Assembly (NCBI GenBank): GCA_040414485.1
Contig: JBEDUK010000010.1
Span: forward strand, 30,147 to 94,146
Length of the DNA stretch: 64,000 nt
Reading direction: 5' to 3'
Origin: Actinomycetota bacterium
GTDB taxonomy: Bacteria > Actinomycetota > UBA4738
This document shows, piece after piece, positions 1-64,000 of this stretch. Numbering within the stretch: position 1 is the stretch's first letter; each line of letters starts with the position of its first letter. The notes under the pieces were generated by a model. The model had not been told where the DNA came from, made no database searches, and saw nothing but the letters and a program-made list of their open reading frames with translations. Position numbers and translations under genes: made by a program.

Positions 1-219
1 TTCGACCGCGCAGAGGGCCGGACGCCGTCCCGGTACGTCTCGCTGGTCGCGGCGTGCCGGCGGTTCGGCGTCCCGCTGGAATCGCCGCATCACGCGCTCG
101 ACGATGCCGTGATGACCGCGGAACTGTTCCTCGTGCTGGCGACGAAGCTTGCCGGGCTCGGCTATCTGCGGCTGACGAGCATGCTCAGAGAGACCCGGCG
201 GAACCCGTTCGAGGCGTAG
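1..219 (+). CDS. 3' fragment of a DnaQ-like 3'-5' exonuclease domain protein (partial, enters from upstream)
   Basis: Frame 1 is open from base 1 to TAG at 217-219. The translation ...HHALDDAVMTAELFLVLA matches the Exo III motif H-x-A-x-x-D-A of DEDDh exonucleases. Confidence 0.4.
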   Translation, partial: FDRAEGRTPSRYVSLVAACRRFGVPLESPHHALDDAVMTAELFLVLATKLAGLGYLRLTSMLRETRRNPFEA

Positions 220-265
220 TCACGACGCGGCCTCGGAGCCGTTCGCGCATCGCGTGAGTCTCCCC

Positions 266-2206
266 TCATTCGGGGGCGCCGGCGCGCGTGGTGCCCGCCT
301 CCGATCCGGCGGCGCCGCCGGCGGGTTGCCCCCGACCGTCACGAGCCGAGCGCCGGAGCAGGCGAAGCTTGACCACCTTGACGGCGATGGCGAGCGACAG
401 CCAATCGTCGTGTTCGAGATCGAGGCCGGTGATCTGCTCGATGCGGGAGAGCCGCTGCCGCAGCGTGTTCGGGTGGATGAACAGCGTCCGCGAGCTGCCC
501 ACCACGTTGCCGCGGCCGTCGAGGTAGCCCTCGAGCGTCCACAGCAGCTGCGTCCCGCGCCGGACGTCGTAGTCGGCCAGCCGCTCCAGCGCGCGCTGAT
601 GGCCGTCGCGCATCCCCGTTTCGTTCGCCAGGACGTACTTGTAGGGCCCGAGATCCTCGTAGGAGAACACGCCGGGTCCGCCGCGGATCAGCGCGCCGAC
701 CTCGGCGGCGGCGAGCGCCTCGTCGAAGCCGACGGCGAAGGAGGACACGCCCCGGCACGGGTTCGACAGGCCGACGGCCACCGGCGATCCCTCGACGACC
801 CCGGCGACGTCCGAGGCCAGCCGCCGGACGACGTCCGCGGGGTCGCCTCCGTCGCCCGGGGAGAGGCGGATGATCGCGCGGAGCGACGATTCGCCCTGGT
901 CGAACAGTGCCCCCGGGACCGCCGAGGCGAGCTGCGGTTCGAGCTTGGCCGCCACCCTGCCCCACGCGTCGAGGCCGCGTGCCGCGTCGTCCGCGGCGCC
1001 CGACCGGCGGCCCCCTCGCTTCGACGTCGCACCGTTCGAACACGGCCGGGCGCGGAGGACCACGTGGGGGACGTCCAGGTCGCAGCCGAGCCGCCATGCG
1101 GCCCGTTCGATGTCCTCGCGCGGCTCGCCCCGCGCGAGGGCCTCGAAGAACTCCTTGACCAGGCTGCCCTCCTTCAGACGTTCGATCATCTGATGCTGCT
1201 TGAGGGCCACGGCCACGTGGGACGCGACGGCCGTCAGGACCGTCTCGACATCCCTGGACGGCGTGGCGGCGGAAACCGCGAGCACGCCGAGGCGCTCCTC
1301 TCCCACGGCGAGCGGCGCGAACAGCGGGATCCCGGCGGCGCGATCTCCCCACAGCGCCTCGGCGAGCGCCCGGGCCTCCTCGGGCCCCGGGCGGGACGCC
1401 AGCGCGTCCATCCAGAGCCGGCGCGTGTCGAGCGCTGCGGCGGTGCGCCGAGGATCCGCCGCGCGAAGCACGAGCCGCTCGTCCGCGTCGAGCAGCAGCA
1501 CCTCGCAGCGTTCGGCATCCAGCAGCGACCGGCAGTCCCGGACGACCATGTCCAGCAGGTCGTCCACGCCGGCCGTGGACGCGATCCGCTGCGCCAGGCG
1601 CGAGAGGTCGGTCAGGAGCGCGACGCGCTCGGTGGCCTCCTCGTAGAGGCGCGCGTTCTCCACGGCACCTGCGACGAGCGACGCGGTGTGCTCCAGGAAA
1701 TCGAGGTCCTCGCGGGCGAACTCGTGCGGCGCCTCGGCGTGGAGGTTCACCACGCCGATCACGTCGCCCCCGCGGGCGAAGATCGGCACCGACACGAGTG
1801 ACTGGAAGCGCTCCTCCTCGAATTCGGGGAAGTACAGGACCCGCGGGTCCTGCAGGGCGTTCTCCTTGATGAAGGCGCTCCGGCGTGTCCGGGCGACCCA
1901 GCCCCCGAGGCCTTCGCCGATCGCCATGCTCGCCTTGCCGGCCAGGTGCGCGTACGGCGCCGACGCGCACCGGAGCACCAGGCGGCCTTCCTGGACGAAG
2001 AAGATCAGGCAGGCGTGGCAGTCCGTCGCCTCGGTGACGATGCGGACGATGCCGCGGAGGATGGTCTCGAGGTCCGGACCGGACCCGATCGTCTGGACGA
2101 TCTCGTAGAGATAGGCCGCCTCGTCGGGGACGCGCCGGACGGCGGTCAGCTGCCTCGCCCGCGCACCCCTTGTGTCCCCACGGCCCCGCGGGCCAGCGGT
2201 CTCCAT
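266..2206 (-). CDS. PucR-family transcriptional regulator with tandem GAF domains
   Basis: 646-aa ORF with two GAF-like regions (GDVIGVVNLH..., GVLAVSAA...) and a C-terminal PucR-type HTH (TLFIHPNTLRQRLSRIEQITGLDL). Exact start uncertain. Confidence 0.7.
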   Translation of the reverse strand: METAGPRGRGDTRGARARQLTAVRRVPDEAAYLYEIVQTIGSGPDLETILRGIVRIVTEATDCHACLIFFVQEGRLVLRCASAPYAHLAGKASMAIGEGLGGWVARTRRSAFIKENALQDPRVLYFPEFEEERFQSLVSVPIFARGGDVIGVVNLHAEAPHEFAREDLDFLEHTASLVAGAVENARLYEEATERVALLTDLSRLAQRIASTAGVDDLLDMVVRDCRSLLDAERCEVLLLDADERLVLRAADPRRTAAALDTRRLWMDALASRPGPEEARALAEALWGDRAAGIPLFAPLAVGEERLGVLAVSAATPSRDVETVLTAVASHVAVALKQHQMIERLKEGSLVKEFFEALARGEPREDIERAAWRLGCDLDVPHVVLRARPCSNGATSKRGGRRSGAADDAARGLDAWGRVAAKLEPQLASAVPGALFDQGESSLRAIIRLSPGDGGDPADVVRRLASDVAGVVEGSPVAVGLSNPCRGVSSFAVGFDEALAAAEVGALIRGGPGVFSYEDLGPYKYVLANETGMRDGHQRALERLADYDVRRGTQLLWTLEGYLDGRGNVVGSSRTLFIHPNTLRQRLSRIEQITGLDLEHDDWLSLAIAVKVVKLRLLRRSARDGRGQPAGGAAGSEAGTTRAGAPE

Positions 2207-2327
2207 GCCGTCGCCCTCTCGCCGCGCCGAAACGTCCGGACCTCGCCCTAGTGAAGCGGGAGGGCAGACGGGAAGTCAAACCGGCATATGTGCGGACCGG
2301 ACACGCGCCGGCCGCGTGACGCGTACG

Positions 2328-2807
2328 TCAGCACGTGCCTTCGGCCAGCCAGATCAGACAAGGGGCGCCATCCCGCACGGCCCGCGCCATGCGCTGGTAC
2401 CTGCGCCGGGACAAGCAAGTGCGATCCGGCCCCAACACCAACAGACTGAGGCGATGTTCGCGGGCCACCTCGAGCAGCGCCTCGAGCGGCCTCAGACTCC
2501 GTACTCGGATGCGCTCGACCTTGATGCCGAGCGACGATGCGAGCCGCACCGGCGCGACCAGCGACTCCTCCATGTCCGGCGGATACTCAAGCTGGTCGTA
2601 GCCCATCACGATCGACAGAGGCATCGGCGGGAGTTGCACGGAGTTGCACACGATCAGCGGCAGGCCCGACTCGACCGCCGCGTCGACTGCCACCACAGCC
2701 GCGTCGGGATCGAAGGGCACATCGAAGGTGGCGAGCATCACCGGCCCGGAGAGGCCCCCCTCGACCGGCGCCGGTGCGCGGGTCGGAGGCCGCCGGACGC
2801 CGAGCAT
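2328..2807 (-). CDS. hypothetical protein (possible universal-stress-protein-like alpha/beta fold)
   Basis: 159-aa ORF 1 nt downstream of the preceding gene on the same strand. Weak USP-like patterns (LVLGPDR..., PCLIWLA). No strong family match. Confidence 0.3.
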   Translation of the reverse strand: MLGVRRPPTRAPAPVEGGLSGPVMLATFDVPFDPDAAVVAVDAAVESGLPLIVCNSVQLPPMPLSIVMGYDQLEYPPDMEESLVAPVRLASSLGIKVERIRVRSLRPLEALLEVAREHRLSLLVLGPDRTCLSRRRYQRMARAVRDGAPCLIWLAEGTC

Positions 2808-2808
2808 G

Positions 2809-3174
2809 TCAGTCCGGCTCCGGCTCCGGCGTGAGGTGCCAGGTCGGCAGCGACCGGGCGGCCTGCCTGACCTTGCGCCGCCATCGCGGCATGTACCAGA
2901 TGAACCAGACGCCGAACGCGATCGGCACGAGCAGCAGCGCCCGTCCCGGCTGCGTGAGGCCGATGATCAGGAACGCGCCTCCGATCAGCAAGCCGGCGAT
3001 CATCGCCTCGAAGCGGAACCGGCGTTGCTCGTGCATGATGCCGGCGTACTGTTCGGCCGGGATCTGCCGTGTGTTCCACCGGCTGCCGCAATCCTCGCAT
3101 GTCCAAGTGTCGCCGTACGGGACGTGCTCGACCCGCCCGCAGTCGCATTTCACGGTGATCGGCGGCCCCTTCAT
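2809..3174 (-). CDS. small membrane protein with N-terminal zinc-ribbon (CxC...CxxC) and two TM helices
   Basis: MKGPPITVKCDCGRVEHVPYGDTWTCEDCGSRW is followed by two hydrophobic helices. Start chosen at the internal Met; the upstream part of the ORF is low-complexity. Confidence 0.45.
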   Translation of the reverse strand: MKGPPITVKCDCGRVEHVPYGDTWTCEDCGSRWNTRQIPAEQYAGIMHEQRRFRFEAMIAGLLIGGAFLIIGLTQPGRALLLVPIAFGVWFIWYMPRWRRKVRQAARSLPTWHLTPEPEPD

Positions 3175-3339
3175 CGACGCATCGCCGGCATCGTATCCCA
3201 GCTGCCCGCTGCCGGTGGGCCCGTCATGTGTGTTCCGCACACACCTGGCAGCTCGGACGAGATGGTCCCGCCAGTTGCTTCCGCAAAGGGTCAGTGCTAT
3301 ACCGAGCGCCAATCATCGGGGGGAGCAGAGGGAGGTCGA

Positions 3340-4861
3340 GGTGGCCGAGGCCGTCATCGAAGAACGGCAGCTGCTGAAGTCGCTTCACTGGTACGACGGC
3401 TTCGTCATCGCCCTCTGTAACCCGGGCTTCCTCATTGCGAACCTCGGGTTCACGCTCGCCTCGATCGGGGCGAAGGGTTCGATCATCCTCTGGGGAATTG
3501 CGGCCACGGTCGGGCTCCTCCAGAACTGGGTTTACTCCGAATCGGCGGCCATGTTCCCAGACAAGCCGGGCGGCATCGCGATGTACGCCCACGAGGGCTG
3601 GCGGAAGCACTTCAACCTGTTCGGACCGATCGCGGCCTTCGGTTACTGGATCGGCTGGTCGGTCGTGCTTTCGATCAACGGGTACCTGATCGGAGGATTG
3701 ATCACCGCCGAATGGTTCCAGAGCGCCAAGCTCGGCGGGGCGCACCCGAGCGCGGACGGCGGATACTTCAGCCTCGGGCCGGTCGACATCGGCTTGCCGC
3801 ATCTGATCGGCATCGCGATCATCGTCATCGTCTGGCTCTTCAACATCTACGGCGTCAAGCCGTCGCTTGCGGTCGGCTACATCACGGGCATCCTGCTGAT
3901 GATCCCGCTGGCCATCTTCATCATCGTTCCGTACTTCACGGGCGACTGGCATGCCTCGAACATCACATACACGCCGGTACCCGGGTACAGCAATCTGTCG
4001 GTCGCGCTGATGTGGCTGTTCATCATGTGCTGGTCGGCGTACGGCATCGAAGTCTGTGCCAGTTTCGCTCCCGAGTATCACGACACGAAACGAGATACGG
4101 CGCTGGCTCTTCGAACGTCAGCGGCGTTCTCGCTCGCCGTGTATGTCCTGCTGCCGCTGGGGATCGGCGGGCTCGGACTCAAGGTCGACGCGTCGAACTC
4201 GTACGGGCCCTATTACGTGGAGGCGTTCAACAAGGTCGTAGGCAGCGGTCTTTCGAAGGTGGCGCTGATCCTTCTCATCGCCAGCCTCATCCTGTCAATG
4301 AATTCGGCGACTGCCGATGGCGGCCGCGCGCTGTACGGGATCGCGCGCGATGACATGACGACGAAGTTCCTCTACCGGCTCAACCGGTTCCACGTGCCCG
4401 GACGCGGAATGACCGTGGACATGGTCGTGAACGTCCTGCTGATCCTGTTCGTCGGCAACAACCTCGCGATCCTGTACATGTCGAACATCGGGTACGTGTT
4501 CTGCCACGTGCTGGCGCTGTCGGCCTTCCTCCTCCTACGCCGCGAACGGCCGAACTGGCCACGCGTGATCAAGGTGGGACCCGTCTGGGTCGTGATCGCC
4601 GCCATCCTCTGCGCGTACAACGCGTTGCTGCTGTTCTGGGGCGTCACGCAGTACAAGCTCGCGGGCGTGCTCGGCGGATACAAGGCCAGCGGCTATCCGT
4701 TCTGGATCGGCATCGGGATCCTTGTGCTGGCGGTGCTGCTGTTCTTCTACCGGCGCGTCGTCGAGGACAAGAAGCCGATCACCTTCCGCGACAATGACGT
4801 CCCGACCGTACCGAGCGAAGAGCAGATGCGGCTGCTGCACCAGGAAGAGGTTCCTGTCTAG
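3340..4861 (+). CDS. APC-superfamily amino acid / amine permease
   Basis: About 12 predicted TM segments and typical APC N-terminus (GFVIALCNPGFLIANLGFTLASIGAKGSIILWG...). GTG start at 3340, just after the convergent upstream gene. The N-terminal 800 nt of the ORF in the track is a GC-artefact. Confidence 0.8.
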
Positions 4862-5046
4862 GCAGGTGATCTCCTCGTCGGCGAACGACCGTCGGCGTGC
4901 TTGGCGGCCGTGGAAGGCAGTCGCGCGCCGGTCCGTGGTCGCGGTCGAGCACGGACTCCTCGCTTCCCGGCGCAACGGGCCGTGGACTACGATGCAGGAG
5001 CGGTATGTGAACTCTGGACACCTCGCAGGCGCGAAAGGACGGCGGC

Positions 5047-6453
5047 ATGGCGGACAAGCAGTGGGGGGCTGAGCCCTTCTGGGGCTTGGGCTACGAATGG
5101 GATCCCGACTGGGTGCTCACCGACCGGCAGAAGGAACTTCGCAGCACGCTGATCGACCTGTGCGAGCAGGAGATGCGGGCGAACGCGAAGCGTTCGGACG
5201 ACGAGCTGCTCTTCCCCCGCCGGAACCTGGAGCTGCTCGGCGAGCACGGGTTCCTGGCCCTCACCGTCCCGCAGGAATTCGGTGGGCTGGGCGAGAACCA
5301 CGTCGCCTACTCCATGGTCTGCGAGACGATCGCCCGCTACGGATGCGCCTCCACCGCCATGTGCTACGTCATGCACGTCGGTGCCGTGAACGCGATCATG
5401 CTCCGTGCGACCGACGAGCTGATCGACAAGTACATCCGGCCGCTGAACTCCGGGAAGATCGGGACGCTATCGTATTCAGACCCGGAGACGGGGTCGCATT
5501 TCTGGTACCCGATCTCCTCCGGGGCCGTCGCTGAGAACGGCGGCTACCGTGTGCGGAAGAAGGCCTCGTGGACCACGTCGGCCGGGTTCGCCGACTTCTA
5601 TGTGGTCCAGACCACGTCGCCCGACTTCAAGGGCTACGACGACCTCTCGGTGTTCGTCATCGACGGCGCCGACGCTCAGGCGCAGCCTTCGCTGTGGGAC
5701 GCGCTCGGGCTTCGCGGAAATCAGTCAGGCCCCCTTACCATCGACAACGTCTCGATCCCCGGATCGCAACTGGTCGGCCCGACCGGCGACGGCGCGGCGT
5801 CGAACGACGAATCGGTCGACCCGTGGTTCCTGGTCGGGTCGTCGTCGGTCTGGAACGGCATCGCGATGGGGGCGATCGACATCGCCAAGCGCCACACGAC
5901 CCGCAAGCGCCACGTGGACGTCGGCCTTCGTGTCGCCGACTACCCGACCATCCAGGACTACGTGGGCGAGGCTGTCATGGACACGAACGCTTCGCGGCTG
6001 TTCGTCATGTCGGTGGCGCAGGCCATGGACAAGGAGACCGAGAACAACACCAAGCGCCTCTCCCCCGGCGAGTTCGCGCGCGCGAACTTCCTGCACTGGG
6101 CCTGGCAGATCAAGTTCGAGGCCGCGAAGAACGTCGCGCACGTGGTCGACAAGATGCTCCACGCGTGCGGCGGCAGCGGCTACAAGCGCGACATGGAACT
6201 GGAACGCTACCTGCGTGACGCGAAGGCGGGCTGGGTCATGGGCCCGACGAACGAGGTGCTGAGGCAGTTCGTCGGCAAGGCGGTGCTGCTCGGGTTCGAC
6301 TCGCTCGATTACTGGAACCAGACGTTCAACCGGCGCGCCGTGGAGAACGAGACGAAGAAGCTCGAGCCCGGTGCGAAGCGGGAGCTTGCGGAGCAGCTGA
6401 TCAAGGAGGCCGAGGAAGCCGAGTCAAAGGCCGCCCCGGCCCCCACCGGATAG
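5047..6453 (+). CDS. acyl-CoA dehydrogenase family protein
   Basis: 468 aa. ACAD N-terminal, middle and C-terminal signatures (LELLGEHGFLALTVPQEFGGLG, GSHFW..., C-terminal YxxGG...ER). Confidence 0.85.
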   Translation: MADKQWGAEPFWGLGYEWDPDWVLTDRQKELRSTLIDLCEQEMRANAKRSDDELLFPRRNLELLGEHGFLALTVPQEFGGLGENHVAYSMVCETIARYGCASTAMCYVMHVGAVNAIMLRATDELIDKYIRPLNSGKIGTLSYSDPETGSHFWYPISSGAVAENGGYRVRKKASWTTSAGFADFYVVQTTSPDFKGYDDLSVFVIDGADAQAQPSLWDALGLRGNQSGPLTIDNVSIPGSQLVGPTGDGAASNDESVDPWFLVGSSSVWNGIAMGAIDIAKRHTTRKRHVDVGLRVADYPTIQDYVGEAVMDTNASRLFVMSVAQAMDKETENNTKRLSPGEFARANFLHWAWQIKFEAAKNVAHVVDKMLHACGGSGYKRDMELERYLRDAKAGWVMGPTNEVLRQFVGKAVLLGFDSLDYWNQTFNRRAVENETKKLEPGAKRELAEQLIKEAEEAESKAAPAPTG

Positions 6454-6484
6454 GTCCAAGAGACGAAGAAGGGAACCGACCCGC

Positions 6485-8833
6485 ATGGTTCTCTCCGCAG
6501 ACCGACCGCGGTTGCTCCTTCCGGGGCTGAAGCCGCCGGACCCGTTCCTGGAGACGTATCTGGTCCGGCCGGGCGGCGCCACCGTGGTGAAGCTGCGCGA
6601 GGGCGACCGTCTCACCGTCCGCGACCGTGACGGGGGCGCAGTCGTCGAGGTCAGCGCGCTTGCGCCCGATGGAACCGACGATGGCGACGCGCTCGGCATC
6701 ACCACCGAGGCCCCCGCCGAGACACTTCGTTCTCTTGCCGTTGCCGATTCGGACCGGGCCGGCGCGGTCGTTGAGGCCCTTGCGGCTCTTGGACTGAAGC
6801 CGGACCAGGCAACAGCGGCGCGCTTGTTCGGCGAATGGTCGCCGCCGGGCTCTTCGGAGTCGTTCCTGGCGCGACGCGACGCCGTCTGCGTGATCGCCCA
6901 ACCACTGTCGCCTCCGGTCGTCGAGGGCGGCACTCCCCAGTCGGACCTCATCGTCGAGGTTCGCCGCATGATCGCCCGGACGCCTGCGGGCGAGGGCCCC
7001 GAACTTCCGCCCCCGCTGGCGGACGCGCGCCTCGACTTCCGCGTGGACCGCGCCACCGCCCTCTCCTACGAGGTGAAGGCCGGCGAATACATTCAGGTCA
7101 TCGACGTCGAAGGCCGGCAGTGCTCGGACTTCCTGGCATTCCACGGCCACCGTCTGCAGGAGGGCCTCGAACGCGGGCTGGACGCCACCGTGACCAGGAC
7201 GCTCATGGGCAACGCCTACCCGACCCCAGGTCTGTACGGCAAGTTCTACGACCAGGACATGAACCCGCTGGTCGAGGTGGTGCGAGACACGGTGGGGCGC
7301 CACGACACCTTCGCGCTGGCCTGCACCTCGAAGTACTACGAGGACATGGGCTACCCCGGCCATGTGAACTGCACGGACAACTTCAACGGGCAACTGGAGT
7401 CGTACGCCATCGCCGCGCGCAAGGGGTGGCCGGCGCTGAACTTCTTCTTCAACACGACCTTCAGCGGGGACAACATCCTGGTCACCGACGAGCCGTGGTC
7501 GCGGCCCGGCGACTACGTGCTCCTCAGGGCGCTCACGGATCTGGTCTGCGCGTCCTCGGCGTGCCCCGACGACGTCGACCCGGCGAACGCGTGGGATCCC
7601 ACCGACATCCACGTCCGCGTGTACCCCGCGACGGAGACGTTCTCCGTCGCCATCGCCCACCGCGTGACGCCCGACGCAGAGCCACGCCTCACACGGGAGA
7701 CGGGATTCACGCCGAAATTGCGCGAATTGACGTCCCGGTTCACCGACTATCGCGGGTACTGGCTCCCGACCGGCTTCGACGACCAGGGCTCACTGGATGA
7801 GTACTGGGCGTGCCGCGAGCGTGCCGTCGTGATGGACCTTTCGCCGCTTCGGAAGTTCGAGGTGCTCGGGCCGGATGCCGAGGCGCTGTTGCAGGCCACG
7901 ATGACACGGGACATCCGGCGCCTGTCCGTCGGGCAGGTCGTGTACACGGCGATGTGCAACGACACCGGCGGGATGATCGACGACGGGACGGTCTTCCGGC
8001 TGGGCGCCGACAACTTCCGGTTCGTCGGCGGCGACGAATACGACGGGATCTGGTTGCGTGAACAGGCATCGCGCCTCGACCTGCGCGCCTGGGTGCGGCC
8101 GTCCACCGACCAGCTCCACAACCTGGCCGTGCAGGGGCCGCGCTCCTGCGATCTGCTGGCGCCGCTGATCTGGACCGCGCCGACGCAGACGCCGTTCGAC
8201 AAGCTGACCTGGTTCCGTTTCAGCGTCGCCCGGATCGGCGGTGCCCAGGGCATCCCGATCGTGGTGTCCCGAACCGGGTACACGGGCGAGCTCGGGTACG
8301 AGATCTGGTGCCATCCGAAGGACGCGGGCGCCGTCTGGGATGCGATCTGGGAGGCCGGCCGCGATCACGGCCTGCGACCGCTCGGGCTCGACGCGCTGGA
8401 CATGGTGCGCATCGAAGCCGGGCTGATCTTCGCCGGGTACGAGTTCGACGACCAGATCGACCCGTTCGAGGCGGGCATCGGCTTCACGGTGGGACTCGCC
8501 ACGACGGACGACGACTTCGTCGGGCGCACCGCTTTGGTGGAACGGAAGGCGCACCCGCAGCGCGAGCTGGTCGGCCTCGAGCTCGAGGGCAACGAACCCG
8601 CGGCGCACGGCGACTGCGTGCATGTCGGCCGCCAGCAGGTCGGGGTGATCACCAGCGGCACCCGTTCGCCGATCCTCGCGAAGAACGTCGCGCTGTGCCG
8701 GATGGCCGTCCAGCACGCGGGGCTCGGCACCGAGGTCGAGGTCGGCAAGCTCGACAGCCACCAGAAGCGGATTCCGGCGACCGTCGTGCGGTTCCCCTTC
8801 TACGACCCGGAGAAGGCCCGGCCCCGCTCGTAG
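6485..8833 (+). CDS. fusion protein: N-terminal DUF1989 (urea-carboxylase-associated family) + C-terminal GcvT-like aminomethyltransferase (folate-binding) domain
   Basis: The N-terminal half contains DUF1989 hallmarks (GRHDTFALACTSKYYEDMGYPGHVNCTDNFN...NFFFNT). The C-terminal half is GCV_T-like (YWACRERAVVMDLSPLRKFEVLGPDAEALL ... SRTGYTGELGYEIWC ... GLIFAGYEFD). 32 bp downstream of the ACAD gene. Confidence 0.8.
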   Translation: MVLSADRPRLLLPGLKPPDPFLETYLVRPGGATVVKLREGDRLTVRDRDGGAVVEVSALAPDGTDDGDALGITTEAPAETLRSLAVADSDRAGAVVEALAALGLKPDQATAARLFGEWSPPGSSESFLARRDAVCVIAQPLSPPVVEGGTPQSDLIVEVRRMIARTPAGEGPELPPPLADARLDFRVDRATALSYEVKAGEYIQVIDVEGRQCSDFLAFHGHRLQEGLERGLDATVTRTLMGNAYPTPGLYGKFYDQDMNPLVEVVRDTVGRHDTFALACTSKYYEDMGYPGHVNCTDNFNGQLESYAIAARKGWPALNFFFNTTFSGDNILVTDEPWSRPGDYVLLRALTDLVCASSACPDDVDPANAWDPTDIHVRVYPATETFSVAIAHRVTPDAEPRLTRETGFTPKLRELTSRFTDYRGYWLPTGFDDQGSLDEYWACRERAVVMDLSPLRKFEVLGPDAEALLQATMTRDIRRLSVGQVVYTAMCNDTGGMIDDGTVFRLGADNFRFVGGDEYDGIWLREQASRLDLRAWVRPSTDQLHNLAVQGPRSCDLLAPLIWTAPTQTPFDKLTWFRFSVARIGGAQGIPIVVSRTGYTGELGYEIWCHPKDAGAVWDAIWEAGRDHGLRPLGLDALDMVRIEAGLIFAGYEFDDQIDPFEAGIGFTVGLATTDDDFVGRTALVERKAHPQRELVGLELEGNEPAAHGDCVHVGRQQVGVITSGTRSPILAKNVALCRMAVQHAGLGTEVEVGKLDSHQKRIPATVVRFPFYDPEKARPRS

Positions 8834-8867
8834 CACCGTCCTTCGCGGGCGCCGTTTCAGCGCTGTG

Positions 8868-9272
8868 TCAGCAGCGCCATCCGGTCGACCATGCCGACCA
8901 GCCGTGGTGCCGGACGACCCATGCCGCCGTGGCCACGTTCGCCTTTGCCCAGTAGGCGCTTGCGCCGCCCCAGCCGGCGAGATGCGAGTAATACGACCAG
9001 GTCCGTGGCATGAACTGATACACGCCCTCGGCGCCGCTCGAATTGCGAGCATTCGGATTGAAGCCGGACTCGAGAGAGGCCACACACATCGCCTTCCGGT
9101 AGGTGGCCGTTCCCATCGGTGAGAAATACGTCTTCACGAGGGCCGCCACCCAGCGGTACTTGGCGGGGACGACCACGCTCTCGGTGGTGGCGTGGGCCGG
9201 TGTCCGCTGAAGGGCCAGGGAACCCGCTGCGAGGCTCGCCGCGATCAGCACAACGGCAATCGGACGCTTCAT
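8868..9272 (-). CDS. secreted lytic-transglycosylase (SLT-like) domain protein
   Basis: Signal peptide MKRPIAVVLIAASLAAGSLA and SLT-type catalytic region (CVASLESGFNPNARNSSGAEGVYQFMP). GGAGGA RBS upstream of the ATG at 9272. Confidence 0.7.
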   Translation of the reverse strand: MKRPIAVVLIAASLAAGSLALQRTPAHATTESVVVPAKYRWVAALVKTYFSPMGTATYRKAMCVASLESGFNPNARNSSGAEGVYQFMPRTWSYYSHLAGWGGASAYWAKANVATAAWVVRHHGWSAWSTGWRC

Positions 9273-9601
9273 GGATGTCCTCCTTGGGATCGTCGCCGGC
9301 GACGATCCGGTCAGAGGGAATTCGTCGCGACTGGGCCGAGCCACTGCGCGTCGGGGATCCGTGGAGGTATCCGCGCAATTGACGCGGCCTGCTCTGCGGT
9401 TGTCCGTCTTCGTGGCGCGCACGCGTGGATCCAAGGACCCGGTGGTCGACTGTTTCGCGGATGCGCGGAACCCGGCAATATGTGCGGGGATCAACCGAGG
9501 CTAACAGACACTCGCGGATTCGCCAGCGCCGTGCCCGCCACCCATGGGACCGGCCGTGTCGCCCTCCCGCTAGCATCTGCGTGAGCCGAAGGGGGGCCGG
9601 G

Positions 9602-10456
9602 ATGGATCGGTTCGATGGGAACCAGGTCGAGCGGTTCCAGTGCGATGGGTTCCTGATCGTGGAAGAGGGGTTCGTTCCCGAGCGGACGCTGGAGCGGCTG
9701 CGCGAACGCTTCAAGCGGGTGTTCGACGGCGACTACGAGACCGGCATCAAGCCCGACGAGGTGAACTGGGTGCGCGGCCGGGACCGCGATGACGTGACGC
9801 GGCAGGTCTGCAACGGCTGGCGCGCCGATGATGTCATCGCCGCGCAGGTGCTCTCCGAACGGACCGGCCGGCTCGTCTCGCAGCTGATGGGCTGGCGCGG
9901 TGCGCGGATCCTGCAGGACAACATGCTGTGGAAGCCACCGGGGACGAAGTCGATCGGCATGCACCAGGACGGCTCATACGCGGACTACCTGGTGCCGCCG
10001 GTCATGACCACGTGCTGGATCGCCCTGGACGACACACAGGCCGGCGCGGGCACGCTCGAGTACGTACGAGGGTCGCACCTGTGGCCGAAGGCCCCGCCGG
10101 TTCGATCACAGTTCCACGCGCCGGAGGACTGGCTCGAAGGGCTTCGCGCCTCCGCGCCGCCCGGCGAGGAGGTCGAGATCGTCCCCGTGGTGGTGAAGGC
10201 CGGCGGGTGCTCGTTTCATCACAATCTCACCTGGCACGGCAGCGCCTCGAATACGAGCGCCGACGTCACCCGCCGGGCGCTCGTCTCACATCTGCTGGCC
10301 GTGGAGACGCGGTTCCATCCGGCGAACGTGGACCTGATCTATTCGCGGTATCGACGTCGGGCCGACCTGTCCATGGACGAGTCGTTCTTCCCCGTCCTGT
10401 GGTCCGAGGACGGCGGACGGACGCCCTGGCTCAAGGGTCTGCAGACGATCGCCTGA
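9602..10456 (+). CDS. phytanoyl-CoA dioxygenase (PhyH) family Fe(II)/2OG oxygenase
   Basis: PhyH-like motifs including the HQD triad region (GMHQDGSY) and WHGS. ATG at 9602. Confidence 0.8.
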   Translation: MDRFDGNQVERFQCDGFLIVEEGFVPERTLERLRERFKRVFDGDYETGIKPDEVNWVRGRDRDDVTRQVCNGWRADDVIAAQVLSERTGRLVSQLMGWRGARILQDNMLWKPPGTKSIGMHQDGSYADYLVPPVMTTCWIALDDTQAGAGTLEYVRGSHLWPKAPPVRSQFHAPEDWLEGLRASAPPGEEVEIVPVVVKAGGCSFHHNLTWHGSASNTSADVTRRALVSHLLAVETRFHPANVDLIYSRYRRRADLSMDESFFPVLWSEDGGRTPWLKGLQTIA

Positions 10457-10472
10457 AGGCGCCTGCCGATCG

Positions 10473-11498
10473 TTACGCGGCGGACTCCATCTCCGGCGTG
10501 TACTGCCCGTACCGCGCGGCGCCGTTCAGCTTCGCCCGGTGATAGAACGCCTTCTGACCCTCTCCGAGGCCCTCGTCGGCACCGCCCCAGGCCTTCAACG
10601 CCGGCGCCTGCAGCGCGCGGCCGTAGGAGAAGGACAGCTGCCACGGGAGGTCGATGCGGAGCGCGTTCATGGCGTTCAGGTTCGCCGTGGCCTGCTCGTC
10701 GGTCTGCCCGCCGGACAGGAACACGATCCCCGGCACCGCGGCAGGAACGTGATCCAGGAAGCAGCGGATCGTCTCGCGCGCGACCTCGTCCGGACCCGCC
10801 TGGTCCGCGGCCTTCTTCCCGGACAGGACCATGTTCGGCTTCAGGAGCGACCCGGGAAGGTCCACGCGAGCATCGAACAGTTCGCCGTAGACCGCGTGCA
10901 GCGTGCGGGAGGTGACGTCGAAGCACGCGGCGATGTCGTGGTCGCCTTCCATCATCACCTCGGGCTCGACGATCGGAACAAGGCCGGCCTCCTGACAGAG
11001 CGCCGCGTATCGCGCGAGCGCGTGGGCGTTCGCCTTGATGCCGTCGTCGGTGGGGACGCCGCCCGCCACGTCGATGTTGATGACGGCGCGCCACTTCGCG
11101 AACTTCGCGCCAAGCTCGACGTACTCGGCCAGGCGGGCACGCAGTCCGTCGAGGCCCTCGGTGACCTCTTCGCCCGGGAACGCGGACAGCGGCTTCGAGC
11201 CCTTGTCCACCTTGATCCCGGGGATGACGCCGGCGTCGCTCAGCACCTGCACGAACGTGCGGCCGTCGGCGGCGCTCTGGCGGATGGTCTCGTCGAAGAG
11301 GATCACGCCGCTGATGAATTCGCCCACGCCGGGGGTGGTGAACAGCATCTCGCGGTACTGGCGCCGGTTGTCCTCGGTGGACTCGACGCTGATCGAGTCG
11401 AAACGCTTCTTGATGGTCCCCTCGCTCTCATCGGCCGCCAGGATGCCCTTGCCGGGAGCCACCAGCGCCCGCGCGATCGCGCCCAGGTCGTTCCCCAT
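10473..11498 (-). CDS. fba: class I fructose-bisphosphate aldolase
   Basis: 341 aa with strong class-I FBA signature (ILAADESEGTIKKRF..., LLKPNMV, IVFLSGGQ). Confidence 0.9.
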   Translation of the reverse strand: MGNDLGAIARALVAPGKGILAADESEGTIKKRFDSISVESTEDNRRQYREMLFTTPGVGEFISGVILFDETIRQSAADGRTFVQVLSDAGVIPGIKVDKGSKPLSAFPGEEVTEGLDGLRARLAEYVELGAKFAKWRAVINIDVAGGVPTDDGIKANAHALARYAALCQEAGLVPIVEPEVMMEGDHDIAACFDVTSRTLHAVYGELFDARVDLPGSLLKPNMVLSGKKAADQAGPDEVARETIRCFLDHVPAAVPGIVFLSGGQTDEQATANLNAMNALRIDLPWQLSFSYGRALQAPALKAWGGADEGLGEGQKAFYHRAKLNGAARYGQYTPEMESAA

Positions 11499-11584
11499 CG
11501 TTCGCCCCTCCTCGAGTCAGGATCCGGTCGTCGAAAGTCTTGCACACCCTCACCGACGCCGACCCCGGCCGTCCGGGCCGAACG

Positions 11585-12493
11585 TCACCCGAACGTGGGG
11601 TCCGGGACCCTGCGCTCGGGATCGAAGAGGCCGGCCTCGCTGGCGACGTACTGGTCACGATCGACGATCCTCCAGCCCGATCTGATCAGCGGGACGGTCG
11701 CCGGATGCGGGCCCGGAAGGGACATGCCCAGTCGCGTGACGCCGCGTTCCGCGGCGTGGGAGAACACGGCGATCAGCGCCTCGAGCGACGTCGCCGGTTC
11801 CACCTCCGGGCCGACCTGGAGTGATGCGATCCACCACACCTCCTCGTCCAGCGGCGGGTCGTCGGTGAGGTACGCGTAGCCGATCGGACGGCCGGCGCGC
11901 ACGATTTCCAGCGGCACGGCGTGACGAAGCCGTGTTCCCCAGTACGCGTGGTCCTCCGGGCGGAAGACTCCGCCCCACGATCGCTCCAGGTCGGCAAGAG
12001 CGGAAGGCTGGACGTCCGGTTCGATGGTCACCGCAAGGTTCTTGTCCTGCGATGCCGCGCCGGGATCGCCGGTCACGTACAGGCTCGGCCATCGCGGAGC
12101 CATGCCGAACCGGACGTACAAGGGCAGCGCGTTCGGGTGGGCGGAGGAGAATGTCTGCCGTGGCCAGTGGTCGCCGAGCACCGCCGCGAGCACACGGGCG
12201 CCGATCCCATGGCCGTGCCAGTTCGGATCCACGAACAGATCGGAGACCATGGCGACACCCCCGCGGATCACCGTGCCACCCATCGCGACGATCTCGCCGC
12301 CGCTCGTCTCGGCGACCGCCATGCGGCCGGTCGCCAGCTCGTGTTCCAGGTATCGGAGGCGATCAGGATCGGCCGGCGGCGGTTCGCCCCGGTGGTCGCA
12401 ACGCCACGTCACGGCGAACGCAGCAGGCAGGTCCTGCGCGGTGGCGGCGCGGACCCCGACGACCTCGGCGGCGCCGGCGGCCGGGGTCACGAT
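11585..12493 (-). CDS. GNAT-family N-acetyltransferase with ~150-aa C-terminal extension
   Basis: GNAT motif A (VSDLFVDPNWHGHGIGARVLAAVL). Lies in the lower part of a 661-aa artefact ORF. The start is approximate and overlaps the stop of the upstream gene, which suggests translational coupling. Confidence 0.5.
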   Translation of the reverse strand: MVTPAAGAAEVVGVRAATAQDLPAAFAVTWRCDHRGEPPPADPDRLRYLEHELATGRMAVAETSGGEIVAMGGTVIRGGVAMVSDLFVDPNWHGHGIGARVLAAVLGDHWPRQTFSSAHPNALPLYVRFGMAPRWPSLYVTGDPGAASQDKNLAVTIEPDVQPSALADLERSWGGVFRPEDHAYWGTRLRHAVPLEIVRAGRPIGYAYLTDDPPLDEEVWWIASLQVGPEVEPATSLEALIAVFSHAAERGVTRLGMSLPGPHPATVPLIRSGWRIVDRDQYVASEAGLFDPERRVPDPTFG

Positions 12494-13488
12494 TCGCGGA
12501 GTCGCGCCGCGACCGTCTCGAGCATGGCCCATGCCACGTCCGGGTCGGCCGCGAGGGTCTCGCGGAGCGTCTGGCGCGACACCGTCAGTGTTCGCACCGG
12601 CGTCTCGGCGATCACGTCGGCCATACGGGGGCCGCCGGACAGGACCGACACCTCGCCGAAGAAGTCGCCCTGGTGCAGGGTCGCGATCGGCCTGCCGGCT
12701 CGTTCGACCCGGACCGTGCCCTCGAGCAACAGGAACAGGATGTCGCCCGATTCGCCCTCGCCCACGACGGGCTCGCCGGCGCCGAATCGGCGCTCCTCGC
12801 CGCGAGCCAGCACGGCCTGCTGAAGGTCGGGCGAGAGTCCGGAGAAGACCGACACGGCGGCGAGCGGAAGGCGTTCGTACTGGCCGGCATGGAACAGCAG
12901 CGGCCGGCCCTCGCCGTAGCGTGCGTATTCGACCTGCCCCAGGAACAGCGAATGGTCGCCGCCCCAGTACGACCGGACGACGCGCGCGACGACGTTCGCC
13001 AGGGCGCCGTCCACGAGCGGCGTGTCGTGGATGGAGGCGAACCGGTACTCGGGCGCGCCGCCCTGCGCCCGTCCCGCGAAGTGATCTGAGAGCGCGCTCT
13101 GTTCGGAGGACAGGACGCTGACGCCGAAGCGCCGGCCCTCGTGGAGCAGCGCGTGCATCCGCGCGCGGCGGTCGACGCTGATCGCGACCAGCGGCGGCTT
13201 GAGCGACACGGACATGAACGCGTTCGCGGTCATGCCGTGGACCTGATCGCCGACCTCCACGGTGATGACCGTGACGCCGGTGGCGAACTTGCCGAGCGTG
13301 CGGCGGAACTCGAGCGCCGCGTCCGTGACCGCTTCGGCACCGGTCGCGACCTCGAGCGGCGTCGGTGGAGCGACCTCCTCCCATGGCACCTCCCCAATCC
13401 CGTCGGGCCCACCGGTGACGAAGACGCCGCCGCGAGGAACCTCGAACTCGGCGACGGGCGGCAGGTCGTTCTCTGACATGTCGGGCAC
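12487..13488 (-). CDS. flavin reductase-like domain protein fused to a C-terminal cyclic-nucleotide-binding (CAP_ED) domain
   Basis: The N-terminal part is HpaC/flavin-reductase-like (VTVITVEVGDQVHGMTANAFMSVSLKPPLVAISV). The C-terminal part is cNMP-binding (ILFLLLEGTVRVERAGRPIATLHQGDFFGEVSVL). GTG start. Confidence 0.75.
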   Translation of the reverse strand: MPDMSENDLPPVAEFEVPRGGVFVTGGPDGIGEVPWEEVAPPTPLEVATGAEAVTDAALEFRRTLGKFATGVTVITVEVGDQVHGMTANAFMSVSLKPPLVAISVDRRARMHALLHEGRRFGVSVLSSEQSALSDHFAGRAQGGAPEYRFASIHDTPLVDGALANVVARVVRSYWGGDHSLFLGQVEYARYGEGRPLLFHAGQYERLPLAAVSVFSGLSPDLQQAVLARGEERRFGAGEPVVGEGESGDILFLLLEGTVRVERAGRPIATLHQGDFFGEVSVLSGGPRMADVIAETPVRTLTVSRQTLRETLAADPDVAWAMLETVAARLRES

Positions 13489-13593
13489 AGCGTACGTCCA
13501 CGCTGGGCCGGCCGACCTCCGGCATCGCCACGTCCACTAGGCTGCGTGCGGTTCCGTATTCGGGTGGCAATCGGGAGGGAGCGACAGCCGGTC

Positions 13594-14922
13594 ATGACCA
13601 TGGACATCGACCTCGCGTACGAGATCGGAGTCGAGGGTTACACCTATCTCTATCCGGTCGTGCTGATGGAGACGACCCGCAGGCAGATGACGAACGTCGA
13701 GTCCGCCGGTCAGGTCATCGGACGGGGACCCGCCGACACGTTCGTGCACCTTCGCGCGTTCCCCCCGGCCGACTTCCGAGACGTCGTCAGGCCGAACTTC
13801 GACACGCTGTACTCGGTCGCGTGGCTCGACCTGCGCGAGGAGCCCCGCATCGTCTCGGTGGGCTCAGCCGGCGACGACGGCTACTACCTGCTCCCCCACT
13901 ACGACATGTGGGGCGAGGTCTTCGCGTGCCCGGGCACGCGGACGACCGGGAACGAGGCCAACGACTTCGCCATCGTCGGGCCCGGCTGGTCCGGGGACAC
14001 TCCCGAAGGGGTCCGGCGCTACGCGGCTCCGACGGACTGGGTCTGGATCATCGGACGAACAAAGGCGAGCGTCGCGACCTACGAAGCGGTGCACGCGTTC
14101 CAGGACCGCATGTCGATCGCGCCACGCTCTTCCTGGGGCGGGCCGCGTCCGGCCGTCGCGGGCGTGCACGATCCCTCGATCGACGACACCACGCCGCCGC
14201 TGCGGACCGTCTTCGCCATGGATGCGGCCGCGTTCTTCGGCACGGCTGCTCGGCTTCTCGGCGCATATCCGCCGCATTTCCAGGATTCCCCCACCCTGGA
14301 CCGGCTGGCGCGGATCGGCTTCAGGGCCGGCCGGCCCTTCGACCTGCAGGCGGCGGAACCGGCGGTCAAAGAGGGGCTCGAGCGCGCGGTCCCTGCGGCG
14401 CAGGCGCGGATCACGGATCAGCAGACGAAGCTCGGCCGTCACCAGAACGGCTGGGGGATCGTGGCAGGCAACATGGGCAACTACGGGACCGACTACCTCC
14501 AGCGCGCGTGCGTCGAACTCGTCGGCCTGGGGGCGAATCTGCCGGAGGACGCCATCTATCCGGTCTGTTACGTGGACGCCGACGGCCGGCCGCTCACCGG
14601 CGAGCACCGTTACGTGTGGCATTTCGACGCGAAGAGCCTCCCCCCGGTCAAAGCCTTCTGGTCGGCCACGCTGTACGACGCCGAGGGCTTCCAGGTTGCG
14701 AACGAAATCAACCGCTTCGCCATCGGCGATCGCAACGACCTCGCATTCAACGACGACGGCTCGCTGGACATCCTCATTCAGCACGAACGGCCGGAGAGCG
14801 GCACGTCGAACTGGCTCCCCTCGCCGCAGGGCGGGTTCAACCTGTGCGCCCGGCTTTACTACCCGAAGGCGGAGGTGCTGGACGGGTCGTGGTCACCGCC
14901 ACCCGTCCAACGGGTGGGGTAG
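13594..14922 (+). CDS. DUF1254/DUF1214 domain protein
   Basis: Typical N-terminus (GYTYLYPVVLMETTRRQMTN ... PNFDTLYSVAWLDL) and DUF1214-like C-terminus (FWSATLYD...). Divergent from the flavin-reductase gene. Confidence 0.7.
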   Translation: MTMDIDLAYEIGVEGYTYLYPVVLMETTRRQMTNVESAGQVIGRGPADTFVHLRAFPPADFRDVVRPNFDTLYSVAWLDLREEPRIVSVGSAGDDGYYLLPHYDMWGEVFACPGTRTTGNEANDFAIVGPGWSGDTPEGVRRYAAPTDWVWIIGRTKASVATYEAVHAFQDRMSIAPRSSWGGPRPAVAGVHDPSIDDTTPPLRTVFAMDAAAFFGTAARLLGAYPPHFQDSPTLDRLARIGFRAGRPFDLQAAEPAVKEGLERAVPAAQARITDQQTKLGRHQNGWGIVAGNMGNYGTDYLQRACVELVGLGANLPEDAIYPVCYVDADGRPLTGEHRYVWHFDAKSLPPVKAFWSATLYDAEGFQVANEINRFAIGDRNDLAFNDDGSLDILIQHERPESGTSNWLPSPQGGFNLCARLYYPKAEVLDGSWSPPPVQRVG

Positions 14923-14949
14923 CGCCCGGCAGATCCGGCGCCTGGGTCC

Positions 14950-16290
14950 TCAGGACCAGGGGAACGGCGAGTGGCTCACGGGGTGCAGCCTGCCTTCGGC
15001 GTAACGGCTGAACCGGAACGGGTCCAGAAGCGATTGCCGCTCCCCCATCAGCTCCTTCGCCACCAGCGCCCCGACCCCGATCATCTTGTAGCCGTGGTTC
15101 GAGTCGGCGACCACGTGGACGTTGTCGACGAACGTGTCGAAGACCGGGAACGAATCCGGCGTGAACGCGCCGATGCCGCCGCTCGGGGCCTTGTGATACA
15201 CGCCCCGCTTCCCCTCGAACCGCTTCTGGCAGTGCGCGAGCGCGGAGGTCCACATGCGTTCGAAGTCCTCCGTCACGACGTAGTCTTTGGACAGCGGCCC
15301 GTAGGGATCGACCTTGACGTCGTCGGCGGGCAGCGGAACCGTCCACGGCGCCGAGCCGCCCTGCACGCCGTCGAAGTTGAAGTCCGGCTTGTAGTAGATG
15401 CCCCACAGCTCGCCGGTGACCAGCGAGCCGTCGGCGTCGTCGTAGAGCGGCGCGTCGGTGTCCACGTGGATCACCGGCGGCATCCGCCCGTCGTTGGTCT
15501 GGAGATAGTTGGGATCGACGCCGAGCGTCCCCTCCGTGAGGCACCAGTACGTCCACATCGGCCGGTCGTAGGTCTCGCCGTCGCGGCCCATGACGGGGAT
15601 CACGCCGGGCAGGTCCAGCATGTGCCAGAAGTCCCGGACCCACGGGCCGGCGGCGACCACGACCGCGTCGCACGCGATGTCGCCCTGGTCGGTCACGACG
15701 CCGGTGACTGCCCCGCTCGCGTCGCGGTCGAATCCGGCCACGCGAACGGGAGACAGAACCTGGACCCCGAGCGCCCGGCCCTTCTCTGCGAGGCCCGCCA
15801 TGGAGGGCATGTTCTCGGCGTAGCCGCCCCGCTTCTCGTGCAGCACGACCGAGATGTTCTTCGCCTGCCAGTCATGGAACAGATTCTGCATGTAGAGGTG
15901 GCAGTCGGTCTCGCCTTCGACCAGGACTGACTCGTAGCCGATGGCCTGCTGCTGCTCGTGGATCGAAACCACATCCTCGTGCATCACCGCGGGCGCGAGC
16001 TGCATGTAGCCGACCGGGTGGTAGTGGAACGCGGCCGGATCCGACTCCCAGATCGCGACGCTGTGCGCCATCAGCTCTCGCATGGCCGGCTGGAAGTAGT
16101 TGTTCCGAACCACCCCGCACGCCAGGCCCGACGGGCCGGCGCCGATGCCCGTCTTGTCGAGGACGATCACGTCCGCACCGGACCCCGTGCCGCGCGCCTC
16201 CAATTCCTTCGCCAGGTGCCACGCGGTCGACAGGCCGTGGACGCCCGCGCCGATGACCACGTACCGGGCGCTCGACAGAACCGAAGCCAT
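14950..16290 (-). CDS. FAD-dependent oxidoreductase (DAO family; sarcosine/glycine-oxidase-like)
   Basis: N-terminal GxGxxG (YVVIGAGVHGLSTAWHLA) and DAO-fold motifs. It is the last gene of the fhs-gmaS-mgs operon, 30 bp after the VOC gene. Confidence 0.8.
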   Translation of the reverse strand: MASVLSSARYVVIGAGVHGLSTAWHLAKELEARGTGSGADVIVLDKTGIGAGPSGLACGVVRNNYFQPAMRELMAHSVAIWESDPAAFHYHPVGYMQLAPAVMHEDVVSIHEQQQAIGYESVLVEGETDCHLYMQNLFHDWQAKNISVVLHEKRGGYAENMPSMAGLAEKGRALGVQVLSPVRVAGFDRDASGAVTGVVTDQGDIACDAVVVAAGPWVRDFWHMLDLPGVIPVMGRDGETYDRPMWTYWCLTEGTLGVDPNYLQTNDGRMPPVIHVDTDAPLYDDADGSLVTGELWGIYYKPDFNFDGVQGGSAPWTVPLPADDVKVDPYGPLSKDYVVTEDFERMWTSALAHCQKRFEGKRGVYHKAPSGGIGAFTPDSFPVFDTFVDNVHVVADSNHGYKMIGVGALVAKELMGERQSLLDPFRFSRYAEGRLHPVSHSPFPWS

Positions 16291-16320
16291 CAGCGTTCGT
16301 CCTCTCGTCAGGTATCTTTA

Positions 16321-16707
16321 CTAATCGGGATCAGCGTCTGCCCGCGCCGGACAGACGCAGAAATGCGTTCCCTGCGGGTCTCGCATGACGGTCCACCTGA
16401 TGCACCGGGGTTGGCCGCAGCCGGACTCGTTCACCTCCCATGCGACGCTCGCTCCGAGCGACTCCAGACGAGCCACCTCGGCGTCCGGATCGTCCACGCG
16501 GAGGTCCAGATGCACGGGCGTCTTGCCGTCCGGGACGGCGTCGACGCGCTGGATCAGCACCCTGGGCCGGCCGTCGTCGCCGGGTGGGCCGAGAACCGTG
16601 TACGGCTCGCGGGTGTAGAGCACCTCGTACCCGAGCGCCTTCGACCAGAACGCCACCGCGGCATCGGGGTCGACCGCGTCGAGCGTGACCTCGATCGAGG
16701 CGGTCAT
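16321..16707 (-). CDS. VOC (glyoxalase/bleomycin-resistance/dioxygenase) family protein
   Basis: MTASIEVTLDAVDPDAAVAFWSKALGYE... is a typical glyoxalase-like fold start. 23 bp downstream of the preceding gene. Confidence 0.7.
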   Translation of the reverse strand: MTASIEVTLDAVDPDAAVAFWSKALGYEVLYTREPYTVLGPPGDDGRPRVLIQRVDAVPDGKTPVHLDLRVDDPDAEVARLESLGASVAWEVNESGCGQPRCIRWTVMRDPQGTHFCVCPARADADPD

Positions 16708-16730
16708 GCTGCGCCGGCCGGTCGCGGCTT

Positions 16731-17165
16731 CTAGTGGCCCGAGGGCTTCTCCCAGCCCTCGAGCACGGCCGGGTGGTAATCGGTCCCCACCGTCTCCGAA
16801 TCCTCGACCCACGGCCCGAGCAACGGCTGCGGAAACTTCGCGTACTGCTGCTTCAGCCGGATCCCGTAGGAGTTCCCGCTCACCAGATGCTTCATCAGCA
16901 CCTTGCGGGCCATCTCGTCCCGGCGCCCGTCCGGGATGTCGAAGTAGATCTTGAGGAAGGAGTTCGAATAGCGGTCGAAGACGGCCGGCACGCCGTCCTC
17001 CTCCAGCAGGTGCACGTCCTCAAGCCAGTTCAGGTCCTCGCCGGGCGTGAGCGCCAGCAGGTCGACATCGTCCAGGAGCGAGATGTCCTCCTGGTACGGG
17101 AACCGCTGCCCGGCCAGTTCCTCCGCGTCGATCCCGATCTTGGTCGAAAGGTGCGGCTCGGTCAT
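16731..17165 (-). CDS. hypothetical acidic protein (144 aa), co-operonic with N-methylglutamate synthase genes
   Basis: Clean ORF 13 bp downstream of the mgsC stop. No recognisable domain. Confidence 0.5.
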   Translation of the reverse strand: MTEPHLSTKIGIDAEELAGQRFPYQEDISLLDDVDLLALTPGEDLNWLEDVHLLEEDGVPAVFDRYSNSFLKIYFDIPDGRRDEMARKVLMKHLVSGNSYGIRLKQQYAKFPQPLLGPWVEDSETVGTDYHPAVLEGWEKPSGH

Positions 17166-17178
17166 GGCCTGCCCCCTC

Positions 17179-18582
17179 TCATCCCTGGCCCTGGTCGGCC
17201 AGGTACTTCTCGAGCATGCCCTTGATCTCGCCGAGCGTGCGATCCTCCGACACGCCCGGGATGTAATCGGTCCCGGCGAGCGGCACCTTGGCCATGGCGG
17301 CAGCCTCGACGGTGAGCGCGCACAGGTCCTCGGGCTCCAGCGAGTGGACGTCTGTCTTCCCGCACGCGCGGGCGAGCATCTGCAGCTCCATGGTCATCGC
17401 GGTGAGGAAGTTGTAGACGCGGTTCGCGGCCTCGTCGACCTTGAGCCGCTTGCGGAGTTCCGGGTCCTGCGTGGCCACGCCGACCGGGCACCGTCCCGTG
17501 TGGCAGTGATAGCACTGGCCGGCGGGCACCCCGACCGTGCCCTCGTAGTCCGTGACGCCGGGGATCTCCTTGTTGCAGTTCAGCGCCATGAGGGCCGAAT
17601 GCCCGATGGCGACCGCCTTCGCGCCGAGCGCCAGGGCCTTGGCGACGTCCGCGCCGTTGCGGATCCCACCGGCAACGACCAGATCGACCTCGTCGGCCAG
17701 CCCGACGTCCTCCAGCGCGCGGCGCGCCTCGGGGATGGCCGCCATCAGCGGGATGCCCGTCTCCTCGGTGGCGATGTGCGGTCCGGCGCCGGTGGAGCCC
17801 TCGGCCCCGTCGAGGTAGATGATGTCCGGCCCGCACTTCGCCGCCATACGAACGTCGTCGTAGACGCGCGCCGCGCCGAGCTTCAACTGGATCGGGATCC
17901 GGTAGTCGGTGGCCTCGCGGATCTCCTGCACCTTCAGCGAAAGGTCGTCGGGGCCGAGCCAGTCCGGATGCCGTGCCGGCGAGCGCTGGTCGATCCCGGC
18001 GGGGAGCGAACGCATCTCCGCGACCTGTTCGGTCACCTTCTGTCCCATCAGGTGGCCGCCGAGCCCGACCTTGCAGCCCTGCCCGATGAAGAACTCGCAT
18101 CCGTCGGCGAGCATCAGGTGATGCGGGTTGAACCCGTACCGGCTCTGGATGCACTGGTAGTACCACTTGATCGACAGGTCCCGTTCGGGCGGGATCATGC
18201 CGCCCTCGCCCGAGCAGGTCGCCGTCCCAGCCATGGACGCCCCCTTCGCCAGGGCCATCTTCGCCTCCAGCGACAGCGCCCCGAACGACATACCGGTGAT
18301 GTAGATCGGGATGTCGAGCTCAAGCGGATTCTTCGCGAACCGCGCGCCGAGGACCGTCTTCGTCTCGCATTTCTCTCTGTAGCCCTCGATCACGAAGCGC
18401 GTGAGCGTACCCGGAAGGAACATCAATTCGTCCCAATGCGGGATCGGCTTGAACATGGAGAAACCGCGCATGCGGTATCGGCCAAGCTCGGCTTTCACGT
18501 GGATGTCGTTGATCACATCCGCCGTGAAGATCTGGCTGCGCCCGAGGACGTTCCTCCTGGTTGGCGCGTCTTCGACGGCCAT
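17179..18582 (-). CDS. mgsC: FMN-binding glutamate-synthase family protein (GltB central domain); N-methylglutamate synthase subunit C-like
   Basis: GltS FMN-domain motifs (IYITGMSFGALS, GEGG, VVAGGIRNGADVAKALALGA) and the Cys cluster for a 3Fe-4S (CYHCHTGRCP). Synteny with GATase-II and GXGXG genes. Confidence 0.8.
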   Translation of the reverse strand: MAVEDAPTRRNVLGRSQIFTADVINDIHVKAELGRYRMRGFSMFKPIPHWDELMFLPGTLTRFVIEGYREKCETKTVLGARFAKNPLELDIPIYITGMSFGALSLEAKMALAKGASMAGTATCSGEGGMIPPERDLSIKWYYQCIQSRYGFNPHHLMLADGCEFFIGQGCKVGLGGHLMGQKVTEQVAEMRSLPAGIDQRSPARHPDWLGPDDLSLKVQEIREATDYRIPIQLKLGAARVYDDVRMAAKCGPDIIYLDGAEGSTGAGPHIATEETGIPLMAAIPEARRALEDVGLADEVDLVVAGGIRNGADVAKALALGAKAVAIGHSALMALNCNKEIPGVTDYEGTVGVPAGQCYHCHTGRCPVGVATQDPELRKRLKVDEAANRVYNFLTAMTMELQMLARACGKTDVHSLEPEDLCALTVEAAAMAKVPLAGTDYIPGVSEDRTLGEIKGMLEKYLADQGQG

Positions 18583-18602
18583 CGGCTGCTCGCCCCCTCT
18601 CC

Positions 18603-19460
18603 CTAGTGGATCACGAGCTTGCGCTCGGATGGCTCGAGGCTGTCGTAGTTGTACAGGACCTTTCCGCACACGAACTTCTGGAACTCGGGCGGCGTGCCCA
18701 GGCCGTAGATGCGGAATTTCCGCTCGATCAATTCGGTGTCGGCGTCGCTCCAGTCGCCGGGGACACAGTCGATCCCGAGCGATTTCACCCTTCCTGCGAC
18801 GTAGATCTCGCCGTCGTACATGGAGTCACCAAGGCCCGGCCCCGCGTCACCGCAGATGATCTGGCGCCCCCGCTGCATCATGAACCCGGTCATGGAACCG
18901 ACGTCGCCGCAGACGACGATCGTGCCGCCCTTCTGATCGATCCCGGTCCGCGCGCCGGCCTGGCCCTTGATCACCAGGTCGCCGCCGCGGAACGCCGCGC
19001 CGGCCAGCGACCCCGCGTTCTTCTCGATCACGACGACTCCGGACATCATGTTCTCGCAGACGGACCAGCCGACCCGGCCGGTGACGGTGATCTCCGGCCC
19101 GTCGATCAGGCCGAGGCCGAAGTATCCGAGCGAGCCTTCGAACCGGATCCTGCAGCGTCGCAGAATGCCGACGCCGATCGAATGCTTCGCACCCGGATTG
19201 AGGACCGTGACGTCGTCGATCCCCTGCTCGTACAGAAGCCAGCGGAGTTCGAGGTTGATCTGGCGGATCGTGAGGCCCGCCGCGTTGAAGGTCGCCTTCG
19301 ACACCGCCTCGTCGATCTCGGAGATCTTCGGGACCTCCGCGATCGGCTCGGCCAGGCCGCGCGCGTCATACGTGATCCGCCGCCCACCGCTCGTTCGTGC
19401 GGGGGCTACGCTCCGCTGCGCTTCGCTACTCGAGCCCCCGAACCCCGTTACCGTGTCCAT
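18603..19460 (-). CDS. mgsB: GXGXG-motif protein (glutamate synthase alpha C-terminal-domain-like); N-methylglutamate synthase subunit B-like
   Basis: Repeated GxGxG motifs (RGGDLVIKGQAGARTGIDQKGGTIVVCGDVGSMTGFMMQRGRQIICGDAGPGLGDSM). ATG at 19460. Confidence 0.8.
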   Translation of the reverse strand: MDTVTGFGGSSSEAQRSVAPARTSGGRRITYDARGLAEPIAEVPKISEIDEAVSKATFNAAGLTIRQINLELRWLLYEQGIDDVTVLNPGAKHSIGVGILRRCRIRFEGSLGYFGLGLIDGPEITVTGRVGWSVCENMMSGVVVIEKNAGSLAGAAFRGGDLVIKGQAGARTGIDQKGGTIVVCGDVGSMTGFMMQRGRQIICGDAGPGLGDSMYDGEIYVAGRVKSLGIDCVPGDWSDADTELIERKFRIYGLGTPPEFQKFVCGKVLYNYDSLEPSERKLVIH

Positions 19461-20377
19461 ACCAGCACCTCGCGCTCGTACGGGTCGTACGTGTCGATCT
19501 CGCGGTCGATGATGGCCCGGATCGCGACCTCCTCGGACGCCATCGCGACCAGGTTGTCGGATTCGTACAGGACCAGCGGCTTCGCGGCCATCTCGTCCTT
19601 GGCCACACCCAACGAGTCGACCGTGACCGCCAGGTACGTGAACACGCCGTCCAGGTCGTCCAGGGACTGTTTCATCGCGGTCTCCAGGTCGTAGCCCTCC
19701 TGGAGCTTCTCGGCCAGGTACACCGCGATGATCTCGGAGTCGCACTCGGACTGGAACCGGTGGCCGCTGCGCTCCAGGCGGCGGCGCCATTGGAAGTAGT
19801 TCGTCAACTGGCCGTTGTGGACCACCGCCACGTCGCTGAACGGGTAGGCCCAGTACGGATGGGCGCCCGAGATGTCGACGTCGGATTCCGTGGCCATCCG
19901 GACGTGCCCGATGCCGTGCGTGCCTCGGAATCCGCCCAGGTTGTACTGCTGCGACACCTCCTCCGCGTCGCCGAGGTCCTTGACGATCTCCAGCGAATGG
20001 CCGAGCGAGAGGACCTCACAGCCGGGGACGTCCTCGATGTAGTCCGCCAGCGCCTTGAGGTCACCGTCGTACCGGACGACCGCCCGGTACGCATAGTCCG
20101 TCTCGCGGTCCACCCGGTCGACGGTGCCGCCGATCTTCGCCAGGCGTGCCTCGACCTCCAGGCGGTGGCGCTCCAGGCGTTCCCTGAACTCGAAGTCCCG
20201 GCGGTCGTTCGCGTCCGCGAGCTTGAAGCGGATCACGACGTGGTCGGACGGCGGCCCGTAGAGCGCGTAGCCGGTCGAGTCAGGCCCGCGGTGCTTCATG
20301 GCCTGGAGCATCGCCGTGATCTCGTTGCCGATCTCGCCCTCGCCGTCGCGATGGATGACGCCCGCGATGCCGCACAT
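19448..20377 (-). CDS. mgsA: class-II glutamine amidotransferase domain protein; N-methylglutamate synthase subunit A-like
   Basis: N-terminal MCGIAGV (Cys2 nucleophile after Met removal) and GATase-2 fold. Its stop overlaps the mgsB start. Confidence 0.8.
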   Translation of the reverse strand: MCGIAGVIHRDGEGEIGNEITAMLQAMKHRGPDSTGYALYGPPSDHVVIRFKLADANDRRDFEFRERLERHRLEVEARLAKIGGTVDRVDRETDYAYRAVVRYDGDLKALADYIEDVPGCEVLSLGHSLEIVKDLGDAEEVSQQYNLGGFRGTHGIGHVRMATESDVDISGAHPYWAYPFSDVAVVHNGQLTNYFQWRRRLERSGHRFQSECDSEIIAVYLAEKLQEGYDLETAMKQSLDDLDGVFTYLAVTVDSLGVAKDEMAAKPLVLYESDNLVAMASEEVAIRAIIDREIDTYDPYEREVLVWTR

Positions 20378-20403
20378 GGCCCGCCCCTTCCTGCCTTCGT
20401 CCC

Positions 20404-21801
20404 TTACGGGAGGATGTCCAAGTACTCCTTGATGTCCCAGTCGCTCACCGTGGAGATGAACCGGATCCATTCGTCCCGCTTGTAGTGCATGAACACGCGG
20501 TACATGTCCCCCGGCATCGCCGACCGCACGACCTCGTCGGCTTCCAGCGCGTCGAGCGCCTCGCCCAGCGTGGTCGGGATCCGTTCGACGGTCTTGCCCT
20601 CGGCGATGGCCTCGTAGATGTTGCGCTCCTCCGGCGGTCCGGGGTCGAGCTTGCGGTCGATGCCGTCGCGCATGACCTTCAGCAGCGCCGCGAACGACAG
20701 ATAGGGGTTCACCGCCGAGTCGACGCTGCGGTACTCGTAGCGGCCGGGCGCGCTGATCCGCAGGGCTGTCGTCCGGTTCTGGAACCCCCAGTCGGCGAAG
20801 ATCGGCGCCCAGAACCCGGCGTCGGCGAACCGGCGGTACGAGTTCACCGTCGGTGCCGTGATGCACGTCAGGGCTCGAAGGTGATCCAGCACGCCGCCGA
20901 TCGCGTACAGACCGACCTGGCCGGGCAGCCGCGGGTTGTCGCCGTCGGGGAGGAACTTGTTCGTGTCGCCCTCCCACAGCGAGATGTTGTGGTGGCACCC
21001 GTTCGCCGACACGCCCATGAACGGCTTCGGCATGAAGCAGGCGAACGCGTTCATCTCGCGACCGACCTGCCGGCAGATCTGGCGGTAGGTGGTCAACCGG
21101 TCCGCGGTGGCTTCGGCCTTGTCGAACATGAAGTTCAGCTCCAACTGGCCGGGCGCGTCCTCGTGGTCCCCCTGGATCATGTCCAGCCCCATCGCCCGGC
21201 CGTACTCCATGACCTTGTGGATGATGGGCTGCAGCTCGGAGAACTGGTCGATGTGGTAGCAGTACGGCTTCGTCTTGCCCTCGACCGACGGCGAGCCGTC
21301 GGGGTTGACCTTCAGCCACATCATCTCGGGCTCGGTGCCGGCCCTCAGGTGCAGGCCGGTCGCGGCCGTGAACTCGTCGTGGATCCGCTTCAGGTTCCCG
21401 CGACAGTCGGAGGTGAGGTAACCCCCACCGTCCTCCTCCTCCTCGCGGCCGCGGAACAGCGTGCAGAACACCCGGGCGGTCTTGCGGTCCCACGGAAGGA
21501 CGCAGAACGTCTCGGGCTCGGGCAGGCCGACCAGCTCACGCGCCTCCGGCCCGTAGCCGATGTACTCGCCGTTGCGGTCGACGAACAGGTTCGCCGTGGA
21601 GCCGTAGACCAGCTGGAACCCCCTGGCGGCGATGTTCTCCCAGTGCGCCGCCGGGATGCCCTTGCCCATGATGCGGCCGGTCACCGACACGAACTGGTAG
21701 TACATGTAGTCGACGCCCTCGGCGTCGATCTGCTTGCGGACCTCCTTGATGGCGTCCGCCCGCCCCTCCTGCGACACGAACCGTTCGAGATCCGACGTCA
21801 C
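20404..21801 (-). CDS. gmaS: glutamine-synthetase family protein, gamma-glutamylmethylamide synthetase (GmaS)-like
   Basis: GS catalytic-domain motifs (beta-grasp N-domain, ...CHHNISLW...). Located directly upstream of mgsABC as in N-methylglutamate-pathway clusters. GTG start with a GGAGGGGGG RBS. Confidence 0.75.
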   Translation of the reverse strand: MTSDLERFVSQEGRADAIKEVRKQIDAEGVDYMYYQFVSVTGRIMGKGIPAAHWENIAARGFQLVYGSTANLFVDRNGEYIGYGPEARELVGLPEPETFCVLPWDRKTARVFCTLFRGREEEEDGGGYLTSDCRGNLKRIHDEFTAATGLHLRAGTEPEMMWLKVNPDGSPSVEGKTKPYCYHIDQFSELQPIIHKVMEYGRAMGLDMIQGDHEDAPGQLELNFMFDKAEATADRLTTYRQICRQVGREMNAFACFMPKPFMGVSANGCHHNISLWEGDTNKFLPDGDNPRLPGQVGLYAIGGVLDHLRALTCITAPTVNSYRRFADAGFWAPIFADWGFQNRTTALRISAPGRYEYRSVDSAVNPYLSFAALLKVMRDGIDRKLDPGPPEERNIYEAIAEGKTVERIPTTLGEALDALEADEVVRSAMPGDMYRVFMHYKRDEWIRFISTVSDWDIKEYLDILP

Positions 21802-21826
21802 CCTCGCCCCCCTCCGACGCGATGTC

Positions 21827-23500
21827 TTAGAACAGCCCCACGATGCGTCCGTCCGCATCGATGTCGACCTTGGTGAACGCCGGATCCCTCCCGAGGCCCG
21901 GCATCCGCTGCATGTCGCCGCACAGCGCGACGACGAATCCGGCACCGGCACTTGGAACGACCCCCCTGACCGGCAGCCGAAATCCCCGTGGGCGGTTCAG
22001 CAGGGTCTGATCGTGCGAGAGTGAGAGGTGGCTCTTCGCCATGCAGACCGGCACCTTGCCGAACCCGAGCGCCTCCATCCGTTCGATGTCCCGCTCCGCC
22101 TGCGGGAGGTAGTCCACGCCGTCGGCGCCGTACACGCGTGTGGCGATCGCCTCGATCTGCTCCTTCACCGGCGTCCCGTCCGGCGTCAAGCGGGCGAAGC
22201 TGTTCGGCTGCTTCACCGCGTCGAGGACCGCCTCGGCGAGCTCGACCGCGCCGTCGCCGCCGCGCGAGAAACCGTCGTTCAGCACGACGCGTTCGGCGCC
22301 GACCTCGGTCGCCAGCTCGTCCACCAGCCGGAGCTCCTCGTCCGTGTCGGTCGGGAAGCGGTTGATCCCGACGACGCACGGGATGCCGTACTGCTTCACG
22401 ATCTCGATGCACGCGGCGAGGTTCTCCGAGCCCCGTTTCACCGCGTCCAGGTCCCCGTTTCCGAGGTCGTTGAACGCCACGCCTCCGTGGGACTTGAGCG
22501 CCCGCACGGTGGCCACCAGCACCGCCGCGCTCGGAGCGAAACCGCCTGCGCGGCAGACGATGTCGCAGAACTTCTGGAACCCGAGGTCGGCGGCGAACCC
22601 GGCCTCGGTCACGACGATGTCCGCGAGCTTCAGCGCCACCCGGTCCTCGATGATCGAGTTGTTCGCGTGCGCGATGTTGCCGAACGGCCCCGCATGGATC
22701 AGCACCGGCTGTCCCTCGAGCGTCTGCACGAGATTCGGCTTGACGGCTTCCTTCATGATGGCGGCCATCGCTCCGGCCACTCGCAGGTCCTCCGCCGTCA
22801 CCGGCGTACCGTCGGCCGTCTCGGCCACCACGATCCGCCCGAGCCGTGCGCGAAGGTCGGCCAGGTCGGATGCCAGCGCCAGCACGGCCATGATCTCCGA
22901 CGCCGCGGTGATCACGAAGTGGTCGTCACGCGGCACCCCGTGCATCTTCCCGCCCAGGCCGTCGGTGACGTTGCGGAGCTGCCGGTCGTTCACATCCAGC
23001 GTGCGCGGCCACGTGATCGACTCCAGCGTGATCCCGAGCGGGTTTCCGTGGAAGATCGATGCGTCCATCGCGGCGGACAGCAGGTTGTGCGCCGCGGTGA
23101 TCGCGTGGAAGTCGCCCGTGAAATGGAGGTTGATCTCCTCCATGGGCACGACCTGCGCGTACCCGCCGCCCGTCCCGCCGCCCTTGATGCCGAACACCGG
23201 GCCCATCGACGGCTCTCGCAGGCAGAGCATCACGTTCGCGCCGAGTTTGCCCAGGCCCTGGGTCAAGCCGACGGACGTCGTTGTCTTGCCCTCGCCGGCC
23301 TTGGTCGGCGTGATGGCCGTGGTGATGACGATCTTGCCGTCGGGGCGGTCGCCCAGGCGTTCCAGCACCCGCGCGGCGTCGACCTTCGCCTTCGACCTGC
23401 CGTAGGGCTCGAGCTCGTCCGGGAGCAGGCCGGCATCGCGGCCGACGTCCTCGATCGGACGCAGGACGGCTTCCTGCGCGATCTCGAGGCCCGACTTCAT
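21827..23500 (-). CDS. fhs: formate--tetrahydrofolate ligase
   Basis: Strong FTHFS signature (PTKAGEGKTTTSVGL, GGGYAQVVPMEEINLHFTGDFHAI, HAGPFGNIAHG-like). Confidence 0.9.
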   Translation of the reverse strand: MKSGLEIAQEAVLRPIEDVGRDAGLLPDELEPYGRSKAKVDAARVLERLGDRPDGKIVITTAITPTKAGEGKTTTSVGLTQGLGKLGANVMLCLREPSMGPVFGIKGGGTGGGYAQVVPMEEINLHFTGDFHAITAAHNLLSAAMDASIFHGNPLGITLESITWPRTLDVNDRQLRNVTDGLGGKMHGVPRDDHFVITAASEIMAVLALASDLADLRARLGRIVVAETADGTPVTAEDLRVAGAMAAIMKEAVKPNLVQTLEGQPVLIHAGPFGNIAHANNSIIEDRVALKLADIVVTEAGFAADLGFQKFCDIVCRAGGFAPSAAVLVATVRALKSHGGVAFNDLGNGDLDAVKRGSENLAACIEIVKQYGIPCVVGINRFPTDTDEELRLVDELATEVGAERVVLNDGFSRGGDGAVELAEAVLDAVKQPNSFARLTPDGTPVKEQIEAIATRVYGADGVDYLPQAERDIERMEALGFGKVPVCMAKSHLSLSHDQTLLNRPRGFRLPVRGVVPSAGAGFVVALCGDMQRMPGLGRDPAFTKVDIDADGRIVGLF

Positions 23501-23602
23501 GCCACCGCCGGCGTGGGTCCCATGGAGGCGACAGACTACTCCGGCGGCCGGTGCGACGGACGAGTCGCGGCACGTCGGGCCGCCACAACTTCGAACGCCC
23601 CG

Positions 23603-23686
23603 ATGTGTGGGAAGTGGACAGGTCTCGCTCGCCAACCTGCGGGCTGAGGCGCGCGGCGCGCCGGAGGCATGTGTTCGAAGTGGACA
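23603..23686. promoter_or_regulatory. two copies of an 18-bp motif ATGTGTnnGAAGTGGACA in the divergent fhs / soxD intergenic region (candidate operator sites)
   Basis: Copy 1 at 23603-23620 (atgtgtgggaagtggaca). Copy 2 at 23669-23686 (atgtgttcgaagtggaca). 66 bp apart, inside the 328-bp divergent promoter region. Confidence 0.3.
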
Positions 23687-23828
23687 CGAGCGTCCAATGG
23701 AGACGGGTCCCTTCGCACCCGGCGCCCGGCGTGCAGGCGCCCGGGCGCGGCGGTAAGGTCGGCCCTGCGAGCGGCGGGCTCGCCACGTCGGGGAGCGAGG
23801 ACGAAGGGGCGCGGGAGGGCCCATCCCG

Positions 23829-24098
23829 ATGACGTTCCAGATCCGGTGTCCGAACTGCGGGCTGCGCGACGCCGAGGAGTTCGCCTACGGAGGCGAATCG
23901 ACCACCCGCCCTGGACCCGACGGCAGCGGACAGGACCTCGCCCGCTACGTGTACTTCCGCGAGAACCTCGACGGCTGGCAGACCGAATGGTGGTTCCATC
24001 GCGACGGCTGCCAGAGGTGGTTCGTTGCCGAACGGCACACCATGACGAACGAGATCCGCGCCACCTCCTGGCCGCCCGCGCGCGCGGAGACCCGATGA
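23829..24098 (+). CDS. soxD: sarcosine oxidase delta subunit family protein (SoxD / MgdB-like)
   Basis: MTFQIRCPNCGLRDAEEFAYGGE... is the canonical SoxD N-terminus. Its stop overlaps the next start (ATGA). Confidence 0.85.
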   Translation: MTFQIRCPNCGLRDAEEFAYGGESTTRPGPDGSGQDLARYVYFRENLDGWQTEWWFHRDGCQRWFVAERHTMTNEIRATSWPPARAETR

Positions 24099-27001
24099 CG
24101 GCGGAACGGACGGCGTCGCCGGGGCCGCACGAGACGATCGACCGCGGTGCGGGCGTCACCTTCATGCTCGACGGCAGGCGAATGCGGGGATACGCCGGCG
24201 ACACGGTCGGATCGGCCATGGCCGCGGCCGGCGTGACGATCACCGGCCGGTCGTTCAAGTACCACCGGCCCCGCGGCCTGATGTGCATGGCTGGCGCCTG
24301 CCCCAACTGCCTGGTCCGGATCGACGGCGTGCCGAACGTCCGCGCCTGCTCCGAACTGCTCCGAGACGGGATGAAGGTCGAGCGCCAGAACGGCCGGCCG
24401 AACGTCGAGCGGGACGTGACCGGGATCGTCGATCGCTTCTCCTTCGCCCTCCCCGCGGGCTTCTACTACAAGGTCTTCCACCGGCCGAAGTGGGCATGGC
24501 CGCGGGTGGAGCCGATGATCCGGCGCCTCTCGGGGCTCGGCGTCGTTCCCGACGAGCCGGACCACGGCGAGAAGGAACGGGTGAGCCTCCATCCGGACGT
24601 GCTGGTGGTGGGCGCCGGGGCGGCGGGACTCTGCGCCGCGGTCGAGGCGGCCCGCGCCGGAGCGACGACCGTCCTTCTGGAGGAGCGGGGCGAGATCGGC
24701 GGCGCGCTGCTGTATTCGACCGAGTGGGCGGCCGATCCGTTCGCCACAGCCGGCGCCGGCGGGGCGGCATCGGAGAGCCTTCCCGGACCCGCGCTGGCCA
24801 CGCGCCTCTCGGCGTCCGCGGACGTTGCCGGCGTCCGAATCCTGGGCGGGACGCCGGCGTTCGGCGTGTTCGACGGTCCGCTGATCGCCGCGGCTTCGGA
24901 GAACGCGCTCTACCGGATCCGCCCGGCCCGCACGATCTTCGCCACGGGCGCCGTCGAACAACCGGCGGTCTTTCCGGACAACGACCTGCCCGGCGTGATC
25001 CTCGGCGGCGCGGCCGACCGCCTCCTCAACCGCTTCGGCATCCTCCCGGGAAGGCGGGTCGTGGTGCTGGCATCGGGCCCTGCGGCCTATCGGACGGCGT
25101 CCTCGCTCGCGGCCGCCGGCGCGCAGGTCACCGTGGTCGATCCCGACCCGGGTGCCGCGGCATCGAAGGTCGCCGGCGTGACGGTGAAGGCCGGCAGCAC
25201 CATCCGCCGCGCGATCGGCAGGCGCCACGTCACCGCCGTCGAGGTCGGCCACCCGGACGAGTCCGGTTCGAAGCTCGACTGCGACCTCGTGGTCGTCGCG
25301 GGCCACGCGTCGCCCACCACCAACCTGCTGGCGCAGGCCGGGGCGACGATCGAATGGGACCAGGACGCCGGCGCGTTCCTCGCAACCGGCCTCCCCGCCG
25401 GCGTCTTCGCGGCCGGCGAGGTCACCTGCGTCCGCGACCTGGAATCGGCGATCGTGCAGGGACGGCTTGCCGGCCTCGAGGCCGCGCGTTCGCTCGGTCT
25501 GGGAGATGCACGGACCGAGGCGGCCGTCGCAGCCCTTCGCGCACAGGCTCCGTCGGGACCCCAGGAGGCGACGCTTCCGCCGGCGCGCATCCCGGCGGAC
25601 GGCAAGCAGTTCGCCTGCGTCTGCATGGACGTGACCTACAAGGAGCTGCGCTTCGCCGTGAAGGAGGGGTTCGATTCGATCGAGCTCCTGAAGCGCTACA
25701 CCACGCTGTCGATGGGGCCGTGTCAGGGCAAGTCGTGCCTGTCGGCGTCGATCCGTCTGTGCGCGCTGGCAACCCACCGAAGCATCGAGGAGACCGGTGC
25801 GCCGACGGCGCGTCCGCCGTGGGTGGGCGTCCCCATGTCCGTCCTCGCCGGCGAGGAGCTCGTTCCCCGCCGGGAGAGCGCCATGCAGGACCTTCACGCC
25901 GACCTCGGGGCCACGTTCATGTGGGCGGGCGACTGGCGCCGCCCCCATCACTACATCGAGCCGGCGGCCGAGGCCCGCACCGTGCACCAATCGGTCGGCG
26001 TGATCGACGTCAGCACGCTCGGAAAGGTGCGGGTGAAGGGTCCGGACGCGGCGGCGTTCCTGGAGCGTCTCTATCCGAACATGTACGCCGACCTTGCGGT
26101 GGGGCGCGTCCGCTACGGAGTCATGTTGAACGACTCGGGCGTCATCCTGGACGACGGCACGATCGTCAGGCTGGCTGACGATGAGTACTTCGTCACGACG
26201 ACCACGGGCAACGCGGCGTCGATGATCCGGTGGATGGAGTGGTGGCTGGCCGTGTGGCAGATGGACGTGCTCATGGCGAACGTCAGCTCCCAGTTCGCGG
26301 CGATCAACGTCACCGGTCCGCGGTCGCGCGAGGTCATGTCGCGGCTGACCGAGCTGGATGTCTCGGCGGAGGGCATGCCGTACCTTCGGGCCGCGCAGGC
26401 CGAGGTCGCCGGCGTGCCCGCGCTGATCCTCCGGATCGGGTTCACCGGCGAGCTCGGGTTCGAGCTCCACGTGCCGGCGGCGTACGGGCAGTACCTCTGG
26501 CAGGAGATCCTCGGCGCCGGCCAGGCCGCGGGGATCCCGGTGCAGCCGTTCGGCCTGGAGGCGCAGCGGATCCTTCGGCTCGAGAAGCAGCACATCCTCG
26601 TGGGGCAGGACACCGACGCGCTGTCGGACCCCTACGGCGTGGGCATGCCGTGGATCGTGAAGATGGCGAAGCCGGACTTCCTCGGACGGCGGGCCCTGGC
26701 CGAGATGGCCAACGGGGACGCGGCGCCGTCGCCCGCCGACCGCCTGGTCGGGTGGGCGGCGCCGGGAACCGTCGTGCCGCCGGAGGGCGCCGGGATCGTG
26801 CAGGGAGGCACCTGGGTCGGGCGGGTCACCTCGGCTCGCCGCAGCGACGCCGTCGGGAGCGTGATCGGGATGGGCTGGGTGCCGGCGTCGCTCGCCGAGG
26901 AGAACCGGGAGATCTCGATCCATTTCGGCGGGCAGACGCTCGCCGCGAACGTTCGCCTGAAGCCCTTCTACGACCCCGAGGGCGCGAGGCTCCGGTCATG
27001 A
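24095..27001 (+). CDS. soxA: sarcosine oxidase alpha subunit family protein (SoxA / MgdC-like)
   Basis: 969 aa. N-terminal 2Fe-2S-like and NAD/FAD-binding regions (DVLVVGAGAAGLCAAVEAARAG) and a C-terminal GcvT-like folate domain (GFTGELGFELH). Confidence 0.9.
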   Translation: MTAERTASPGPHETIDRGAGVTFMLDGRRMRGYAGDTVGSAMAAAGVTITGRSFKYHRPRGLMCMAGACPNCLVRIDGVPNVRACSELLRDGMKVERQNGRPNVERDVTGIVDRFSFALPAGFYYKVFHRPKWAWPRVEPMIRRLSGLGVVPDEPDHGEKERVSLHPDVLVVGAGAAGLCAAVEAARAGATTVLLEERGEIGGALLYSTEWAADPFATAGAGGAASESLPGPALATRLSASADVAGVRILGGTPAFGVFDGPLIAAASENALYRIRPARTIFATGAVEQPAVFPDNDLPGVILGGAADRLLNRFGILPGRRVVVLASGPAAYRTASSLAAAGAQVTVVDPDPGAAASKVAGVTVKAGSTIRRAIGRRHVTAVEVGHPDESGSKLDCDLVVVAGHASPTTNLLAQAGATIEWDQDAGAFLATGLPAGVFAAGEVTCVRDLESAIVQGRLAGLEAARSLGLGDARTEAAVAALRAQAPSGPQEATLPPARIPADGKQFACVCMDVTYKELRFAVKEGFDSIELLKRYTTLSMGPCQGKSCLSASIRLCALATHRSIEETGAPTARPPWVGVPMSVLAGEELVPRRESAMQDLHADLGATFMWAGDWRRPHHYIEPAAEARTVHQSVGVIDVSTLGKVRVKGPDAAAFLERLYPNMYADLAVGRVRYGVMLNDSGVILDDGTIVRLADDEYFVTTTTGNAASMIRWMEWWLAVWQMDVLMANVSSQFAAINVTGPRSREVMSRLTELDVSAEGMPYLRAAQAEVAGVPALILRIGFTGELGFELHVPAAYGQYLWQEILGAGQAAGIPVQPFGLEAQRILRLEKQHILVGQDTDALSDPYGVGMPWIVKMAKPDFLGRRALAEMANGDAAPSPADRLVGWAAPGTVVPPEGAGIVQGGTWVGRVTSARRSDAVGSVIGMGWVPASLAEENREISIHFGGQTLAANVRLKPFYDPEGARLRS

Positions 27002-27714
27002 GCGACGCCGCCGCAGTGGCGACCTTCGAGCCGGTCATGCGTTCGCCGCTGCACCGTGCGCACGAGCGGCTCGGGGCCACGTTCGGGCGGGACGGCGAGT
27101 GGGAGTACCCGGCGGCCTACGCGGGCGAAACCGGCGAGGCCGGCCTCCGGGCCGTCGCCGAGGGGGTCGGCGTGGCCGACGTCACCGCCCGGGGAAAGGT
27201 GGATCTCCGCGGCGCGATCGGCGACCTGTTCGCGCGGATCGCCAGGACCAGCGAGGGGTGGGAGCCGGGGACCATCGTCCCCATCGAACCGGCGCCGTCC
27301 GAGGAGCATCCGGGACTGATCGCCCCGATCTCCGACCGCTGGGCGATCCTGTTCTGCCCGCCGGCATCGCTCGACACACGGATGGAGGAACTGGACCGGC
27401 CGGCCGGCGGCGCCTCGGCCATGGTCACCGAGATCTCGTCGCAGTACGTGGGCGTCGCCCTGACCGGACCGAGGACGTTCGATCTGCTGGAGCGCCTCAC
27501 CGCATTCGACCTGCGCGAACTGGAGCCTGACGCGTGCGTCGCCACGAGAGCGCTGGAACTGACCGCGATCATGCTGCGGCGCGGGCCGGTCGTCGAACTG
27601 TGGGTCAGCGCGTCCTCGGCGCGGTACGCGTGGGAGACGGTTCTGCACGCGGGGGCGCGCCTGGGCGCGGCGCCGGTCGGCCGGGACGCGCTGTCGACGC
27701 TGGGGTGGTGGTGA
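26998..27714 (+). CDS. soxG: sarcosine oxidase gamma subunit family protein (SoxG / MgdD-like)
   Basis: Start ATGA-overlaps the soxA stop. Size (238 aa) and position are consistent with SoxG. Confidence 0.75.
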   Translation: MSDAAAVATFEPVMRSPLHRAHERLGATFGRDGEWEYPAAYAGETGEAGLRAVAEGVGVADVTARGKVDLRGAIGDLFARIARTSEGWEPGTIVPIEPAPSEEHPGLIAPISDRWAILFCPPASLDTRMEELDRPAGGASAMVTEISSQYVGVALTGPRTFDLLERLTAFDLRELEPDACVATRALELTAIMLRRGPVVELWVSASSARYAWETVLHAGARLGAAPVGRDALSTLGWW

Positions 27715-27719
27715 GCGGG

Positions 27720-28943
27720 ATGCCCGCACCGATCGGACCCCGCTACTTCAAGCCCTGGAAGATGTGGCGCCGGCACGACCTGAAGCCGTCGTACGACTGC
27801 GTGATCGTGGGCGGCGGCGTCCACGGCCTGGGCATCGCCTACGAGATGGCGAAGCGCGGCTTCAAGAACGTCGCGGTCCTGGACCAGTCGTACATCGGCG
27901 CGGGCGGCAGCGGGCGGAACACCACGATCATCCGCGCGAACTACCGGACACCCGAGGGCGTTGCGTTCTACCGCGAGTCGCTTCGGCTCTACAAGCACCT
28001 GGGTCAGGAGCTCGACTACAACCTGCTGCTGTCCGAACAGGGCCACCTGACCCTCGCTCACAACGAACGCGGCGTCATCACGATGCACGAGCGCGCGGAG
28101 GTCAACAAGACGCTCGGCGTGGACAGCCGCGTGATCTACGCGGAGGAGATCCGCGGGCTCTGCTCGTGGCTGGACCTCTCGGACAAGCCGCCGTTCCCGA
28201 TCATGGCGGCGCTGTTCCACCCGCCGGGCGCGGTGCTCCGCCATGACGCCGTCGTGTGGGCGTACGCGCGGGCGGCCGACCGGCTCGGCGTGGAGATCCA
28301 TCCGTACACCCAGGTGACGGGCATTCACGTCGACGGCGGCAAGGTCACCGGCGTCCGCACCCCGCAGGGCGACATCGCCACCCCGATGGTGATCGGCGCG
28401 GTGGCCGGCTGGTCGAGCGAACTGGCCAGGATGGCGGGGGTCGAACTGCCGATCACCACGCATGTGCTGCAGGCGTTCGTCACCGAACCCCTGAAGCCGT
28501 TCCTGCACACGATCATCGTGTCGGGAACCCTGCACGTGTACATCTCGCAGACCGACCGGGGCGAGGTGCTGATCGGCTCCGAGATCGAGCCGTACACGAC
28601 CTACAACCAGGGCTCGACGCTCACCTTCCTGGAGGCGACCACCGCGCATTCGCTCGACCTCATCCCGGCGCTGGGCCGCGTGAAGGTGATGCGGTCGTGG
28701 GGCGGCCTGTGCGACATGACGCCGGACTACTCACCGATCATGGGAGTCACATCCGTCGAAGGGTTCCTGCTCGACTGCGGCTGGGGCACGTACGGCTTCA
28801 AGGCAGCCCCGATCAGCGCGGTGACCATGGCCGAACTGGCCGTGACTGGGAAGGTCCCCGACCTGATCGCGCCGTTCGAACTGGAGCGCTTCTGGCGCCG
28901 GCAGCCGGTGAGCGAGATCGCCGCCGCCGCCGTCTCGCACTGA
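27720..28943 (+). CDS. soxB: sarcosine oxidase beta subunit family protein (SoxB / MgdA-like), FAD-dependent
   Basis: CVIVGGGVHGLGIAYEMAKRG (FAD binding) and the covalent-FMN region typical of SoxB. Confidence 0.9.
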   Translation: MPAPIGPRYFKPWKMWRRHDLKPSYDCVIVGGGVHGLGIAYEMAKRGFKNVAVLDQSYIGAGGSGRNTTIIRANYRTPEGVAFYRESLRLYKHLGQELDYNLLLSEQGHLTLAHNERGVITMHERAEVNKTLGVDSRVIYAEEIRGLCSWLDLSDKPPFPIMAALFHPPGAVLRHDAVVWAYARAADRLGVEIHPYTQVTGIHVDGGKVTGVRTPQGDIATPMVIGAVAGWSSELARMAGVELPITTHVLQAFVTEPLKPFLHTIIVSGTLHVYISQTDRGEVLIGSEIEPYTTYNQGSTLTFLEATTAHSLDLIPALGRVKVMRSWGGLCDMTPDYSPIMGVTSVEGFLLDCGWGTYGFKAAPISAVTMAELAVTGKVPDLIAPFELERFWRRQPVSEIAAAAVSH

Positions 28944-29108
28944 CGTCGTCAGGTTCGGCCCGTCACCGGATCGCGACGCAAGCGGCTCCTTCCCTGATCG
29001 CATGCCGTCGAATCGAGCGCGGCGTGGGCGCCGAGCCGGCGAGGACCGCGGTCCGTGCCTCCTCGTGGATAGACTGCGAGTGCGCCACCTGTGAGGGGAG
29101 GTGAGTCC

Positions 29109-31064
29109 ATGGCGAAGCAGCCGTTGGTTCGATTGACCCATCCCTGGGTCCGCGACACGAAGGGGTCCGAACTGCGCCCCGCGACGTGGGACCAGGCGCT
29201 CGACCGCGCAGCGGCCGGATTGAGCGCGGCCACCGAGCGGAACGGAGGCGACGGGGTCGGGATCTTCTCCTGCTCCAAGGCCACCAACGAGATGAACTTC
29301 GTCGCGCAGAAGTTCGCGCGTCAGGTGCTGGGTTCGAACAACATCGACAGCTGCAACCGCACCTGACACGCTCCCTCGGTGGTCGGTCTGGCCACCGCGT
29401 TCGGAGCCGGAGGCGGCACCAGTTCATACGAGGAGGTCGAGAACACCGACCTCATCATCCTGTGGGGGTCGAACGCGCGCGAGGCGCATCCGATCTTCTT
29501 CCACCATGTCCTGAAGGGGATCCGGAACGGCGCGCGGCTGTTCGTGGTGGATCCGCGACGCACCGTCAGCGCCGAATGGGCCGACCTGTGGCTGGGCATC
29601 GACGTCGGGACCGACATCGCGCTGTCGAACGCGATCGCCCGCGAGATAATCGTCAATCAGCTTTACCATCAGCCGTTCGTCGAGCTCGCCACGACCGGGT
29701 TCGACGAATACCGCGACTCGGTCATGGACTGGACGCTCGAGCGCGGCGCACAGGAGACCGGCGTGCCGGCGGACGTGATCCGGGAGGTCGCCCACGCCTA
29801 CGCGAAGGCCGACCGCGCCATGATCTGCTGGACGCTCGGGATCACCGAGCACCACAACGCGGTCGACAACGTCCTGGCGCTGATCAACCTGGGACTGCTG
29901 ACCGGACACGTCGGCACCTACGGCAGCGGGCTCAATCCGCTGCGCGGTCAGAACAACGTCCAGGGCGGCGGCGACATGGGCGCCATCCCGAACAAGCTCC
30001 CGGGGTTCCAGGACATCGAAACCGACGCCGACGCCCGCGCGCGGTTCGAGGAAGCCTGGGGAACGCCGATCGTTCCGAAGTCCGGCTGGCACCTGAGCCA
30101 GATGTTCGAGGCCATGGACCGCGGCGACCTCACAGCGCTGTACGTGATCGGCGAGAATCCGGCCACGTCAGAGGCGGATGCGCAGCACGCGCGGCACCTG
30201 CTGGAGACCCGAGACACGCTGATCGTCCAGGACATCTTCATGACGCAGACGGCGCAACTGGCCGACGTGGTGCTGCCGGCGGCGAACAGCTCGTTCGAAT
30301 CCGACGGCACGGTGACGAACAGCGAGCGCCGCACCCAACGCGTGCGCAAGGCGCTCGATCCGCCGGGCGAGGCGCGGGACGACATCTGGATCCTCGCCCA
30401 GCTCGCGAAGCGGCTGGGCTTCGACTGGGGCGACCCCACCGCCGAAGAGGCCTGGGACGAATGCCGTTCGCTCTCCCCCATGCACCGCGGCATGTCGTGG
30501 GCGCGCCTGGAGGAGTTGGGCGGAATCCAGTGGCCCTGCCCCGACGAGTCGCACCCGGGAACGCAGTTCCTCCACGCCCGGCTGTGGGCGGAGGATCCGG
30601 CCGAACAGGGCCCGAAGGCGCCGCTCAGCGTCGTGATCCACGATCCGCCCGTCGACCTGTTGAGCGAGGAGTTTCCAATCCGCCTCACGACGGGCCGACG
30701 GCTGGATTCGTACAACACGGGCGTGCAGAGCGGCATGTACTCCTCGCCGCTGCGGCGCGACGAGGCGATCGAGGTGTCGCCCGAGGACGCGGCGCGCCTC
30801 GGTCTGAGCGAAGGCGAATGCGTGCTGGTGTCGTCGCGCCGGGCGGCGGTCGAGGCGCCGGTCCACGTCGCGGAGACCCTCCGGCCCGGACTGGCGTTCA
30901 TGACGCTGCACTTTCCGGACCAGGTGGACACGAACGCGCTGACGATCGACGCCACCGACCCGAAGTCCGGCACGGCGGAGTTCAAGGCGACGGCGGTGCG
31001 GATCGACAAGCTGCCGTCGAAGGACGCAGAGCTGATCTCACAGGGCGAGGGATCGCACCGCTGA
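29109..31064 (+). CDS. fdhA: formate dehydrogenase catalytic (molybdopterin) subunit, FdhF-like, with an in-frame TGA at 29364-29366 read as selenocysteine; lacks the N-terminal Fe-S domains
   Basis: The two track ORFs 29091..29366 and 29379..31064 are in the same frame and separated only by TGA. The translation ...NNIDSCNRT-U-HAPSVVGL aligns with E. coli FdhF ...NNVDCCARV-U-HGPSVAGL. Downstream it matches NPLRGQNNVQGGGDMGAIP. ATG at 29109 with a GGGGAGG RBS. Confidence 0.8.
29367..29405 (+). other. putative bacterial SECIS element (hairpin CGGUGG-UCGGUCUGG-CCACCG)
   Basis: The stem begins 10 nt after the UGA. The apical loop contains GGUCUG, as in the E. coli fdhF SECIS loop. Confidence 0.45.
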
Positions 31065-31074
31065 TGGAGGCGAC

Positions 31075-32961
31075 GTGGACCTCCATCTGACGGATGCGAC
31101 CGCGACCGACGAGGAGCGGGCCGCGGTCGACGCCGTGCTCGGGCCGCCCGCCACCGGCTGGGTGGGGGGCGACCGCCTGCACGGCGACACGCACCGCGTC
31201 GCGCGTGGCGGCAGGGCCGCCCGCGACCAGCGGCACCTCCTGCTGCCCGTGCTGCACTCGGTGCAGGGCCGCGTGGGCTGGGTCAGCCCGGGCGCGCTGA
31301 ACTACGTCTCGCAGCGGTTGAGCGTGCCTCCCGCGGAGGCCTATGGCGTCGCGTCGTTTTACGCGATGTTCTCGACCAAGCCCCGAGCACGGGCGGTTCT
31401 GCACGCGTGCGACGACATCGCCTGCCGGATCAACGGGGCCGAGCAGGTCATCGCACGGCTCCGCGACGCGTTCGGTCCGGAAGGCGAGCCGGACGCGACG
31501 GGCAACCGGACCTGGCTGCGGAGCCCCTGCCTCGGCGTGTGCGAGGCCGCCCCGGCCGTCCTGTTGCAGCAAGCCTCCGATCGACCGTTCGAACTGACCA
31601 TCGCGCCGGCGTCGAACGGCAACCTCGAGCCGTTCGTGTCGACCGGACCGGGCACATGGACGGGGGTCGGCTCGGACGCTTCGGCCGCGCCGCAGACGCA
31701 GGACGCGACCGCCCGAGTGTCGCTTCGACTGCTCCGGCGGATCGGGCTCGTCGATCCGACGTCGCTGGACTCGTACCGGGCTCACGGCGGGTACGAAGCG
31801 CTTCGCGAGGCGGTCCGGCTCGGCCCAGGCGGCGTGATCCGCGAGGTCAAGGACGCGAAGCTGCTCGGCCGGGGCGGCGCCGCGTTTCCCACCGGGGTGA
31901 AGTGGGAGGCCGTCGCCCAGCAACCGGTCAGGCCGCATTACCTCGTCTGCAACGCCGACGAATCGGAGCCCGGTACGTTCAAGGACCGTGTCGTGATGGA
32001 GAACGATCCGTTCGCCCTGATCGAGGCGATGACCATCGCCGGCTACGCGACCGGCTCGGAGCACGGATACATCTACATCCGCGGCGAGTACCCGCAGGCG
32101 CACGCGTTCCTGGCCTCCGCGATCGAGCAGGCCCGCCGGCACGGGTTCCTGGGCGACGACGTGATGGGCCAGGGATTCGCATTCGACATCGAACTGCGGC
32201 GCGGCGCCGGCGCCTACATCTGCGGCGAGGAGACGGCGCTGTTCAACTCGATCGAGGGCAAGCGAGGCGAGCCCAGGAACAAGCCGCCGTTCCCGGTCAC
32301 GCATGGCCTGTTCGGCAAACCGACCGGGATCAACAACGTGGAAACGCTGATCAACGTGCTCGAGATCATGCGGATCGGCGGCCCCGCATATGCGGCCATC
32401 GGCACCCCGGACTCGACCGGGCCCCGGCTCTTCTGTCTGTCCGGCTGCGTCGCACGCCCGGGGCTGTACGAGGTGGAATTCGGTGCGACCCTGGGCGACG
32501 TGCTGTCGCTGGCGGGCGGGATCCGGGACGGCAAGCGGCTGCAGGCGATCCTGTTGGGCGGCGCCGCCGGCGCCTTCGTCGGCCCGGACGCGATGGACCT
32601 CCCGCTCACGTTCGAGGCGACGCGCGCGGCGGGCGTCACGCTCGGGTCGGGCGTCGTCATGGCGTTCGACGAAACGGTCAACCTGCCTGACATTCTCGTC
32701 CGAGTCGCGCAGTTCTTCCGGGACGAATCGTGCGGCCAGTGCGTCCCGTGCCGGGTGGGAACGGTTCGCCAGGAGGAGCTCCTGGCCAGACTGGCGGCCG
32801 GCGCGCCCCGTGGCTCGCGCGACGACGAGATCGCCCTTCTGAACGACATCGCCCAGGCCATGCGGGACGCGTCCATCTGCGGGCTCGGGCAGACCGCCTC
32901 CGGCGCGATCCAATCGGCGATCCGGGCGTTCGATCTCTTCGCCGTGGAGGCAGGGTCATGA
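31075..32961 (+). CDS. fused NuoE-like (2Fe-2S) / NuoF-like (FMN, NAD, 4Fe-4S) diaphorase subunit of NAD-dependent formate dehydrogenase (FdsG-FdsB fusion)
   Basis: The N-terminal part is thioredoxin-like 2Fe-2S (CDDIACRINGA ... CLGVCEAAP). The C-terminal part is NuoF-like (GRGGAAFPTGVKWE, YLVCNADESEPGTF, ESCGQCVPCRVG). GTG start with a GGAGG RBS. Confidence 0.85.
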   Translation: MDLHLTDATATDEERAAVDAVLGPPATGWVGGDRLHGDTHRVARGGRAARDQRHLLLPVLHSVQGRVGWVSPGALNYVSQRLSVPPAEAYGVASFYAMFSTKPRARAVLHACDDIACRINGAEQVIARLRDAFGPEGEPDATGNRTWLRSPCLGVCEAAPAVLLQQASDRPFELTIAPASNGNLEPFVSTGPGTWTGVGSDASAAPQTQDATARVSLRLLRRIGLVDPTSLDSYRAHGGYEALREAVRLGPGGVIREVKDAKLLGRGGAAFPTGVKWEAVAQQPVRPHYLVCNADESEPGTFKDRVVMENDPFALIEAMTIAGYATGSEHGYIYIRGEYPQAHAFLASAIEQARRHGFLGDDVMGQGFAFDIELRRGAGAYICGEETALFNSIEGKRGEPRNKPPFPVTHGLFGKPTGINNVETLINVLEIMRIGGPAYAAIGTPDSTGPRLFCLSGCVARPGLYEVEFGATLGDVLSLAGGIRDGKRLQAILLGGAAGAFVGPDAMDLPLTFEATRAAGVTLGSGVVMAFDETVNLPDILVRVAQFFRDESCGQCVPCRVGTVRQEELLARLAAGAPRGSRDDEIALLNDIAQAMRDASICGLGQTASGAIQSAIRAFDLFAVEAGS

Positions 32962-33947
32962 GCGCGGTCCCGCTGGCTCCGCCGATGCGGCTGATCGACC
33001 TCACGATCGACGGCGAGGCCGTCCGGGTCCCCGAGGGCGCGACGCTGCTGCAGGCGTGCCGCGCGCAGGGCATCGACACGCCGACGCTCTGCTACCTGGA
33101 GAGCCTCACGCCGGTGAACGTGTGCCGCGTCTGCGTCGTGGAGGTCGAGGGCTCGCGAACGCTCGTGCCCGCCTGTTCGCGGAAAGCCGAGCCCGGCATG
33201 GTCGTGCACACCGACAGCGAGCGCGTGCGCCTGTCCAGGCGCGTCGTCCTTGAGTTCCTCGGATCCTCGGTCGATCTCTCACTGGCCGGCCCGACCGTGC
33301 CGGACGGCGATCTGGCCAGGTACGCGGCCGCGTACGGCGCCGAACCGTCCCGGTACGGGACGCCGAACGGCCACGCGGAACACCCGGACCGCGACCACGC
33401 CGGGCCGGGCCACCATTACGCGCCGCGTGCCGTCGAAACGGCGACGGTCGCCCAGCCGGTCAAGGTCGACAACGACCTGTACGTGCGCGACTACGCCAAG
33501 TGCGTGCTCTGCTACAAGTGCGTGGAGGCATGCGGGACCGACGCGCAGAACACCTTCGCCATCGCGGTCGCGGGCCGCGGCTTCGACGCGCGGATCTCCA
33601 CCGAGTACGCCGTGTCCCTGCCCGACAGCGCTTGCGTCTACTGCGGGAACTGCATCGGCGTGTGTCCGACCGGCGCGCTGATGTTCAAGTCCGAACACGA
33701 CATGCGCGCGGACGGCACGTGGGATGAGGACGAACAGACCGTCACCACCACGATCTGCCCGTACTGCGGGGTCGGGTGCAACCTCGAGGTCCACGTGCAG
33801 AACAACTCGATCGTGAAGGTCACGAGCCCCATGGACCACAGCGTGACCAGCGGGCACCTCTGCATCAAGGGCCGCTTCGGCTTCCAGTACGTGCAGAGCC
33901 GCCGCGGCCCGGACGCGGTCGCCTCCGAGGACGGCGGCTCAACCTAG
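32958..33947 (+). CDS. formate dehydrogenase alpha-subunit N-terminal Fe-S module (2Fe-2S + 4Fe-4S ferredoxin domains + MopB N-terminal 4Fe-4S domain), encoded as a separate gene
   Basis: NuoG-like N-terminus (CYLESLTPVNVCRVCVVEV). Two 4Fe-4S ferredoxin motifs (CVLCYKCVEAC, CVYCGNCIGVCP). It then ends with CPYCGVGCNLEVHVQNNSIVKVTSP...CIKGRFGFQY, which aligns with FdhF residues ~8-60. Its start ATGA-overlaps the previous gene. Confidence 0.8.
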   Translation: MSAVPLAPPMRLIDLTIDGEAVRVPEGATLLQACRAQGIDTPTLCYLESLTPVNVCRVCVVEVEGSRTLVPACSRKAEPGMVVHTDSERVRLSRRVVLEFLGSSVDLSLAGPTVPDGDLARYAAAYGAEPSRYGTPNGHAEHPDRDHAGPGHHYAPRAVETATVAQPVKVDNDLYVRDYAKCVLCYKCVEACGTDAQNTFAIAVAGRGFDARISTEYAVSLPDSACVYCGNCIGVCPTGALMFKSEHDMRADGTWDEDEQTVTTTICPYCGVGCNLEVHVQNNSIVKVTSPMDHSVTSGHLCIKGRFGFQYVQSRRGPDAVASEDGGST

Positions 33948-34936
33948 GAACGCTCCGCGGCTCGAAGGGTCTCCTGCGCCCCCAGCAGGAGCAGCATGTC
34001 TCCCGGATGCAGCTGCTGATCCGCCTGCGGATTCGGCTGAACCTGACCGTCGGCGTGCCGTATGGCGAGCACCGAGGCCGCGCCGACCACATCGCTGATG
34101 CGCTGGCCGACCATCGCGGAGTCGTGTTCGACCACGACCTCGTCGAGCCGGAGCGGATTCGGACCGGCCCGCCCGACCTCCAGATAGTCGACCACCCGGG
34201 GGCGCAGCGAGAGCATCGCCATGTGCCGCCCGCTGGAGACGAAGGGGGAAACGACGCGGTCGGCGCCGGCCCGCAGCAGGCGGTCGGGCGAGTCGGGCTC
34301 TGAGGCGCGCGCCACGATGAACAGCCCCGGGTTGATCGAGCGCGCGATGAGGGCGATGTAGACGTTCGTCGCGTCGGAGTCAACGGCGCACGCAAGGAAC
34401 CGCGCGCGTTCGACTCCGGCCGAACGGAGCACCGCCTCGTCGGCGGCCTCCCCGATCACATAGCTGGCGCCGTCCCGCTCGAGCTGCTCCGCGTGCTCCT
34501 CCTTCGCCTCGATCACCACGAACGGCACGCCCTCGTCCTGGTAGGTCCGCGCGATCGCGCGTCCCACGCGGCCGTACGCGCACACGATCGCGTGGTTCGA
34601 CATCCGGTCGATCTGGTGCTGCATCCTCGTCCTCCTCGCGCGTTCCGCGCCGCCGCCCTCGGCCACCCACCCGGCCACGACCGACACCGTGACCAGGACC
34701 AGGCCGACGCCGAACACGATCAGGCTGATGGCGAACACCATGCCGCCGGCGTCGAGCGGGTGGACCTCCCGGAATCCCACCGTCGTGAGCGTGGTCACGG
34801 TCATGTAGACCGAATCCAGCACCGACCAGTGCTCGATCAGCGCGAAGCCGGCGATACCGTACGCGGCCACCGCGAACAGCAGCACCGCCGGCCATCGGAG
34901 CCGGCGCCAGAGCGAGGGGTGGTGGACGTCCGCCAT
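33944..34936 (-). CDS. potassium channel protein (2TM pore + TrkA-N/TrkA-C RCK domains)
   Basis: Selectivity filter TVGFRE-like (TTLTTVGFREV) and an RCK domain (AIVCAYGRVGRAIARTY). Start chosen at MADVHHPSLW. Confidence 0.75.
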   Translation of the reverse strand: MADVHHPSLWRRLRWPAVLLFAVAAYGIAGFALIEHWSVLDSVYMTVTTLTTVGFREVHPLDAGGMVFAISLIVFGVGLVLVTVSVVAGWVAEGGGAERARRTRMQHQIDRMSNHAIVCAYGRVGRAIARTYQDEGVPFVVIEAKEEHAEQLERDGASYVIGEAADEAVLRSAGVERARFLACAVDSDATNVYIALIARSINPGLFIVARASEPDSPDRLLRAGADRVVSPFVSSGRHMAMLSLRPRVVDYLEVGRAGPNPLRLDEVVVEHDSAMVGQRISDVVGAASVLAIRHADGQVQPNPQADQQLHPGDMLLLLGAQETLRAAERS

Positions 34937-35056
34937 GGTGGCGAGCAGCGTATTCGAATGAGCGCCGGCGAACCGAACCCCCCCATGCACGAGGCCCCGG
35001 GAATGGCTCCCGGGGCCTCGCTTGCGGTCCACGTTCGCGGACGCCGTCCGCGGCGA

Positions 35057-35632
35057 CTACGCCTCCAGGGCGTTCTTCCGCTTGATCGCGGAGACGTTCA
35101 GCTCGATCTTGAGCTCGTCGCCGACCAGGACGCCACCGGCTTCGAGCATCGCGTTCCAGTTCACTCCCCAGTCCCTGCGGTTGATCCTGGTGGTCGCGAC
35201 GACTCCGGCCCGCGTGTTGCCCCACGGGTCCGGGCCGATGCCCTCGAAAGACATGTCCAGGGCCACCTCACGAGTGACCCCGCGCATGCTGAGGTCGCCC
35301 CACACCTTGTAGTCGCGGTCCCCGATCTGCTCGATGTGCGTCGAACGGAACGTGATCGTCGGGTGCTGCTCGACGTGCAGGAAGTCCTCGGACTTCAGGT
35401 GCCCGTCGCGCGTCTCGTTGCGGGTGTCGATGCTGCTTGCGTCGATCTCGACCTCGACGCGCGAGTCCTCGAGCGACTCGCCCACCGTGATCGCGCCGTT
35501 GAATCCGGTGAACCGGCCGCGGACCGAGGTCAGCATGGCGTACCGGGCCACGGCCTCGACCGTGGTGTGGTTCGGATCGATGTCCCACGTCCCCACCAGT
35601 TCGGGGGCGATCGTCTTCGTCGCCGTCGTCAT
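35057..35632 (-). CDS. YceI-family periplasmic polyisoprenoid-binding protein
   Basis: WDIDPNHTTVEAVARYAMLTSVRGRFTGF... is the YceI signature. Confidence 0.8.
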   Translation of the reverse strand: MTTATKTIAPELVGTWDIDPNHTTVEAVARYAMLTSVRGRFTGFNGAITVGESLEDSRVEVEIDASSIDTRNETRDGHLKSEDFLHVEQHPTITFRSTHIEQIGDRDYKVWGDLSMRGVTREVALDMSFEGIGPDPWGNTRAGVVATTRINRRDWGVNWNAMLEAGGVLVGDELKIELNVSAIKRKNALEA

Positions 35633-35715
35633 GCGGTGCTCCTTTCTCCGCGCTTCCTGCCCTCGGCCTCGTTTTCGGCCGCTACGATCCGGAAGAACGC
35701 GGGTGCCGTGGCGGT

Positions 35716-35748
35716 TATTCCTATACGAAATATTCTTGTACGAAGGAC
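35716..35748. promoter_or_regulatory. AT-rich imperfect palindrome (TTCCTATACGAAATATTCTTGTACGAAGGA) in the yceI/marR divergent region; candidate MarR operator
   Basis: A locally AT-rich 30-mer in a ~70% GC context, immediately upstream of the MarR gene. Confidence 0.25.
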
Positions 35749-35754
35749 AGCGCC

Positions 35755-36318
35755 ATGCAAGGGGGACGGACGTCGATGACGGAGCCAGCGACCACGCGAA
35801 CGGATGCGCCGGCACTGGCCGGCGCGCGTGCCTCCGCCTGCGAGGCGGCGGGCGCCCGGTTCCACGAGCTCATGGGCGCATCCGGCCGCGACGTGGACGC
35901 GAGCCTCCCGGTCATCGCGCTCATCCGCGCAGAGGGCCGGATGGCCCGCGCGTTCGAGCGTGCGCTCGCGTCGACCGGCGTGACCGAGGTCCAGTTCAAC
36001 GTCCTCATGGAGCTCGCGGCGAACGAGGGCAGGCTCGCGCTGTGCGCCCTCGCCCAGCGCCTGCTGAAGTCGCCGGCGAACGTCAGCGCGCTGGTCGACC
36101 GCATGGAGCGGGACGGATACGTCCGGCGCGTGCGGGGCGAGCGCGACCGCCGCACCGTGCTGGCGGAGCTCACCGAGGACGGCTGGCGTGCCCTCGGCCG
36201 CTCGGCCCCGGCCGTGTTCGAAACCGAGCAGCAGGTCCTGGCGGGGATGTCGCAATCGGACCGCGCACGATTGGCGTCTCTCCTGGACCGGATCGTTCGC
36301 GACGACGACAACGCATGA
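35755..36318 (+). CDS. MarR-family transcriptional regulator
   Basis: Winged-helix MarR core (VTEVQFNVLMELAANEGRLALCALAQRLLKSPANVSALVDRMERDGYVRRVRGERDRRTV). An alternative ATG at 35776 may be the true start. Confidence 0.8.
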   Translation: MQGGRTSMTEPATTRTDAPALAGARASACEAAGARFHELMGASGRDVDASLPVIALIRAEGRMARAFERALASTGVTEVQFNVLMELAANEGRLALCALAQRLLKSPANVSALVDRMERDGYVRRVRGERDRRTVLAELTEDGWRALGRSAPAVFETEQQVLAGMSQSDRARLASLLDRIVRDDDNA

Positions 36319-36465
36319 TCGCCGGCTGACCGATTCATTTCCGCATCCTCCTCGCCACTTCCGGGCGCACGAACGGCGTGAAGTGGCATCGGGACTCCAC
36401 CGCAAGCTGAAGCGATCTCCCCATAACCTCTACCCCGCCCACAGAAGGCCGAACGTTCGACCCGG

Positions 36466-37497
36466 ATGAGAGGGCAAGGGAGCGCGATGGACGGCGTCTG
36501 GTTCCTGGTGGCGGCCGCGGTGAGCCTGGCCACGAGCTGGGTGCTGGTCACACGACTCGAACGCATCGGCGAGGCGGCCGGCCTCGCCGAAGGCCTCCTC
36601 GGGCTCCTCGCGGCGCTGGCGGCGGACGTCCCCGAGATCACCTCGGCCTTCACCGCGCTCGCTCACCACGAGCACGCCGTGGGCGCCGGCGTGGTCATCG
36701 GATCGAACGTCTTCAACCTCGCCGCCCTCATCGGCCTCGGGGCGGTGGTCGCCGGGCTGGTCCGGCTGCATCGGCGCGTGGTCGTGCTCGGTGGGCTCTT
36801 CGCCATGCCGATCGCGATCGTGTGCCTCCTGGCGGTGGTCGGGGTCCTCGGAGCCGTCCCGGCGTTCATCCTCTCGGCCGTCATGCTCGCGGTGTACGCG
36901 ATGGTCCTGGCCGAGGGTCGAGGACGGCCGGGGCGCCTGGGGCGGCTCGCCGTGCCCGGTTGGCTGGACGGCTCGATCCGTACGGCGGTGGCGGAGGAGG
37001 AGCAGGAGCTGCTCGAAGCGATCCATCCCAGGCGTGGGACGGTCGTGGACGGAGTGGTCGCGGCGGTCGCCCTGCTGGTCGTGCTGGCGGCGAGCGTCGC
37101 CATGGAGCGGTCCGCGTCGGCGTTCGGCGCGGCGCACGGATGGTCCGAGATCGTGATCGGCGGCCTCGTCCTCGCGGCCGCCACGAGCCTGCCGAACGCG
37201 GTGGCGGGCGTCTACCTGGCGTCGAAGGGGCGCGGCGCGGCGGCGCTCAGCACGACCTTGAACAGCAACAGCATCAACGTGACGATCGGGCTCCTCCTGC
37301 CCGCCATGTTCCTCGGGCTGGGTGCCACGTCGACCGCCGCGGCGCTCACGACGGCCTGGTACGTGGGCTTGACGATCCTGGTGCTCGCGGCCGCCTACGT
37401 GCGGCGCGGGATCGGGCGTCCGATCGGCCTGGTGATCGTCGGCACCTACGCGGCCTTCGTCGCGGTGCTGCTCGGCGCCGGCCCCTCAGTGAGGTGA
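36466..37497 (+). CDS. CaCA-family sodium/calcium exchanger membrane protein
   Basis: Two alpha-repeat regions (GSNVFNLAALIG ... SLPNAVAGVYLASKG) and about 10 TM helices. True start possibly at 36487. Confidence 0.75.
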   Translation: MRGQGSAMDGVWFLVAAAVSLATSWVLVTRLERIGEAAGLAEGLLGLLAALAADVPEITSAFTALAHHEHAVGAGVVIGSNVFNLAALIGLGAVVAGLVRLHRRVVVLGGLFAMPIAIVCLLAVVGVLGAVPAFILSAVMLAVYAMVLAEGRGRPGRLGRLAVPGWLDGSIRTAVAEEEQELLEAIHPRRGTVVDGVVAAVALLVVLAASVAMERSASAFGAAHGWSEIVIGGLVLAAATSLPNAVAGVYLASKGRGAAALSTTLNSNSINVTIGLLLPAMFLGLGATSTAAALTTAWYVGLTILVLAAAYVRRGIGRPIGLVIVGTYAAFVAVLLGAGPSVR

Positions 37498-37944
37498 TTC
37501 GCCGGACGCGACGGCTTTGTCGGCGTCAGCGGTCAGCGCATCCTGCAGGACGTCCCACGCGAGCACCGCGCACTTGATCCGAACCGGGTACTTGACCACG
37601 CCCTTCAGCGCGGCCAGGTCACCCATGGATTCCTCGTCCGGTTCGGCGGCGCCCTCCATGAACGAGCGGAACTCCGACGCCAGGCCGAGCGCCCGGTCCA
37701 CGGGCTGGCCGGCCACCGCTTCGGTCATCATGGACGCGCTCGCCTGACTGATCGAACATCCGGAACCCTCGAACGCGACCCCTTCCAGCACGCCGTCCCG
37801 CACCTGCGCGTGGACCGTGATCTCGTCCCCGCACAGCGGGTTGTTCTTCGAACAGCTGAACTCGGCCCCCGGCAGGTCTCGCTTGTTCCGGGGGTTCTTG
37901 TAGTGGTCGAGGATGACCTCCTTGTACAGCTCCTCAAGCGCCAA
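37486..37944 (-). CDS. sufU: SUF system Fe-S scaffold protein SufU (NifU/IscU-like)
   Basis: NPLCGDEITVH ... GSGCSISQASASMM is the SufU signature. Confidence 0.85.
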   Translation of the reverse strand: MALEELYKEVILDHYKNPRNKRDLPGAEFSCSKNNPLCGDEITVHAQVRDGVLEGVAFEGSGCSISQASASMMTEAVAGQPVDRALGLASEFRSFMEGAAEPDEESMGDLAALKGVVKYPVRIKCAVLAWDVLQDALTADADKAVASGESPH

Positions 37945-39190
37945 AGAACGCCTCCGCCTTCATGAGCGACGCCACCAATGCATCCACCTCGTCGTGGGAG
38001 TTATACACGTAGAACGACGCACGGGCGGTCGCCGGAACCCCCAAGAGGCGCATCAGCGGCTGCGCGCAGTGGTGCCCGGCGCGGATGCAGACGCCGTCGG
38101 TGTCCAGGACCTGCGCCAGGTCGTGCGGATGGATGTCGCGGAACCAGAACGACACCGCGCCGCCGCGCTTCTCCACGTCGTGCGGGCCGAAAACGACCGC
38201 GCCGATCTCCTCCAGGCGCCGGGTCGCGTACGCGGTGATCTCCTTTTCGTGCTGCCGGACGTTCTCCATCCCCAGGTCCGTCAGGTAGCGCACCGCGGTC
38301 GCCAGGCCGACCTCCTCGGCGATGTTCATCGTTCCGGCTTCGAACTTCCAGGGGATCTCCTTGAACGTCGACTCCTCGAGCTCGACCCGCATGATCATCT
38401 CGCCGCCGCCCAGGAACGGGTCCATCTCCTCCAGGCGCTCGCGCTTGCCGTAGAGCCCACCGGAGGCGGTCGGTCCGAGCATCTTGTGGCCGCTGATCGT
38501 GAGGAAGTCGACGTCCAGCGCCGTGACGTCGACCGGCACGTGCGGCACCATCTGCGCGCCGTCGACCAGGATGGCCGCGCCCGCGGCGTGGGCGGCGTCG
38601 GCCAGCGTGCGGATCGGCGGCAGCGTGCCCAATACGTTCGACATGCCCGTGACGCACACCAAGCGGGTCCGTTCGTTGATCAGACCGTCCTCCAAATCCG
38701 TGAGGTCGATCGACCCGTCCTCGGCAAGGGGGATGAACCGGAGCTTCGCTCCGGTGGCCTGCGCCGCGAACTGCCACGGCACCAGGTTCGAATGGTGCTC
38801 GAGGACCGACAGCAGGATCTCGTCGCCCTCGCGGAGGATCTTCCGCGCGAAGCCGTACGAGACCAGGTTCGTCGACTCGGTCGTGCCGCGGGTGAAGATC
38901 ACCGTCGCGGGGTCCGGCGCGCCGATGAACCGCGCGAGCGTCGCCCGGGCGTCCTCGTACATGGCCGTGGCCTCTTCGGCCAGTGTGTACACGCCGCGGT
39001 GGATGTTCGCGTTGTGCCGCTCGTAGAAGTCGTTCACCGCGTCGAGCACCTGGCGCGGCTTCTGACTCGTGGCGGATGAGTCCAGGTACACGAGCGGCAC
39101 GGTCCCATCCGGCCCGACGCGCCGTTCCAGGATCGGGAAGTCCTTCCGGATCCGTTCGATGTCCAGGCTTCGGCTCACCGTCACGCTCAC
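37934..39190 (-). CDS. sufS: cysteine desulfurase SufS
   Basis: PLP-binding SGHKMLGPTASGGLYG and the active-site RAGHHCAQPL. Confidence 0.9.
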   Translation of the reverse strand: MSVTVSRSLDIERIRKDFPILERRVGPDGTVPLVYLDSSATSQKPRQVLDAVNDFYERHNANIHRGVYTLAEEATAMYEDARATLARFIGAPDPATVIFTRGTTESTNLVSYGFARKILREGDEILLSVLEHHSNLVPWQFAAQATGAKLRFIPLAEDGSIDLTDLEDGLINERTRLVCVTGMSNVLGTLPPIRTLADAAHAAGAAILVDGAQMVPHVPVDVTALDVDFLTISGHKMLGPTASGGLYGKRERLEEMDPFLGGGEMIMRVELEESTFKEIPWKFEAGTMNIAEEVGLATAVRYLTDLGMENVRQHEKEITAYATRRLEEIGAVVFGPHDVEKRGGAVSFWFRDIHPHDLAQVLDTDGVCIRAGHHCAQPLMRLLGVPATARASFYVYNSHDEVDALVASLMKAEAFFGA

Positions 39191-39202
39191 GGCCCCATCC
39201 TC

Positions 39203-40009
39203 CTACTGCTGCGGCTCCGCCTCCACGCCCAGTTCGGCCCGGAGACCCTCGTAGCCCTTCTGCTCCAGCTCGTGTGCCAGTTCCGGCCCGCCCGAGAGCA
39301 CGATCCGGCCGCTCATCATCACGTGGATGTGGTCCGGGGTGATGTAGTTCAGGATCCGCTGGTAGTGCGTGATGATCAGCACGCCCAGATCGGGCCCGAT
39401 CAGCCGGTCCACGCCCTGCGCCACGGCCTTGAGCGAGTCGATGTCCAGCCCGCTGTCGGTCTCGTCCAGGATCGCGATCGACGGCTCGAGCACCGCCAGT
39501 TGCAGGACCTCGTTCTTCTTCTTCTCCCCGCCGGAGAACCCCTGGTTGACGTAGCGGCGGACCATCTCGTCGTCCACGCCGAGCAGGTCCATCTTCTCCT
39601 TCATGAGCTTGCGGAACGCGAGCGCGCTGGTGGTCTCGCCCTTCACGGCGTTGTACGCCGTCCGGAGGAAGTTCACCACCGACACGCCCGGGATCTCGGT
39701 CGGGTACTGGAAGGCGAGGAACAGCCCCAGTTGCGCGCGCTTGTCCGGCGCCAGCGAGGTGATGTCCTCGCCACGGAACCGGATCTCGCCGGCCGTGACC
39801 TTGTAGGTGGGGCGGCCCATGAGGACGTTCGCCAGGGTGGACTTCCCCGACCCGTTCGGCCCCATCAGCGCGTGAACCTGCCCCTGTGTGATCGTCAGGT
39901 CGATCCCCTTCAGGATCTCCTTGCCCTCCACTTCCGCGTGGAGGCCGCGGATCTCCAGGGTCGCCGCACCCTCCTTCGTCTCGCGCATCGTCGCTTCGGT
40001 CGTCGCCAT
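39203..40009 (-). CDS. sufC: Fe-S cluster assembly ATPase SufC
   Basis: Walker A GPNGSGKST, ABC signature, and typical SufC length. Confidence 0.9.
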   Translation of the reverse strand: MATTEATMRETKEGAATLEIRGLHAEVEGKEILKGIDLTITQGQVHALMGPNGSGKSTLANVLMGRPTYKVTAGEIRFRGEDITSLAPDKRAQLGLFLAFQYPTEIPGVSVVNFLRTAYNAVKGETTSALAFRKLMKEKMDLLGVDDEMVRRYVNQGFSGGEKKKNEVLQLAVLEPSIAILDETDSGLDIDSLKAVAQGVDRLIGPDLGVLIITHYQRILNYITPDHIHVMMSGRIVLSGGPELAHELEQKGYEGLRAELGVEAEPQQ

Positions 40010-40018
40010 GTCTGTCGT

Positions 40019-40345
40019 CTACTCCTTGCCCATCTCGATCAGGATCGCGTCGCCTTCGACCTTCACCGGGAAGACCGGCACCGGCTTGGTGGCCGGCAGC
40101 GCCCTCGGCCGGCCCGTCTCCAGGTCGAACATCGAGCCGTGCTTCGGGCACTCGATCGTGCCGTCCTCTGCGTCCACCTCGCCGTCCGAGAGGTGGTAGT
40201 GCTCGTGGGAGCAGATGTCGCCAACCGCCCGGAACACGCCGTCGCCCAGGTTGACCAGCGCGACCTCGCTGCCGTCGACCAGCACGTGACGGGCCTCGCC
40301 CTCGGGGACGTCGCCCACCCGCGCCACCTCAACCAGGTCACCCAT
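40019..40345 (-). CDS. Rieske [2Fe-2S] ferredoxin (suf-associated)
   Basis: CSHEHYHL ... CPKHGSMFD is the Rieske CxH...CxxH motif. It lies between sufD and sufC. Confidence 0.8.
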   Translation of the reverse strand: MGDLVEVARVGDVPEGEARHVLVDGSEVALVNLGDGVFRAVGDICSHEHYHLSDGEVDAEDGTIECPKHGSMFDLETGRPRALPATKPVPVFPVKVEGDAILIEMGKE

Positions 40346-41693
40346 CGGCGGCCACCAGTTCCTCGGCGGACATGCCCGGGGTCGCGATCTCCGCGGCGAT
40401 GGCCTCCTCCACGCTCTGCTTGACCTCGGGGATCGTCACGCGGTCGAGCACCTCTTGGAAGAAGCCGAACACCACCAGGCGTTCGGCCTCCTCGTACGGG
40501 ATGCCACGGCTCTGGAGGTAGAAGATCGTCTCCTCCTCCACCGGCCCGACGCTGGCCGCGTGCCCGCAGCGCACCGGGTCGTTCGACAGGATCTCGAGGT
40601 TCGGGATCGAATCCGCCTTTGCCTGGTCGGAGAGCAGGATGTTCCGGTTCGTCTGGTACGCGTCGCACAGGTGCGCGCCGTGGCGCAGCACCACGGTCCC
40701 GCTGTAGATGGCCCGGGACGACCCCTTCAGGGCGCCCTTGTACAGCAGGTCCGACCGTGTCCGGGAGCCCACGTGGTCCTGGATCGAACGGAAGTCGAAG
40801 TGCTGCTTCCCGTGCCCGACGTACACGCCGAGCATCTCGGAGGCCCCGCCGTCGCCGAGGAGGAGGCTCTCCGACTCCATCCGCGACAGCGATCCGCCGA
40901 ACGCGACCGCCAGCGAGCTCAGCTCCGCGTCGCGGTCGATCTCCGCACGCTGGACCTGGAGGTGGATGACCCCGCTCCCCCAGTCCTGCAGCGTGACGTA
41001 GCGAAGCCGCGCGTTCGGCCCGGCGTAGATCTCGACGACCGCGTCGGACAGCACGCCCTCAAGGTCCGGCGACACGAAGCGGTCGATGAACGTCAATTCG
41101 GCGCCCTCGTCGAGCACGATGACGGTGTGGGGGAAGACGGCGAGGCCGTCGCGGTCCACATAGGTCACGGTCTGCAGCGGCAGGTCGACCTTCACGCCCG
41201 CGGGCACATGGACGAACGTCCCACCGCTCCGGAAGGCGGCATGCAGTGCGGCGAACCGCGAGCGGTCGGCCGGCACCGTCCCGTGGAGCCTGTCGGTCAG
41301 CAGGTCGGGCCGCGTCGCGGCCACGTGGTCGATGCTCGCGAAGGTCACGCCGTCCTTGCGCGCCTTCGGGTCCAAGTGCGCGGTGACGACGGTCGAGTTG
41401 TGCTGGATGGCCAGGCCGGAGCGCTCGCCGAGCGAGCCGGCGGCCTCCAGCAGCGTCGGGTCGACGCCGTCGAGGTTGTCGGCGGCCGGCTCGGGCAGAT
41501 AGGGGTCGAACGCCTCGAGGTCCAGTTCCCGCAGGTCGGTGTAGCGCCACTCCTCGGTCTCCGGCGAGGGCATCGGCGTGGTCTCGAAGATCTCGAACGC
41601 CTGCGCCCGGAGCCTGGCCAGGCCGTTGCCGCTCTGCTCGGCCAGGGCCGTCAGCGTGGTTCGATCGAATCCGTGCCTGGTGGTGTCGGCCAA
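40338..41693 (-). CDS. sufD: Fe-S cluster assembly protein SufD
   Basis: SufB/D beta-helix core (LLYKGALKGSSRAIYSGTV...) without the SufB Cys motif. Overlaps the Rieske gene start. Confidence 0.85.
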   Translation of the reverse strand: MADTTRHGFDRTTLTALAEQSGNGLARLRAQAFEIFETTPMPSPETEEWRYTDLRELDLEAFDPYLPEPAADNLDGVDPTLLEAAGSLGERSGLAIQHNSTVVTAHLDPKARKDGVTFASIDHVAATRPDLLTDRLHGTVPADRSRFAALHAAFRSGGTFVHVPAGVKVDLPLQTVTYVDRDGLAVFPHTVIVLDEGAELTFIDRFVSPDLEGVLSDAVVEIYAGPNARLRYVTLQDWGSGVIHLQVQRAEIDRDAELSSLAVAFGGSLSRMESESLLLGDGGASEMLGVYVGHGKQHFDFRSIQDHVGSRTRSDLLYKGALKGSSRAIYSGTVVLRHGAHLCDAYQTNRNILLSDQAKADSIPNLEILSNDPVRCGHAASVGPVEEETIFYLQSRGIPYEEAERLVVFGFFQEVLDRVTIPEVKQSVEEAIAAEIATPGMSAEELVAADG

Positions 41694-41929
41694 TGGATGC
41701 CTCGCTTGCCGTCGTCTCGGGCCGGCGCTCGAGCCGGCGCGATCGGTGGTCCTGCCTGCGGTGCGCCCCTCGCCCTCGCCCTCGCGCGGTTCCGCATCGA
41801 AATCCTATCAGCGAAGTAGGAATTAGCTCCCGCTCAGCGTCCACGGCTCCTCCGTGGAGGCGTCCGCTTGAACCGAACGCTCGCGAAGCGTCACACGGGT
41901 GGGGTCAAAGGGGTTATCAATTCGTGCTC

Positions 41930-42430
41930 ATGCAGCCCATCTCGACGTCGGCCGGCCCTCGAGCGGCGTTCGACGAGTTCTTCCACGACCACTACCTACC
42001 CCTCGCGAAGGCCATGTACCTGGTGACCGGGGATCGGGCAGACGGCGAGGACGTCGCCCAGGAGGCGATGGCGCGCGTCTACGAGAGATGGGACCGCGTC
42101 GCACGCATGGAATCGCCGAGCGGCTACCTGTACCGAACCGCCATCAACCTGCAGAGGAAGCGAGTCCGCTCGTCCAGGCGCCAGCGTCCGCTCCCCCTGC
42201 CCACCGGAGTCCCGGATCCGGCGGAGACGGTCGATCGACGGGAGCGGATCCGTGCGGCCATCGGGGCGCTCACGGCAGAGCAGCGTGAGGCGCTCATCCT
42301 GGTCGAGTTCCTCGGACTCGATTCGACGCAGGCGGCCGCCGCCCTCGGCACGTCGTCGGAGTCGGTTCGGGCTCGCCTGCATCGGGCGCGCACGACGTTG
42401 CGCGACCAGTTCGGAGGCAGCGATGTCTGA
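41930..42430 (+). CDS. ECF (sigma-70 family) RNA polymerase sigma factor
   Basis: Region 2 (FHDHYLPLAKAMYLVTGDRADGEDVAQEAMARVYERW ... LYRTAINLQRKR) and region 4 (LTAEQREALILVEFLGLDSTQAAAALG...). Confidence 0.75.
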   Translation: MQPISTSAGPRAAFDEFFHDHYLPLAKAMYLVTGDRADGEDVAQEAMARVYERWDRVARMESPSGYLYRTAINLQRKRVRSSRRQRPLPLPTGVPDPAETVDRRERIRAAIGALTAEQREALILVEFLGLDSTQAAAALGTSSESVRARLHRARTTLRDQFGGSDV

Positions 42431-43535
42431 TCTGCGCAGCCTCCTCGACGAGGCGTCGGCCGACCTCACGCCGGCGGGCGACGAATACGCCGCGACCATC
42501 GGGCTGGCGGCTCGCCGGACCCGGAGGGCACGGCGGCAGCGCCTCGTCGCCGCCGCGGTGGCGATCGTCATCGCGGCAGCCGGCATCTCGCTCGCCGTGG
42601 GCACATTCGGTCCGCGAGCAGGCCGTCCGGCGGGGCAACCGCCCTACGGCAACGGTCCCATCGGGTTCGTCGGCTTCACGTCGAACGCTCCGTTCGGCAT
42701 TACCGGCGACCTTTACACCGTGAACTCGGACGGCTCCGGACTGACGCGCCTGACCCGGTCCGGTGACGTGACGGTCGACGTCCACTTCTCGCCGGATGGC
42801 CGGAAGGTCCTGTCCGCGCGGAGCCCCGGAGAGGGCGATTGGACGATCGCCGTGATGAACGCCGACGGCTCGGACCGCCGGCAACTCACGGGTGGAGAGG
42901 CAGGATCAGCCTCGAGCGCAACGGACGAGTTCCCCTCCTGGATCGCCGGGGGCCGGATCGCGTTCGTCCGCAACACAGGCGGCCGGGCGGCGCAGGGCAT
43001 CTGGATCATGAACGCCGACGGATCGAGGGCGCGGCTCGTGACGCCCGGTTGGGTTCCATTCGAAGCGGCGTTCTCGCCGGACGGCTCGCGCGTCGCCTGG
43101 ATGGGCAACCGGCACACAGGCGCAGGCGAAGAGGACATCTTCGTGGCCGACCTCGACGGATCCCACCGCGCGCGGCTGACCCACGATCCGGGAACCGCCA
43201 TGATGCCGTCCTGGTCACCGGACGGGGCGAGGCTCGCCTTCGTCAACAGCGGAACGATCCAGGTCATCGATTCGGACGGTTCCGGCAGGCGAACGATCTA
43301 TCGATGCGACCGGCCGTGCGCCGGCGGCCAGTGGCCCACCTGGTCGCCGGATGGCCGGGAGATCGCGTTCACCGTCTCGTCGATGCAGCCCCCGTTCTCC
43401 CGCACGAAGTGGACCGATCTCTTCGTCGTTCGAACCGACGGCTCCGACCTGCATCGCGTGATCCGCCTGCCGTTCATCGCCTGCTGCCCCACCTGGCAGC
43501 CGATCGGGCCTGCCGGCGGCGACTCCGGACGCTAG
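42423..43535 (+). CDS. membrane-anchored TolB-like beta-propeller protein (putative anti-sigma / sensor partner of the ECF sigma factor)
   Basis: Start ATG overlaps the sigma-factor stop. One TM helix (LVAAAVAIVIAAAGISLAVG), then repeated PD40-like blades (FSPDGRKV, AFSPDGSRVAW, PSWSPDGARLAF, PTWSPDGREIAF). Confidence 0.7.
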   Translation: MSDLRSLLDEASADLTPAGDEYAATIGLAARRTRRARRQRLVAAAVAIVIAAAGISLAVGTFGPRAGRPAGQPPYGNGPIGFVGFTSNAPFGITGDLYTVNSDGSGLTRLTRSGDVTVDVHFSPDGRKVLSARSPGEGDWTIAVMNADGSDRRQLTGGEAGSASSATDEFPSWIAGGRIAFVRNTGGRAAQGIWIMNADGSRARLVTPGWVPFEAAFSPDGSRVAWMGNRHTGAGEEDIFVADLDGSHRARLTHDPGTAMMPSWSPDGARLAFVNSGTIQVIDSDGSGRRTIYRCDRPCAGGQWPTWSPDGREIAFTVSSMQPPFSRTKWTDLFVVRTDGSDLHRVIRLPFIACCPTWQPIGPAGGDSGR

Positions 43536-43536
43536 A

Positions 43537-44631
43537 TCAGGTGTTGCAGTACCCGGAGTCCGAGTGCCAGGGCGACCAGCCGTAGTGCGCGACCGTGTAG
43601 GCCGCGACCGCCACGTTCGCCTCCGCGTTGAACACGTCCGCCCCCTTCCAGCCGGCGTTCGACGAGAACCACGGCCAGAGGTTCGGCATGAACTGGTACA
43701 CGCCGGACGCTCCGCTGTACCTGTTCACGGCGGTCGGGATGTACCGGGATTCGCGCCAGCCGACGCAGAGCGCCGTCTCGAGGTCAGCCCGCCCGAGCGG
43801 CCCGAAGTAGTAGTGGATCAGGGCGACGACCTTCTTCGGCCCGCCGGGCGGCGGGGGCGGCGGACGGTAGTTCCCGTGCCCCGAATGGCGCAGCGCCTGT
43901 TCGGCGAGCTCACGCTGCCGCTTGTCGCGCAGCGACTTCAGCGTCGCCTGGAGCTTCGTCCGGTCAGCGTCGAGCTGTGCGACAACCGTCCGCTGCTTCT
44001 GGAACGCGACCGCGAGCGACGACGCGTCGGCCTCCATGTGGCCCTCTGCCGAACGACGTCTCGCCGAGAGCGCTTCCAGACCGGCCTCGACCCTCACCAG
44101 CTGCGACCGCGACTGGTCCACCGCGGCCGTGTCGGCGGAGATCTGTCCGGTTCCGGCGTTCAGGTCCGCGACCCGCTCGGCCATGTCGCCGAAAGAGGTC
44201 GACTCGAGCACGATCGCGAGATTGCCCGCCGGGCCCGTCATGTAGGCCTCGCGCGCCATCGCGTCGATCGCCGCCTGATGCGTGGCGACGGTCTGGGCGA
44301 GCTGACGCATACCCAACTGGGCGTTGACGATCTTCCCCTGGGTCGCTTCGATGCTGCGCCGGCCGGCGTCCACCTGTTCGAGCAGGGTCACCAGCTGCGC
44401 CTGCAACGCGTCTCGCTGCTTCGCGGCGGCGTTCACGCGCGCAACCAGCGCGCTGAAGTCCGACTGAGCCTTCCGCAGGTCCGAAGCGGTGTCCGCGCCG
44501 GCCGGCGACAGCGAGACGGTCGACACCGCAGCCAGAGCGAGCATGAACGAGGCGATCGACCGCGCGGAGCGAAGGCCCCGCCGGCCGTTCCGTGCCAGTC
44601 CGGTCGCGCGCGCGTTCTGCAGAATCGTCAA
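43537..44631 (-). CDS. secreted coiled-coil protein with C-terminal lytic-transglycosylase (SLT-like) domain
   Basis: Signal peptide, a long coiled-coil region, a PPPPPP linker, and a C-terminal CVGWRESRYIPTAVNRYSGASGVYQFMP region paralogous to the 8868..9272 gene. Confidence 0.7.
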   Translation of the reverse strand: MTILQNARATGLARNGRRGLRSARSIASFMLALAAVSTVSLSPAGADTASDLRKAQSDFSALVARVNAAAKQRDALQAQLVTLLEQVDAGRRSIEATQGKIVNAQLGMRQLAQTVATHQAAIDAMAREAYMTGPAGNLAIVLESTSFGDMAERVADLNAGTGQISADTAAVDQSRSQLVRVEAGLEALSARRRSAEGHMEADASSLAVAFQKQRTVVAQLDADRTKLQATLKSLRDKRQRELAEQALRHSGHGNYRPPPPPPGGPKKVVALIHYYFGPLGRADLETALCVGWRESRYIPTAVNRYSGASGVYQFMPNLWPWFSSNAGWKGADVFNAEANVAVAAYTVAHYGWSPWHSDSGYCNT

Positions 44632-44777
44632 CCTGCCTTACTTTTCAAATGGGCTCCGCGCGGGACGGCGCAGAAGCCTCGGAGAAGGGTTCGACTTCCG
44701 GCCCGCACGGCTTGACGCGGACGACCCCGAACCTTCGACCTAGGTCGGACGGACGACCCTGTAGGCTCGGATTCGAG

Positions 44778-46124
44778 ATGGAGGAGCCCGTGGACCGATC
44801 CGTGAAGGAACGCGTGCGTTCGCTCATGCCCGGCGTGCGCGCCGACCTCGAATCGCTGGTGCGCATCCCGTCGGTCGGCTTCGACGGATTCGATCCGACG
44901 CACGTTCGCGACTCCGCTGAGTTGACGCGCGACCTCCTGGAAGGCTGCGGCGCGACGGCCCGCCTGCTGGAGGCGGATGGTGCGCATCCGGCGGTCCTGG
45001 CTCATGTCGACGGGCCGGATGGGGCGCCGACCGTGCTTCTGTACGCCCATCACGACGTCCAACCGCCCGGCCCCGCCGAACTCTGGAGCGCCGGACCCTT
45101 CGAGCCCGTGGAGCGCGCGGGTCGCCTCTACGGGCGCGGCGTCTCCGACGACAAGGCGGGGATCGCGATGCACCTCGCAGCGCTTCGGGCCTGGGACGGC
45201 AAGCCCCCTGTGGGCGTCACGATCTTCGTCGAGGGCGAGGAGGAGTGCGGGTCATCGAACCTCGGGACGTTCCTGGCCGCGGCGCGGGACGAGCTCCAGG
45301 CGGACGTGGTGGTCCTGGCGGACGGTGGAACGTGGCGGACGGGCACGCCGGAACTGACGGGGTCGCTGCGCGGCGTGGTGGCGTGCTTCGTGGAGGTCCG
45401 GGTGCTGGATCACGCCGTGCACAGCGGCGGGTTCGGCGGCGTGTTCCCGGACGCCCTCATGGTGCTGTCCCGGATGCTGTCCACGCTGCACGACGACGAC
45501 GGCGACGTGGCCGTGGACGGTTTGGTCCGAGAGTCGGGGCCGGCCACGGACCTGACTGAAGCGGAGCTCCGGTCGTACACGGGCGCGCGACCGGGCGTGT
45601 CGCTGATCGGCAGCGGGTCGCTCGAGGAGCGGCTGTGGACGAAGCCGGCGATCTCGATCCTCGGTATCGACGCGCCGGCGACGTTCGAGGCTGCGAACCG
45701 GCTGGTCGCGTCGGCGCGGGCGAAGGTCAGCATGCGGATTCCGCCGGGGCAGGATCCGGCGGCGGCCATGTCGGCGTTGCAAGAGCACCTGCGGGCTCAT
45801 GTGCCGTGGGGCGCCGAGGTTTCGTTCAGCGGCGAGGACCTGGGCGCGCCGTACGTGCTGGCCTCGGACGGGCCGGCCTACGTCGCGATGCGGCGGGCGA
45901 TGCTGGAAGCGTTCGGCATTGATGCTGTGGCCGCTGGGAGCGGCGGTTCGATCCCGTTCGTGGCGGAGTTCGCGTCGTTGTTGCCGAACGCGGAGTTGAT
46001 GATCACCGGCGCGGGCGACCCGCAGTGCAACGCGCATGCGGAGGACGAGAGCCTGGACCTCGGCGACCTGGAGAAGGCGTGCCTGGCTGAGGCGCTGTTC
46101 TTGCGGTACCTCGCCGAAGGCTAG
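44778..46124 (+). CDS. M20-family dipeptidase (ArgE/DapE/CPG2-like)
   Basis: LLYAHHDVQPPG, RLYGRGVSDDKAG, and a GEEE metal-binding region. Paralogue of the 55568..56908 gene. Confidence 0.8.
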   Translation: MEEPVDRSVKERVRSLMPGVRADLESLVRIPSVGFDGFDPTHVRDSAELTRDLLEGCGATARLLEADGAHPAVLAHVDGPDGAPTVLLYAHHDVQPPGPAELWSAGPFEPVERAGRLYGRGVSDDKAGIAMHLAALRAWDGKPPVGVTIFVEGEEECGSSNLGTFLAAARDELQADVVVLADGGTWRTGTPELTGSLRGVVACFVEVRVLDHAVHSGGFGGVFPDALMVLSRMLSTLHDDDGDVAVDGLVRESGPATDLTEAELRSYTGARPGVSLIGSGSLEERLWTKPAISILGIDAPATFEAANRLVASARAKVSMRIPPGQDPAAAMSALQEHLRAHVPWGAEVSFSGEDLGAPYVLASDGPAYVAMRRAMLEAFGIDAVAAGSGGSIPFVAEFASLLPNAELMITGAGDPQCNAHAEDESLDLGDLEKACLAEALFLRYLAEG

Positions 46125-46570
46125 GGCGGCGGCGTTCCCCCGCCCGGCGGGGCGATCACGATCGTGCCCTTCATCCCCAGGTCGCGGTGATACGCGCAGT
46201 ACATGAAGTAGCGGCCGTTGCCGCCCAGCCGCGCTCCGATGTTGCGGATGACCAGCGACTTCCCCGGCGCGACGTTCGCCGAGTAACCGATCCCCGGGAT
46301 CGTCACGTTGTGGTCGTTCATGCCGTAGTTCGTGACGACGAGCGTCTCGTTCAGGGCGAGGTGTGGTGTGGGGTGGGCGTCGTGGAAGTGGTAGTCGACG
46401 GCGCTGACGACCCAGATGGGCGCGGCCGTCGCGGTTTCATCGTGACCAGAACTGGCGACCGTCGCGATCGCGATCGTGAGCGCGATGACGGCTCCGGTCC
46501 ATCGAATCACTGAGCCGCGTCTGCTGGGGTGGTTTGCCACGGCAGGCATTGTCTCGGATGGAACGAACAT
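46121..46570 (-). CDS. small membrane-anchored cupredoxin-like (type-1 copper) protein
   Basis: N-terminal hydrophobic anchor plus ligand pattern H...C-x-x-H-x-x-x-x-M (YHFHDAHP ... YCAYHRDLGM). Start ambiguous (46549 or 46570). Confidence 0.45.
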   Translation of the reverse strand: MFVPSETMPAVANHPSRRGSVIRWTGAVIALTIAIATVASSGHDETATAAPIWVVSAVDYHFHDAHPTPHLALNETLVVTNYGMNDHNVTIPGIGYSANVAPGKSLVIRNIGARLGGNGRYFMYCAYHRDLGMKGTIVIAPPGGGTPPP

Positions 46571-46628
46571 CCGTGTCTGACACCGGCTCGGCTGACGGTG
46601 GGTCAATCTCCCGTGCGACACTCGCATC

Positions 46629-47090
46629 GTGTTGTCCTTGAAGCTCGAACCATCCGAGTACGAAGCGCGAGTCGCTCACTACGTGAGCCGCGTGCTCGCG
46701 CCTGTGCAGCCCGGATCTCGGATTCCCGACTCGGATGACCTGGAAGAGCTCCTTTCTTGGCTCGAAGGGTTCGTCCAAGCCGCGCTGCCCTTGGCTTGCG
46801 GGGCCGCTACCATCCTCGATGGCATCGTTCCCGAGAGCGCGACGAAGCACAAATCGTCGACCGCGAAGATCCTCGGTCGGTGCTGGGTGCTTGGATCGCG
46901 CGGAGACGTGCAGCAGCCCATCTACTTGTCGATCCGCGCCCACGCGGACCTGGATCGGATCAAGCGACTCGAGTGCAGGTTCGGCGTGTCGGGCAACTCC
47001 AACCCGTCCGACAAGGTTTTGAACTCGCTGCTGCTCCCGGACGCGATCCATCGCATCGCGTGGGCCTGCGAGTTCACGGTCGACGGGTAA
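46629..47090 (+). CDS. hypothetical protein (low-GC orphan ORF)
   Basis: 153-aa ORF with visibly lower GC than its flanks, convergent with sufB. No recognisable domain. Confidence 0.35.
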   Translation: MLSLKLEPSEYEARVAHYVSRVLAPVQPGSRIPDSDDLEELLSWLEGFVQAALPLACGAATILDGIVPESATKHKSSTAKILGRCWVLGSRGDVQQPIYLSIRAHADLDRIKRLECRFGVSGNSNPSDKVLNSLLLPDAIHRIAWACEFTVDG

Positions 47091-47093
47091 CGC

Positions 47094-48506
47094 CTAGCCG
47101 ATCGCGCCTTCCATCTGGAGCTCGATCAGCCGGTTCAGCTCGACCGCGTACTCCATGGGCAGCTCGCGCGTGATCGGCTCGATGAAGCCGTTCACGACCA
47201 TGGCGGTCGCTTCGGCCTCGGTCAGCCCGCGCGACATCAGATAGAAGAGCTGGTCCTCGCCGACCCGCGAGACCGTGGCCTCGTGGCCCAGCTGCGCGCT
47301 CTGGTCCTCGACCTCCACGTAGGGATAGGTGTCCGAACGCGACTCCTGGTCCAGGATCAGCGCGTCGCAGCGGACGATCGACTTCGCGTGGTGCGCCTCG
47401 GGCTCCACGCGCACGAGCCCGCGGTACCCGGTGCGACCGCCGTCCTTCGACACGGACTTCGACGTGATCACCGACGATGTGTAGGGCGCCACGTGAACGG
47501 CCTTGCCGCCCGCGTCGGTGTGCATCCCCTTGCCGGCGAACGCCACTGAGAGCACCTCGCCACGCGCACCCTTGCCCAGCAGATAGATCGAGGGGTACTT
47601 CATGGTGATCTTCGACCCGATGTTGCCGTCGACCCATTCCATGACCGCGTCCTCGTGGGCGGCGGCGCGCTTGGTCACAAGGTTGTAGACGTTCGTCGAC
47701 CAGTTCTGGATCGTCGTGTACCGCACGCGGGCCCCGCGCTTGACGACGATCTCGACCACCGCCGAGTGCAGCGAGTCGGTCGTGTAGATCGGCGCCGAGC
47801 AGCCCTCCACGTAGTGCACGTATGAACCCTCGTCCGCGATGATCAGCGTCCGCTCGAACTGCCCCATGTTCTGGGCGTTGATCCGGAAGTACGCCTGCAG
47901 CGGGATGTCCACGTGCACGCCCGGTGGCACGTAGATGAACGACCCGCCGCTCCACACCGCGGAGTTCAGGGCGGCGAACTTGTTGTCGTTCGCCGGGATG
48001 ATCGTGCCGAAGTACTCCTTGACGATGTCGGAATGGTCGCGCAGGGCGGTATCCATGTCGCAGAAGAGCACCCCGATGTCGTCGAGCTCCTTCTTGATCT
48101 TGTGGTAGACGACCTCGGACTCGTACTGGGCGGAGACGCCGCCCAGGTACCGCTTCTCCGCTTCGGGGATGCCCAGCTTGTCCCACGTGCCGCGGATGTC
48201 CGCGGGCAGGTCCTCCCACGTCTTGGCCTGCTTCTCGGTGGACCTGATGAAGTAGTAGATGTCGTCGAAGTCGATGTCGGAGAGGTCGGCGCCCCACCAT
48301 GGCATCGGCCGCTGCTGGAAGTGCTTCAGCGCCTTCAACCGGTACTTGCGCATCCAGACCGGCTCACTCTTGAGGTAGGAGATCTCCTCGACGACCGCCT
48401 CGTTCAGCCCCTTCTTGGGCTGGAAGACGTAGTGCTCCGGATCGTGCCAGCCGAACCGGTAGCCCTTGGACAGTTCGTTGAGGTGTTCCTGCTGCGTGAC
48501 GGCCAT
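47094..48506 (-). CDS. sufB: Fe-S cluster assembly protein SufB
   Basis: 470 aa with SufB-specific motifs ([50 protein letters not shown]). Confidence 0.9.
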
Positions 48507-48658
48507 GGCCGGGTCCCTTCGAATCGCTGCAATCAGGGGGGCGTGCTTCGTCCCCGTCAGTCTACCGTTGAAACCCTACCTCCGCGATAGGAATTCCAAC
48601 CCGCCGCGGCCGGTCCCGGCCGGCCGCGTGGTCGGGGACGTCGGCGCGGGTCAGCCGG

Positions 48659-49162
48659 TCAGAAGAACCCGAGGGCGGCCTTCGCCTCCTCGGACATCAT
48701 CTCCGGCGTCCACGCCGGGCGGAACACCATCTCCGCGTCGAAGCGTTGGAGCCCCGGCACGTCGGCCAGGAACCGCTGCATCTCCATCTCGATCATCGGC
48801 CCGATCGGGCACCCCATGGTGGTGAGCGTGTAGGTGATGTACACCCGATCGTCGTAGACGTCGATGCCGTACACCAGGCCGAGGTCGACGATGTTGATCC
48901 CGAGCTCGGGGTCGACCACGTTCTTCAGCGCCTCCGCGACCCGGTCGCGGATCTCGCGCGCCTCCTCGTCCTCGCGCGGGGGGCCCTCCGGCCGTTCCGG
49001 CGGCGCCGGCGGCTCCGCGGGCTCGACGTAGCCTCCGGGGACCGGGCCTCCATAGGGCCCCGCGCCGGGCTCGTCCGGCCACGCCGCGCCTGTTGCACTC
49101 CACGCGGGTGGGACCGGTTCCTCCCACCACGCCTTCGCGTCTTCTCTCATCGGTGCCTCCAC
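48659..49162 (-). CDS. sufT: DUF59 / SufT (MIP18-family) Fe-S assembly protein with ~75-aa Pro-rich N-terminal extension
   Basis: C-terminal core (IRDRVAEALKNVVDPELGINIVDLGLVYGIDV...TMGCP) matches DUF59. The N-terminal part is low-complexity and P/E-rich. Confidence 0.7.
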   Translation of the reverse strand: MEAPMREDAKAWWEEPVPPAWSATGAAWPDEPGAGPYGGPVPGGYVEPAEPPAPPERPEGPPREDEEAREIRDRVAEALKNVVDPELGINIVDLGLVYGIDVYDDRVYITYTLTTMGCPIGPMIEMEMQRFLADVPGLQRFDAEMVFRPAWTPEMMSEEAKAALGFF

Positions 49163-49212
49163 CAGGTCTCGGGGACCTCGGGCTATCCTACCCAGGACCC
49201 GGACTCAGGCAG

Positions 49213-49845
49213 GTGCTCGTGAGGGTGCTCATCGTCGACGACCACCCGGTGACTCGCGATGGCCTCCGGTCGGCGCTCTCGCGGGCCCACGACCTGGAGG
49301 TTGTCGGCGAGGCCGGCTCCGGTGAGGATGCCGTGACGGCCGCCCAGGCGCTTCGTCCCGATCTGGTCTTCATGGACGTCCGCATGCCGGGCATCGGAGG
49401 CATCGAGGCGACGCGGGCCATCCGCAACGTCCTGCCCGAGACCAAGGTGATCCTCTTCACCGTGGACGAATCGCGCGCGGCCATCGCCGAGGCGATCCAG
49501 GCGGGCGTCTCGGGCTACCTTCTGAAGGACGTCTCCAGCGAGGACCTCCACCGCGCGGCCCGCATGGCGCTCGAGGGCAAGGCCGTGATCCACCCCGCGC
49601 TCATGAAGGCGTTCCTGGACGAGGTTCGATTCCTCCCGAAGGACGGCTCATCTCCCCTGTCTCCGCGCGAGGTCCAGATCCTGCAGCACATCGCGAGCGG
49701 GTCGTCGACGAAGCAGGTCGCCAGGGATCTCGGGATCTCGGCGCACACCGTCAAGACGCACCTCGAACGGATCTTCGACAAGCTCGGGGCGAACGACCGC
49801 GCGCAGGCGGTCGCCATCGCCCTGCGGATGGGCGTGGTGCAGTAG
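49213..49845 (+). CDS. NarL/LuxR-family two-component response regulator
   Basis: Receiver domain (VLIVDDHPVTRDGLRSAL ... DLVFMDVRMPG) and LuxR HTH (LSPREVQILQHIASGSSTKQVARDLGISAHTVKTHL). GTG start; exact codon uncertain. No adjacent histidine kinase. Confidence 0.8.
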   Translation: MLVRVLIVDDHPVTRDGLRSALSRAHDLEVVGEAGSGEDAVTAAQALRPDLVFMDVRMPGIGGIEATRAIRNVLPETKVILFTVDESRAAIAEAIQAGVSGYLLKDVSSEDLHRAARMALEGKAVIHPALMKAFLDEVRFLPKDGSSPLSPREVQILQHIASGSSTKQVARDLGISAHTVKTHLERIFDKLGANDRAQAVAIALRMGVVQ

Positions 49846-49883
49846 CCCCGGGCTCACTCGAAGCGCGGCCTTCGACTCCCGGT

Positions 49884-51182
49884 TCAGCCCGCTGCCTCGG
49901 AGCGACGATGATCCCTGGTCACGGCCTCGAGCGCGTCCGCATCGGTCGCAACCACCGTGGCGTTCGCGGCGAGGTCCGTCCAGAGCGCCGTGGCCTCGCC
50001 ACCCGTGAAATCGCGACCTTCGATCGGCGAGCCCTGGACAAGGTACGCGAGGTGGCCGGCGCGGGCGGCGTCCAGGGCGAGGCGGAGGTTCGCCACGTTG
50101 CCGGCACCGAACGGTGGGTCGCACACCACGATCGCCCAGGCATCGGCCATCAGGCCCGCTGCCTCGCGCGCCGCGGCGTCGTCGATCGGAGCGAACGCCG
50201 GGACGCTCACCCGCCGCAGATCGAGACGCGCGGCGACGTCCTCATCGGTGTCGGTCCCGTGAAGCACCCCCACGGTCACCTCGAAGCCGCGTTCGGCCAG
50301 GCCTCGCATCAGCGCCGCGCCGGATCCCGCGCCTCCCACCACGTGCACCCGGGCGCGCGAGGTTGCCTCCGCCTCCGACGCAGCGGCGAACGTCACCGTC
50401 GGCCTGCCCGTCCGGGGGGCGCGCGTCACATCGGCGTCCACGCCGTACAGGCGCCGGATCAGGCCGGTTTCGATGACCTCGCCCGGCGAGCCGGACGCCA
50501 AGACGCGGCCGCGGTCCATCGCATGGATGCGATCACAGAAGGCGGAGGCCAGGTTGAGATCGTGGAACACGGTCAGCACCGCGGCTCCGTCGCGGTGGGC
50601 GAGGCGGCGCGCGACCGCCATGGCATCCAGCATGTGGCCGGGATCGAGGTGAGTCGTCGGCTCGTCCAGGATGAGCACGCGCGTGGACTGGGCAAGCGCC
50701 TGGGCCAGCACGACCCGCTGACGCTCGCCCCCGGAAAGCTCGTCCGTCGGCCGGTCCGCCAGGTGCTGGACGTTCGCCGCCGCCATCGCGCTGCGGGCGA
50801 TGGCCCAATCGTCCGGCCCGCCGGAGCTCCATGCCGAAAGGAAGGGCGAGCGACCCATGAGCACCACTTCGAACACCGTGAACGAGAACGCCGGCGTGAA
50901 CTCCTGCGGGACGACCGCCGCAAGCCGGGCCGCCGTCCGGCTGGGCACCGCGTACGGATCCATGCCTCCGACCAGGACCTGGCCGGCCGTGGGGCGCAGC
51001 CCCCGGGAGGCCACACGCACCAGCGTGGTCTTCCCCGAGCCGTTCGGCCCGATGAGGCCTACGATCTCGCCGGGGCGAACCTCGAGCGACACCTCGTGGA
51101 GCACCGCTCGCGCTCCGTACCCGGCGGTGACCGACCGCAGCTCGAGCCCTTCGTCCGTGGCTGCGGCTCGCACGGCGGTCAT
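49884..51182 (-). CDS. btuD: ABC transporter ATP-binding protein (BtuD/FecE-type) with an extra ~170-aa Rossmann-like C-terminal domain
   Basis: Walker A GPNGSGKTT, signature LSGGERQR, Walker B ILDEPT, then a C-terminal domain starting VHVVGGAGSGAALMRGLAERGFEVTVGV.... Its start overlaps the permease stop. Confidence 0.8.
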   Translation of the reverse strand: MTAVRAAATDEGLELRSVTAGYGARAVLHEVSLEVRPGEIVGLIGPNGSGKTTLVRVASRGLRPTAGQVLVGGMDPYAVPSRTAARLAAVVPQEFTPAFSFTVFEVVLMGRSPFLSAWSSGGPDDWAIARSAMAAANVQHLADRPTDELSGGERQRVVLAQALAQSTRVLILDEPTTHLDPGHMLDAMAVARRLAHRDGAAVLTVFHDLNLASAFCDRIHAMDRGRVLASGSPGEVIETGLIRRLYGVDADVTRAPRTGRPTVTFAAASEAEATSRARVHVVGGAGSGAALMRGLAERGFEVTVGVLHGTDTDEDVAARLDLRRVSVPAFAPIDDAAAREAAGLMADAWAIVVCDPPFGAGNVANLRLALDAARAGHLAYLVQGSPIEGRDFTGGEATALWTDLAANATVVATDADALEAVTRDHRRSEAAG

Positions 51183-52207
51183 GCGCGGGCGCCGGCGCGA
51201 CGGCGTTCGCGCCGCAGGAGATAGATGAAGAACGGCCCGCCGAGCAGCGCCGTCACCGCCCCCACGGGGATCTCCTCCGGCGACACGACGGTTCGCGCCA
51301 CCAGGTCGGCCAGGACCATGAAGGTCGCCCCGCCGAGGATCGACGCCGGCAGAAGGCGCCGGTGGTCCGGTCCGACGATCCGGCGCATGATGTGGGGCGT
51401 CATCAGGCCGACGAACCCGATCAGGCCGGCCACCGACACCGCCGCCGCCGCAAGCAGCGATCCCGACGCGAGCAGGAGCCGCTTGAAGCCTTCGATGTCG
51501 AGCCCGAGCTGCCCCGCCCGCTCCTCACCCAGCGCCATCAGGTTCAGGTTCGCCACGGAAAGCGCCACCACGACCACGCCGGCCGCGATGGGAATGCCCG
51601 CCTCGCCGACCTGCTGCCACGACGCCGCCCCGAGCCCGCCCAGGAGCCAGAAGTAGATCGAACGCACCTCTTGGCCCGACATCGCCATGACGAGCGTGAT
51701 CACCGAGGAGATCACCGCGGCCACGGCGATGCCGGCCAGGAGCAGCGTTCCGACCTGCACGGCCGGTCCGATCCGGGCCAGCCGGTAGACGAGCAGGGCC
51801 GTCAGCAACGCGCCCGCGAACGCGGCCGCCGCCGTCGCGGAACCACCCAGCGCGGCGCCCCACCCCGCCAGGATCACCGCGATCGCGCCCAGCGCGGCGC
51901 CCGAGGACACACCGATGATGGCGGGGTCCGCCATCGGGTTGCTGAACAGCGTCTGGAAGACCGCGCCGGCGACCGCCAGCCCGGCGCCCACGATCGCGGC
52001 GAGCAGCACCCTCGGCAGGCGCAATTGCAACAGGATGACCTGGTCGGTCAGGGGCACACCCGCCGGGCGGCCCGTGAGATGGGCCTTCCAGAGCAGGAGC
52101 CGGACCACGTTCCAGGGCGCGATCCACACCGAGCCGAGCCCGACGGCAAGGATCACCACCAGGACGAACACGGCCGCGATCAGGGGCAGCCGGCCCCGTT
52201 TCGTCAC
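51179..52207 (-). CDS. btuC: FecCD-family ABC permease (BtuC-like)
   Basis: 342 aa, about 9-10 TM helices, and the FecCD signature region (LLGGPFFIYLL). GTG start in a GTGA overlap with the btuF stop. Confidence 0.8.
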   Translation of the reverse strand: MTKRGRLPLIAAVFVLVVILAVGLGSVWIAPWNVVRLLLWKAHLTGRPAGVPLTDQVILLQLRLPRVLLAAIVGAGLAVAGAVFQTLFSNPMADPAIIGVSSGAALGAIAVILAGWGAALGGSATAAAAFAGALLTALLVYRLARIGPAVQVGTLLLAGIAVAAVISSVITLVMAMSGQEVRSIYFWLLGGLGAASWQQVGEAGIPIAAGVVVVALSVANLNLMALGEERAGQLGLDIEGFKRLLLASGSLLAAAAVSVAGLIGFVGLMTPHIMRRIVGPDHRRLLPASILGGATFMVLADLVARTVVSPEEIPVGAVTALLGGPFFIYLLRRERRRAGARA

Positions 52208-53232
52208 GAACCCTGGAACGCGTCGGGATGGAGTGCCCTCGCCAGCGCCTCCAGGCCATCCACGATGCGCGGACCCGGCCTGGTCACCAGGTCGGAGTCG
52301 ATCACGATCACGTGCCCTCCCTTCACGGCCGCGAGCGCACCGAAACCGTGCCGCTTCGCGACCGCCGCCGGCGTCGCGCCTGACAGCGAGTCGAGCAGGT
52401 ACACGTTCGGGTTCTCGCTGACCAGGCGCTCCAGGGACCAGGTCGGATAGGGCGCCTTCGCTCCCGTCGTCACCGGGTCGCATCCGGCGCGCTGCAGCAG
52501 GTCGAAGACGAACGTGTTCGGCCCGACCGTGGTGAGCGGCGGGTAGTAGACCTCGTAGAAGCAGGACACCTTCGGTTCGGCGCTCACCTTCGACTGGATC
52601 TCCGCCGCCTTCGCCCGCATCGAGGCGACCAGTTGATCGGCCGCAGGCTCGGCGCCCGTGATCGTGCCGACGGTCTGGATGTCGTGGAGCAGGTCGTCGA
52701 ATCCGGTCGCGTTGATCGTGAACACCTTGATCCCCAGCGCGCGCAGCCGGGCCTTCCAGGTGTCGCCTCCGGACGTGGTGAGCATCAGATCCGGGTGCAG
52801 GGCGACCACCTTCTCGATGTTCGGGTCGACCCCGAAGTTCCCCGCGCCGCCCACGGACGCGATCGACTTTGCCTGCGGGGGGTAGTTGTCGTATGAACCC
52901 GACACGCCGACGACCCGGCTCCCGAGGCCGAGCGCGAACAGGATCTCGGTGTTGGCCGGCGCGAAGGTCACCACCCGCTGCGGCGCGGACGGGAACGTGA
53001 CGCTCACCCCTTCGTCGTCGCTGAGCGTGAGCGGGAACGCGGCCCGCGTCGCGGACGCCGCCGGCGACGTTCCACCTGCCGGTGCGGCCGTGGCGGAACC
53101 TGAGCCGGGGGGCGAACCGGGCGAGGCCGAACCGCCGCACGCCGCAAGCGCCAGCCCAGCGAACAGGACGAACGCCAGGCTCGGAACGAAGGCGGCGACG
53201 CGGATGCGTCCCGCCGGGTGCATCCTCTGCAC
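52204..53232 (-). CDS. btuF: ABC transporter periplasmic substrate-binding lipoprotein (BtuF / cluster A-2 type)
   Basis: Lipobox LALAACGG and PBP type-2 (Peripla_BP_2) organisation. Preceded by a cobalamin riboswitch. Confidence 0.75.
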   Translation of the reverse strand: MQRMHPAGRIRVAAFVPSLAFVLFAGLALAACGGSASPGSPPGSGSATAAPAGGTSPAASATRAAFPLTLSDDEGVSVTFPSAPQRVVTFAPANTEILFALGLGSRVVGVSGSYDNYPPQAKSIASVGGAGNFGVDPNIEKVVALHPDLMLTTSGGDTWKARLRALGIKVFTINATGFDDLLHDIQTVGTITGAEPAADQLVASMRAKAAEIQSKVSAEPKVSCFYEVYYPPLTTVGPNTFVFDLLQRAGCDPVTTGAKAPYPTWSLERLVSENPNVYLLDSLSGATPAAVAKRHGFGALAAVKGGHVIVIDSDLVTRPGPRIVDGLEALARALHPDAFQGS

Positions 53233-53379
53233 GAGGCCCTCCTCTCATGCGCGAAGAGCGCAGGCCGTGTTCGGCGCGGGGCGATCCCCGCGCCGCGCTC
53301 GTCCTCGAGGCAGGTCTCCTGACTTCCGGATCCCGCGACCGGCGCCGCCCGCCTCCGCGGGGACGTTCGCCGGTCGCTG

Positions 53380-53500
53380 CGCTCCCCCGAGCCTTCCCGG
53401 GCCCTATGGCCCAGTGGCGTGCACGGGTTCGCTCCCCGGTCACAGTGGCGCGACCGTGCCGGATTCCCACCGGCTTCCCTCTTCGGGCTCCGCGCGCCAT
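53380..53500 (-). promoter_or_regulatory. cobalamin (B12) riboswitch in the 5' leader of the btuFCD-like operon
   Basis: The minus-strand sequence reads ...GAAGAGGGAAGCCGGUGGGAAUCCGGCACGGUCGCGCCACUGUGACCGGGGAGCGAACCCG...GCCACUGGGCC...GGGAAGGC. It contains the conserved GGGAA/CCGGUG/AAUCCGG core and the B12-box GCCACUG. A strong GC hairpin (CGGCGCGGGG-AUCG-CCCCGCGCCG, 53272-53296) lies between the aptamer and the RBS. Confidence 0.7.
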
Positions 53501-53633
53501 ACGCGCGCCGAGCCAACCTCAAGGCGGGTTCGCGCGTATCCTACTCATTGGGACCTGGCGCGATGCGGCCGGTGCCTGCCCGGGTGGAACTCGACGGGCG
53601 CGCTGCGTACACTTCGCTTCGGGGAGGACTGGG

Positions 53634-54380
53634 GTGCTTGGCCGGACGACGACCGCCATGCTGCTCGCTGCCGCGTTGTCGGCGTGCGCTCCGGCCGGTC
53701 GCCCGCAGGTCGCGCCTCCGGAGACGTCCATGGGGGGAGCCGCGGCCGTCGACGTTCTGCAGATGCGCCCGGTCGACCTTCCGAGCAGCCCTGCACCTCT
53801 GATCGAGGTCCAGCTCGGCGGCGTCCACGCGATCGTTCCTAGGGGATGGGTCGCCCGCGAGCTCCCCGGCCAGTTCGCCCAGGAGGGGTTCGAAGCCTCG
53901 CCGCACATCGCCGAATGGGATGACGGACAGAATGCCGTCTCCGGCCTCGAGGCGTTCTACGTCGACGTCAACAGGGTCGGCATCCCGTCGGACTACTACT
54001 ACCTCGCCGCGCGCTCGGTGTCGTTCGGTGGCCTCTCCAACGGCAGGCAGTGCAGCCCGTCGAACCTCGATGTCGTGGCGAACCATCCACCGGACTTCAC
54101 GGGCAGGCACGACTCACCGAGCGACTTCGTTGCTTCGGCGCGCGGCAGGTGCGTCGGCGCGAACGGGCACGCCACCCACTGGGCGTACGTGGTGGCCGCT
54201 CCGGGCTTCGGTCCCGTGCGCCAACTCGGCATTCCCACCTCGGGTCTCTACGTCGTGATGGTGCAGATCGCGGGGCCGCACGCCGATGCGCGCCTCGACG
54301 AGATGCTCTCCATGGCACGGTTCGGCGACGCGACCGTTCCGCAGCTGGTTCGCGCCGCCGGACAGGAGCAGCACCATTAG
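53634..54380 (+). CDS. hypothetical lipoprotein
   Basis: GTG start with a GGAGGA RBS. Signal/lipobox MLLAAALSACAP. No recognisable catalytic domain. Confidence 0.5.
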   Translation: MLGRTTTAMLLAAALSACAPAGRPQVAPPETSMGGAAAVDVLQMRPVDLPSSPAPLIEVQLGGVHAIVPRGWVARELPGQFAQEGFEASPHIAEWDDGQNAVSGLEAFYVDVNRVGIPSDYYYLAARSVSFGGLSNGRQCSPSNLDVVANHPPDFTGRHDSPSDFVASARGRCVGANGHATHWAYVVAAPGFGPVRQLGIPTSGLYVVMVQIAGPHADARLDEMLSMARFGDATVPQLVRAAGQEQHH

Positions 54381-55560
54381 GCGACCCGCACCCTGGATCA
54401 TCGTGGCCCTATCGGTCGCCGCCATCCTGGCCCTGACGTCGGCCGGGATCGCTTCCTGGCGCGGCGTCAGGATCGAACGGTCGGCGCTGGCCGGGACGCA
54501 GCCCCACCCGGACCCCACCCCGGCGCCTGGAGGCGGCGCCGCGCCGTCTCCCTCGACCATCGGCCTGCCGGCGTCCTCACCGCCGCGCACCGCCCCTGCT
54601 TCGGTCCCGACACCGGACCCGACCGCCGACCCGAGCCACCGCGCACTTCCGGCCAACCCGGCCGTGTGGCCGATCGTCCCGAGCATCGACGCGGTCGAAC
54701 AGGCGCGGCTCCGGGACGTCTACCTGAACGGGCAGGCCATGGGCAACCGAAGCGACGTGTTCGTCAAGGCGGGCGACAGCATCACGGCGACGGACCTGTT
54801 CCTGTCGGAGGTCGGGTGCGGCGCCGTGGGTCTCGCCGGCCACATCGACGTGCTCCACGCGATCGATGTCTTCTCGAAGGTGCGGTTCCCTCCCGAGGAC
54901 ACGACCGCCTGGTGCGGCATCGCGAACTCGTTCACCCGCACCAGCGTCGCCGCCGTTCAGGGATGGACCGCGGCGGATGCGTTGCAGCCGTTCTCGGGCA
55001 GTCCGCCGGATCGTTCGTGCGCCGACGCGCCGTTCGATGCTCCGCTCCCCTGCGAGATCCACCTGCTCCACCCGAGCGTGGCGCTGATCATGTTCGGGAC
55101 CAACGACACCGAGCACTCCGGTGATCCGACCTCGTTCGTTCAGAGCCTCCACGCGATCGTCCAGGTCTGCCTGGCGGCGGGCGTCATCCCGGTGCTGTCC
55201 ACGATCCCGCCCCGCCCAAGCGACTCGCTCATGGACGAGCGCGTCGATCGCTTCAACCAGGCCATCGTCCGTGTCGCGGCCGCGGAACAGGTGCCGCTCG
55301 TGAACTACTGGCGCGCGCTGGTGCAGGGGCACCTCGTGAACGAGGGCATCAGCGGCGACGGCGTGCACCCGAACGTGTACGGTGGCTGCTCGCCGCACTG
55401 CGAGTCCACGGACTTCACCGCGGCGGGGCTGCGGTACGGCTTCAACATGCGGAACCTGGTGTCGCTGGAGGCGCTGGAGAAGGTGCTCACCGTGGTGATC
55501 GAAGACGGACGAGCCGACGCCGGTCCGGGCGGCAGGGCGAGCCCTTCGGCCACGTCGTGA
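54286..55560 (+). CDS. membrane-anchored SGNH/GDSL-family hydrolase with Pro-rich linker
   Basis: TM helix (WIIVALSVAAILALTSAGIASW), a Pro/Thr-rich linker, then an SGNH block (VFVKAGDSITA ... IMFGTNDT ... DGVHP). Start uncertain: the ATG at 54286 overlaps the previous gene by 95 nt. Confidence 0.6.
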   Translation: MRASTRCSPWHGSATRPFRSWFAPPDRSSTIRRPAPWIIVALSVAAILALTSAGIASWRGVRIERSALAGTQPHPDPTPAPGGGAAPSPSTIGLPASSPPRTAPASVPTPDPTADPSHRALPANPAVWPIVPSIDAVEQARLRDVYLNGQAMGNRSDVFVKAGDSITATDLFLSEVGCGAVGLAGHIDVLHAIDVFSKVRFPPEDTTAWCGIANSFTRTSVAAVQGWTAADALQPFSGSPPDRSCADAPFDAPLPCEIHLLHPSVALIMFGTNDTEHSGDPTSFVQSLHAIVQVCLAAGVIPVLSTIPPRPSDSLMDERVDRFNQAIVRVAAAEQVPLVNYWRALVQGHLVNEGISGDGVHPNVYGGCSPHCESTDFTAAGLRYGFNMRNLVSLEALEKVLTVVIEDGRADAGPGGRASPSATS

Positions 55561-55567
55561 TGCCGTC

Positions 55568-56908
55568 ATGACGACGCGTGACGAACTCGAGGCCGCGGTC
55601 CGTGGATTGATGCCCGATCTGCGCGCCGACCTGGAGTCGCTCGTGCGGATCCCTTCGGTGAGCGCGGCAGGGTTCGACCCCGCGCCGGTCAGGGCCTCGG
55701 CGGAGGCGACGCGCGCGATCCTCGAGGCGTCCGGGATGGAGGCGCGCCTCCTGGAACCCTCCGGCCCGGGGCATCCCGCCGTGCTCGGGCGGATTCCGGC
55801 GCCGGCCGGCGCGCCGACCGTCCTGCTCTACGCGCATCACGATGTGCAGCCGCCGGGATCATCCGATCTCTGGTCATCACCGCCGTTCGAGCCGACCGAG
55901 CGCGACGGACGCCTCTACGGGCGCGGCGCCGCGGACGACAAGGCCGGCGTGGTCGTCCACGCCGCCGCCGTCCGCGCATGGCGCGGCCGCCCCCCGGTCG
56001 GCGTCGTCGTCTTCGTGGAGGGCGAGGAAGAGGCCGGCTCGGAAAGCCTGCCGGCATTCCTGGAGACCTATCGGGACGAGCTACGCGCCGACGCGGTCGT
56101 CCTGGCGGACGTGGCGAACTGGCGGACGGGGCAACCGTCGCTCACCACGTCGCTTCGAGGGCTAGCCGCCTGTGTGGTCGAGGTTCGAACCCTCCATCAC
56201 GCCGTCCACAGCGGCATGTACGGAGGCCCGTTCCCGGACGCGATCACCTGCCTGGCGCGGCTGATCGCCACGCTCCACGACGAGCGCGGGAGAGTGGCGG
56301 TGGACGGCCTTCATGCGCAGGACGCCGACCCGCTCGATCTCACCGAGGAGGAGCTTCGGCGCGACGCCGGCGCGGTGGACTCGCTGCGGCTCGCGGGCGA
56401 GGGCGCGCTGACATCCAGGCTCTGGACGAAGCCGGCCATCGCCGTGCTCGCGCTCGACGCGCCCTCGATCGCGGATGTCTCGAACCAGATCGTCCCCGCG
56501 GCGCGGGCGGCGGTGAGCCTTCGGGTCGCTCCCGGGCAGGATGCCGAAGCAGCGCTGGCCGCGCTGGTCGATCATCTCGAGTCCAACGCGCCCTGGGGTG
56601 CGCAGGTGACGGTCAGTCCCCTGCACACCGGGCAGCCGTTCCGCGTGAACAGCACCGGTCCCGCGTACGACGCCATCCGCCGTGCCTTCGCCGATGCCTA
56701 CGGAGTTCCGTCACTCGACGTCGGCTCCGGTGGGTCGATCCCGTTCCTGGCTTCGTTCGCCGATGCCTATCCGGATGCGGCGCTTCTGCTCCTCGGGGTC
56801 GAGGATCCGTCGTCCAACGCCCACTCCGAGAACGAGAGCCTGCACATCGGAGACTTCGAGAAGGCCTGCCTCGCCGAGGCGCTGTTCCTCGGGTACCTGG
56901 CGGGCTGA
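55568..56908 (+). CDS. M20-family dipeptidase (paralogue of 44778..46124)
   Basis: The same motifs (LLYAHHDVQPPG, RLYGRGAADDKAG) and near-identical domain order as the first copy. Confidence 0.8.
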   Translation: MTTRDELEAAVRGLMPDLRADLESLVRIPSVSAAGFDPAPVRASAEATRAILEASGMEARLLEPSGPGHPAVLGRIPAPAGAPTVLLYAHHDVQPPGSSDLWSSPPFEPTERDGRLYGRGAADDKAGVVVHAAAVRAWRGRPPVGVVVFVEGEEEAGSESLPAFLETYRDELRADAVVLADVANWRTGQPSLTTSLRGLAACVVEVRTLHHAVHSGMYGGPFPDAITCLARLIATLHDERGRVAVDGLHAQDADPLDLTEEELRRDAGAVDSLRLAGEGALTSRLWTKPAIAVLALDAPSIADVSNQIVPAARAAVSLRVAPGQDAEAALAALVDHLESNAPWGAQVTVSPLHTGQPFRVNSTGPAYDAIRRAFADAYGVPSLDVGSGGSIPFLASFADAYPDAALLLLGVEDPSSNAHSENESLHIGDFEKACLAEALFLGYLAG

Positions 56909-56949
56909 GCCGGGCCTCGCTGGTGGGCCCAAGAGAAGGGACGGCGGAC

Positions 56950-57855
56950 GTGGACGGCCAGTTGGTCTCGCCGCGGTGGCTCGTCGACCGCCGTGCGGAG
57001 GAACCTGCGCCCGACATCGTCGTGGTCGATCTGCGCTGGCGCGAAGACGGCTCAGGTCTGGATCGCTTCCGCGCCGGCCACGTTCCCGGCGCGGTCTTCT
57101 GCGACTGGACCACCGACCTGGTGGACCCGAATCACCGATATGCGTTCATGCTGGCGCCGCCGGATCGGTTCGCGGCGGCCATGTCGCGGATCGGTGTCGG
57201 CGACGACACGACCGTGGTGGCATACGCCGACGACCTCGGCTCGGGGCCGTTCCGGCTGTGGTGGGCCAGCAGGATCTACGGTCACGACCAGGTTCGGATC
57301 CTGGACGGCGGCCTCGAACGCTGGCTCGCGGAAGGACGGCCGGTCGAAGCGGGCGACGCACGCATGCGAACCGACTCCGGCAGAACGAGCGTCTGGACCC
57401 CACGGCCGGCGCTCGACGGTCCGGCGGCAACCGCGGACGACGTCGCGGCGGCCGAGGCGGACACCTCCGTGGTGGTGCTCGATTCGCGCCCGCCGTTCCA
57501 GTTCGCAGGCGAGGCGGTCTGGTTCGAAACGGGCGCTGTGGCCGCCGACGGGAGCGGGGTCTCGCACACGCCCCGCGGGCCGCTGCGGGCCGGGCACGTG
57601 CCGTGGGCGCGCAACGTCCCGAGCGCCTCCCTCTATGCGAGGGATGGCCGGTTGAAGGAGCCGGACGAACTGCGCGCACTGTTCGCCGGCGCCGGCGTGG
57701 CGCCGGGTGTGCGCGCCGTGACGTACTGCGGGGTCGGGATCTCCGCGTCGGCGCTTCTGTTCGCGCTTCGGCTGGCCGGCATCGACGACGTCCGGCTGTA
57801 CGACGCCTCATGGGAGGAGTGGGGGCGGGACCCCGATCGGCCCGTCGCGCGCTGA
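56950..57855 (+). CDS. thiosulfate / 3-mercaptopyruvate sulfurtransferase (tandem rhodanese domains)
   Basis: Two rhodanese domains with the active-site loop CGVGISAS (Cys-x-G-x-x-x-S/R). GTG start at 56950. Confidence 0.8.
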   Translation: MDGQLVSPRWLVDRRAEEPAPDIVVVDLRWREDGSGLDRFRAGHVPGAVFCDWTTDLVDPNHRYAFMLAPPDRFAAAMSRIGVGDDTTVVAYADDLGSGPFRLWWASRIYGHDQVRILDGGLERWLAEGRPVEAGDARMRTDSGRTSVWTPRPALDGPAATADDVAAAEADTSVVVLDSRPPFQFAGEAVWFETGAVAADGSGVSHTPRGPLRAGHVPWARNVPSASLYARDGRLKEPDELRALFAGAGVAPGVRAVTYCGVGISASALLFALRLAGIDDVRLYDASWEEWGRDPDRPVAR

Positions 57856-57935
57856 ACGCGGTTTCGCGTCAGGCCCCGTTTGCCCTATCCGAGCGATCGG
57901 GCGTATGACGGAACCCCCAATCGAAGGAGGCCGCG

Positions 57936-59807
57936 ATGGATCGACCGGCTCCCGTTGGCACGCCCGACGACGTTTCCGGCTCGCATCCCGGGGACGAGTC
58001 CGACTCCCGGCGCCTCGATCGTCGGTCCTTCCTGAAATACGGCGCCTACGCCGGCGCCGTAGCCGCGGCGGCGCCGGCCCTCACCGGACTGACCGCTGAC
58101 GGCGCCGCCGCCGCGTCCCGTTCGGCGGCAGCGGTCGCGCCCGTTTCGCGGGTCGGATCCTCGTCGTCCGCGCACGTCTCCGAGTTCCCCTGGGAGGAGT
58201 GGACGATCGCGCAGCTGCAGGCGGCCATGCAGTCGGGTCAGGTCACGTCGCGCCAACTCGTCCAGGACTACATCGACCGCATCAACCAGGTGGACTGGAG
58301 CCTCCCCGTTCAGCTCAATTCCGTGCTGCAGCTCAACCCGGACGCGCTCGCGATCGCCGACGAACTCGACCAGGAGCGTCACAACGGCCACGTGCGCGGC
58401 CCGATGCACGGGATCCCCATTCTCATCAAGGACAACGTCGCGACCAGAGACCGGATGGAGACCACCGCCGGCTCGATCGCGCTGCTCGGGTCCATCGTCC
58501 CGCGGGACGCGTTCGCCGCGCGCCAGCTGCGCAGGGCGGGCGCCATCCTCATGGGCAAGACGAACCTCAGCGAATGGGCGAACTTCCGGTCGCTGCAGTC
58601 CTCCAGCGGCTGGACCGGCCGCGCGGGTCAATGCCTCAATCCCTATGTCCTGGATCGCAACCCCAGCGGTTCGAGCTCCGGCTCGGCCGCGGCCGCGTCG
58701 GCGAGCCTCGCCGCAGGCTGTGTGGGGAGCGAGACCGACGGCTCGATCGTCTCGCCCTCCTCACAGGACGGACTCTGTGGCATCAAGCCCACCGTGGGTC
58801 TCATCAGCCGTGCCGGTGTGATCCCCATCTCACACCATCAGGACACGCTCGGGCCGATGTGCCGAACGGTGGCGGACTCGGCGACGATGCTCGGCGCGAT
58901 GGTCGGGGTCGACCCTCGCGACCCCGCCACGAAGGCGAGCAAGGGCCATTTCTACAGGGACTACACGAGGTTCCTCGACCCGCACGGCCTCGAGGGCGCC
59001 CGCATCGGCGTGTGGCGCAAGGGCGTCTTCGGGTTCACGCCGGAGGGCGACGCGGTGGCCGACGCCGCCATCGCCATGATGAGCGACCTCGGCGCAACCA
59101 TCGTGGACCCGGCCAACATCCCGCACGTCTCCGACGTGTTCGGGCCGGAATTCACCGTTCTCCTGTTCGATTTCAAGCATGACCTCAACCTGTATCTGCG
59201 TGACCTGATCTCATCGCCGGTCCGGTCGCTGGAGGAGCTCATCGCGTTCGACATCGCGCACGCGGACATCGAGATGCCCTGGTTCGCGCAGGAGATCTTC
59301 GACGAGGCCCAGGCGACCGATGGATTCCACGACCCCGCGTACAGCGCGGCGGTGAAGGAGTCCGGCCCGGTCATGCGAAAGTCGATCGACGACACACTGG
59401 CGAAGTATCACCTCGACGCGATCGTCTCACTCACCGACAGCCCCGCGTGGACCATCGATCTCATCAACGGCGACCATTTCCTGACCGGAAGCTCCACCGC
59501 CGCGGCCGTGGCGGGCTATCCAAGCGTCACGACTCTGGCCGGATATTCGTTCGGCGTGCTGCCGGTGGACATCTCGTTCATCGGGACGCGCTGGAGCGAG
59601 CCGACGCTGATCAAGCTCGCCTACGGGTTCGAGGTGAACGCGAAGCTGCGACATGCGCCGACGTTCATGGACTCCTTCGGCGTGCGGGACTTCGTGCACC
59701 GGGGCGGCTCGCCCCAGGGTCGCGGCGGCCGTCGTGGCGCGGGCAGCGTCGAGAGCGGCGCGGCGCGGCCGGACGTGCCCGGCGCGCTCCTGTCTGGAAG
59801 GCTCTGA
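57936..59807 (+). CDS. Tat-secreted amidase-signature family amidase
   Basis: Twin-arginine motif RRSFLKYGAYAG and the AS signature (GGSSSGSAAAVAA-like: GSSSGSAAAASASLAAGCVGSETDGSIVSPS; K...S...S triad). Confidence 0.85.
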   Translation: MDRPAPVGTPDDVSGSHPGDESDSRRLDRRSFLKYGAYAGAVAAAAPALTGLTADGAAAASRSAAAVAPVSRVGSSSSAHVSEFPWEEWTIAQLQAAMQSGQVTSRQLVQDYIDRINQVDWSLPVQLNSVLQLNPDALAIADELDQERHNGHVRGPMHGIPILIKDNVATRDRMETTAGSIALLGSIVPRDAFAARQLRRAGAILMGKTNLSEWANFRSLQSSSGWTGRAGQCLNPYVLDRNPSGSSSGSAAAASASLAAGCVGSETDGSIVSPSSQDGLCGIKPTVGLISRAGVIPISHHQDTLGPMCRTVADSATMLGAMVGVDPRDPATKASKGHFYRDYTRFLDPHGLEGARIGVWRKGVFGFTPEGDAVADAAIAMMSDLGATIVDPANIPHVSDVFGPEFTVLLFDFKHDLNLYLRDLISSPVRSLEELIAFDIAHADIEMPWFAQEIFDEAQATDGFHDPAYSAAVKESGPVMRKSIDDTLAKYHLDAIVSLTDSPAWTIDLINGDHFLTGSSTAAAVAGYPSVTTLAGYSFGVLPVDISFIGTRWSEPTLIKLAYGFEVNAKLRHAPTFMDSFGVRDFVHRGGSPQGRGGRRGAGSVESGAARPDVPGALLSGRL

Positions 59808-59898
59808 CGACGGCTGGCGGCTGACGGCGAGCAACACCCCGACTCGGCTTAAATGACGGCCGGGCCCGCTCGGGCGCGACCCGGGCATGCCCCTCGAG

Positions 59899-61014
59899 CT
59901 ATCGAGGACTGGAGTCGACGAAGGGTGGTTTCACCACCGTGGCCTGACCGCGACGGCCGCGAACGTCGATCTCCACGCGATCGCCGGGCGAGAATCCGTC
60001 CACCGGTGACAGGTACGCCATGGCGATGCCACGCTGCAGCGTGGGCGAGAACGTCCCGCTGGTGGTCTCCCCCACCTGCTGGTCCCCCCGATACACGGCG
60101 AAATGCGGCCTCGGGATCAGACGGTCATCCATGAGCAGGCCCCAGAGACGGTCCGGGACCCCCTGCTCTCGCTGAGCCAAGAGCGCATCGCGGCCGACGA
60201 AGTCGCCCTTGTTGAACGACACCGCCCAACCGAGCCCTGCTTCCAAGGGTGTACGGGACGGCGAGATGTCGTTCCCGTGCAGCGGATATCCCATCTCGGT
60301 CCGGAGCGTGTCTCTCGCGGCCAGCCCTGCGGGCGCCGACCCGGCGGCCAGCACCTCACGCCACAGGTCCACAGCCTGCTCGTAGGGGGCGAACAACTCG
60401 AACCCACGCTCACCCGTGTAGCCCGTGCGCGAAACGACGGCCGGCTCCTCCCGGTACACGGCCTCCGCGCACCGGAAATACGCCAGGTCGGACGCGACCG
60501 GAAACAGACCGCCCACCAGGTCCGGCGACGACGGACCCTGCACCGCGATGAGCGCCCAGTCGTGCAGCACACCGGATTCGACCTCACCTTCGTCACCGAT
60601 CTGCGCCGCGAACGCCCCGTACACGCGCTCGACGTTGGCCGCGTTCGGCACCACCAGAAACCGCTCCTCACCCAGGCGGTACACGATCAGGTCGTCCTCG
60701 ATCCCGCCACGGTCGTTGAGCGCCATGCCGTACTGCGCTCCGCCGAGGGGCACCTTCGACACGTCGTTGGTGAACGCGCGCTGCAACGTGGGCAGCGCGC
60801 CCGGTCCGGAGGCGGTGAACTTCCCCAGATGCGTGACGTCGAACGCGCCGACGGAGTTCCGCACCGCCGCATGCTCCGCGATCGTCCCGGCCGGGTAGGA
60901 GATCGGCATGAGCCACCCGGCGAACGGCCCCAACTTGGCTCCGAGCGCCCGATGCTCCGCCTCGAGGGGCGTGTGCTGCAGGGCGACCTCCGCGGTGCCG
61001 TTGTCGTCACTCAT
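59899..61014 (-). CDS. gcvT: glycine cleavage system aminomethyltransferase T
   Basis: 371 aa with canonical GcvT motifs (AVRNSVGAFDVTHLGKF ... SRTGYTGERGFELF). Confidence 0.9.
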   Translation of the reverse strand: MSDDNGTAEVALQHTPLEAEHRALGAKLGPFAGWLMPISYPAGTIAEHAAVRNSVGAFDVTHLGKFTASGPGALPTLQRAFTNDVSKVPLGGAQYGMALNDRGGIEDDLIVYRLGEERFLVVPNAANVERVYGAFAAQIGDEGEVESGVLHDWALIAVQGPSSPDLVGGLFPVASDLAYFRCAEAVYREEPAVVSRTGYTGERGFELFAPYEQAVDLWREVLAAGSAPAGLAARDTLRTEMGYPLHGNDISPSRTPLEAGLGWAVSFNKGDFVGRDALLAQREQGVPDRLWGLLMDDRLIPRPHFAVYRGDQQVGETTSGTFSPTLQRGIAMAYLSPVDGFSPGDRVEIDVRGRRGQATVVKPPFVDSSPR

Positions 61015-61093
61015 GGCGCTCCCCCGGGCCGGATAGTATGGCCCGACAGCGTACCCGAGCAGCGCGAGCAGGCCGAGCAGGGAGGACTGGCAA

Positions 61094-62491
61094 GTGACCG
61101 AGGGTGAGACGGGCGACGGCTACGACCTGATCGTCGTCGGCGCGGGAACCGGCGGATACGCGACGGCCCTGCGGGCTGCGGTCCTCGGCAGACGCGTCGC
61201 GATCGTCGACCGGGAGCCGCGCCTGGGCGGCACCTGCCTGCAGCGCGGCTGCATCCCGTCGAAGGCCATGCTCGCCTCGGCTCACCTCATGGATTTGATC
61301 GACCGGTCGGACACCTACGGCATCCAGGCGTCCGGCGAGGTCGACTGGCCGAAGGTCAAGGAGTTCGAGGAGCACATCGTCGACAAGAAGGTCTCCGGAC
61401 TGACCGGCCTCATCAAGGCCCGCAAGATCGACGTGGTCCAGGGCACCGCGCGGCTCGTGGCCGGCCCCGCGGTCGAGGTCGACGGCCGAAGGATCGAAGC
61501 GACCGATGTGGTGCTCGCCACGGGCTCGTACCCGAGACTGCTGCCGGGCCTCGAGATCACCGAACGCATCGTCACCAGCGACCAGATCTGGACCATGCCG
61601 TCGCTGCCCTCGTCGGTGGTCATCATCGGGGCCGGCGCGATCGGGATGGAGTTCGCCACCGTCTTCCGTTCGTTCCACGCGGAGGTCACGGTCGTCGAAG
61701 CGCTCCCGCGCATCGTCCCCCTGGAGGACGAGGACACCTCGAAGGAGGCCGCCCGCGAGTTCCGCAAGCGTGGCATCACCACGGTCGCCGACGCGAAGGT
61801 CCAGGACGTCAGGGACAAGGGCGACCACGTCGAGGTGACGTACGAGCCCGCAGGCAAGCAGGCCGTCACCGTCAACGCGGACCTCTGTCTGGTCGCGGTC
61901 GGACGTGGCCCCATCACCGAGGGCCTCGGGCTCGAGGAAGCGGGCGTCGCAACGGAGCGCGGCTACATCAAGGTCGACGGCCAGCTCCAGACGAACGTTC
62001 CGCACGTGTGGTCGGTCGGCGACGCCGCGTTCACACCCCTCCAGCTCGCGCATTCGTCCTTCCTGGAGGGCATGGTGGTGGCCGAACGGACCGCCGGCCT
62101 CGATCCGCCGGAGATCGACTACGCGGGCGTCCCAAAGGTGACGTTCTCGCAGCCCGAGATCTCGTCGGTCGGGCTCACGGAGGCCCAGGCGCGCGATCGC
62201 GGAATGGACGTGGAGACGAAGAAGTTCCAGTTCAGCGTGTTGGCGAAGGCGAACATCGAGGGTGAGGGCGGCGCGATCAAGGTCGTCGCCGACCGGGAAT
62301 CGAAGCAGATCCTCGGCGTGCACATGGTCGGCGCGCACGTCACCGAGCTCGTGGCGGAGGCGGAGCTCATGTACAACTGGGAAGCCACCGCCGACGACGT
62401 CGCCGCGCTCATCCACCCGCATCCCACGCTGTCCGAGGGTCTCGGCGAGGTCATGCTCTCGCTGGCGGGCAAGCCCCTGCACACCATGTGA
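61094..62491 (+). CDS. lpd: dihydrolipoyl dehydrogenase (E3)
   Basis: FAD GxGxxG (YDLIVVGAGTGGYATA), redox disulfide (GGTCLQRGCIPSK), and the C-terminal HPHPTLSE motif. GTG start. Confidence 0.9.
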   Translation: MTEGETGDGYDLIVVGAGTGGYATALRAAVLGRRVAIVDREPRLGGTCLQRGCIPSKAMLASAHLMDLIDRSDTYGIQASGEVDWPKVKEFEEHIVDKKVSGLTGLIKARKIDVVQGTARLVAGPAVEVDGRRIEATDVVLATGSYPRLLPGLEITERIVTSDQIWTMPSLPSSVVIIGAGAIGMEFATVFRSFHAEVTVVEALPRIVPLEDEDTSKEAAREFRKRGITTVADAKVQDVRDKGDHVEVTYEPAGKQAVTVNADLCLVAVGRGPITEGLGLEEAGVATERGYIKVDGQLQTNVPHVWSVGDAAFTPLQLAHSSFLEGMVVAERTAGLDPPEIDYAGVPKVTFSQPEISSVGLTEAQARDRGMDVETKKFQFSVLAKANIEGEGGAIKVVADRESKQILGVHMVGAHVTELVAEAELMYNWEATADDVAALIHPHPTLSEGLGEVMLSLAGKPLHTM

Positions 62492-62515
62492 CGCACCTGC
62501 GAAACGGAGGTTGAC

Positions 62516-64000
62516 GTGGCCACTCCGGTGACGATGCCCCAGCTCGGCGAGACGGTGGTCGAGGGAACGATCACGCGCTGGCTCAAGCAGGAGGGCGAAC
62601 GGATCGATCGGGACGAACCGCTGTTCGAGATCTCGACCGACAAGGTCGACACCGAGGTCCCGTCGCCACTCGCCGGAACGGTCGTGAAGATCTCGGTTCC
62701 CGAAGGCGAAACCGTGAGCGTCGGAACCGAGGTGGCCCAGATCGACGCGGACGGCGCAGGCGGGGGGGGCGTCGCGGCCGGGCCGTCCGAGGCCGCCGAA
62801 CCGCAGGAGGCCGCGGAGGGGGCGCAGGAGGCCCCGCAGCCGGACGTCCCGGCGGCCGGGGCGCCGGCGGCTCAGGCGCCGCAAGCTCCGCTGGCGGCTC
62901 AGGCGCCGCAAGCTCCGCAGGCCCAGCCCTCCCCGCCCGCCCAGCCCGCGGCGGTGATCACCGAGGCGCCGGCGGACGCGGCCACCGCGCCCGCCCCGAT
63001 GGAGACCGCCGAGGTTGCGACCGCTGCGCTCGGGACGCCGCCGCCCGCCGACGCCGCTGCCCAGGCCGAGGAGGCCGGCCCGCGCAGCCAGATCCTGTCC
63101 CCGCTCGTCCGGCGCATGGCCGACGAGCACGGCGTCAATCTGTCGCGGGTCCGAGGCACCGGTACGGGAGGCCGGATAACGAAGAGGGACGTCGAGCAGT
63201 TCGTCGCCGCGCGCGGCGAGCAGCCGTCGCCCATGCCGGAGCCCGCCCCGCAGCCGTCGCCGCCCGAGCCGGTCCCATCACCGGTCCCCATCCCGCAGCC
63301 GTCGCCGGGGCCCGCTCCTGCGCAGCCCGCGGCCATGGCCGGCGACCGCGAGGAGGTCATCCCGCTCACCCGCATGCGGCAGTCGATCGCCCAGCACATG
63401 GTGGCATCGATCCAGACCTCGGCCCGCGCGTGGAACCTGGTCGAGGTCAACGTGGAGAACATGGTTCGCGTCCGCACCGCGGCCAAGGACGCGTTCCAGC
63501 AGCGCGAGGGCATCTCGCTCACCTACATGCCATTCGTCGCGCGCGCGGTGTGCGACGCCCTGCTCCAGTACCCGGACGTCAACGCCGAACTCCGCGGCGA
63601 CCAGCTGATCGTCAAGCGCTACGTGAACATGGGGATCGCCGTCGCGCTCGACGACGGCCTGATCGTCCCGGTGGTGAAGGGCGCCGACACGATGAACGTG
63701 GTCGGCCTCGCGCGGGCCATCAACGACATCGCGACCAGGGCTCGAAGCAAGCGGCTGGTTCCCGACGACGTGCACGGCGGAACGTTCACCATCACGAACC
63801 CGGGGCCGTTCGGGTCGATCATCTCGGTGCCGATCATCAATCAGCCCCAGACCGCGATCCTGGCGTTCGATGCGATCGAGAAGCGTCCAATCGTGATCGA
63901 CGACGCGATCGCCATCCGGCACATGGTCTACCTGTCCATGTCGTGGGACCACCGCGTGATCGACGGGGCAACCGCGGCGAAGTTCCTCGCCAGGCTCAAG
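62516..64000 (+). CDS. 2-oxoacid dehydrogenase E2 component (dihydrolipoamide acyltransferase), 5' part; runs off the window end
   Basis: GTG at 62516 after a GGAGG RBS. Lipoyl domain (PQLGETVVEGTITRWLKQEGERIDRDEPLFEISTDKVDTEVPSP), Ala/Pro-rich linkers, an E3-binding domain, and the catalytic DHRVIDGA motif at the window end. No stop codon before 64000. Confidence 0.8.
   Translation, partial: MATPVTMPQLGETVVEGTITRWLKQEGERIDRDEPLFEISTDKVDTEVPSPLAGTVVKISVPEGETVSVGTEVAQIDADGAGGGGVAAGPSEAAEPQEAAEGAQEAPQPDVPAAGAPAAQAPQAPLAAQAPQAPQAQPSPPAQPAAVITEAPADAATAPAPMETAEVATAALGTPPPADAAAQAEEAGPRSQILSPLVRRMADEHGVNLSRVRGTGTGGRITKRDVEQFVAARGEQPSPMPEPAPQPSPPEPVPSPVPIPQPSPGPAPAQPAAMAGDREEVIPLTRMRQSIAQHMVASIQTSARAWNLVEVNVENMVRVRTAAKDAFQQREGISLTYMPFVARAVCDALLQYPDVNAELRGDQLIVKRYVNMGIAVALDDGLIVPVVKGADTMNVVGLARAINDIATRARSKRLVPDDVHGGTFTITNPGPFGSIISVPIINQPQTAILAFDAIEKRPIVIDDAIAIRHMVYLSMSWDHRVIDGATAAKFLARLK

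Follow-up and report, generated by a model that had tools for sequence, protein, structure and literature searches.

Can the alpha subunit of an NAD-type metal formate dehydrogenase (FDH) be divided between two genes, with the iron-sulfur domain that adjoins the pterin placed on a different polypeptide from the catalytic core, and how could such an arrangement have arisen? This question is raised by three closely spaced + strand genes, here called A, B and C, which by their domain content encode one such enzyme. They lie within a 64-kb (64,000-nucleotide) stretch of DNA that was analysed as a whole and is referred to as the window. The features of the locus are as follows:

29095..29101, + strand: Shine-Dalgarno-like GGGGAGG, 7 nt 5' of the gene A ATG (read from the sequence)
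29109..31064, + strand: gene A, FDH alpha catalytic core, 651 codons including one UGA, ~71 kDa (Pfam, TIGR01591)
29364..29366, + strand: in-frame TGA, probable selenocysteine (Sec) codon, at the Mo-ligand position (sequence and translation)
29377..29397, + strand: SECIS-like hairpin (stem of 8 bp, loop GGUCU) beginning 11 nt past the UGA (minimum-free-energy fold)
31075..32961, + strand: gene B, NuoE-NuoF fusion, 628 aa, 66 kDa (Pfam, NCBIfam nuoF_fam and NuoE)
32958..33947, + strand: gene C, NuoG-like Fe-S module, 329 aa, 35 kDa (Pfam); its ATG overlaps the B stop codon (ATGA)
33738..33896, + strand: Molybdop_Fe4S4 part of C, residues 261-313, CPYCGVGC...CIKGRFGF (PF04879, 3.3e-20)

The three-gene locus and its known relatives

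The catalytic part (A) is followed by the NuoE-NuoF fusion (B) and then by the Fe-S part (C), with 10 nt separating A from B and the ATGA overlap joining B to C; the predicted masses of the three products are 71.0, 66.4 and 35.1 kDa, respectively. Protein A contains the Molybdopterin and Molydop_binding domains of Pfam, and Molybdop_Fe4S4 is absent from it. Its best family was FDH (627 bits), followed by NasC (389 bits). When scored alone against the NCBIfam model TIGR01591, A reached 627.1 bits, below the cut-off of 666.25, with model positions 1-52 missing; these were found on residues 265-314 of C, such that positions 1-50 of the model fall on C and 53-672 on A. Similarly, residues 8-632 of A align to residues 308-931 of Rhodobacter capsulatus FdsA and residues 13-313 of C to FdsA residues 25-304 (E 5.7e-50), and residues 8-638 of A align to E. 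coli FdhH 61-691 (overall span on FdhF, 61/63-716). Together, A and C tile the known alpha subunits with a precision of 1-2 residues, and the Fe4S4, Molybdopterin and Molydop_binding domains that are expected on one polypeptide are supplied by the two proteins jointly and by neither alone. The active-site motifs of A are present, including U86-H87 in CNRT-UGA-HAPSV and the Arg in NPLRGQNNVQG, and the active-site segment aligns with those of FdhF and FdsA. In 55 loci, the conserved RLTxPxVR motif follows the start of A by 4-10 residues.

Gene B starts with a GTG, 3 nt downstream of a GGAGG and 10 nt past the stop codon of A. Its product carries, in this order, a 2Fe-2S_thioredx domain (NuoE) and the Complex1_51K, SLBB and NADH_4Fe-4S domains (NuoF), which by type make it an NAD+/FMN diaphorase that holds a [2Fe-2S] and a [4Fe-4S] cluster, one of each; FdsB, HoxF and Nqo1 were among its PDB matches. 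In electron-bifurcating Bfu (HydABC-like) enzymes, the NuoF-like subunit has additional C-terminal ferredoxin-type clusters. We rejected such a HydB-type subunit as a candidate for B, which stops at residue 628, right behind the NADH_4Fe-4S domain (540-619), and in which Pfam found no further Fer4 domain at the C-terminus.

Protein C consists of a Fer2_4 domain, a 2x[4Fe-4S] ferredoxin domain and, as its final domain, Molybdop_Fe4S4 (Pfam), to which we assign one [2Fe-2S] cluster, two [4Fe-4S] clusters and the cluster of the MopB Fe4S4 domain. The last of these is the one that adjoins the pterin in intact enzymes. The ligands, 16 Cys (4+4+4+4), are invariant in 86 of 86 homologs, as is Lys304, which corresponds to Lys44 of FdhH. 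An AlphaFold model of C built on a 25-sequence alignment was of low confidence (mean pLDDT 52.6, pTM 0.47). The NuoG-like module and the NuoE/NuoF diaphorase with an FMN and an NAD site, which characterize FdsABG(D)-type enzymes, are both present in the domains of B and C.

The first-pass annotation had described an alpha subunit encoded by two genes around a NuoEF fusion, in this same order, and both the Pfam domains and the tiling agree with that description. Its coordinates and domain content for the three genes were also borne out, but it had overlooked the in-frame TGA of gene A at 29364-29366. It had further counted the joining of NuoE and NuoF in one 628-aa protein as part of an architecture that it did not know from any described FDH; the fusion is indeed there, but the beta subunit of the Methylorubrum enzyme described next has it as well (PMC10869683, PDB 7e5z_B).

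MeFDH1 (Fdh1AB), the tungsten NAD+-dependent FDH of Methylorubrum extorquens AM1 (PDB 7E5Z, 7VW6), has a fused diaphorase chain like that encoded by gene B. Its alpha subunit holds three clusters of the [4Fe-4S] type plus a single [2Fe-2S], and its beta subunit, a single chain, holds FMN, a [4Fe-4S] and a [2Fe-2S] cluster (PMC10869683). A, B and C combined have this same set of cofactors, with a His-ligated fourth cluster in neither enzyme (PMC10869683), and an FdsD subunit is likewise missing from both MeFDH1 and the A-B-C locus. Structure matches placed A on residues 371-986 and C on residues 212-340 of 7e5z_A, and B on residues 189-563 of 7e5z_B. The two enzymes differ in that the alpha subunit of MeFDH1 is a single chain of 989-995 aa, whereas the present one consists of two, divided behind the Fe4S4 domain; in that the metal ligand of MeFDH1 is Cys436, where A has a UGA codon; and in that the N-terminal [2Fe-2S] part of C is nearer to R. 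capsulatus FdsA than to MeFDH1. MeFDH1 is a heterodimer with a Cys-ligated W, while the metal of the A-B-C enzyme may be either W or Mo.

The NAD+-dependent Mo-FDHs FdsABG(D) of R. capsulatus and Cupriavidus necator (PDB 6TGA, 6VW7) share the same wiring, from a MopB core through a NuoG-like Fe-S part to NuoF/NuoE, and FdsA was the best structural match for C. FdsA, however, is one 958-aa chain that holds four [4Fe-4S] clusters, the His-ligated A4 among them, and one [2Fe-2S] cluster, with Cys386 as its metal ligand, compared with a split alpha subunit and a UGA here, and FdsG and FdsB are separate chains, compared with E and F modules that are fused in B. FdsABG(D) also includes FdsD, whereas we found no small FdsD-like gene between or beside A, B and C. 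Finally, the His-ligated cluster A4 of FdsA, which in the R. capsulatus enzyme lies off-pathway at the dimer interface (PMC7171172), is missing here: the motif His-x3-Cys-x2-Cys-x5-Cys is absent from C, and 81 of the 86 homologs of C have no Cys in the equivalent region.

In the catalytic core the closest relative lies elsewhere. A is most similar, at 52% identity over its full length, to a stand-alone Sec-type FdhF encoded beside fdhD (here called the L088 type, after one of the loci), which shares with A the segment NNIDSCNRT-U-HAPSV and has its UGA at the identical position. This FdhF keeps its own Fe4S4 domain, in a 137-aa piece before the Sec codon, which A does not have, and in L088 no NuoEF or NuoG-like genes adjoin it. 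Named members of the L088 type come from Bacillus sp. ISL-41, Ammoniphilus oxalaticus and Evansella vedderi.

MopB enzymes with domains or electron-transfer modules distributed over several polypeptides have precedents in FwdB/FwdD (formylmethanofuran dehydrogenase) and in HylABC-FdhF2-type complexes. In FwdB/FwdD the break between the chains separates Molybdopterin from Molydop_binding, and the catalytic FdhF of HylABC-FdhF2 retains an Fe4S4 domain of its own; to our knowledge, neither has the pterin-proximal cluster domain on a NuoG-like subunit. As the first-pass annotation had supposed, the literature searched (full text) contained no description of an FDH whose alpha subunit is split in two with the pterin-proximal cluster on the other polypeptide. 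The split therefore appears to be undescribed as far as this literature goes, while the NuoE-NuoF fusion and the cofactor set were already known from MeFDH1.

The in-frame UGA of gene A

The TGA of gene A, in the context DSCNRT-TGA-HAPSV, occupies the Sec/Cys-His active-site position. In all 58 related loci that cover this site the homologous codon is TGA, and TGC or TGT was never seen; tblastn alignments of related loci cross the TGA in frame, and the NCBI annotation of one relative (L004) reads through it to give a 643-aa product. Directly downstream lies the SECIS-like hairpin, whose spacing from the UGA is as in known bacterial SECIS elements. Across related sequences, 85.9% of the hairpin cells are paired, as compared to 24-78% for slid controls, and pair 18-30 is CG in 41 sequences and GC in 13, a compensatory change. 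The sole Rfam match in the hairpin region was a weak one to SECIS_3 (29361-29419, 17.6 bits, E 0.19, against a gathering score of 63). A UGA at the catalytic Cys/Sec position that is followed directly by a hairpin is what is expected of a selenoprotein, and the UGA of gene A is thus very probably a selenocysteine codon.

It is very unlikely, in our judgment, that the UGA is instead a stop, leaving a 561-aa protein from the GTG at 29379 that would be without the metal ligand, or that a suppressor tRNA decodes it as Cys. Gene callers do break gene A at the TGA, neither the window nor 73 related loci contain a tRNA-Sec gene, and there are bacteria known in which a tRNA-Cys(UCA) turns Sec codons into Cys codons (PMC5389517). 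Yet the 85 codons 5' of the TGA are kept in frame in more than 50 loci, and the invariance of the TGA and the compensatory changes in the hairpin likewise argue for selenocysteine. A tRNA called by ARAGORN inside gene C of locus L001 was spurious.

Conservation and origin of the split alpha subunit

The first-pass annotation had called for a comparison with related genomes. The representative search with A used the 561 residues after the Sec codon as query. All relatives found are metagenome-assembled genomes, and 67 of the 85 related loci carry A, B and C in the same order and on the same strand. No alternative order of the three genes was seen among the 85. The carriers belong to at least 5 phyla, including Actinomycetota, Chloroflexota and Acidobacteriota, and number in the dozens, all of them uncultured bacteria of soil. 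With its counterparts in Actinomycetota loci A shares 75-80% identity, and with those in other loci 66-71%, which makes Actinomycetota the probable source of the window. Stand-alone homologs of C form more than 120 clusters (90% identity) of 306-392 aa, all ending in PF04879.

Such an unusual layout might in principle reflect an assembly artefact, or alpha fragments that are decaying relics, and the layout itself is all that speaks for this. The same layout, however, recurs in 67 assemblies that are independent of one another and stem from many studies; in a comparison of the window with L001, genes A, B and C gave dN/dS values of 0.18, 0.24 and 0.20, respectively, as expected under purifying selection; all ligands are invariant; and the many stand-alone homologs of C all end at the same domain. 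No further copy of A, B or C was found within the 64-kb window. The relic or artefact reading, to which we give next to no credence, is already refuted by the conservation data.

The three genes are not always adjacent. In Chloroflexota, A is found 0.7-3.6 kb away from B-C, with unrelated genes in the spacer, and two Chthonomonadaceae contigs carry C without A and B; strict co-expression of the three is therefore not universal. A conserved extra gene in the Chloroflexota spacer was considered and dismissed, as neither of the two genes in the L066 spacer is conserved in other loci.

How the split arose can be approached through the similarities on its two sides. One scenario, that of the first-pass annotation, derives A and C from a single fdsA, by a tandem duplication of an fdsGB-fdsA unit and reciprocal deletions that left the C-terminal half of the first copy and the N-terminal half of the second. 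Such a history predicts the order A-B-C and is consistent with the exact tiling of FdsA by A and C; in addition, the nearest proteins of ~900 aa are canonical unsplit alpha subunits placed after their partner gene. However, no intermediate, such as a full alpha subunit beside B plus a fragment, was found among the 85 loci, and the identity of A to the L088-type FdhF compares with only 43% to the fused types. This preference changes at the junction. The 78 residues after it favour the L088 type (mean identity 52% vs 40%, 83 vs 60 bits), whereas the 55 residues before it have no such preference (44% vs 43%) and their best individual matches are all fused types, proteins resembling FdsA with an N-terminal fusion, a contrast that is suggestive only, given how short the pre-junction segment is. 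We consider descent from a single duplicated fdsA rather unlikely.

The abrupt change in similarity may instead point to a mosaic origin, in which C is what remained of an FdsA-like alpha subunit once the catalytic domains were lost, and A descends from a Sec-type FdhF-like gene that lost its Fe4S4 domain and took over catalysis. The gene order would then be a juxtaposition and not a permutation. The identity of the NNIDSCNRT-U-HAPSV segment in A and the L088-type FdhF is consistent with this, as are the structural likenesses, with C most similar to the N-terminus of R. capsulatus FdsA and A to FdhF-type structures, and the existence of A as a separate transcription unit in many Chloroflexota. 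Against it, the same pattern would result from a simple fission if the Fe4S4 domain had since evolved faster or in another way, the L088 type could be a secondary re-fusion, and the Fe4S4 segment spans 55 residues only, with bit-score differences of ~10. We regard the mosaic origin as a tentative possibility; the data suggest that it fits at least as well as duplication and deletion. Selenocysteine as a necessary cause of the split was rejected, as the Sec-type enzyme of L087 has Fer4, Fe4S4 and Molybdopterin domains on a single chain.

Proposed mechanism and implications

Taken together, A, B and C likely form a soluble NAD+-linked, Sec-containing Mo- or W-bis-pterin FDH of three polypeptides, an assignment made from sequence. 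Formate would be oxidized at the Sec-ligated metal in A, and electrons would pass from the pterin to the [4Fe-4S] cluster of the Fe4S4 domain at the C-terminal end of protein C. Since this domain resides on C, it would have to dock in trans onto A, thereby completing the MopB fold. From there we infer a path that runs, within C, over the two [4Fe-4S] clusters of ferredoxin type and the [2Fe-2S] cluster, and that continues to the [4Fe-4S] cluster and FMN in the NuoF portion of B; there NAD+, the predicted acceptor, would be reduced. The UGA in A would be recoded by SelB at the hairpin just 3' of it.

In the window the three genes probably constitute one operon, with B and C translationally coupled; a promoter and terminator scan of 26.9-35.2 kb yielded no match. 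Neighbouring genes encode a formate-tetrahydrofolate ligase, a SoxA-like/GCV_T protein and a DAO oxidase. As the operon sits in this island of folate-linked C1 catabolism, the physiological direction is probably from formate to CO2, with formation of NADH. An FdhD gene, which adjoins the cluster in 49 of the 85 related loci, was not found within the 64-kb window.

It is a real possibility, a little short of probable, that these loci represent a class of NAD+-linked FDH that is both undescribed and widespread in dominant phyla of soil (Actinomycetota, Chloroflexota, Acidobacteriota and others), with an obligately split MopB subunit, an Fe4S4 domain acting in trans and Sec without exception. If so, the split could uncouple the Se- and Moco-dependent maturation of the core from the assembly of the Fe-S and diaphorase parts, and could also spare the cell dead-end Fe-S fragments upon failed UGA read-through. 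Sec-containing FDHs are usually viewed as oxygen sensitive; should the hosts be aerobes, this one would be operating in air.

More generally, the arrangement implies that the Fe4S4 domain, with the Lys that matches Lys44 of FdhH, can reside on a polypeptide other than that of the cofactor and, if the proposed docking holds, that electrons can cross a subunit interface in their first transfer step away from a Mo/W-pterin site. This natural split-enzyme design may be of use for engineering modular CO2/formate catalysts. Gene callers cut A at the TGA, and pipeline labels for C are generic ("2Fe-2S iron-sulfur cluster-binding protein", "HndD", "YjgC"); the enzyme is therefore probably missed or mis-scored in metagenomic surveys whose criteria include an unbroken alpha subunit. 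A family that uncultured soil bacteria commonly carry, and in which the UGA/Sec position is invariably present, would tie formate and C1 turnover in soil to the supply of selenium.

Gene layout and the divided alpha subunit

G+C content is about 70% across the window, in which long spurious ORFs are plentiful. Selection by third-position GC identified three consecutive genes on the + strand as the real genes of the formate dehydrogenase (FDH) interval.

Genes of the FDH locus (masses computed)
29109-31064, +, gene A: catalytic core; Pfam Molybdopterin and Molydop_binding domains, without Molybdop_Fe4S4; 71.0 kDa
31075-32961, +, gene B: NuoE domain followed by NuoF domains; 628 aa, 66.4 kDa
32958-33947, +, gene C: Fer2_4, a two-cluster ferredoxin domain and, as the last domain, Molybdop_Fe4S4; 329 aa, 35.1 kDa

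The ORFs at 28256-29104 (+), 30982-32913 (−) and 33638-33943 (−) were rejected as artefacts of the 70% G+C; such spurious ORFs near the FDH genes have Arg/Gly/Pro-rich translations or are antisense frames of the real genes. The sequence GGGGAGG lies 7 nt 5' of the gene A ATG, gene B starts with a GTG that is preceded by GGAGG and lies 10 nt past the gene A stop codon, and the gene B stop overlaps the gene C ATG as ATGA. Because of this tight spacing, and of the GGGGAGG and GGAGG ahead of the starts, the three genes look like one operon. An N-terminal extension of ~45 aa precedes the NuoE domain of gene B (residues 1-48; 31075-31220), and in most related loci its conservation begins at the very first residue.

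In alignments to solved structures, residues 13-313 of C match residues 25-304 of Rhodobacter capsulatus FdsA, and A continues from there (8-632 with FdsA 308-931). Protein A also aligns with E. coli FdhH (8-638 with 61-691) and with the FdhF of T. kivui HDCR (8-643 with 63-716). The two proteins tile TIGR01591, the NCBIfam FDH alpha equivalog of 672 positions, with C covering positions 1-50 and A positions 53-672; by itself A reaches 627 bits, just below the cut-off of 666, because 52 model positions are missing from it. The alpha-subunit split described in the first-pass annotation is thus correct to 1-2 residues. Protein C is covered by no curated NCBIfam model (the best match reaches 160 bits, the cut-off being 765), and is labelled generically by the sources.

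Bifurcating HydB-type subunits carry an extra ferredoxin domain after NADH_4Fe-4S. Protein B has no further ferredoxin domain past this point, which, judging by domain content, argues against its being such a subunit. The cofactors predicted for the alpha side are one [2Fe-2S] and three [4Fe-4S] clusters; the single diaphorase chain B would hold FMN together with a [4Fe-4S] and a [2Fe-2S] cluster. This set is exactly that of MeFDH1, the tungsten enzyme of Methylorubrum extorquens. The beta subunit of MeFDH1 is likewise a single Nqo1/2-like chain (PMC10869683; 7e5z_B match for B), so that the NuoE-NuoF fusion, initially taken as unusual, has a characterised precedent. In R. capsulatus FDH a His-x3-Cys-x2-Cys-x5-Cys motif binds cluster A4, which sits at the dimer interface and takes no part in the electron path (PMC7171172), whereas C lacks this motif and the region is cysteine-free in 81 of 86 homologs.

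An in-frame UGA predicted to encode selenocysteine

The coordinates first assigned to gene A stand, but its reading as a single open frame does not: an in-frame TGA at 29364-29366, within DSCNRT-TGA-HAPSV, had been overlooked. This codon aligns with the metal-ligating Sec/Cys-His position of FdhH and FdsA, and TGA is found there in 58/58 related loci covering the site, a Cys codon in none. Positions 29377-29397, starting 11 nt 3' of the TGA, make up a hairpin with an 8-bp stem and a GGUCU loop; its pairing is 85.9% over 54 distinct sequences, against 24-78% for slid controls, and pair 18-30 is C-G in 41 sequences and G-C in 13, via synonymous changes on both sides. Rfam gave a single match in the region, SECIS_3, which falls exactly at the TGA site and is weak, at 17.6 bits against a gathering score of 63 (E 0.19). 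In more than 50 loci, tblastn alignments pass through the TGA without a change of frame, and in L004, a related locus, the NCBI annotation reads through it to give a 643-aa product. Taken together, the invariant TGA, the hairpin, the in-frame alignments and the annotated read-through indicate that the UGA very probably encodes selenocysteine (Sec).

The 64-kb window contains no tRNA genes of any kind, tRNA-Sec included, and 73 related loci likewise gave no tRNA-Sec. An ARAGORN hit in L001, the closest relative of the window (8331-8408, −; 'tRNA-???' with a two-base anticodon), lies inside the gene C coding sequence and is almost certainly a false positive.

Conservation and origin of the split

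A scan with one genome per species retrieved 80 loci, all from MAGs, with phyla taken from record titles: Actinomycetota (30), Chloroflexota (29), Acidobacteriota (13), unclassified (3), and one each from Binatia, Dormibacterota, Vulcanimicrobiota, Armatimonadota and Saccharimonadales. Together with 5 loci from exact look-ups, 67 of 85 keep the order A-B-C on one strand, confirming that the split is conserved in other genomes. Another 13 have B-C without A in the upstream DNA at hand (less than 2.5 kb in 10 of these), and 5 have C only (less than 200 bases upstream in 3); no other order was seen among the 85. Homologs of protein C number in the thousands, and the best 120 clusters (306-392 aa, 71-100% identical) all end in PF04879 and all lack a Molybdopterin domain. 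All 16 cysteine ligands of C are invariant in 86/86 sequences, as is Lys304, the counterpart of FdhH Lys44. In 55 loci gene A starts 4-10 residues ahead of a conserved RLTxPxVR motif, with a stop codon or non-coding-like sequence 5' of the start. Between the window and L001, dN/dS is 0.18 for A, 0.24 for B and 0.20 for C, and the window holds no second copy of any of the three. The shared order, invariant ligands, dN/dS values and lack of a second copy in the window rule out misassembly or degenerate relics.

In many Chloroflexota loci (L006, L010, L015, L053, L054, L058, L066), 0.7-3.6 kb and unrelated genes separate A from B-C; the L066 spacer (2238-3977) holds methyltransferase-like and RlpA-like genes on the opposite strand, not conserved in other loci. 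Two Chthonomonadaceae MAG contigs (L002 6001-6945; L068 6001-6942) carry an orphan protein C homolog, 70-73% identical, in an unrelated gene neighbourhood with neither A nor B within 6 kb on either side.

The post-Sec part of A was searched against 1.84 billion representative proteins. Members of its own family rank first (550 aa at 64%, fragments at 56-81%). Outside the split family, the closest match is P0124 (52%; locus L088), a stand-alone Sec-type FdhF adjoining fdhD that retains its own Fe4S4 domain; proteins of this L088 type are frequent, including those of Bacillus sp. ISL-41, Ammoniphilus oxalaticus and Evansella vedderi. Subsequent full-length matches are at most 44% identical, ~900-1400 aa and N-terminally extended; one, P0127, combines the complete canonical set of domains and is located after its partner gene. 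The 78 residues of A past the junction average 52% (83 bits) against 116 L088-type proteins and 40% (60 bits) against 44 N-terminally fused ones, whereas the 55-residue Fe4S4 domain in C is about as close to one group as to the other (44% versus 43%), its top individual hits being fused types without exception (47-54%). The origin proposed in the first-pass annotation, tandem duplication followed by reciprocal deletions, predicts a common ancestor for A and C. The break in similarity at the cut suggests a mosaic, in which an FdsA-like Fe-S module was joined to an FdhF-like Sec catalytic core. Given how short the Fe4S4 segment is, however, a simple fission followed by unequal evolutionary rates could also have produced the pattern. 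Selenocysteine itself did not force the split, since Sec-type locus L087 has Fer4, Fe4S4 and Molybdopterin domains fused.

Proposed mechanism and genomic context

A Sec-ligated Mo or W in A would oxidise formate, and the first electron acceptor would be the [4Fe-4S] cluster of the Fe4S4 domain, which is part of C and would have to dock on A. The first 60 residues of FdhH reportedly (Boyington et al. 1997) form structural domain I together with later chain segments, and a cut inside this domain would imply an obligate tight A-C complex. After passing through C, electrons would reach NAD+ by way of the NuoF cluster and FMN in B. Assembly into a complex, specificity for NAD+, the choice of metal and the direction of catalysis are inferred.

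Directly upstream of the FDH genes, 20404-28943 holds a block for C1 or methylated-amine catabolism, with the same neighbours in L001.

Genes within 20404-28943
−, glutamine-synthetase-like gene
−, formate-tetrahydrofolate ligase
+, SoxA-like protein, 1110 aa; Fer2_4, Pyr_redox_2, SO_alpha_A3 and GCV_T domains
+, DAO oxidase

The window has more GCV_T genes outside this block, and an 810-aa ORF (6401-8833, +) fuses DUF1989 to the aminomethyltransferase domains GCV_T and GCV_T_C. FdhD, a sulfurtransferase required by metal FDHs, is encoded beside the FDH cluster in 49/85 loci; the 64-kb window contains no FdhD/NarQ gene. With the upstream block and the further GCV_T genes, the genomic context fits formate oxidation. 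Further along, 37486-49204 (−) contains Suf Fe-S assembly genes (NifU-like, SufS-like aminotransferase, SufC-like ABC ATPase, FeS_assembly_P protein), including two SufB/D paralogs (40338-41804 and 47094-48575, −).

A full-text literature search, together with papers on FDH and MopB, retrieved no description of a split FDH alpha subunit. The only model NAD+-dependent FDHs named in a review of mid-2026 are MeFDH1, CnFdsDABG (Cupriavidus necator) and RcFdsABGD (R. capsulatus), and no split form appears there (PMC13397495); in a survey of the MopB superfamily, the FdsA class of NAD+-reducing enzymes is entered as Cys-type (PMC10100899). The parts and chemistry are therefore already known, and what is undescribed in the literature searched is the arrangement: an alpha subunit cut past the Fe4S4 domain, with that domain carried by the NuoG-like protein, and a catalytic gene ahead of the diaphorase gene, with Sec without exception. 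The finding is solid and the split FDH widespread, with lessons for the modularity of MopB enzymes and for the annotation of soil FDHs; the enzyme itself most likely functions in the same way as related FDHs.

Follow-up and report, generated by a model that had tools for sequence, protein, structure and literature searches.

A split suf cluster in an actinobacterial lineage carries one copy of a 25-bp palindrome before each half

A suf cluster in two parts

How might the products of a suf cluster be kept in step when sufB is parted from the genes with which it is usually transcribed? The question is raised by the window analysed here, a 64-kb stretch of actinobacterial DNA, in which sufB (47094-48506, minus strand) lies 5.4 kb from sufD-Rieske-sufC-sufS-sufU (37486-41693, minus strand), with six ORFs on both strands between sufD and sufB. 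The split, first reported in a first-pass annotation made from the sequence alone, is real, and the identities of the genes, assigned with Pfam and NCBIfam profiles, are as follows.

37486..37944, minus strand: sufU, NifU_N scaffold/sulfur-transfer protein, closing the sufD unit (PF01592, 91.6 bits)
37934..39190, minus strand: sufS cysteine desulfurase (PF00266 Aminotran_5, 466.9 bits; exact protein on record)
39203..40009, minus strand: sufC ABC-type ATPase (PF00005)
40019..40345, minus strand: Rieske [2Fe-2S] ferredoxin, between sufD and sufC (PF00355, 72.4 bits)
40338..41693, minus strand: sufD, heading the distal transcription unit (TIGR01981, 242.7 bits; cutoff 222)
47094..48506, minus strand: sufB (TIGR01980, 711.9 bits; cutoff 346)
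48659..49162, minus strand: DUF59/SufT-like protein, upstream of sufB (PF01883, 68.4 bits)
49093..49845, plus strand: LuxR-type response regulator, divergent from the DUF59 gene (Response_reg and GerE)

The sufD gene starts at a TTG (41693) with GAGG 8 nt upstream; sufB is apparently a monocistronic unit, and the response regulator probably starts near 49219. The clade that holds the window comprises 12 species representatives, to whose SufB the window protein is 83-91% identical. Conservation extends to SufC and SufU (73-81% and 62-70% identical to the genes in the same positions in relatives), to SufD (93% over 450 aa in relative L082), and to the flank, where the DUF59 gene lies upstream of sufB in all clade members for which the region is available, and the response regulator (61-70% identical at the same position in relatives) is a neighbor throughout the clade.

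The reference arrangement, sufR-sufBDCSU(-sufT), is that of Mycobacterium tuberculosis (Rv1460-1466) and Streptomyces avermitilis, where the operon is repressed by [4Fe-4S]-SufR. The window encodes the same set of SufB, SufD, SufC, SufS, SufU and a DUF59 protein, and its Rieske gene occupies the position between sufD and sufC found in most of 80 loci and common in actinobacterial suf clusters. It differs in that DUF59 lies upstream of sufB rather than after sufU, in that sufB is physically, and by prediction transcriptionally, apart from sufD, and in lacking both sufR and the SufR motif CAAC-N6-GTTG (PMC8593673). SufR lies directly upstream of sufB in some 45 classical actinomycete loci; the first-pass finding that it is missing here holds for the whole 64-kb window, in which neither a SufR homolog (tblastn with two actinomycete SufR queries, E<=1) nor the CAAC-N6-GTTG palindrome was found. 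Equally sound was the expectation that sufD requires a promoter of its own, because read-through from sufB would run antisense across three opposite-strand genes.

Gene order and spacer content among relatives

The same annotation had described the intervening genes as a 5.4-kb insertion into a canonical operon, forming a cell-envelope stress module. Synteny speaks against the first part of this description, as sufB and sufD are adjacent in just 3 of the 12 clade representatives (L005, L007 and L080), and are separated in the others by 1.3 to more than 7 kb of differing genes. Among the 12 closest relatives at species level, sufB is followed by unrelated genes in nine; the same holds for every closer metagenomic relative checked and for 13 of 16 clade loci examined, with different content each time: a DUF222-HNH endonuclease in five loci and, in others, TetR with ABM; YCII; a methyltransferase; GNAT with a UvrD-type helicase; RDD with a GMC oxidoreductase; an RHH-PIN pair; a Zn-peptidase; and Ldh, a polysaccharide deacetylase and a cation efflux protein (CDF). 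Acidimicrobiia-like sister loci (L024, L062, L069, L015 and L058) are likewise split, with sufB 1.5-5.3 kb or more from sufD-Rieske-sufC, and SufR is absent there too; their spacers differ in carrying housekeeping genes (NucS, a primary-type sigma factor, UDG, an M23 peptidase and enoyl-CoA hydratase) and in being conserved between L024 and L062. By the yardstick that the first-pass annotation itself had set, relatives in which this order is ancestral, the split itself is old; as read from gene order it is the normal state of this lineage, and its interpretation as one insertion needs revision.

The six spacer frames, each backed by a frame-specific GC3 pattern, are as follows.

41930..42430, plus strand: ECF-type sigma factor, 166 aa (Sigma70_r2 and r4_2; exact protein on record)
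42423-43535, plus strand: single-pass membrane protein with an extracytoplasmic PD40 beta-propeller, 370 aa (PF07676; exact protein on record)
43537..44631, minus strand: secreted protein with a coiled coil and, at its C terminus, an SLT-like transglycosylase domain (PF01464, 24.6 bits)
44592..46124, plus strand: M20 family dipeptidase-like protein (NF005914/PRK07907, 564 bits)
46121..46627, minus strand: membrane-anchored small cupredoxin-like protein (PF13473, 20.7 bits, below cutoff)
46629..47090, plus strand: ORFan, convergent with sufB (no Pfam or NCBIfam family; NCBI call of 135 aa)

Nor is the block a single unit. The cupredoxin-M20-SLT genes are common to the two nearest relatives, L082 and L083, at 79-86% identity: 80-85% for the cupredoxin-like protein, which is TM-anchored and has a C-x2-H-x4-M motif visible in translation; 84-86% for the M20 protein, which likely starts near 44763, since relatives are annotated at 453 aa; and 79-81% for the coiled-coil/SLT protein, which likewise adjoins M20 in both. 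An M20 homolog in L001 (64%) occupies another slot, 6 kb away across sufB. The ECF/PD40 pair, which lies in the stretch bounded by the SLT stop and the palindrome upstream of sufD, and the ORFan, which adjoins sufB, are particular to the window. The sigma gene (true start, ATG 41930; best NCBIfam match TIGR02983, SigE-family, below cutoff) is absent from L082. Among 5.8 billion proteins searched, the PD40 protein matched itself, one fragment at 62%, and thereafter only sequences at 43% or less. No homolog of the ORFan was found apart from its own NCBI record, and its status as a coding gene is uncertain; its region is indeed poorer in GC, as first reported (63% against 69% for the window), with GC by codon position of 0.63/0.46/0.81 and GC3 of 0.81-0.82 where the window averages 0.883 (sd 0.045). 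By these comparisons the spacer is layered, with an older core of cupredoxin-M20-SLT to which a genome-specific ECF/PD40 pair and a genome-specific ORFan are added.

The notion of a stress module is likewise not supported, as the sole translationally coupled pair is the ECF sigma factor with the PD40 protein, and the single ECF-type promoter-like match in the block precedes the sigma gene itself. The pair resembles known ECF sigma/membrane anti-sigma pairs in its sigma2+sigma4-only factor, in the 8-nt overlap of the PD40 start with the sigma stop, and in the partner, a membrane protein with one TM helix (seen in translation) and an extracytoplasmic sensor-like domain. It differs in that no recognized anti-sigma domain (zf-HC2/RskA) was detected and in that the cytoplasmic segment of the PD40 protein is only about 40 residues; the PD40 protein is a possible sensor or anti-sigma partner. 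The spacer genes as a whole may well be functionally unrelated to suf.

A recent horizontal acquisition of the entire 5.4 kb as an envelope-stress island, disrupting an ancestral sufBDCSU operon in a single event, is accordingly very doubtful, and synteny has already largely refuted it. Such an event could be squared with the classical actinomycetes, all contiguous in the order sufR-sufB-sufD-(Rieske)-sufC-sufS-sufU-DUF59, with the three clade members in which sufB and sufD adjoin, and with a spacer in which five of six products are predicted envelope or extracytoplasmic proteins or a sigma factor. Against it stand the varying content of the 13 split loci and the layering of the block, of which L082 and L083 hold the core without ECF/PD40 or ORFan. 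Moreover, no integrase, tRNA or flanking repeat was found at the spacer, and the inserted genes are native in composition, their GC3 departing from the window mean by no more than 1-1.6 sd. The suf genes are also not disrupted, because both units retain a conserved operator, described below.

The recurrence of the DUF222-HNH endonuclease raises another possibility, that the spacer is an active integration hotspot at which the free-standing nuclease targets the sufB 3' flank, repeated cleavage and repair drive turnover beyond neutral drift, and the window is a site that has lost the nuclease. The gene is convergent with sufB, near or adjoining it, in L001, L003, L006, L008 and L009, which are spread over all three sub-branches of the SufB tree; pairwise identity of the proteins is 49-80%, and mobility is hinted at because the L003 copy is not closest to that of its SufB sister, L001. 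We nonetheless think this unlikely, given that a profile search of the six translated frames of the window turned up no HNH remnant (best E 0.34), that L082 and L083 also lack the gene, and that its distance from sufB varies from overlap (L003) through 4 bp (L006) and 159 bp (L008) to one or two intervening genes (L009 and L001). It would in any case be compatible with the explanation preferred below, rather than exclusive of it.

Misassembly, which the first-pass annotation had raised as a concern, is unlikely. The source is a metagenome-derived NCBI contig of 118.8 kb, and assemblers can be misled by high-GC repeats; a chimeric contig joining two loci, or a binning error, is nevertheless barely credible in view of independent assemblies. 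In L082 (ENA), the sequences at the DUF59-sufB and SLT-...-sufD junctions are as in the window, and the 17.4-kb contig with DUF59-sufB also holds cupredoxin-M20-SLT-operator-sufD-Rieske-sufC-sufS at 80-93% protein identity; L083 repeats the sufB-cupredoxin-...-M20-SLT side, and a Logan contig (L081, read set SRR34018536) crosses the PD40/SLT junction exactly. The ECF-to-operator junction (about 41825-41930) is the only one without such independent support.

A palindromic operator and its candidate regulator

The first-pass annotation saw in the split a puzzle of SufBCD stoichiometry; it had missed a feature that would resolve it, namely that both halves are headed by the same palindromic operator, AATTCCTAY-N7-RTAGGRTTT, a 25-bp palindrome different from that of SufR. 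In 64 kb this palindrome occurs exactly twice, where 0.01 occurrences would be expected.

41800..41824, minus strand: operator copy 1, AATTCCTACTTCGCTGATAGGATTT in the suf direction, 107 bp upstream of the sufD start
48571..48595, minus strand: operator copy 2, AATTCCTATCGCGGAGGTAGGGTTT in the suf direction, 65 bp upstream of the sufB ATG

Copy 1 sits in the divergent intergenic region common to sufD and the ECF sigma gene, and copy 2 is followed by TAGACT, a -10-like element conserved in L082 and L083; no consensus sigma-70 promoter was found by simple scan, as expected in 69% GC DNA. The DUF59 gene is not preceded by an operator. Both operators are conserved in L082, where copy 1 has one mismatch and lies 91 bp upstream of sufD, homology with the window starting about 10 bp upstream of this site; copy 2 recurs unchanged in L082 and almost unchanged in L083.

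The clade consensus is AAATCCGAC-N7-GTCGGATTT. A PWM scan placed the motif upstream of sufD in seven loci (L002, L004, L006, L007, L009, L010 and L011) and 30-50 bp upstream of sufB in seven or more (L001, L006, L007, L008, L010, L011 and L080), as well as before a rhodanese gene preceding sufB in five loci and, in L080, ahead of a gene for an A-type carrier. Matches scoring at least 18 numbered 31 over 1.4 Mb of loci, against 0-3 in shuffles; as 11 of the sites later scored had served to train the PWM, those scores are partly circular, and the real support is the positional consistency of the untrained matches. In L007, where sufB and sufD are adjacent, the operator lies within their 68-bp spacer, and the autonomy of sufD is therefore independent of any insertion. 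The architecture is not uniform across the clade, since no site was detected directly before sufB in L002 and L004, or before sufD in L005 and L080; nor, at the thresholds used, was the motif detected before sufB or sufD of the Acidimicrobiia-like clusters.

As to what binds these sites, the motif points to an Rrf2 protein. All five Chloroflexota suf loci with an embedded Rrf2 gene carry it at the operon head. Among 120 metagenome loci matching the exact pattern, 26 have an Rrf2 homolog. In 12 of these the motif precedes the Rrf2 gene by 6-127 bp, and in about nine more it comes just after that gene, in several of them before a cysteine desulfurase; the motif flanks Rrf2 genes in 21 of 120. 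By analogy, an Rrf2 protein may bind the motif in this organism, and the motif may act in repression. An HMM search of six-frame translations (E<=1) detected no Rrf2 gene, either in the window or in any of the close loci. The operator presumably also resembles the Bacillus CymR site, and the candidate Rrf2 protein could be of a subtype other than IscR.

NarL-family regulators bind inverted repeats, and the palindrome could be bound by the neighboring LuxR/NarL-type response regulator (about 49219-49845), placing suf under two-component control. This regulator adjoins DUF59, in divergent orientation, in every clade locus with that side present, and a GAF-PAS histidine kinase is inserted right there in two close relatives. 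We consider such control quite improbable, however, as the Chloroflexota suf operons share the motif and have an Rrf2 gene with no such regulator nearby, as the metagenome matches associate the motif with Rrf2 genes, and as the regulator/DUF59 intergenic region holds no copy.

The closest parallel for an Rrf2-type repressor is IscR control of isc and suf in Proteobacteria, likewise based on a 25-bp dyad (half-sites YYGAC-N7-GTCRR) at or next to Fe-S assembly promoters, with several promoters under one regulator. The Chloroflexota suf sites, adjoining an Rrf2 gene, match the E. coli Type-1 consensus, ATASYYGACTRWWWYAGTCRRSTAT (PMC6599224), at 19-21 of 25 positions; the window sites match at only 12 of 25, the G of GAC being replaced by T (CCTAC/CCTAT), and IscR is linked to the window by way of the Chloroflexota sites and the consensus of the clade. 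The window differs further in that no regulator gene is linked to suf, and in belonging to a SUF-only Gram-positive lineage.

A proposed two-unit regulon

The explanation that we prefer, and consider probable, is a two-unit suf regulon with a putative Rrf2-type repressor encoded outside the window and a permissive, fast-changing spacer. In this uncultured lineage suf would form a small regulon rather than one operon, comprising a sufB unit and a sufD-Rieske-sufC-sufS-sufU unit, each headed by its own palindromic operator that overlaps or abuts the predicted promoter. One dimeric repressor from outside the window, probably a member of the Rrf2 family (IscR-like) that senses Fe-S or thiols, would most likely occupy both copies, and would free them together when Fe-S demand rises. 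An operator before each half thus probably allows joint control without a common transcript, and expression of SufB and SufC2D could stay coupled without a common mRNA. If the suf units are transcriptionally autonomous, then the spacer would be selectively neutral ground, where genes may have accumulated, been replaced and diverged in almost every species; the three layers proposed for the window would be one outcome. What is new here is the duplicated 25-bp palindrome, one copy per suf half, through which a physically divided cluster may be regulated as a whole.

The two suf units and the genes between them

The region is about 69% GC, mechanical ORF lists are therefore crowded, and one gene per stretch was chosen by combining frame-specific GC3 with Pfam and NCBIfam matches.

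Suf genes of the window (coordinates, strand, assignment)
48659-49162, minus: DUF59/SufT-like gene
47094-48506, minus: sufB (TIGR01980, 711.9 bits, cutoff 346.4)
40338-41693, minus: sufD (TIGR01981, 242.7, cutoff 222)
40019-40345, minus: Rieske gene
39203-40009, minus: sufC (ATPase, PF00005)
37934-39190, minus: sufS (cysteine desulfurase, PF00266, 466.9 bits)
37486-37944, minus: sufU (SufU/NifU_N sulfur acceptor, PF01592)

The two SUFBD-family paralogs, SufB and SufD, both exceed their equivalog cutoffs and represent the SUF scaffold, and with the SufC ATPase, SufS and SufU/NifU_N all present the locus encodes a SUF assembly system; the order sufD-Rieske-sufC-sufS-sufU is kept in relatives. 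SufB, SufC and SufD assemble into a single scaffold complex, which is essential where SUF is the sole Fe-S assembly system, and sufBCD are for these reasons usually assumed to be co-transcribed. The window does not hold a single sufBDCSU operon: sufB and sufD lie 5.4 kb apart, with three opposite-strand genes and a separate candidate operator for each unit. Six genes occupy the gap.

Genes between sufD and sufB (coordinates, strand, product)
41930-42430, plus: ECF sigma factor, 166 aa (PF04542 and PF08281)
42423-43535, plus: single-pass membrane protein with a PD40 propeller, overlapping the ECF sigma gene
43537-44631, minus: secreted coiled-coil/SLT protein
about 44763-46124, plus: M20 peptidase
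46121-46627, minus: membrane-anchored cupredoxin-like protein (C-x2-H-x4-M motif)
46629-47090, plus: ORFan of 135-153 aa, no family

The first-pass annotation had described this sequence accurately, its gene identities and positions agreeing with Pfam, NCBIfam and GC3, and the ORF at 46629 is, as it remarked, lower in GC (63% against 69%; GC3 0.81-0.82 against 0.883 +/- 0.045). A homolog search with this ORFan returned nothing beyond its own database record. Misassembly as a possible explanation of the split is made unlikely by other assemblies, which support every junction but the one at 41825-41930. The NCBI contig that contains the window is 118.8 kb long; an independent ENA assembly of one of the nearest relatives (L082) carries DUF59-sufB and cupredoxin-M20-SLT-sufD-Rieske-sufC-sufS on one 17.4-kb contig, with a 93% identical SufD and junction sequences conserved relative to the window; a JGI contig of the other nearest relative (L083) repeats the sufB-proximal side; and a Logan contig crosses the PD40/SLT junction.

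A variable junction with a layered history

A scan for SufB, taking one genome per species, yielded 80 loci. Twelve of these (L001-L011 and L080), all from uncultured Actinomycetota MAGs, encode SufB proteins 83-91% identical and form one clade with the window, loci beyond this clade reaching at most 73%; Acidimicrobiia-like loci are the nearest outgroup in the SufB tree. By tblastn synteny the clade shares a backbone of FecCD/ABC transporter - LuxR-type response regulator(-) - DUF59(+) - (variable) - sufB(+) - (variable) - sufD-Rieske-sufC-sufS-sufU, within which sufB and sufD are adjacent in only three loci.

Spacing of sufB and sufD in the 12 clade loci
L005, L007, L080: adjacent
L002, L004: 1.3 kb
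L006: 2.1 kb
L009: 3.0 kb
L011: 3.2 kb
L010: 3.7 kb
L001: no sufD within 7 kb of sufB
L003, L008: contig ends past an unrelated gene 3' of sufB

The spacer genes differ nearly each time, and comprise TetR plus ABM, YCII, a methyltransferase, GNAT plus a UvrD-type helicase, RDD plus a GMC oxidoreductase, an RHH-PIN pair, or a DUF222-HNH endonuclease. The last is convergent with sufB in 5/12 species representatives (L001:12719-14011, L003:6162-7463, L006:11417-12640, L008:4736-5926 and L009:2621-3862, all minus relative to sufB); the proteins are 49-80% mutually identical, stand at varying distances from sufB, and may represent a selfish element adding to turnover at the sufB-sufD junction. The convergent ORFan of the window was considered as an HNH remnant and dropped, a profile of five relatives' proteins having found no decayed DUF222-HNH gene in 41600-47200.

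The interval from DUF59 to sufB varies as well: it holds a two-domain rhodanese gene in seven relatives (L001:9042-9896, with equivalents in L002, L004, L006, L007, L008 and L011) and a GAF-PAS histidine kinase in two, and is empty in the window. The rhodanese gene is absent from this slot in the window, L082 and L083, and the sole paralog in the window, 30% identical, lies at 56962-57852, some 8.5 kb off and without an operator. The kinase, a GAF-PAS-HisKA protein of about 850 aa encoded on the opposite strand in JGI samples 3300041967 and 3300043313 (SufB at least 90% identical), may be the partner of the adjoining conserved LuxR-type response regulator. Beyond that regulator and DUF59, the FecCD/FecCD/ABC genes (about 49884-53232, minus) are kept beside suf clade-wide and probably encode a B12-type importer; they are immediately preceded by a cobalamin riboswitch (RF00174, 75.9 bits) at 53304-53523 on the minus strand.

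Acidimicrobiia-like loci are likewise split, by housekeeping genes. The spacers of two of them (L024:10373-15046 and L062:11627-16694) hold a conserved set of NucS, a primary-type sigma-70 factor, DUF4015, a uracil-DNA glycosylase family protein and an M23 peptidase, which shows a stable, old split in the neighbouring lineage. In all classical actinomycetes of the set, suf is contiguous and SufR is present.

The first-pass annotation had read the gap as a single disruptive insertion of 5.4 kb, and this is not supported by the comparison, in which most relatives and the Acidimicrobiia-like outgroup are split as well, with differing content. The two nearest relatives, found through the 90% SufB cluster, further indicate that the gap is layered.

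Gene order between sufB and sufD (signs relative to sufB)
L082: sufB - Ldh, polysaccharide deacetylase, CDF, cupredoxin, M20(-), SLT - sufD
L083: sufB - cupredoxin, Zn-peptidase, M20(-), SLT ...
Window: sufB - ORFan(-), cupredoxin, M20(-), SLT, PD40(-), ECF(-) - sufD

The cupredoxin, M20 and SLT genes are 79-86% identical among the three and were therefore already in the gap of their common ancestor, whereas the ECF/PD40 pair and the ORFan are found in the window only. Since homology between the window and L082 picks up again some 10 bp ahead of the sufD operator, the ECF/PD40 pair sits between the SLT stop codon and that operator, leaving the control region of sufD intact; gain of the pair in the window and its loss in L082 are both compatible with the taxa compared. 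The M20 peptidase also has a 64% identical homolog in another variable slot of L001 (2436-3779), about 6 kb away across sufB. The identity is at a level typical of orthologs at that distance, and the different slot points to the same genes being shuffled locally between slots. The block has none of the marks of a genomic island or mobile element: no gap product belongs to a recombinase family in Pfam or NCBIfam, a tRNA scan of the window was empty, a repeat scan found no meaningful terminal repeats or insertion scars, and the compositional anomaly anticipated for inserted DNA is absent, GC3 of the gap genes lying within 1-1.6 sd of the window mean.

The suggestion that the gap genes constitute an envelope-stress module draws support from two of them. 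The ECF sigma factor has sigma2 and sigma4 domains only, and the downstream gene, overlapping it by 8 nt, encodes one TM helix and an extracytoplasmic propeller, such that these two alone look like a functional pair. No zf-HC2/RskA anti-sigma domain was detected in the PD40 protein, its domain matches being PD40 and DPPIV_N only, and the cupredoxin, M20 and SLT genes differ from the pair in history. The best non-self matches of the PD40 protein are a 62% fragment and then proteins of at most 43% identity, and homolog searches with this protein and with the ORFan gave no orthologs with a context revealing origin. The ECF-type promoter pattern TGAAC-N14-17-CGTC matches within the block solely upstream of the sigma gene, and 12 times across the window, which is too degenerate to define a regulon; the cupredoxin, M20 and SLT genes have no such match, in what is a weak test. 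The grouping may be coincidental cargo, a view held with low confidence in either direction.

A candidate operator and its regulator

A dyad was first spotted by reading the regions upstream of both suf units.

Candidate operators in the window (coordinates, strand, sequence, position)
41824-41800, minus: AATTCCTACTTCGCTGATAGGATTT, 107 bp ahead of sufD
48595-48571, minus: AATTCCTATCGCGGAGGTAGGGTTT, 65 bp ahead of sufB

With three mismatches allowed, a degenerate 25-mer matches the 64 kb at these two sites and nowhere else, where 0.01 matches would be expected. The first 11 sites were then used to build a matrix, and scanning the relatives with it gave 31 hits scoring at least 18 in 1.4 Mb of loci, compared with 0-3 in shuffles. 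Copies lie 30-50 bp before sufB in L001, L006, L007, L008, L010, L011 and L080 (weaker in L003 and L009), 5-160 bp before sufD in L002, L004, L006, L007, L009, L010 and L011, and before the rhodanese gene in 5/7 relatives with that gene (L001, L002, L004, L006 and L008). L082 holds both copies and L083 the sufB copy, which is followed by a conserved TAGACT. In L007 the operator falls within the 68-bp sufB-sufD spacer, and the sufD control element is therefore independent of any insertion; L005 and L080, where the genes are also adjacent, are without one there. It is because sufD carries its own control element that the junction tolerates insertions.

Additional matches extend the picture. In L080 a copy at 20996-21020 (28.8 bits) precedes an A-type Fe-S carrier gene (PF01521; 21073-21390) by about 50 bp, which suggests that the regulon reaches beyond suf genes; the window has no homolog of this carrier. 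A weak third match in the window (58638-58662, 15.0 bits, GGTTGCGATCCAGGACATAGGGATT) lies inside a predicted 623-aa ORF and is probably due to chance. In several relatives 6-7 nt separate the right half-site TAGGAT from the earliest potential start codon of sufD, a placement compatible, by inference only, with a -10 box and leaderless mRNA. A sigma-70 promoter and terminator scan of 41500-49300 carried no information, with 0 promoters and terminators at chance level.

As the first-pass annotation had noted, sufR is missing. SufR queries from L027 and L040 gave no tblastn match at E<=1 in the window and none in the 12 clade loci, and in about 45 other actinomycete loci the same queries match ahead of sufB; the SufR operator motif CAAC-N6-GTTG (PMC8593673) has 0 matches in 64 kb. 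Together these two results exclude SufR as the regulator. A dyad of about 25 bp at the promoters of several Fe-S units (two copies in the window; sufB, sufD, rhodanese and A-type carrier in relatives) is the pattern of an Rrf2/IscR-type regulon, and the operator shares its geometry with the published IscR Type-1 site, ATASYYGACTRWWWYAGTCRRSTAT (PMC6599224). Matches to the E. coli Type-1 consensus, out of 25, number 12 in the window sites, 14 in the clade consensus, 16 in L010 and 19-21 in Chloroflexota sites, the random 95th percentile being 12; the values of the window sites and the clade consensus are borderline. All five Rrf2-bearing Chloroflexota suf loci carry the motif at the operon head, in L026 10 bp before the Rrf2 gene. 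A metagenome scan with the pattern AATTCCTAYN7RTAGGRWTT matched at least 120 loci from very diverse organisms, with no clade member among the matches listed. Of the 120 listed, 26 contain an Rrf2 homolog and 21 have the motif directly flanking the Rrf2 gene, 6-127 bp upstream of it in 12 and directly after it in about nine, several of the latter preceding a cysteine desulfurase. These two independent associations, in Chloroflexota loci and in metagenome matches, support an Rrf2-family protein as the putative binder of the motif.

No Rrf2 gene was found in the window or the clade loci by an Rrf2 HMM or by tblastn with an E. coli IscR sequence, and the regulator must therefore be encoded elsewhere. 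The conserved LuxR-type neighbour might bind the operator instead; it adjoins suf across the clade, and is the weaker alternative given the motif's recurrence beside Rrf2 genes. With an Rrf2-type regulator still preferred, its subtype could be a sulfur/cysteine regulator (CymR-like) and not a strict IscR, as the exact motif also occurs in a 70.7% GC metagenome contig (L166, 422-446), where a sulfite/nitrite reductase gene (NIR_SIR; 464-2728) follows it after 18 bp. The operator may also resemble the CymR consensus, a string for which a literature search gave no match.

Probable coupling of SufB and SufD by a shared candidate operator

The locus belongs to an actinobacterial clade that lacks SufR, and is most likely a two-unit suf regulon under a shared candidate Rrf2-type operator, with a spacer that is permissive and changes fast. 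Tentatively, a deep-branching SufR-less clade may have swapped operon-based for regulon-based coupling of SufB and SufD, with an Rrf2-type operator duplicated before sufB, sufD, rhodanese and A-type carrier genes, and the junction freed to become a lineage-wide hypervariable hotspot, possibly seeded by DUF222-HNH. If true, this would give a concrete answer, in one group, to how suf is regulated in Gram-positives without SufR, which a 2021 review described as unknown for most Gram-positive bacteria (PMC8593673). Practical weight is limited, as the organisms are uncultured, and neither split suf clusters nor IscR-type regulons are new in themselves. The locus and its roughly 15 relatives nonetheless offer a natural case of abandoned sufB/sufD co-transcription, in which identical operators apparently keep the coupling, and operator-based coupling, for its part, leaves room for genes between the partners to turn over rapidly. 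The finding is of moderate interest, chiefly in providing a testable candidate, both for the operator and for the class of regulator, by which Actinomycetota without SufR may control suf.
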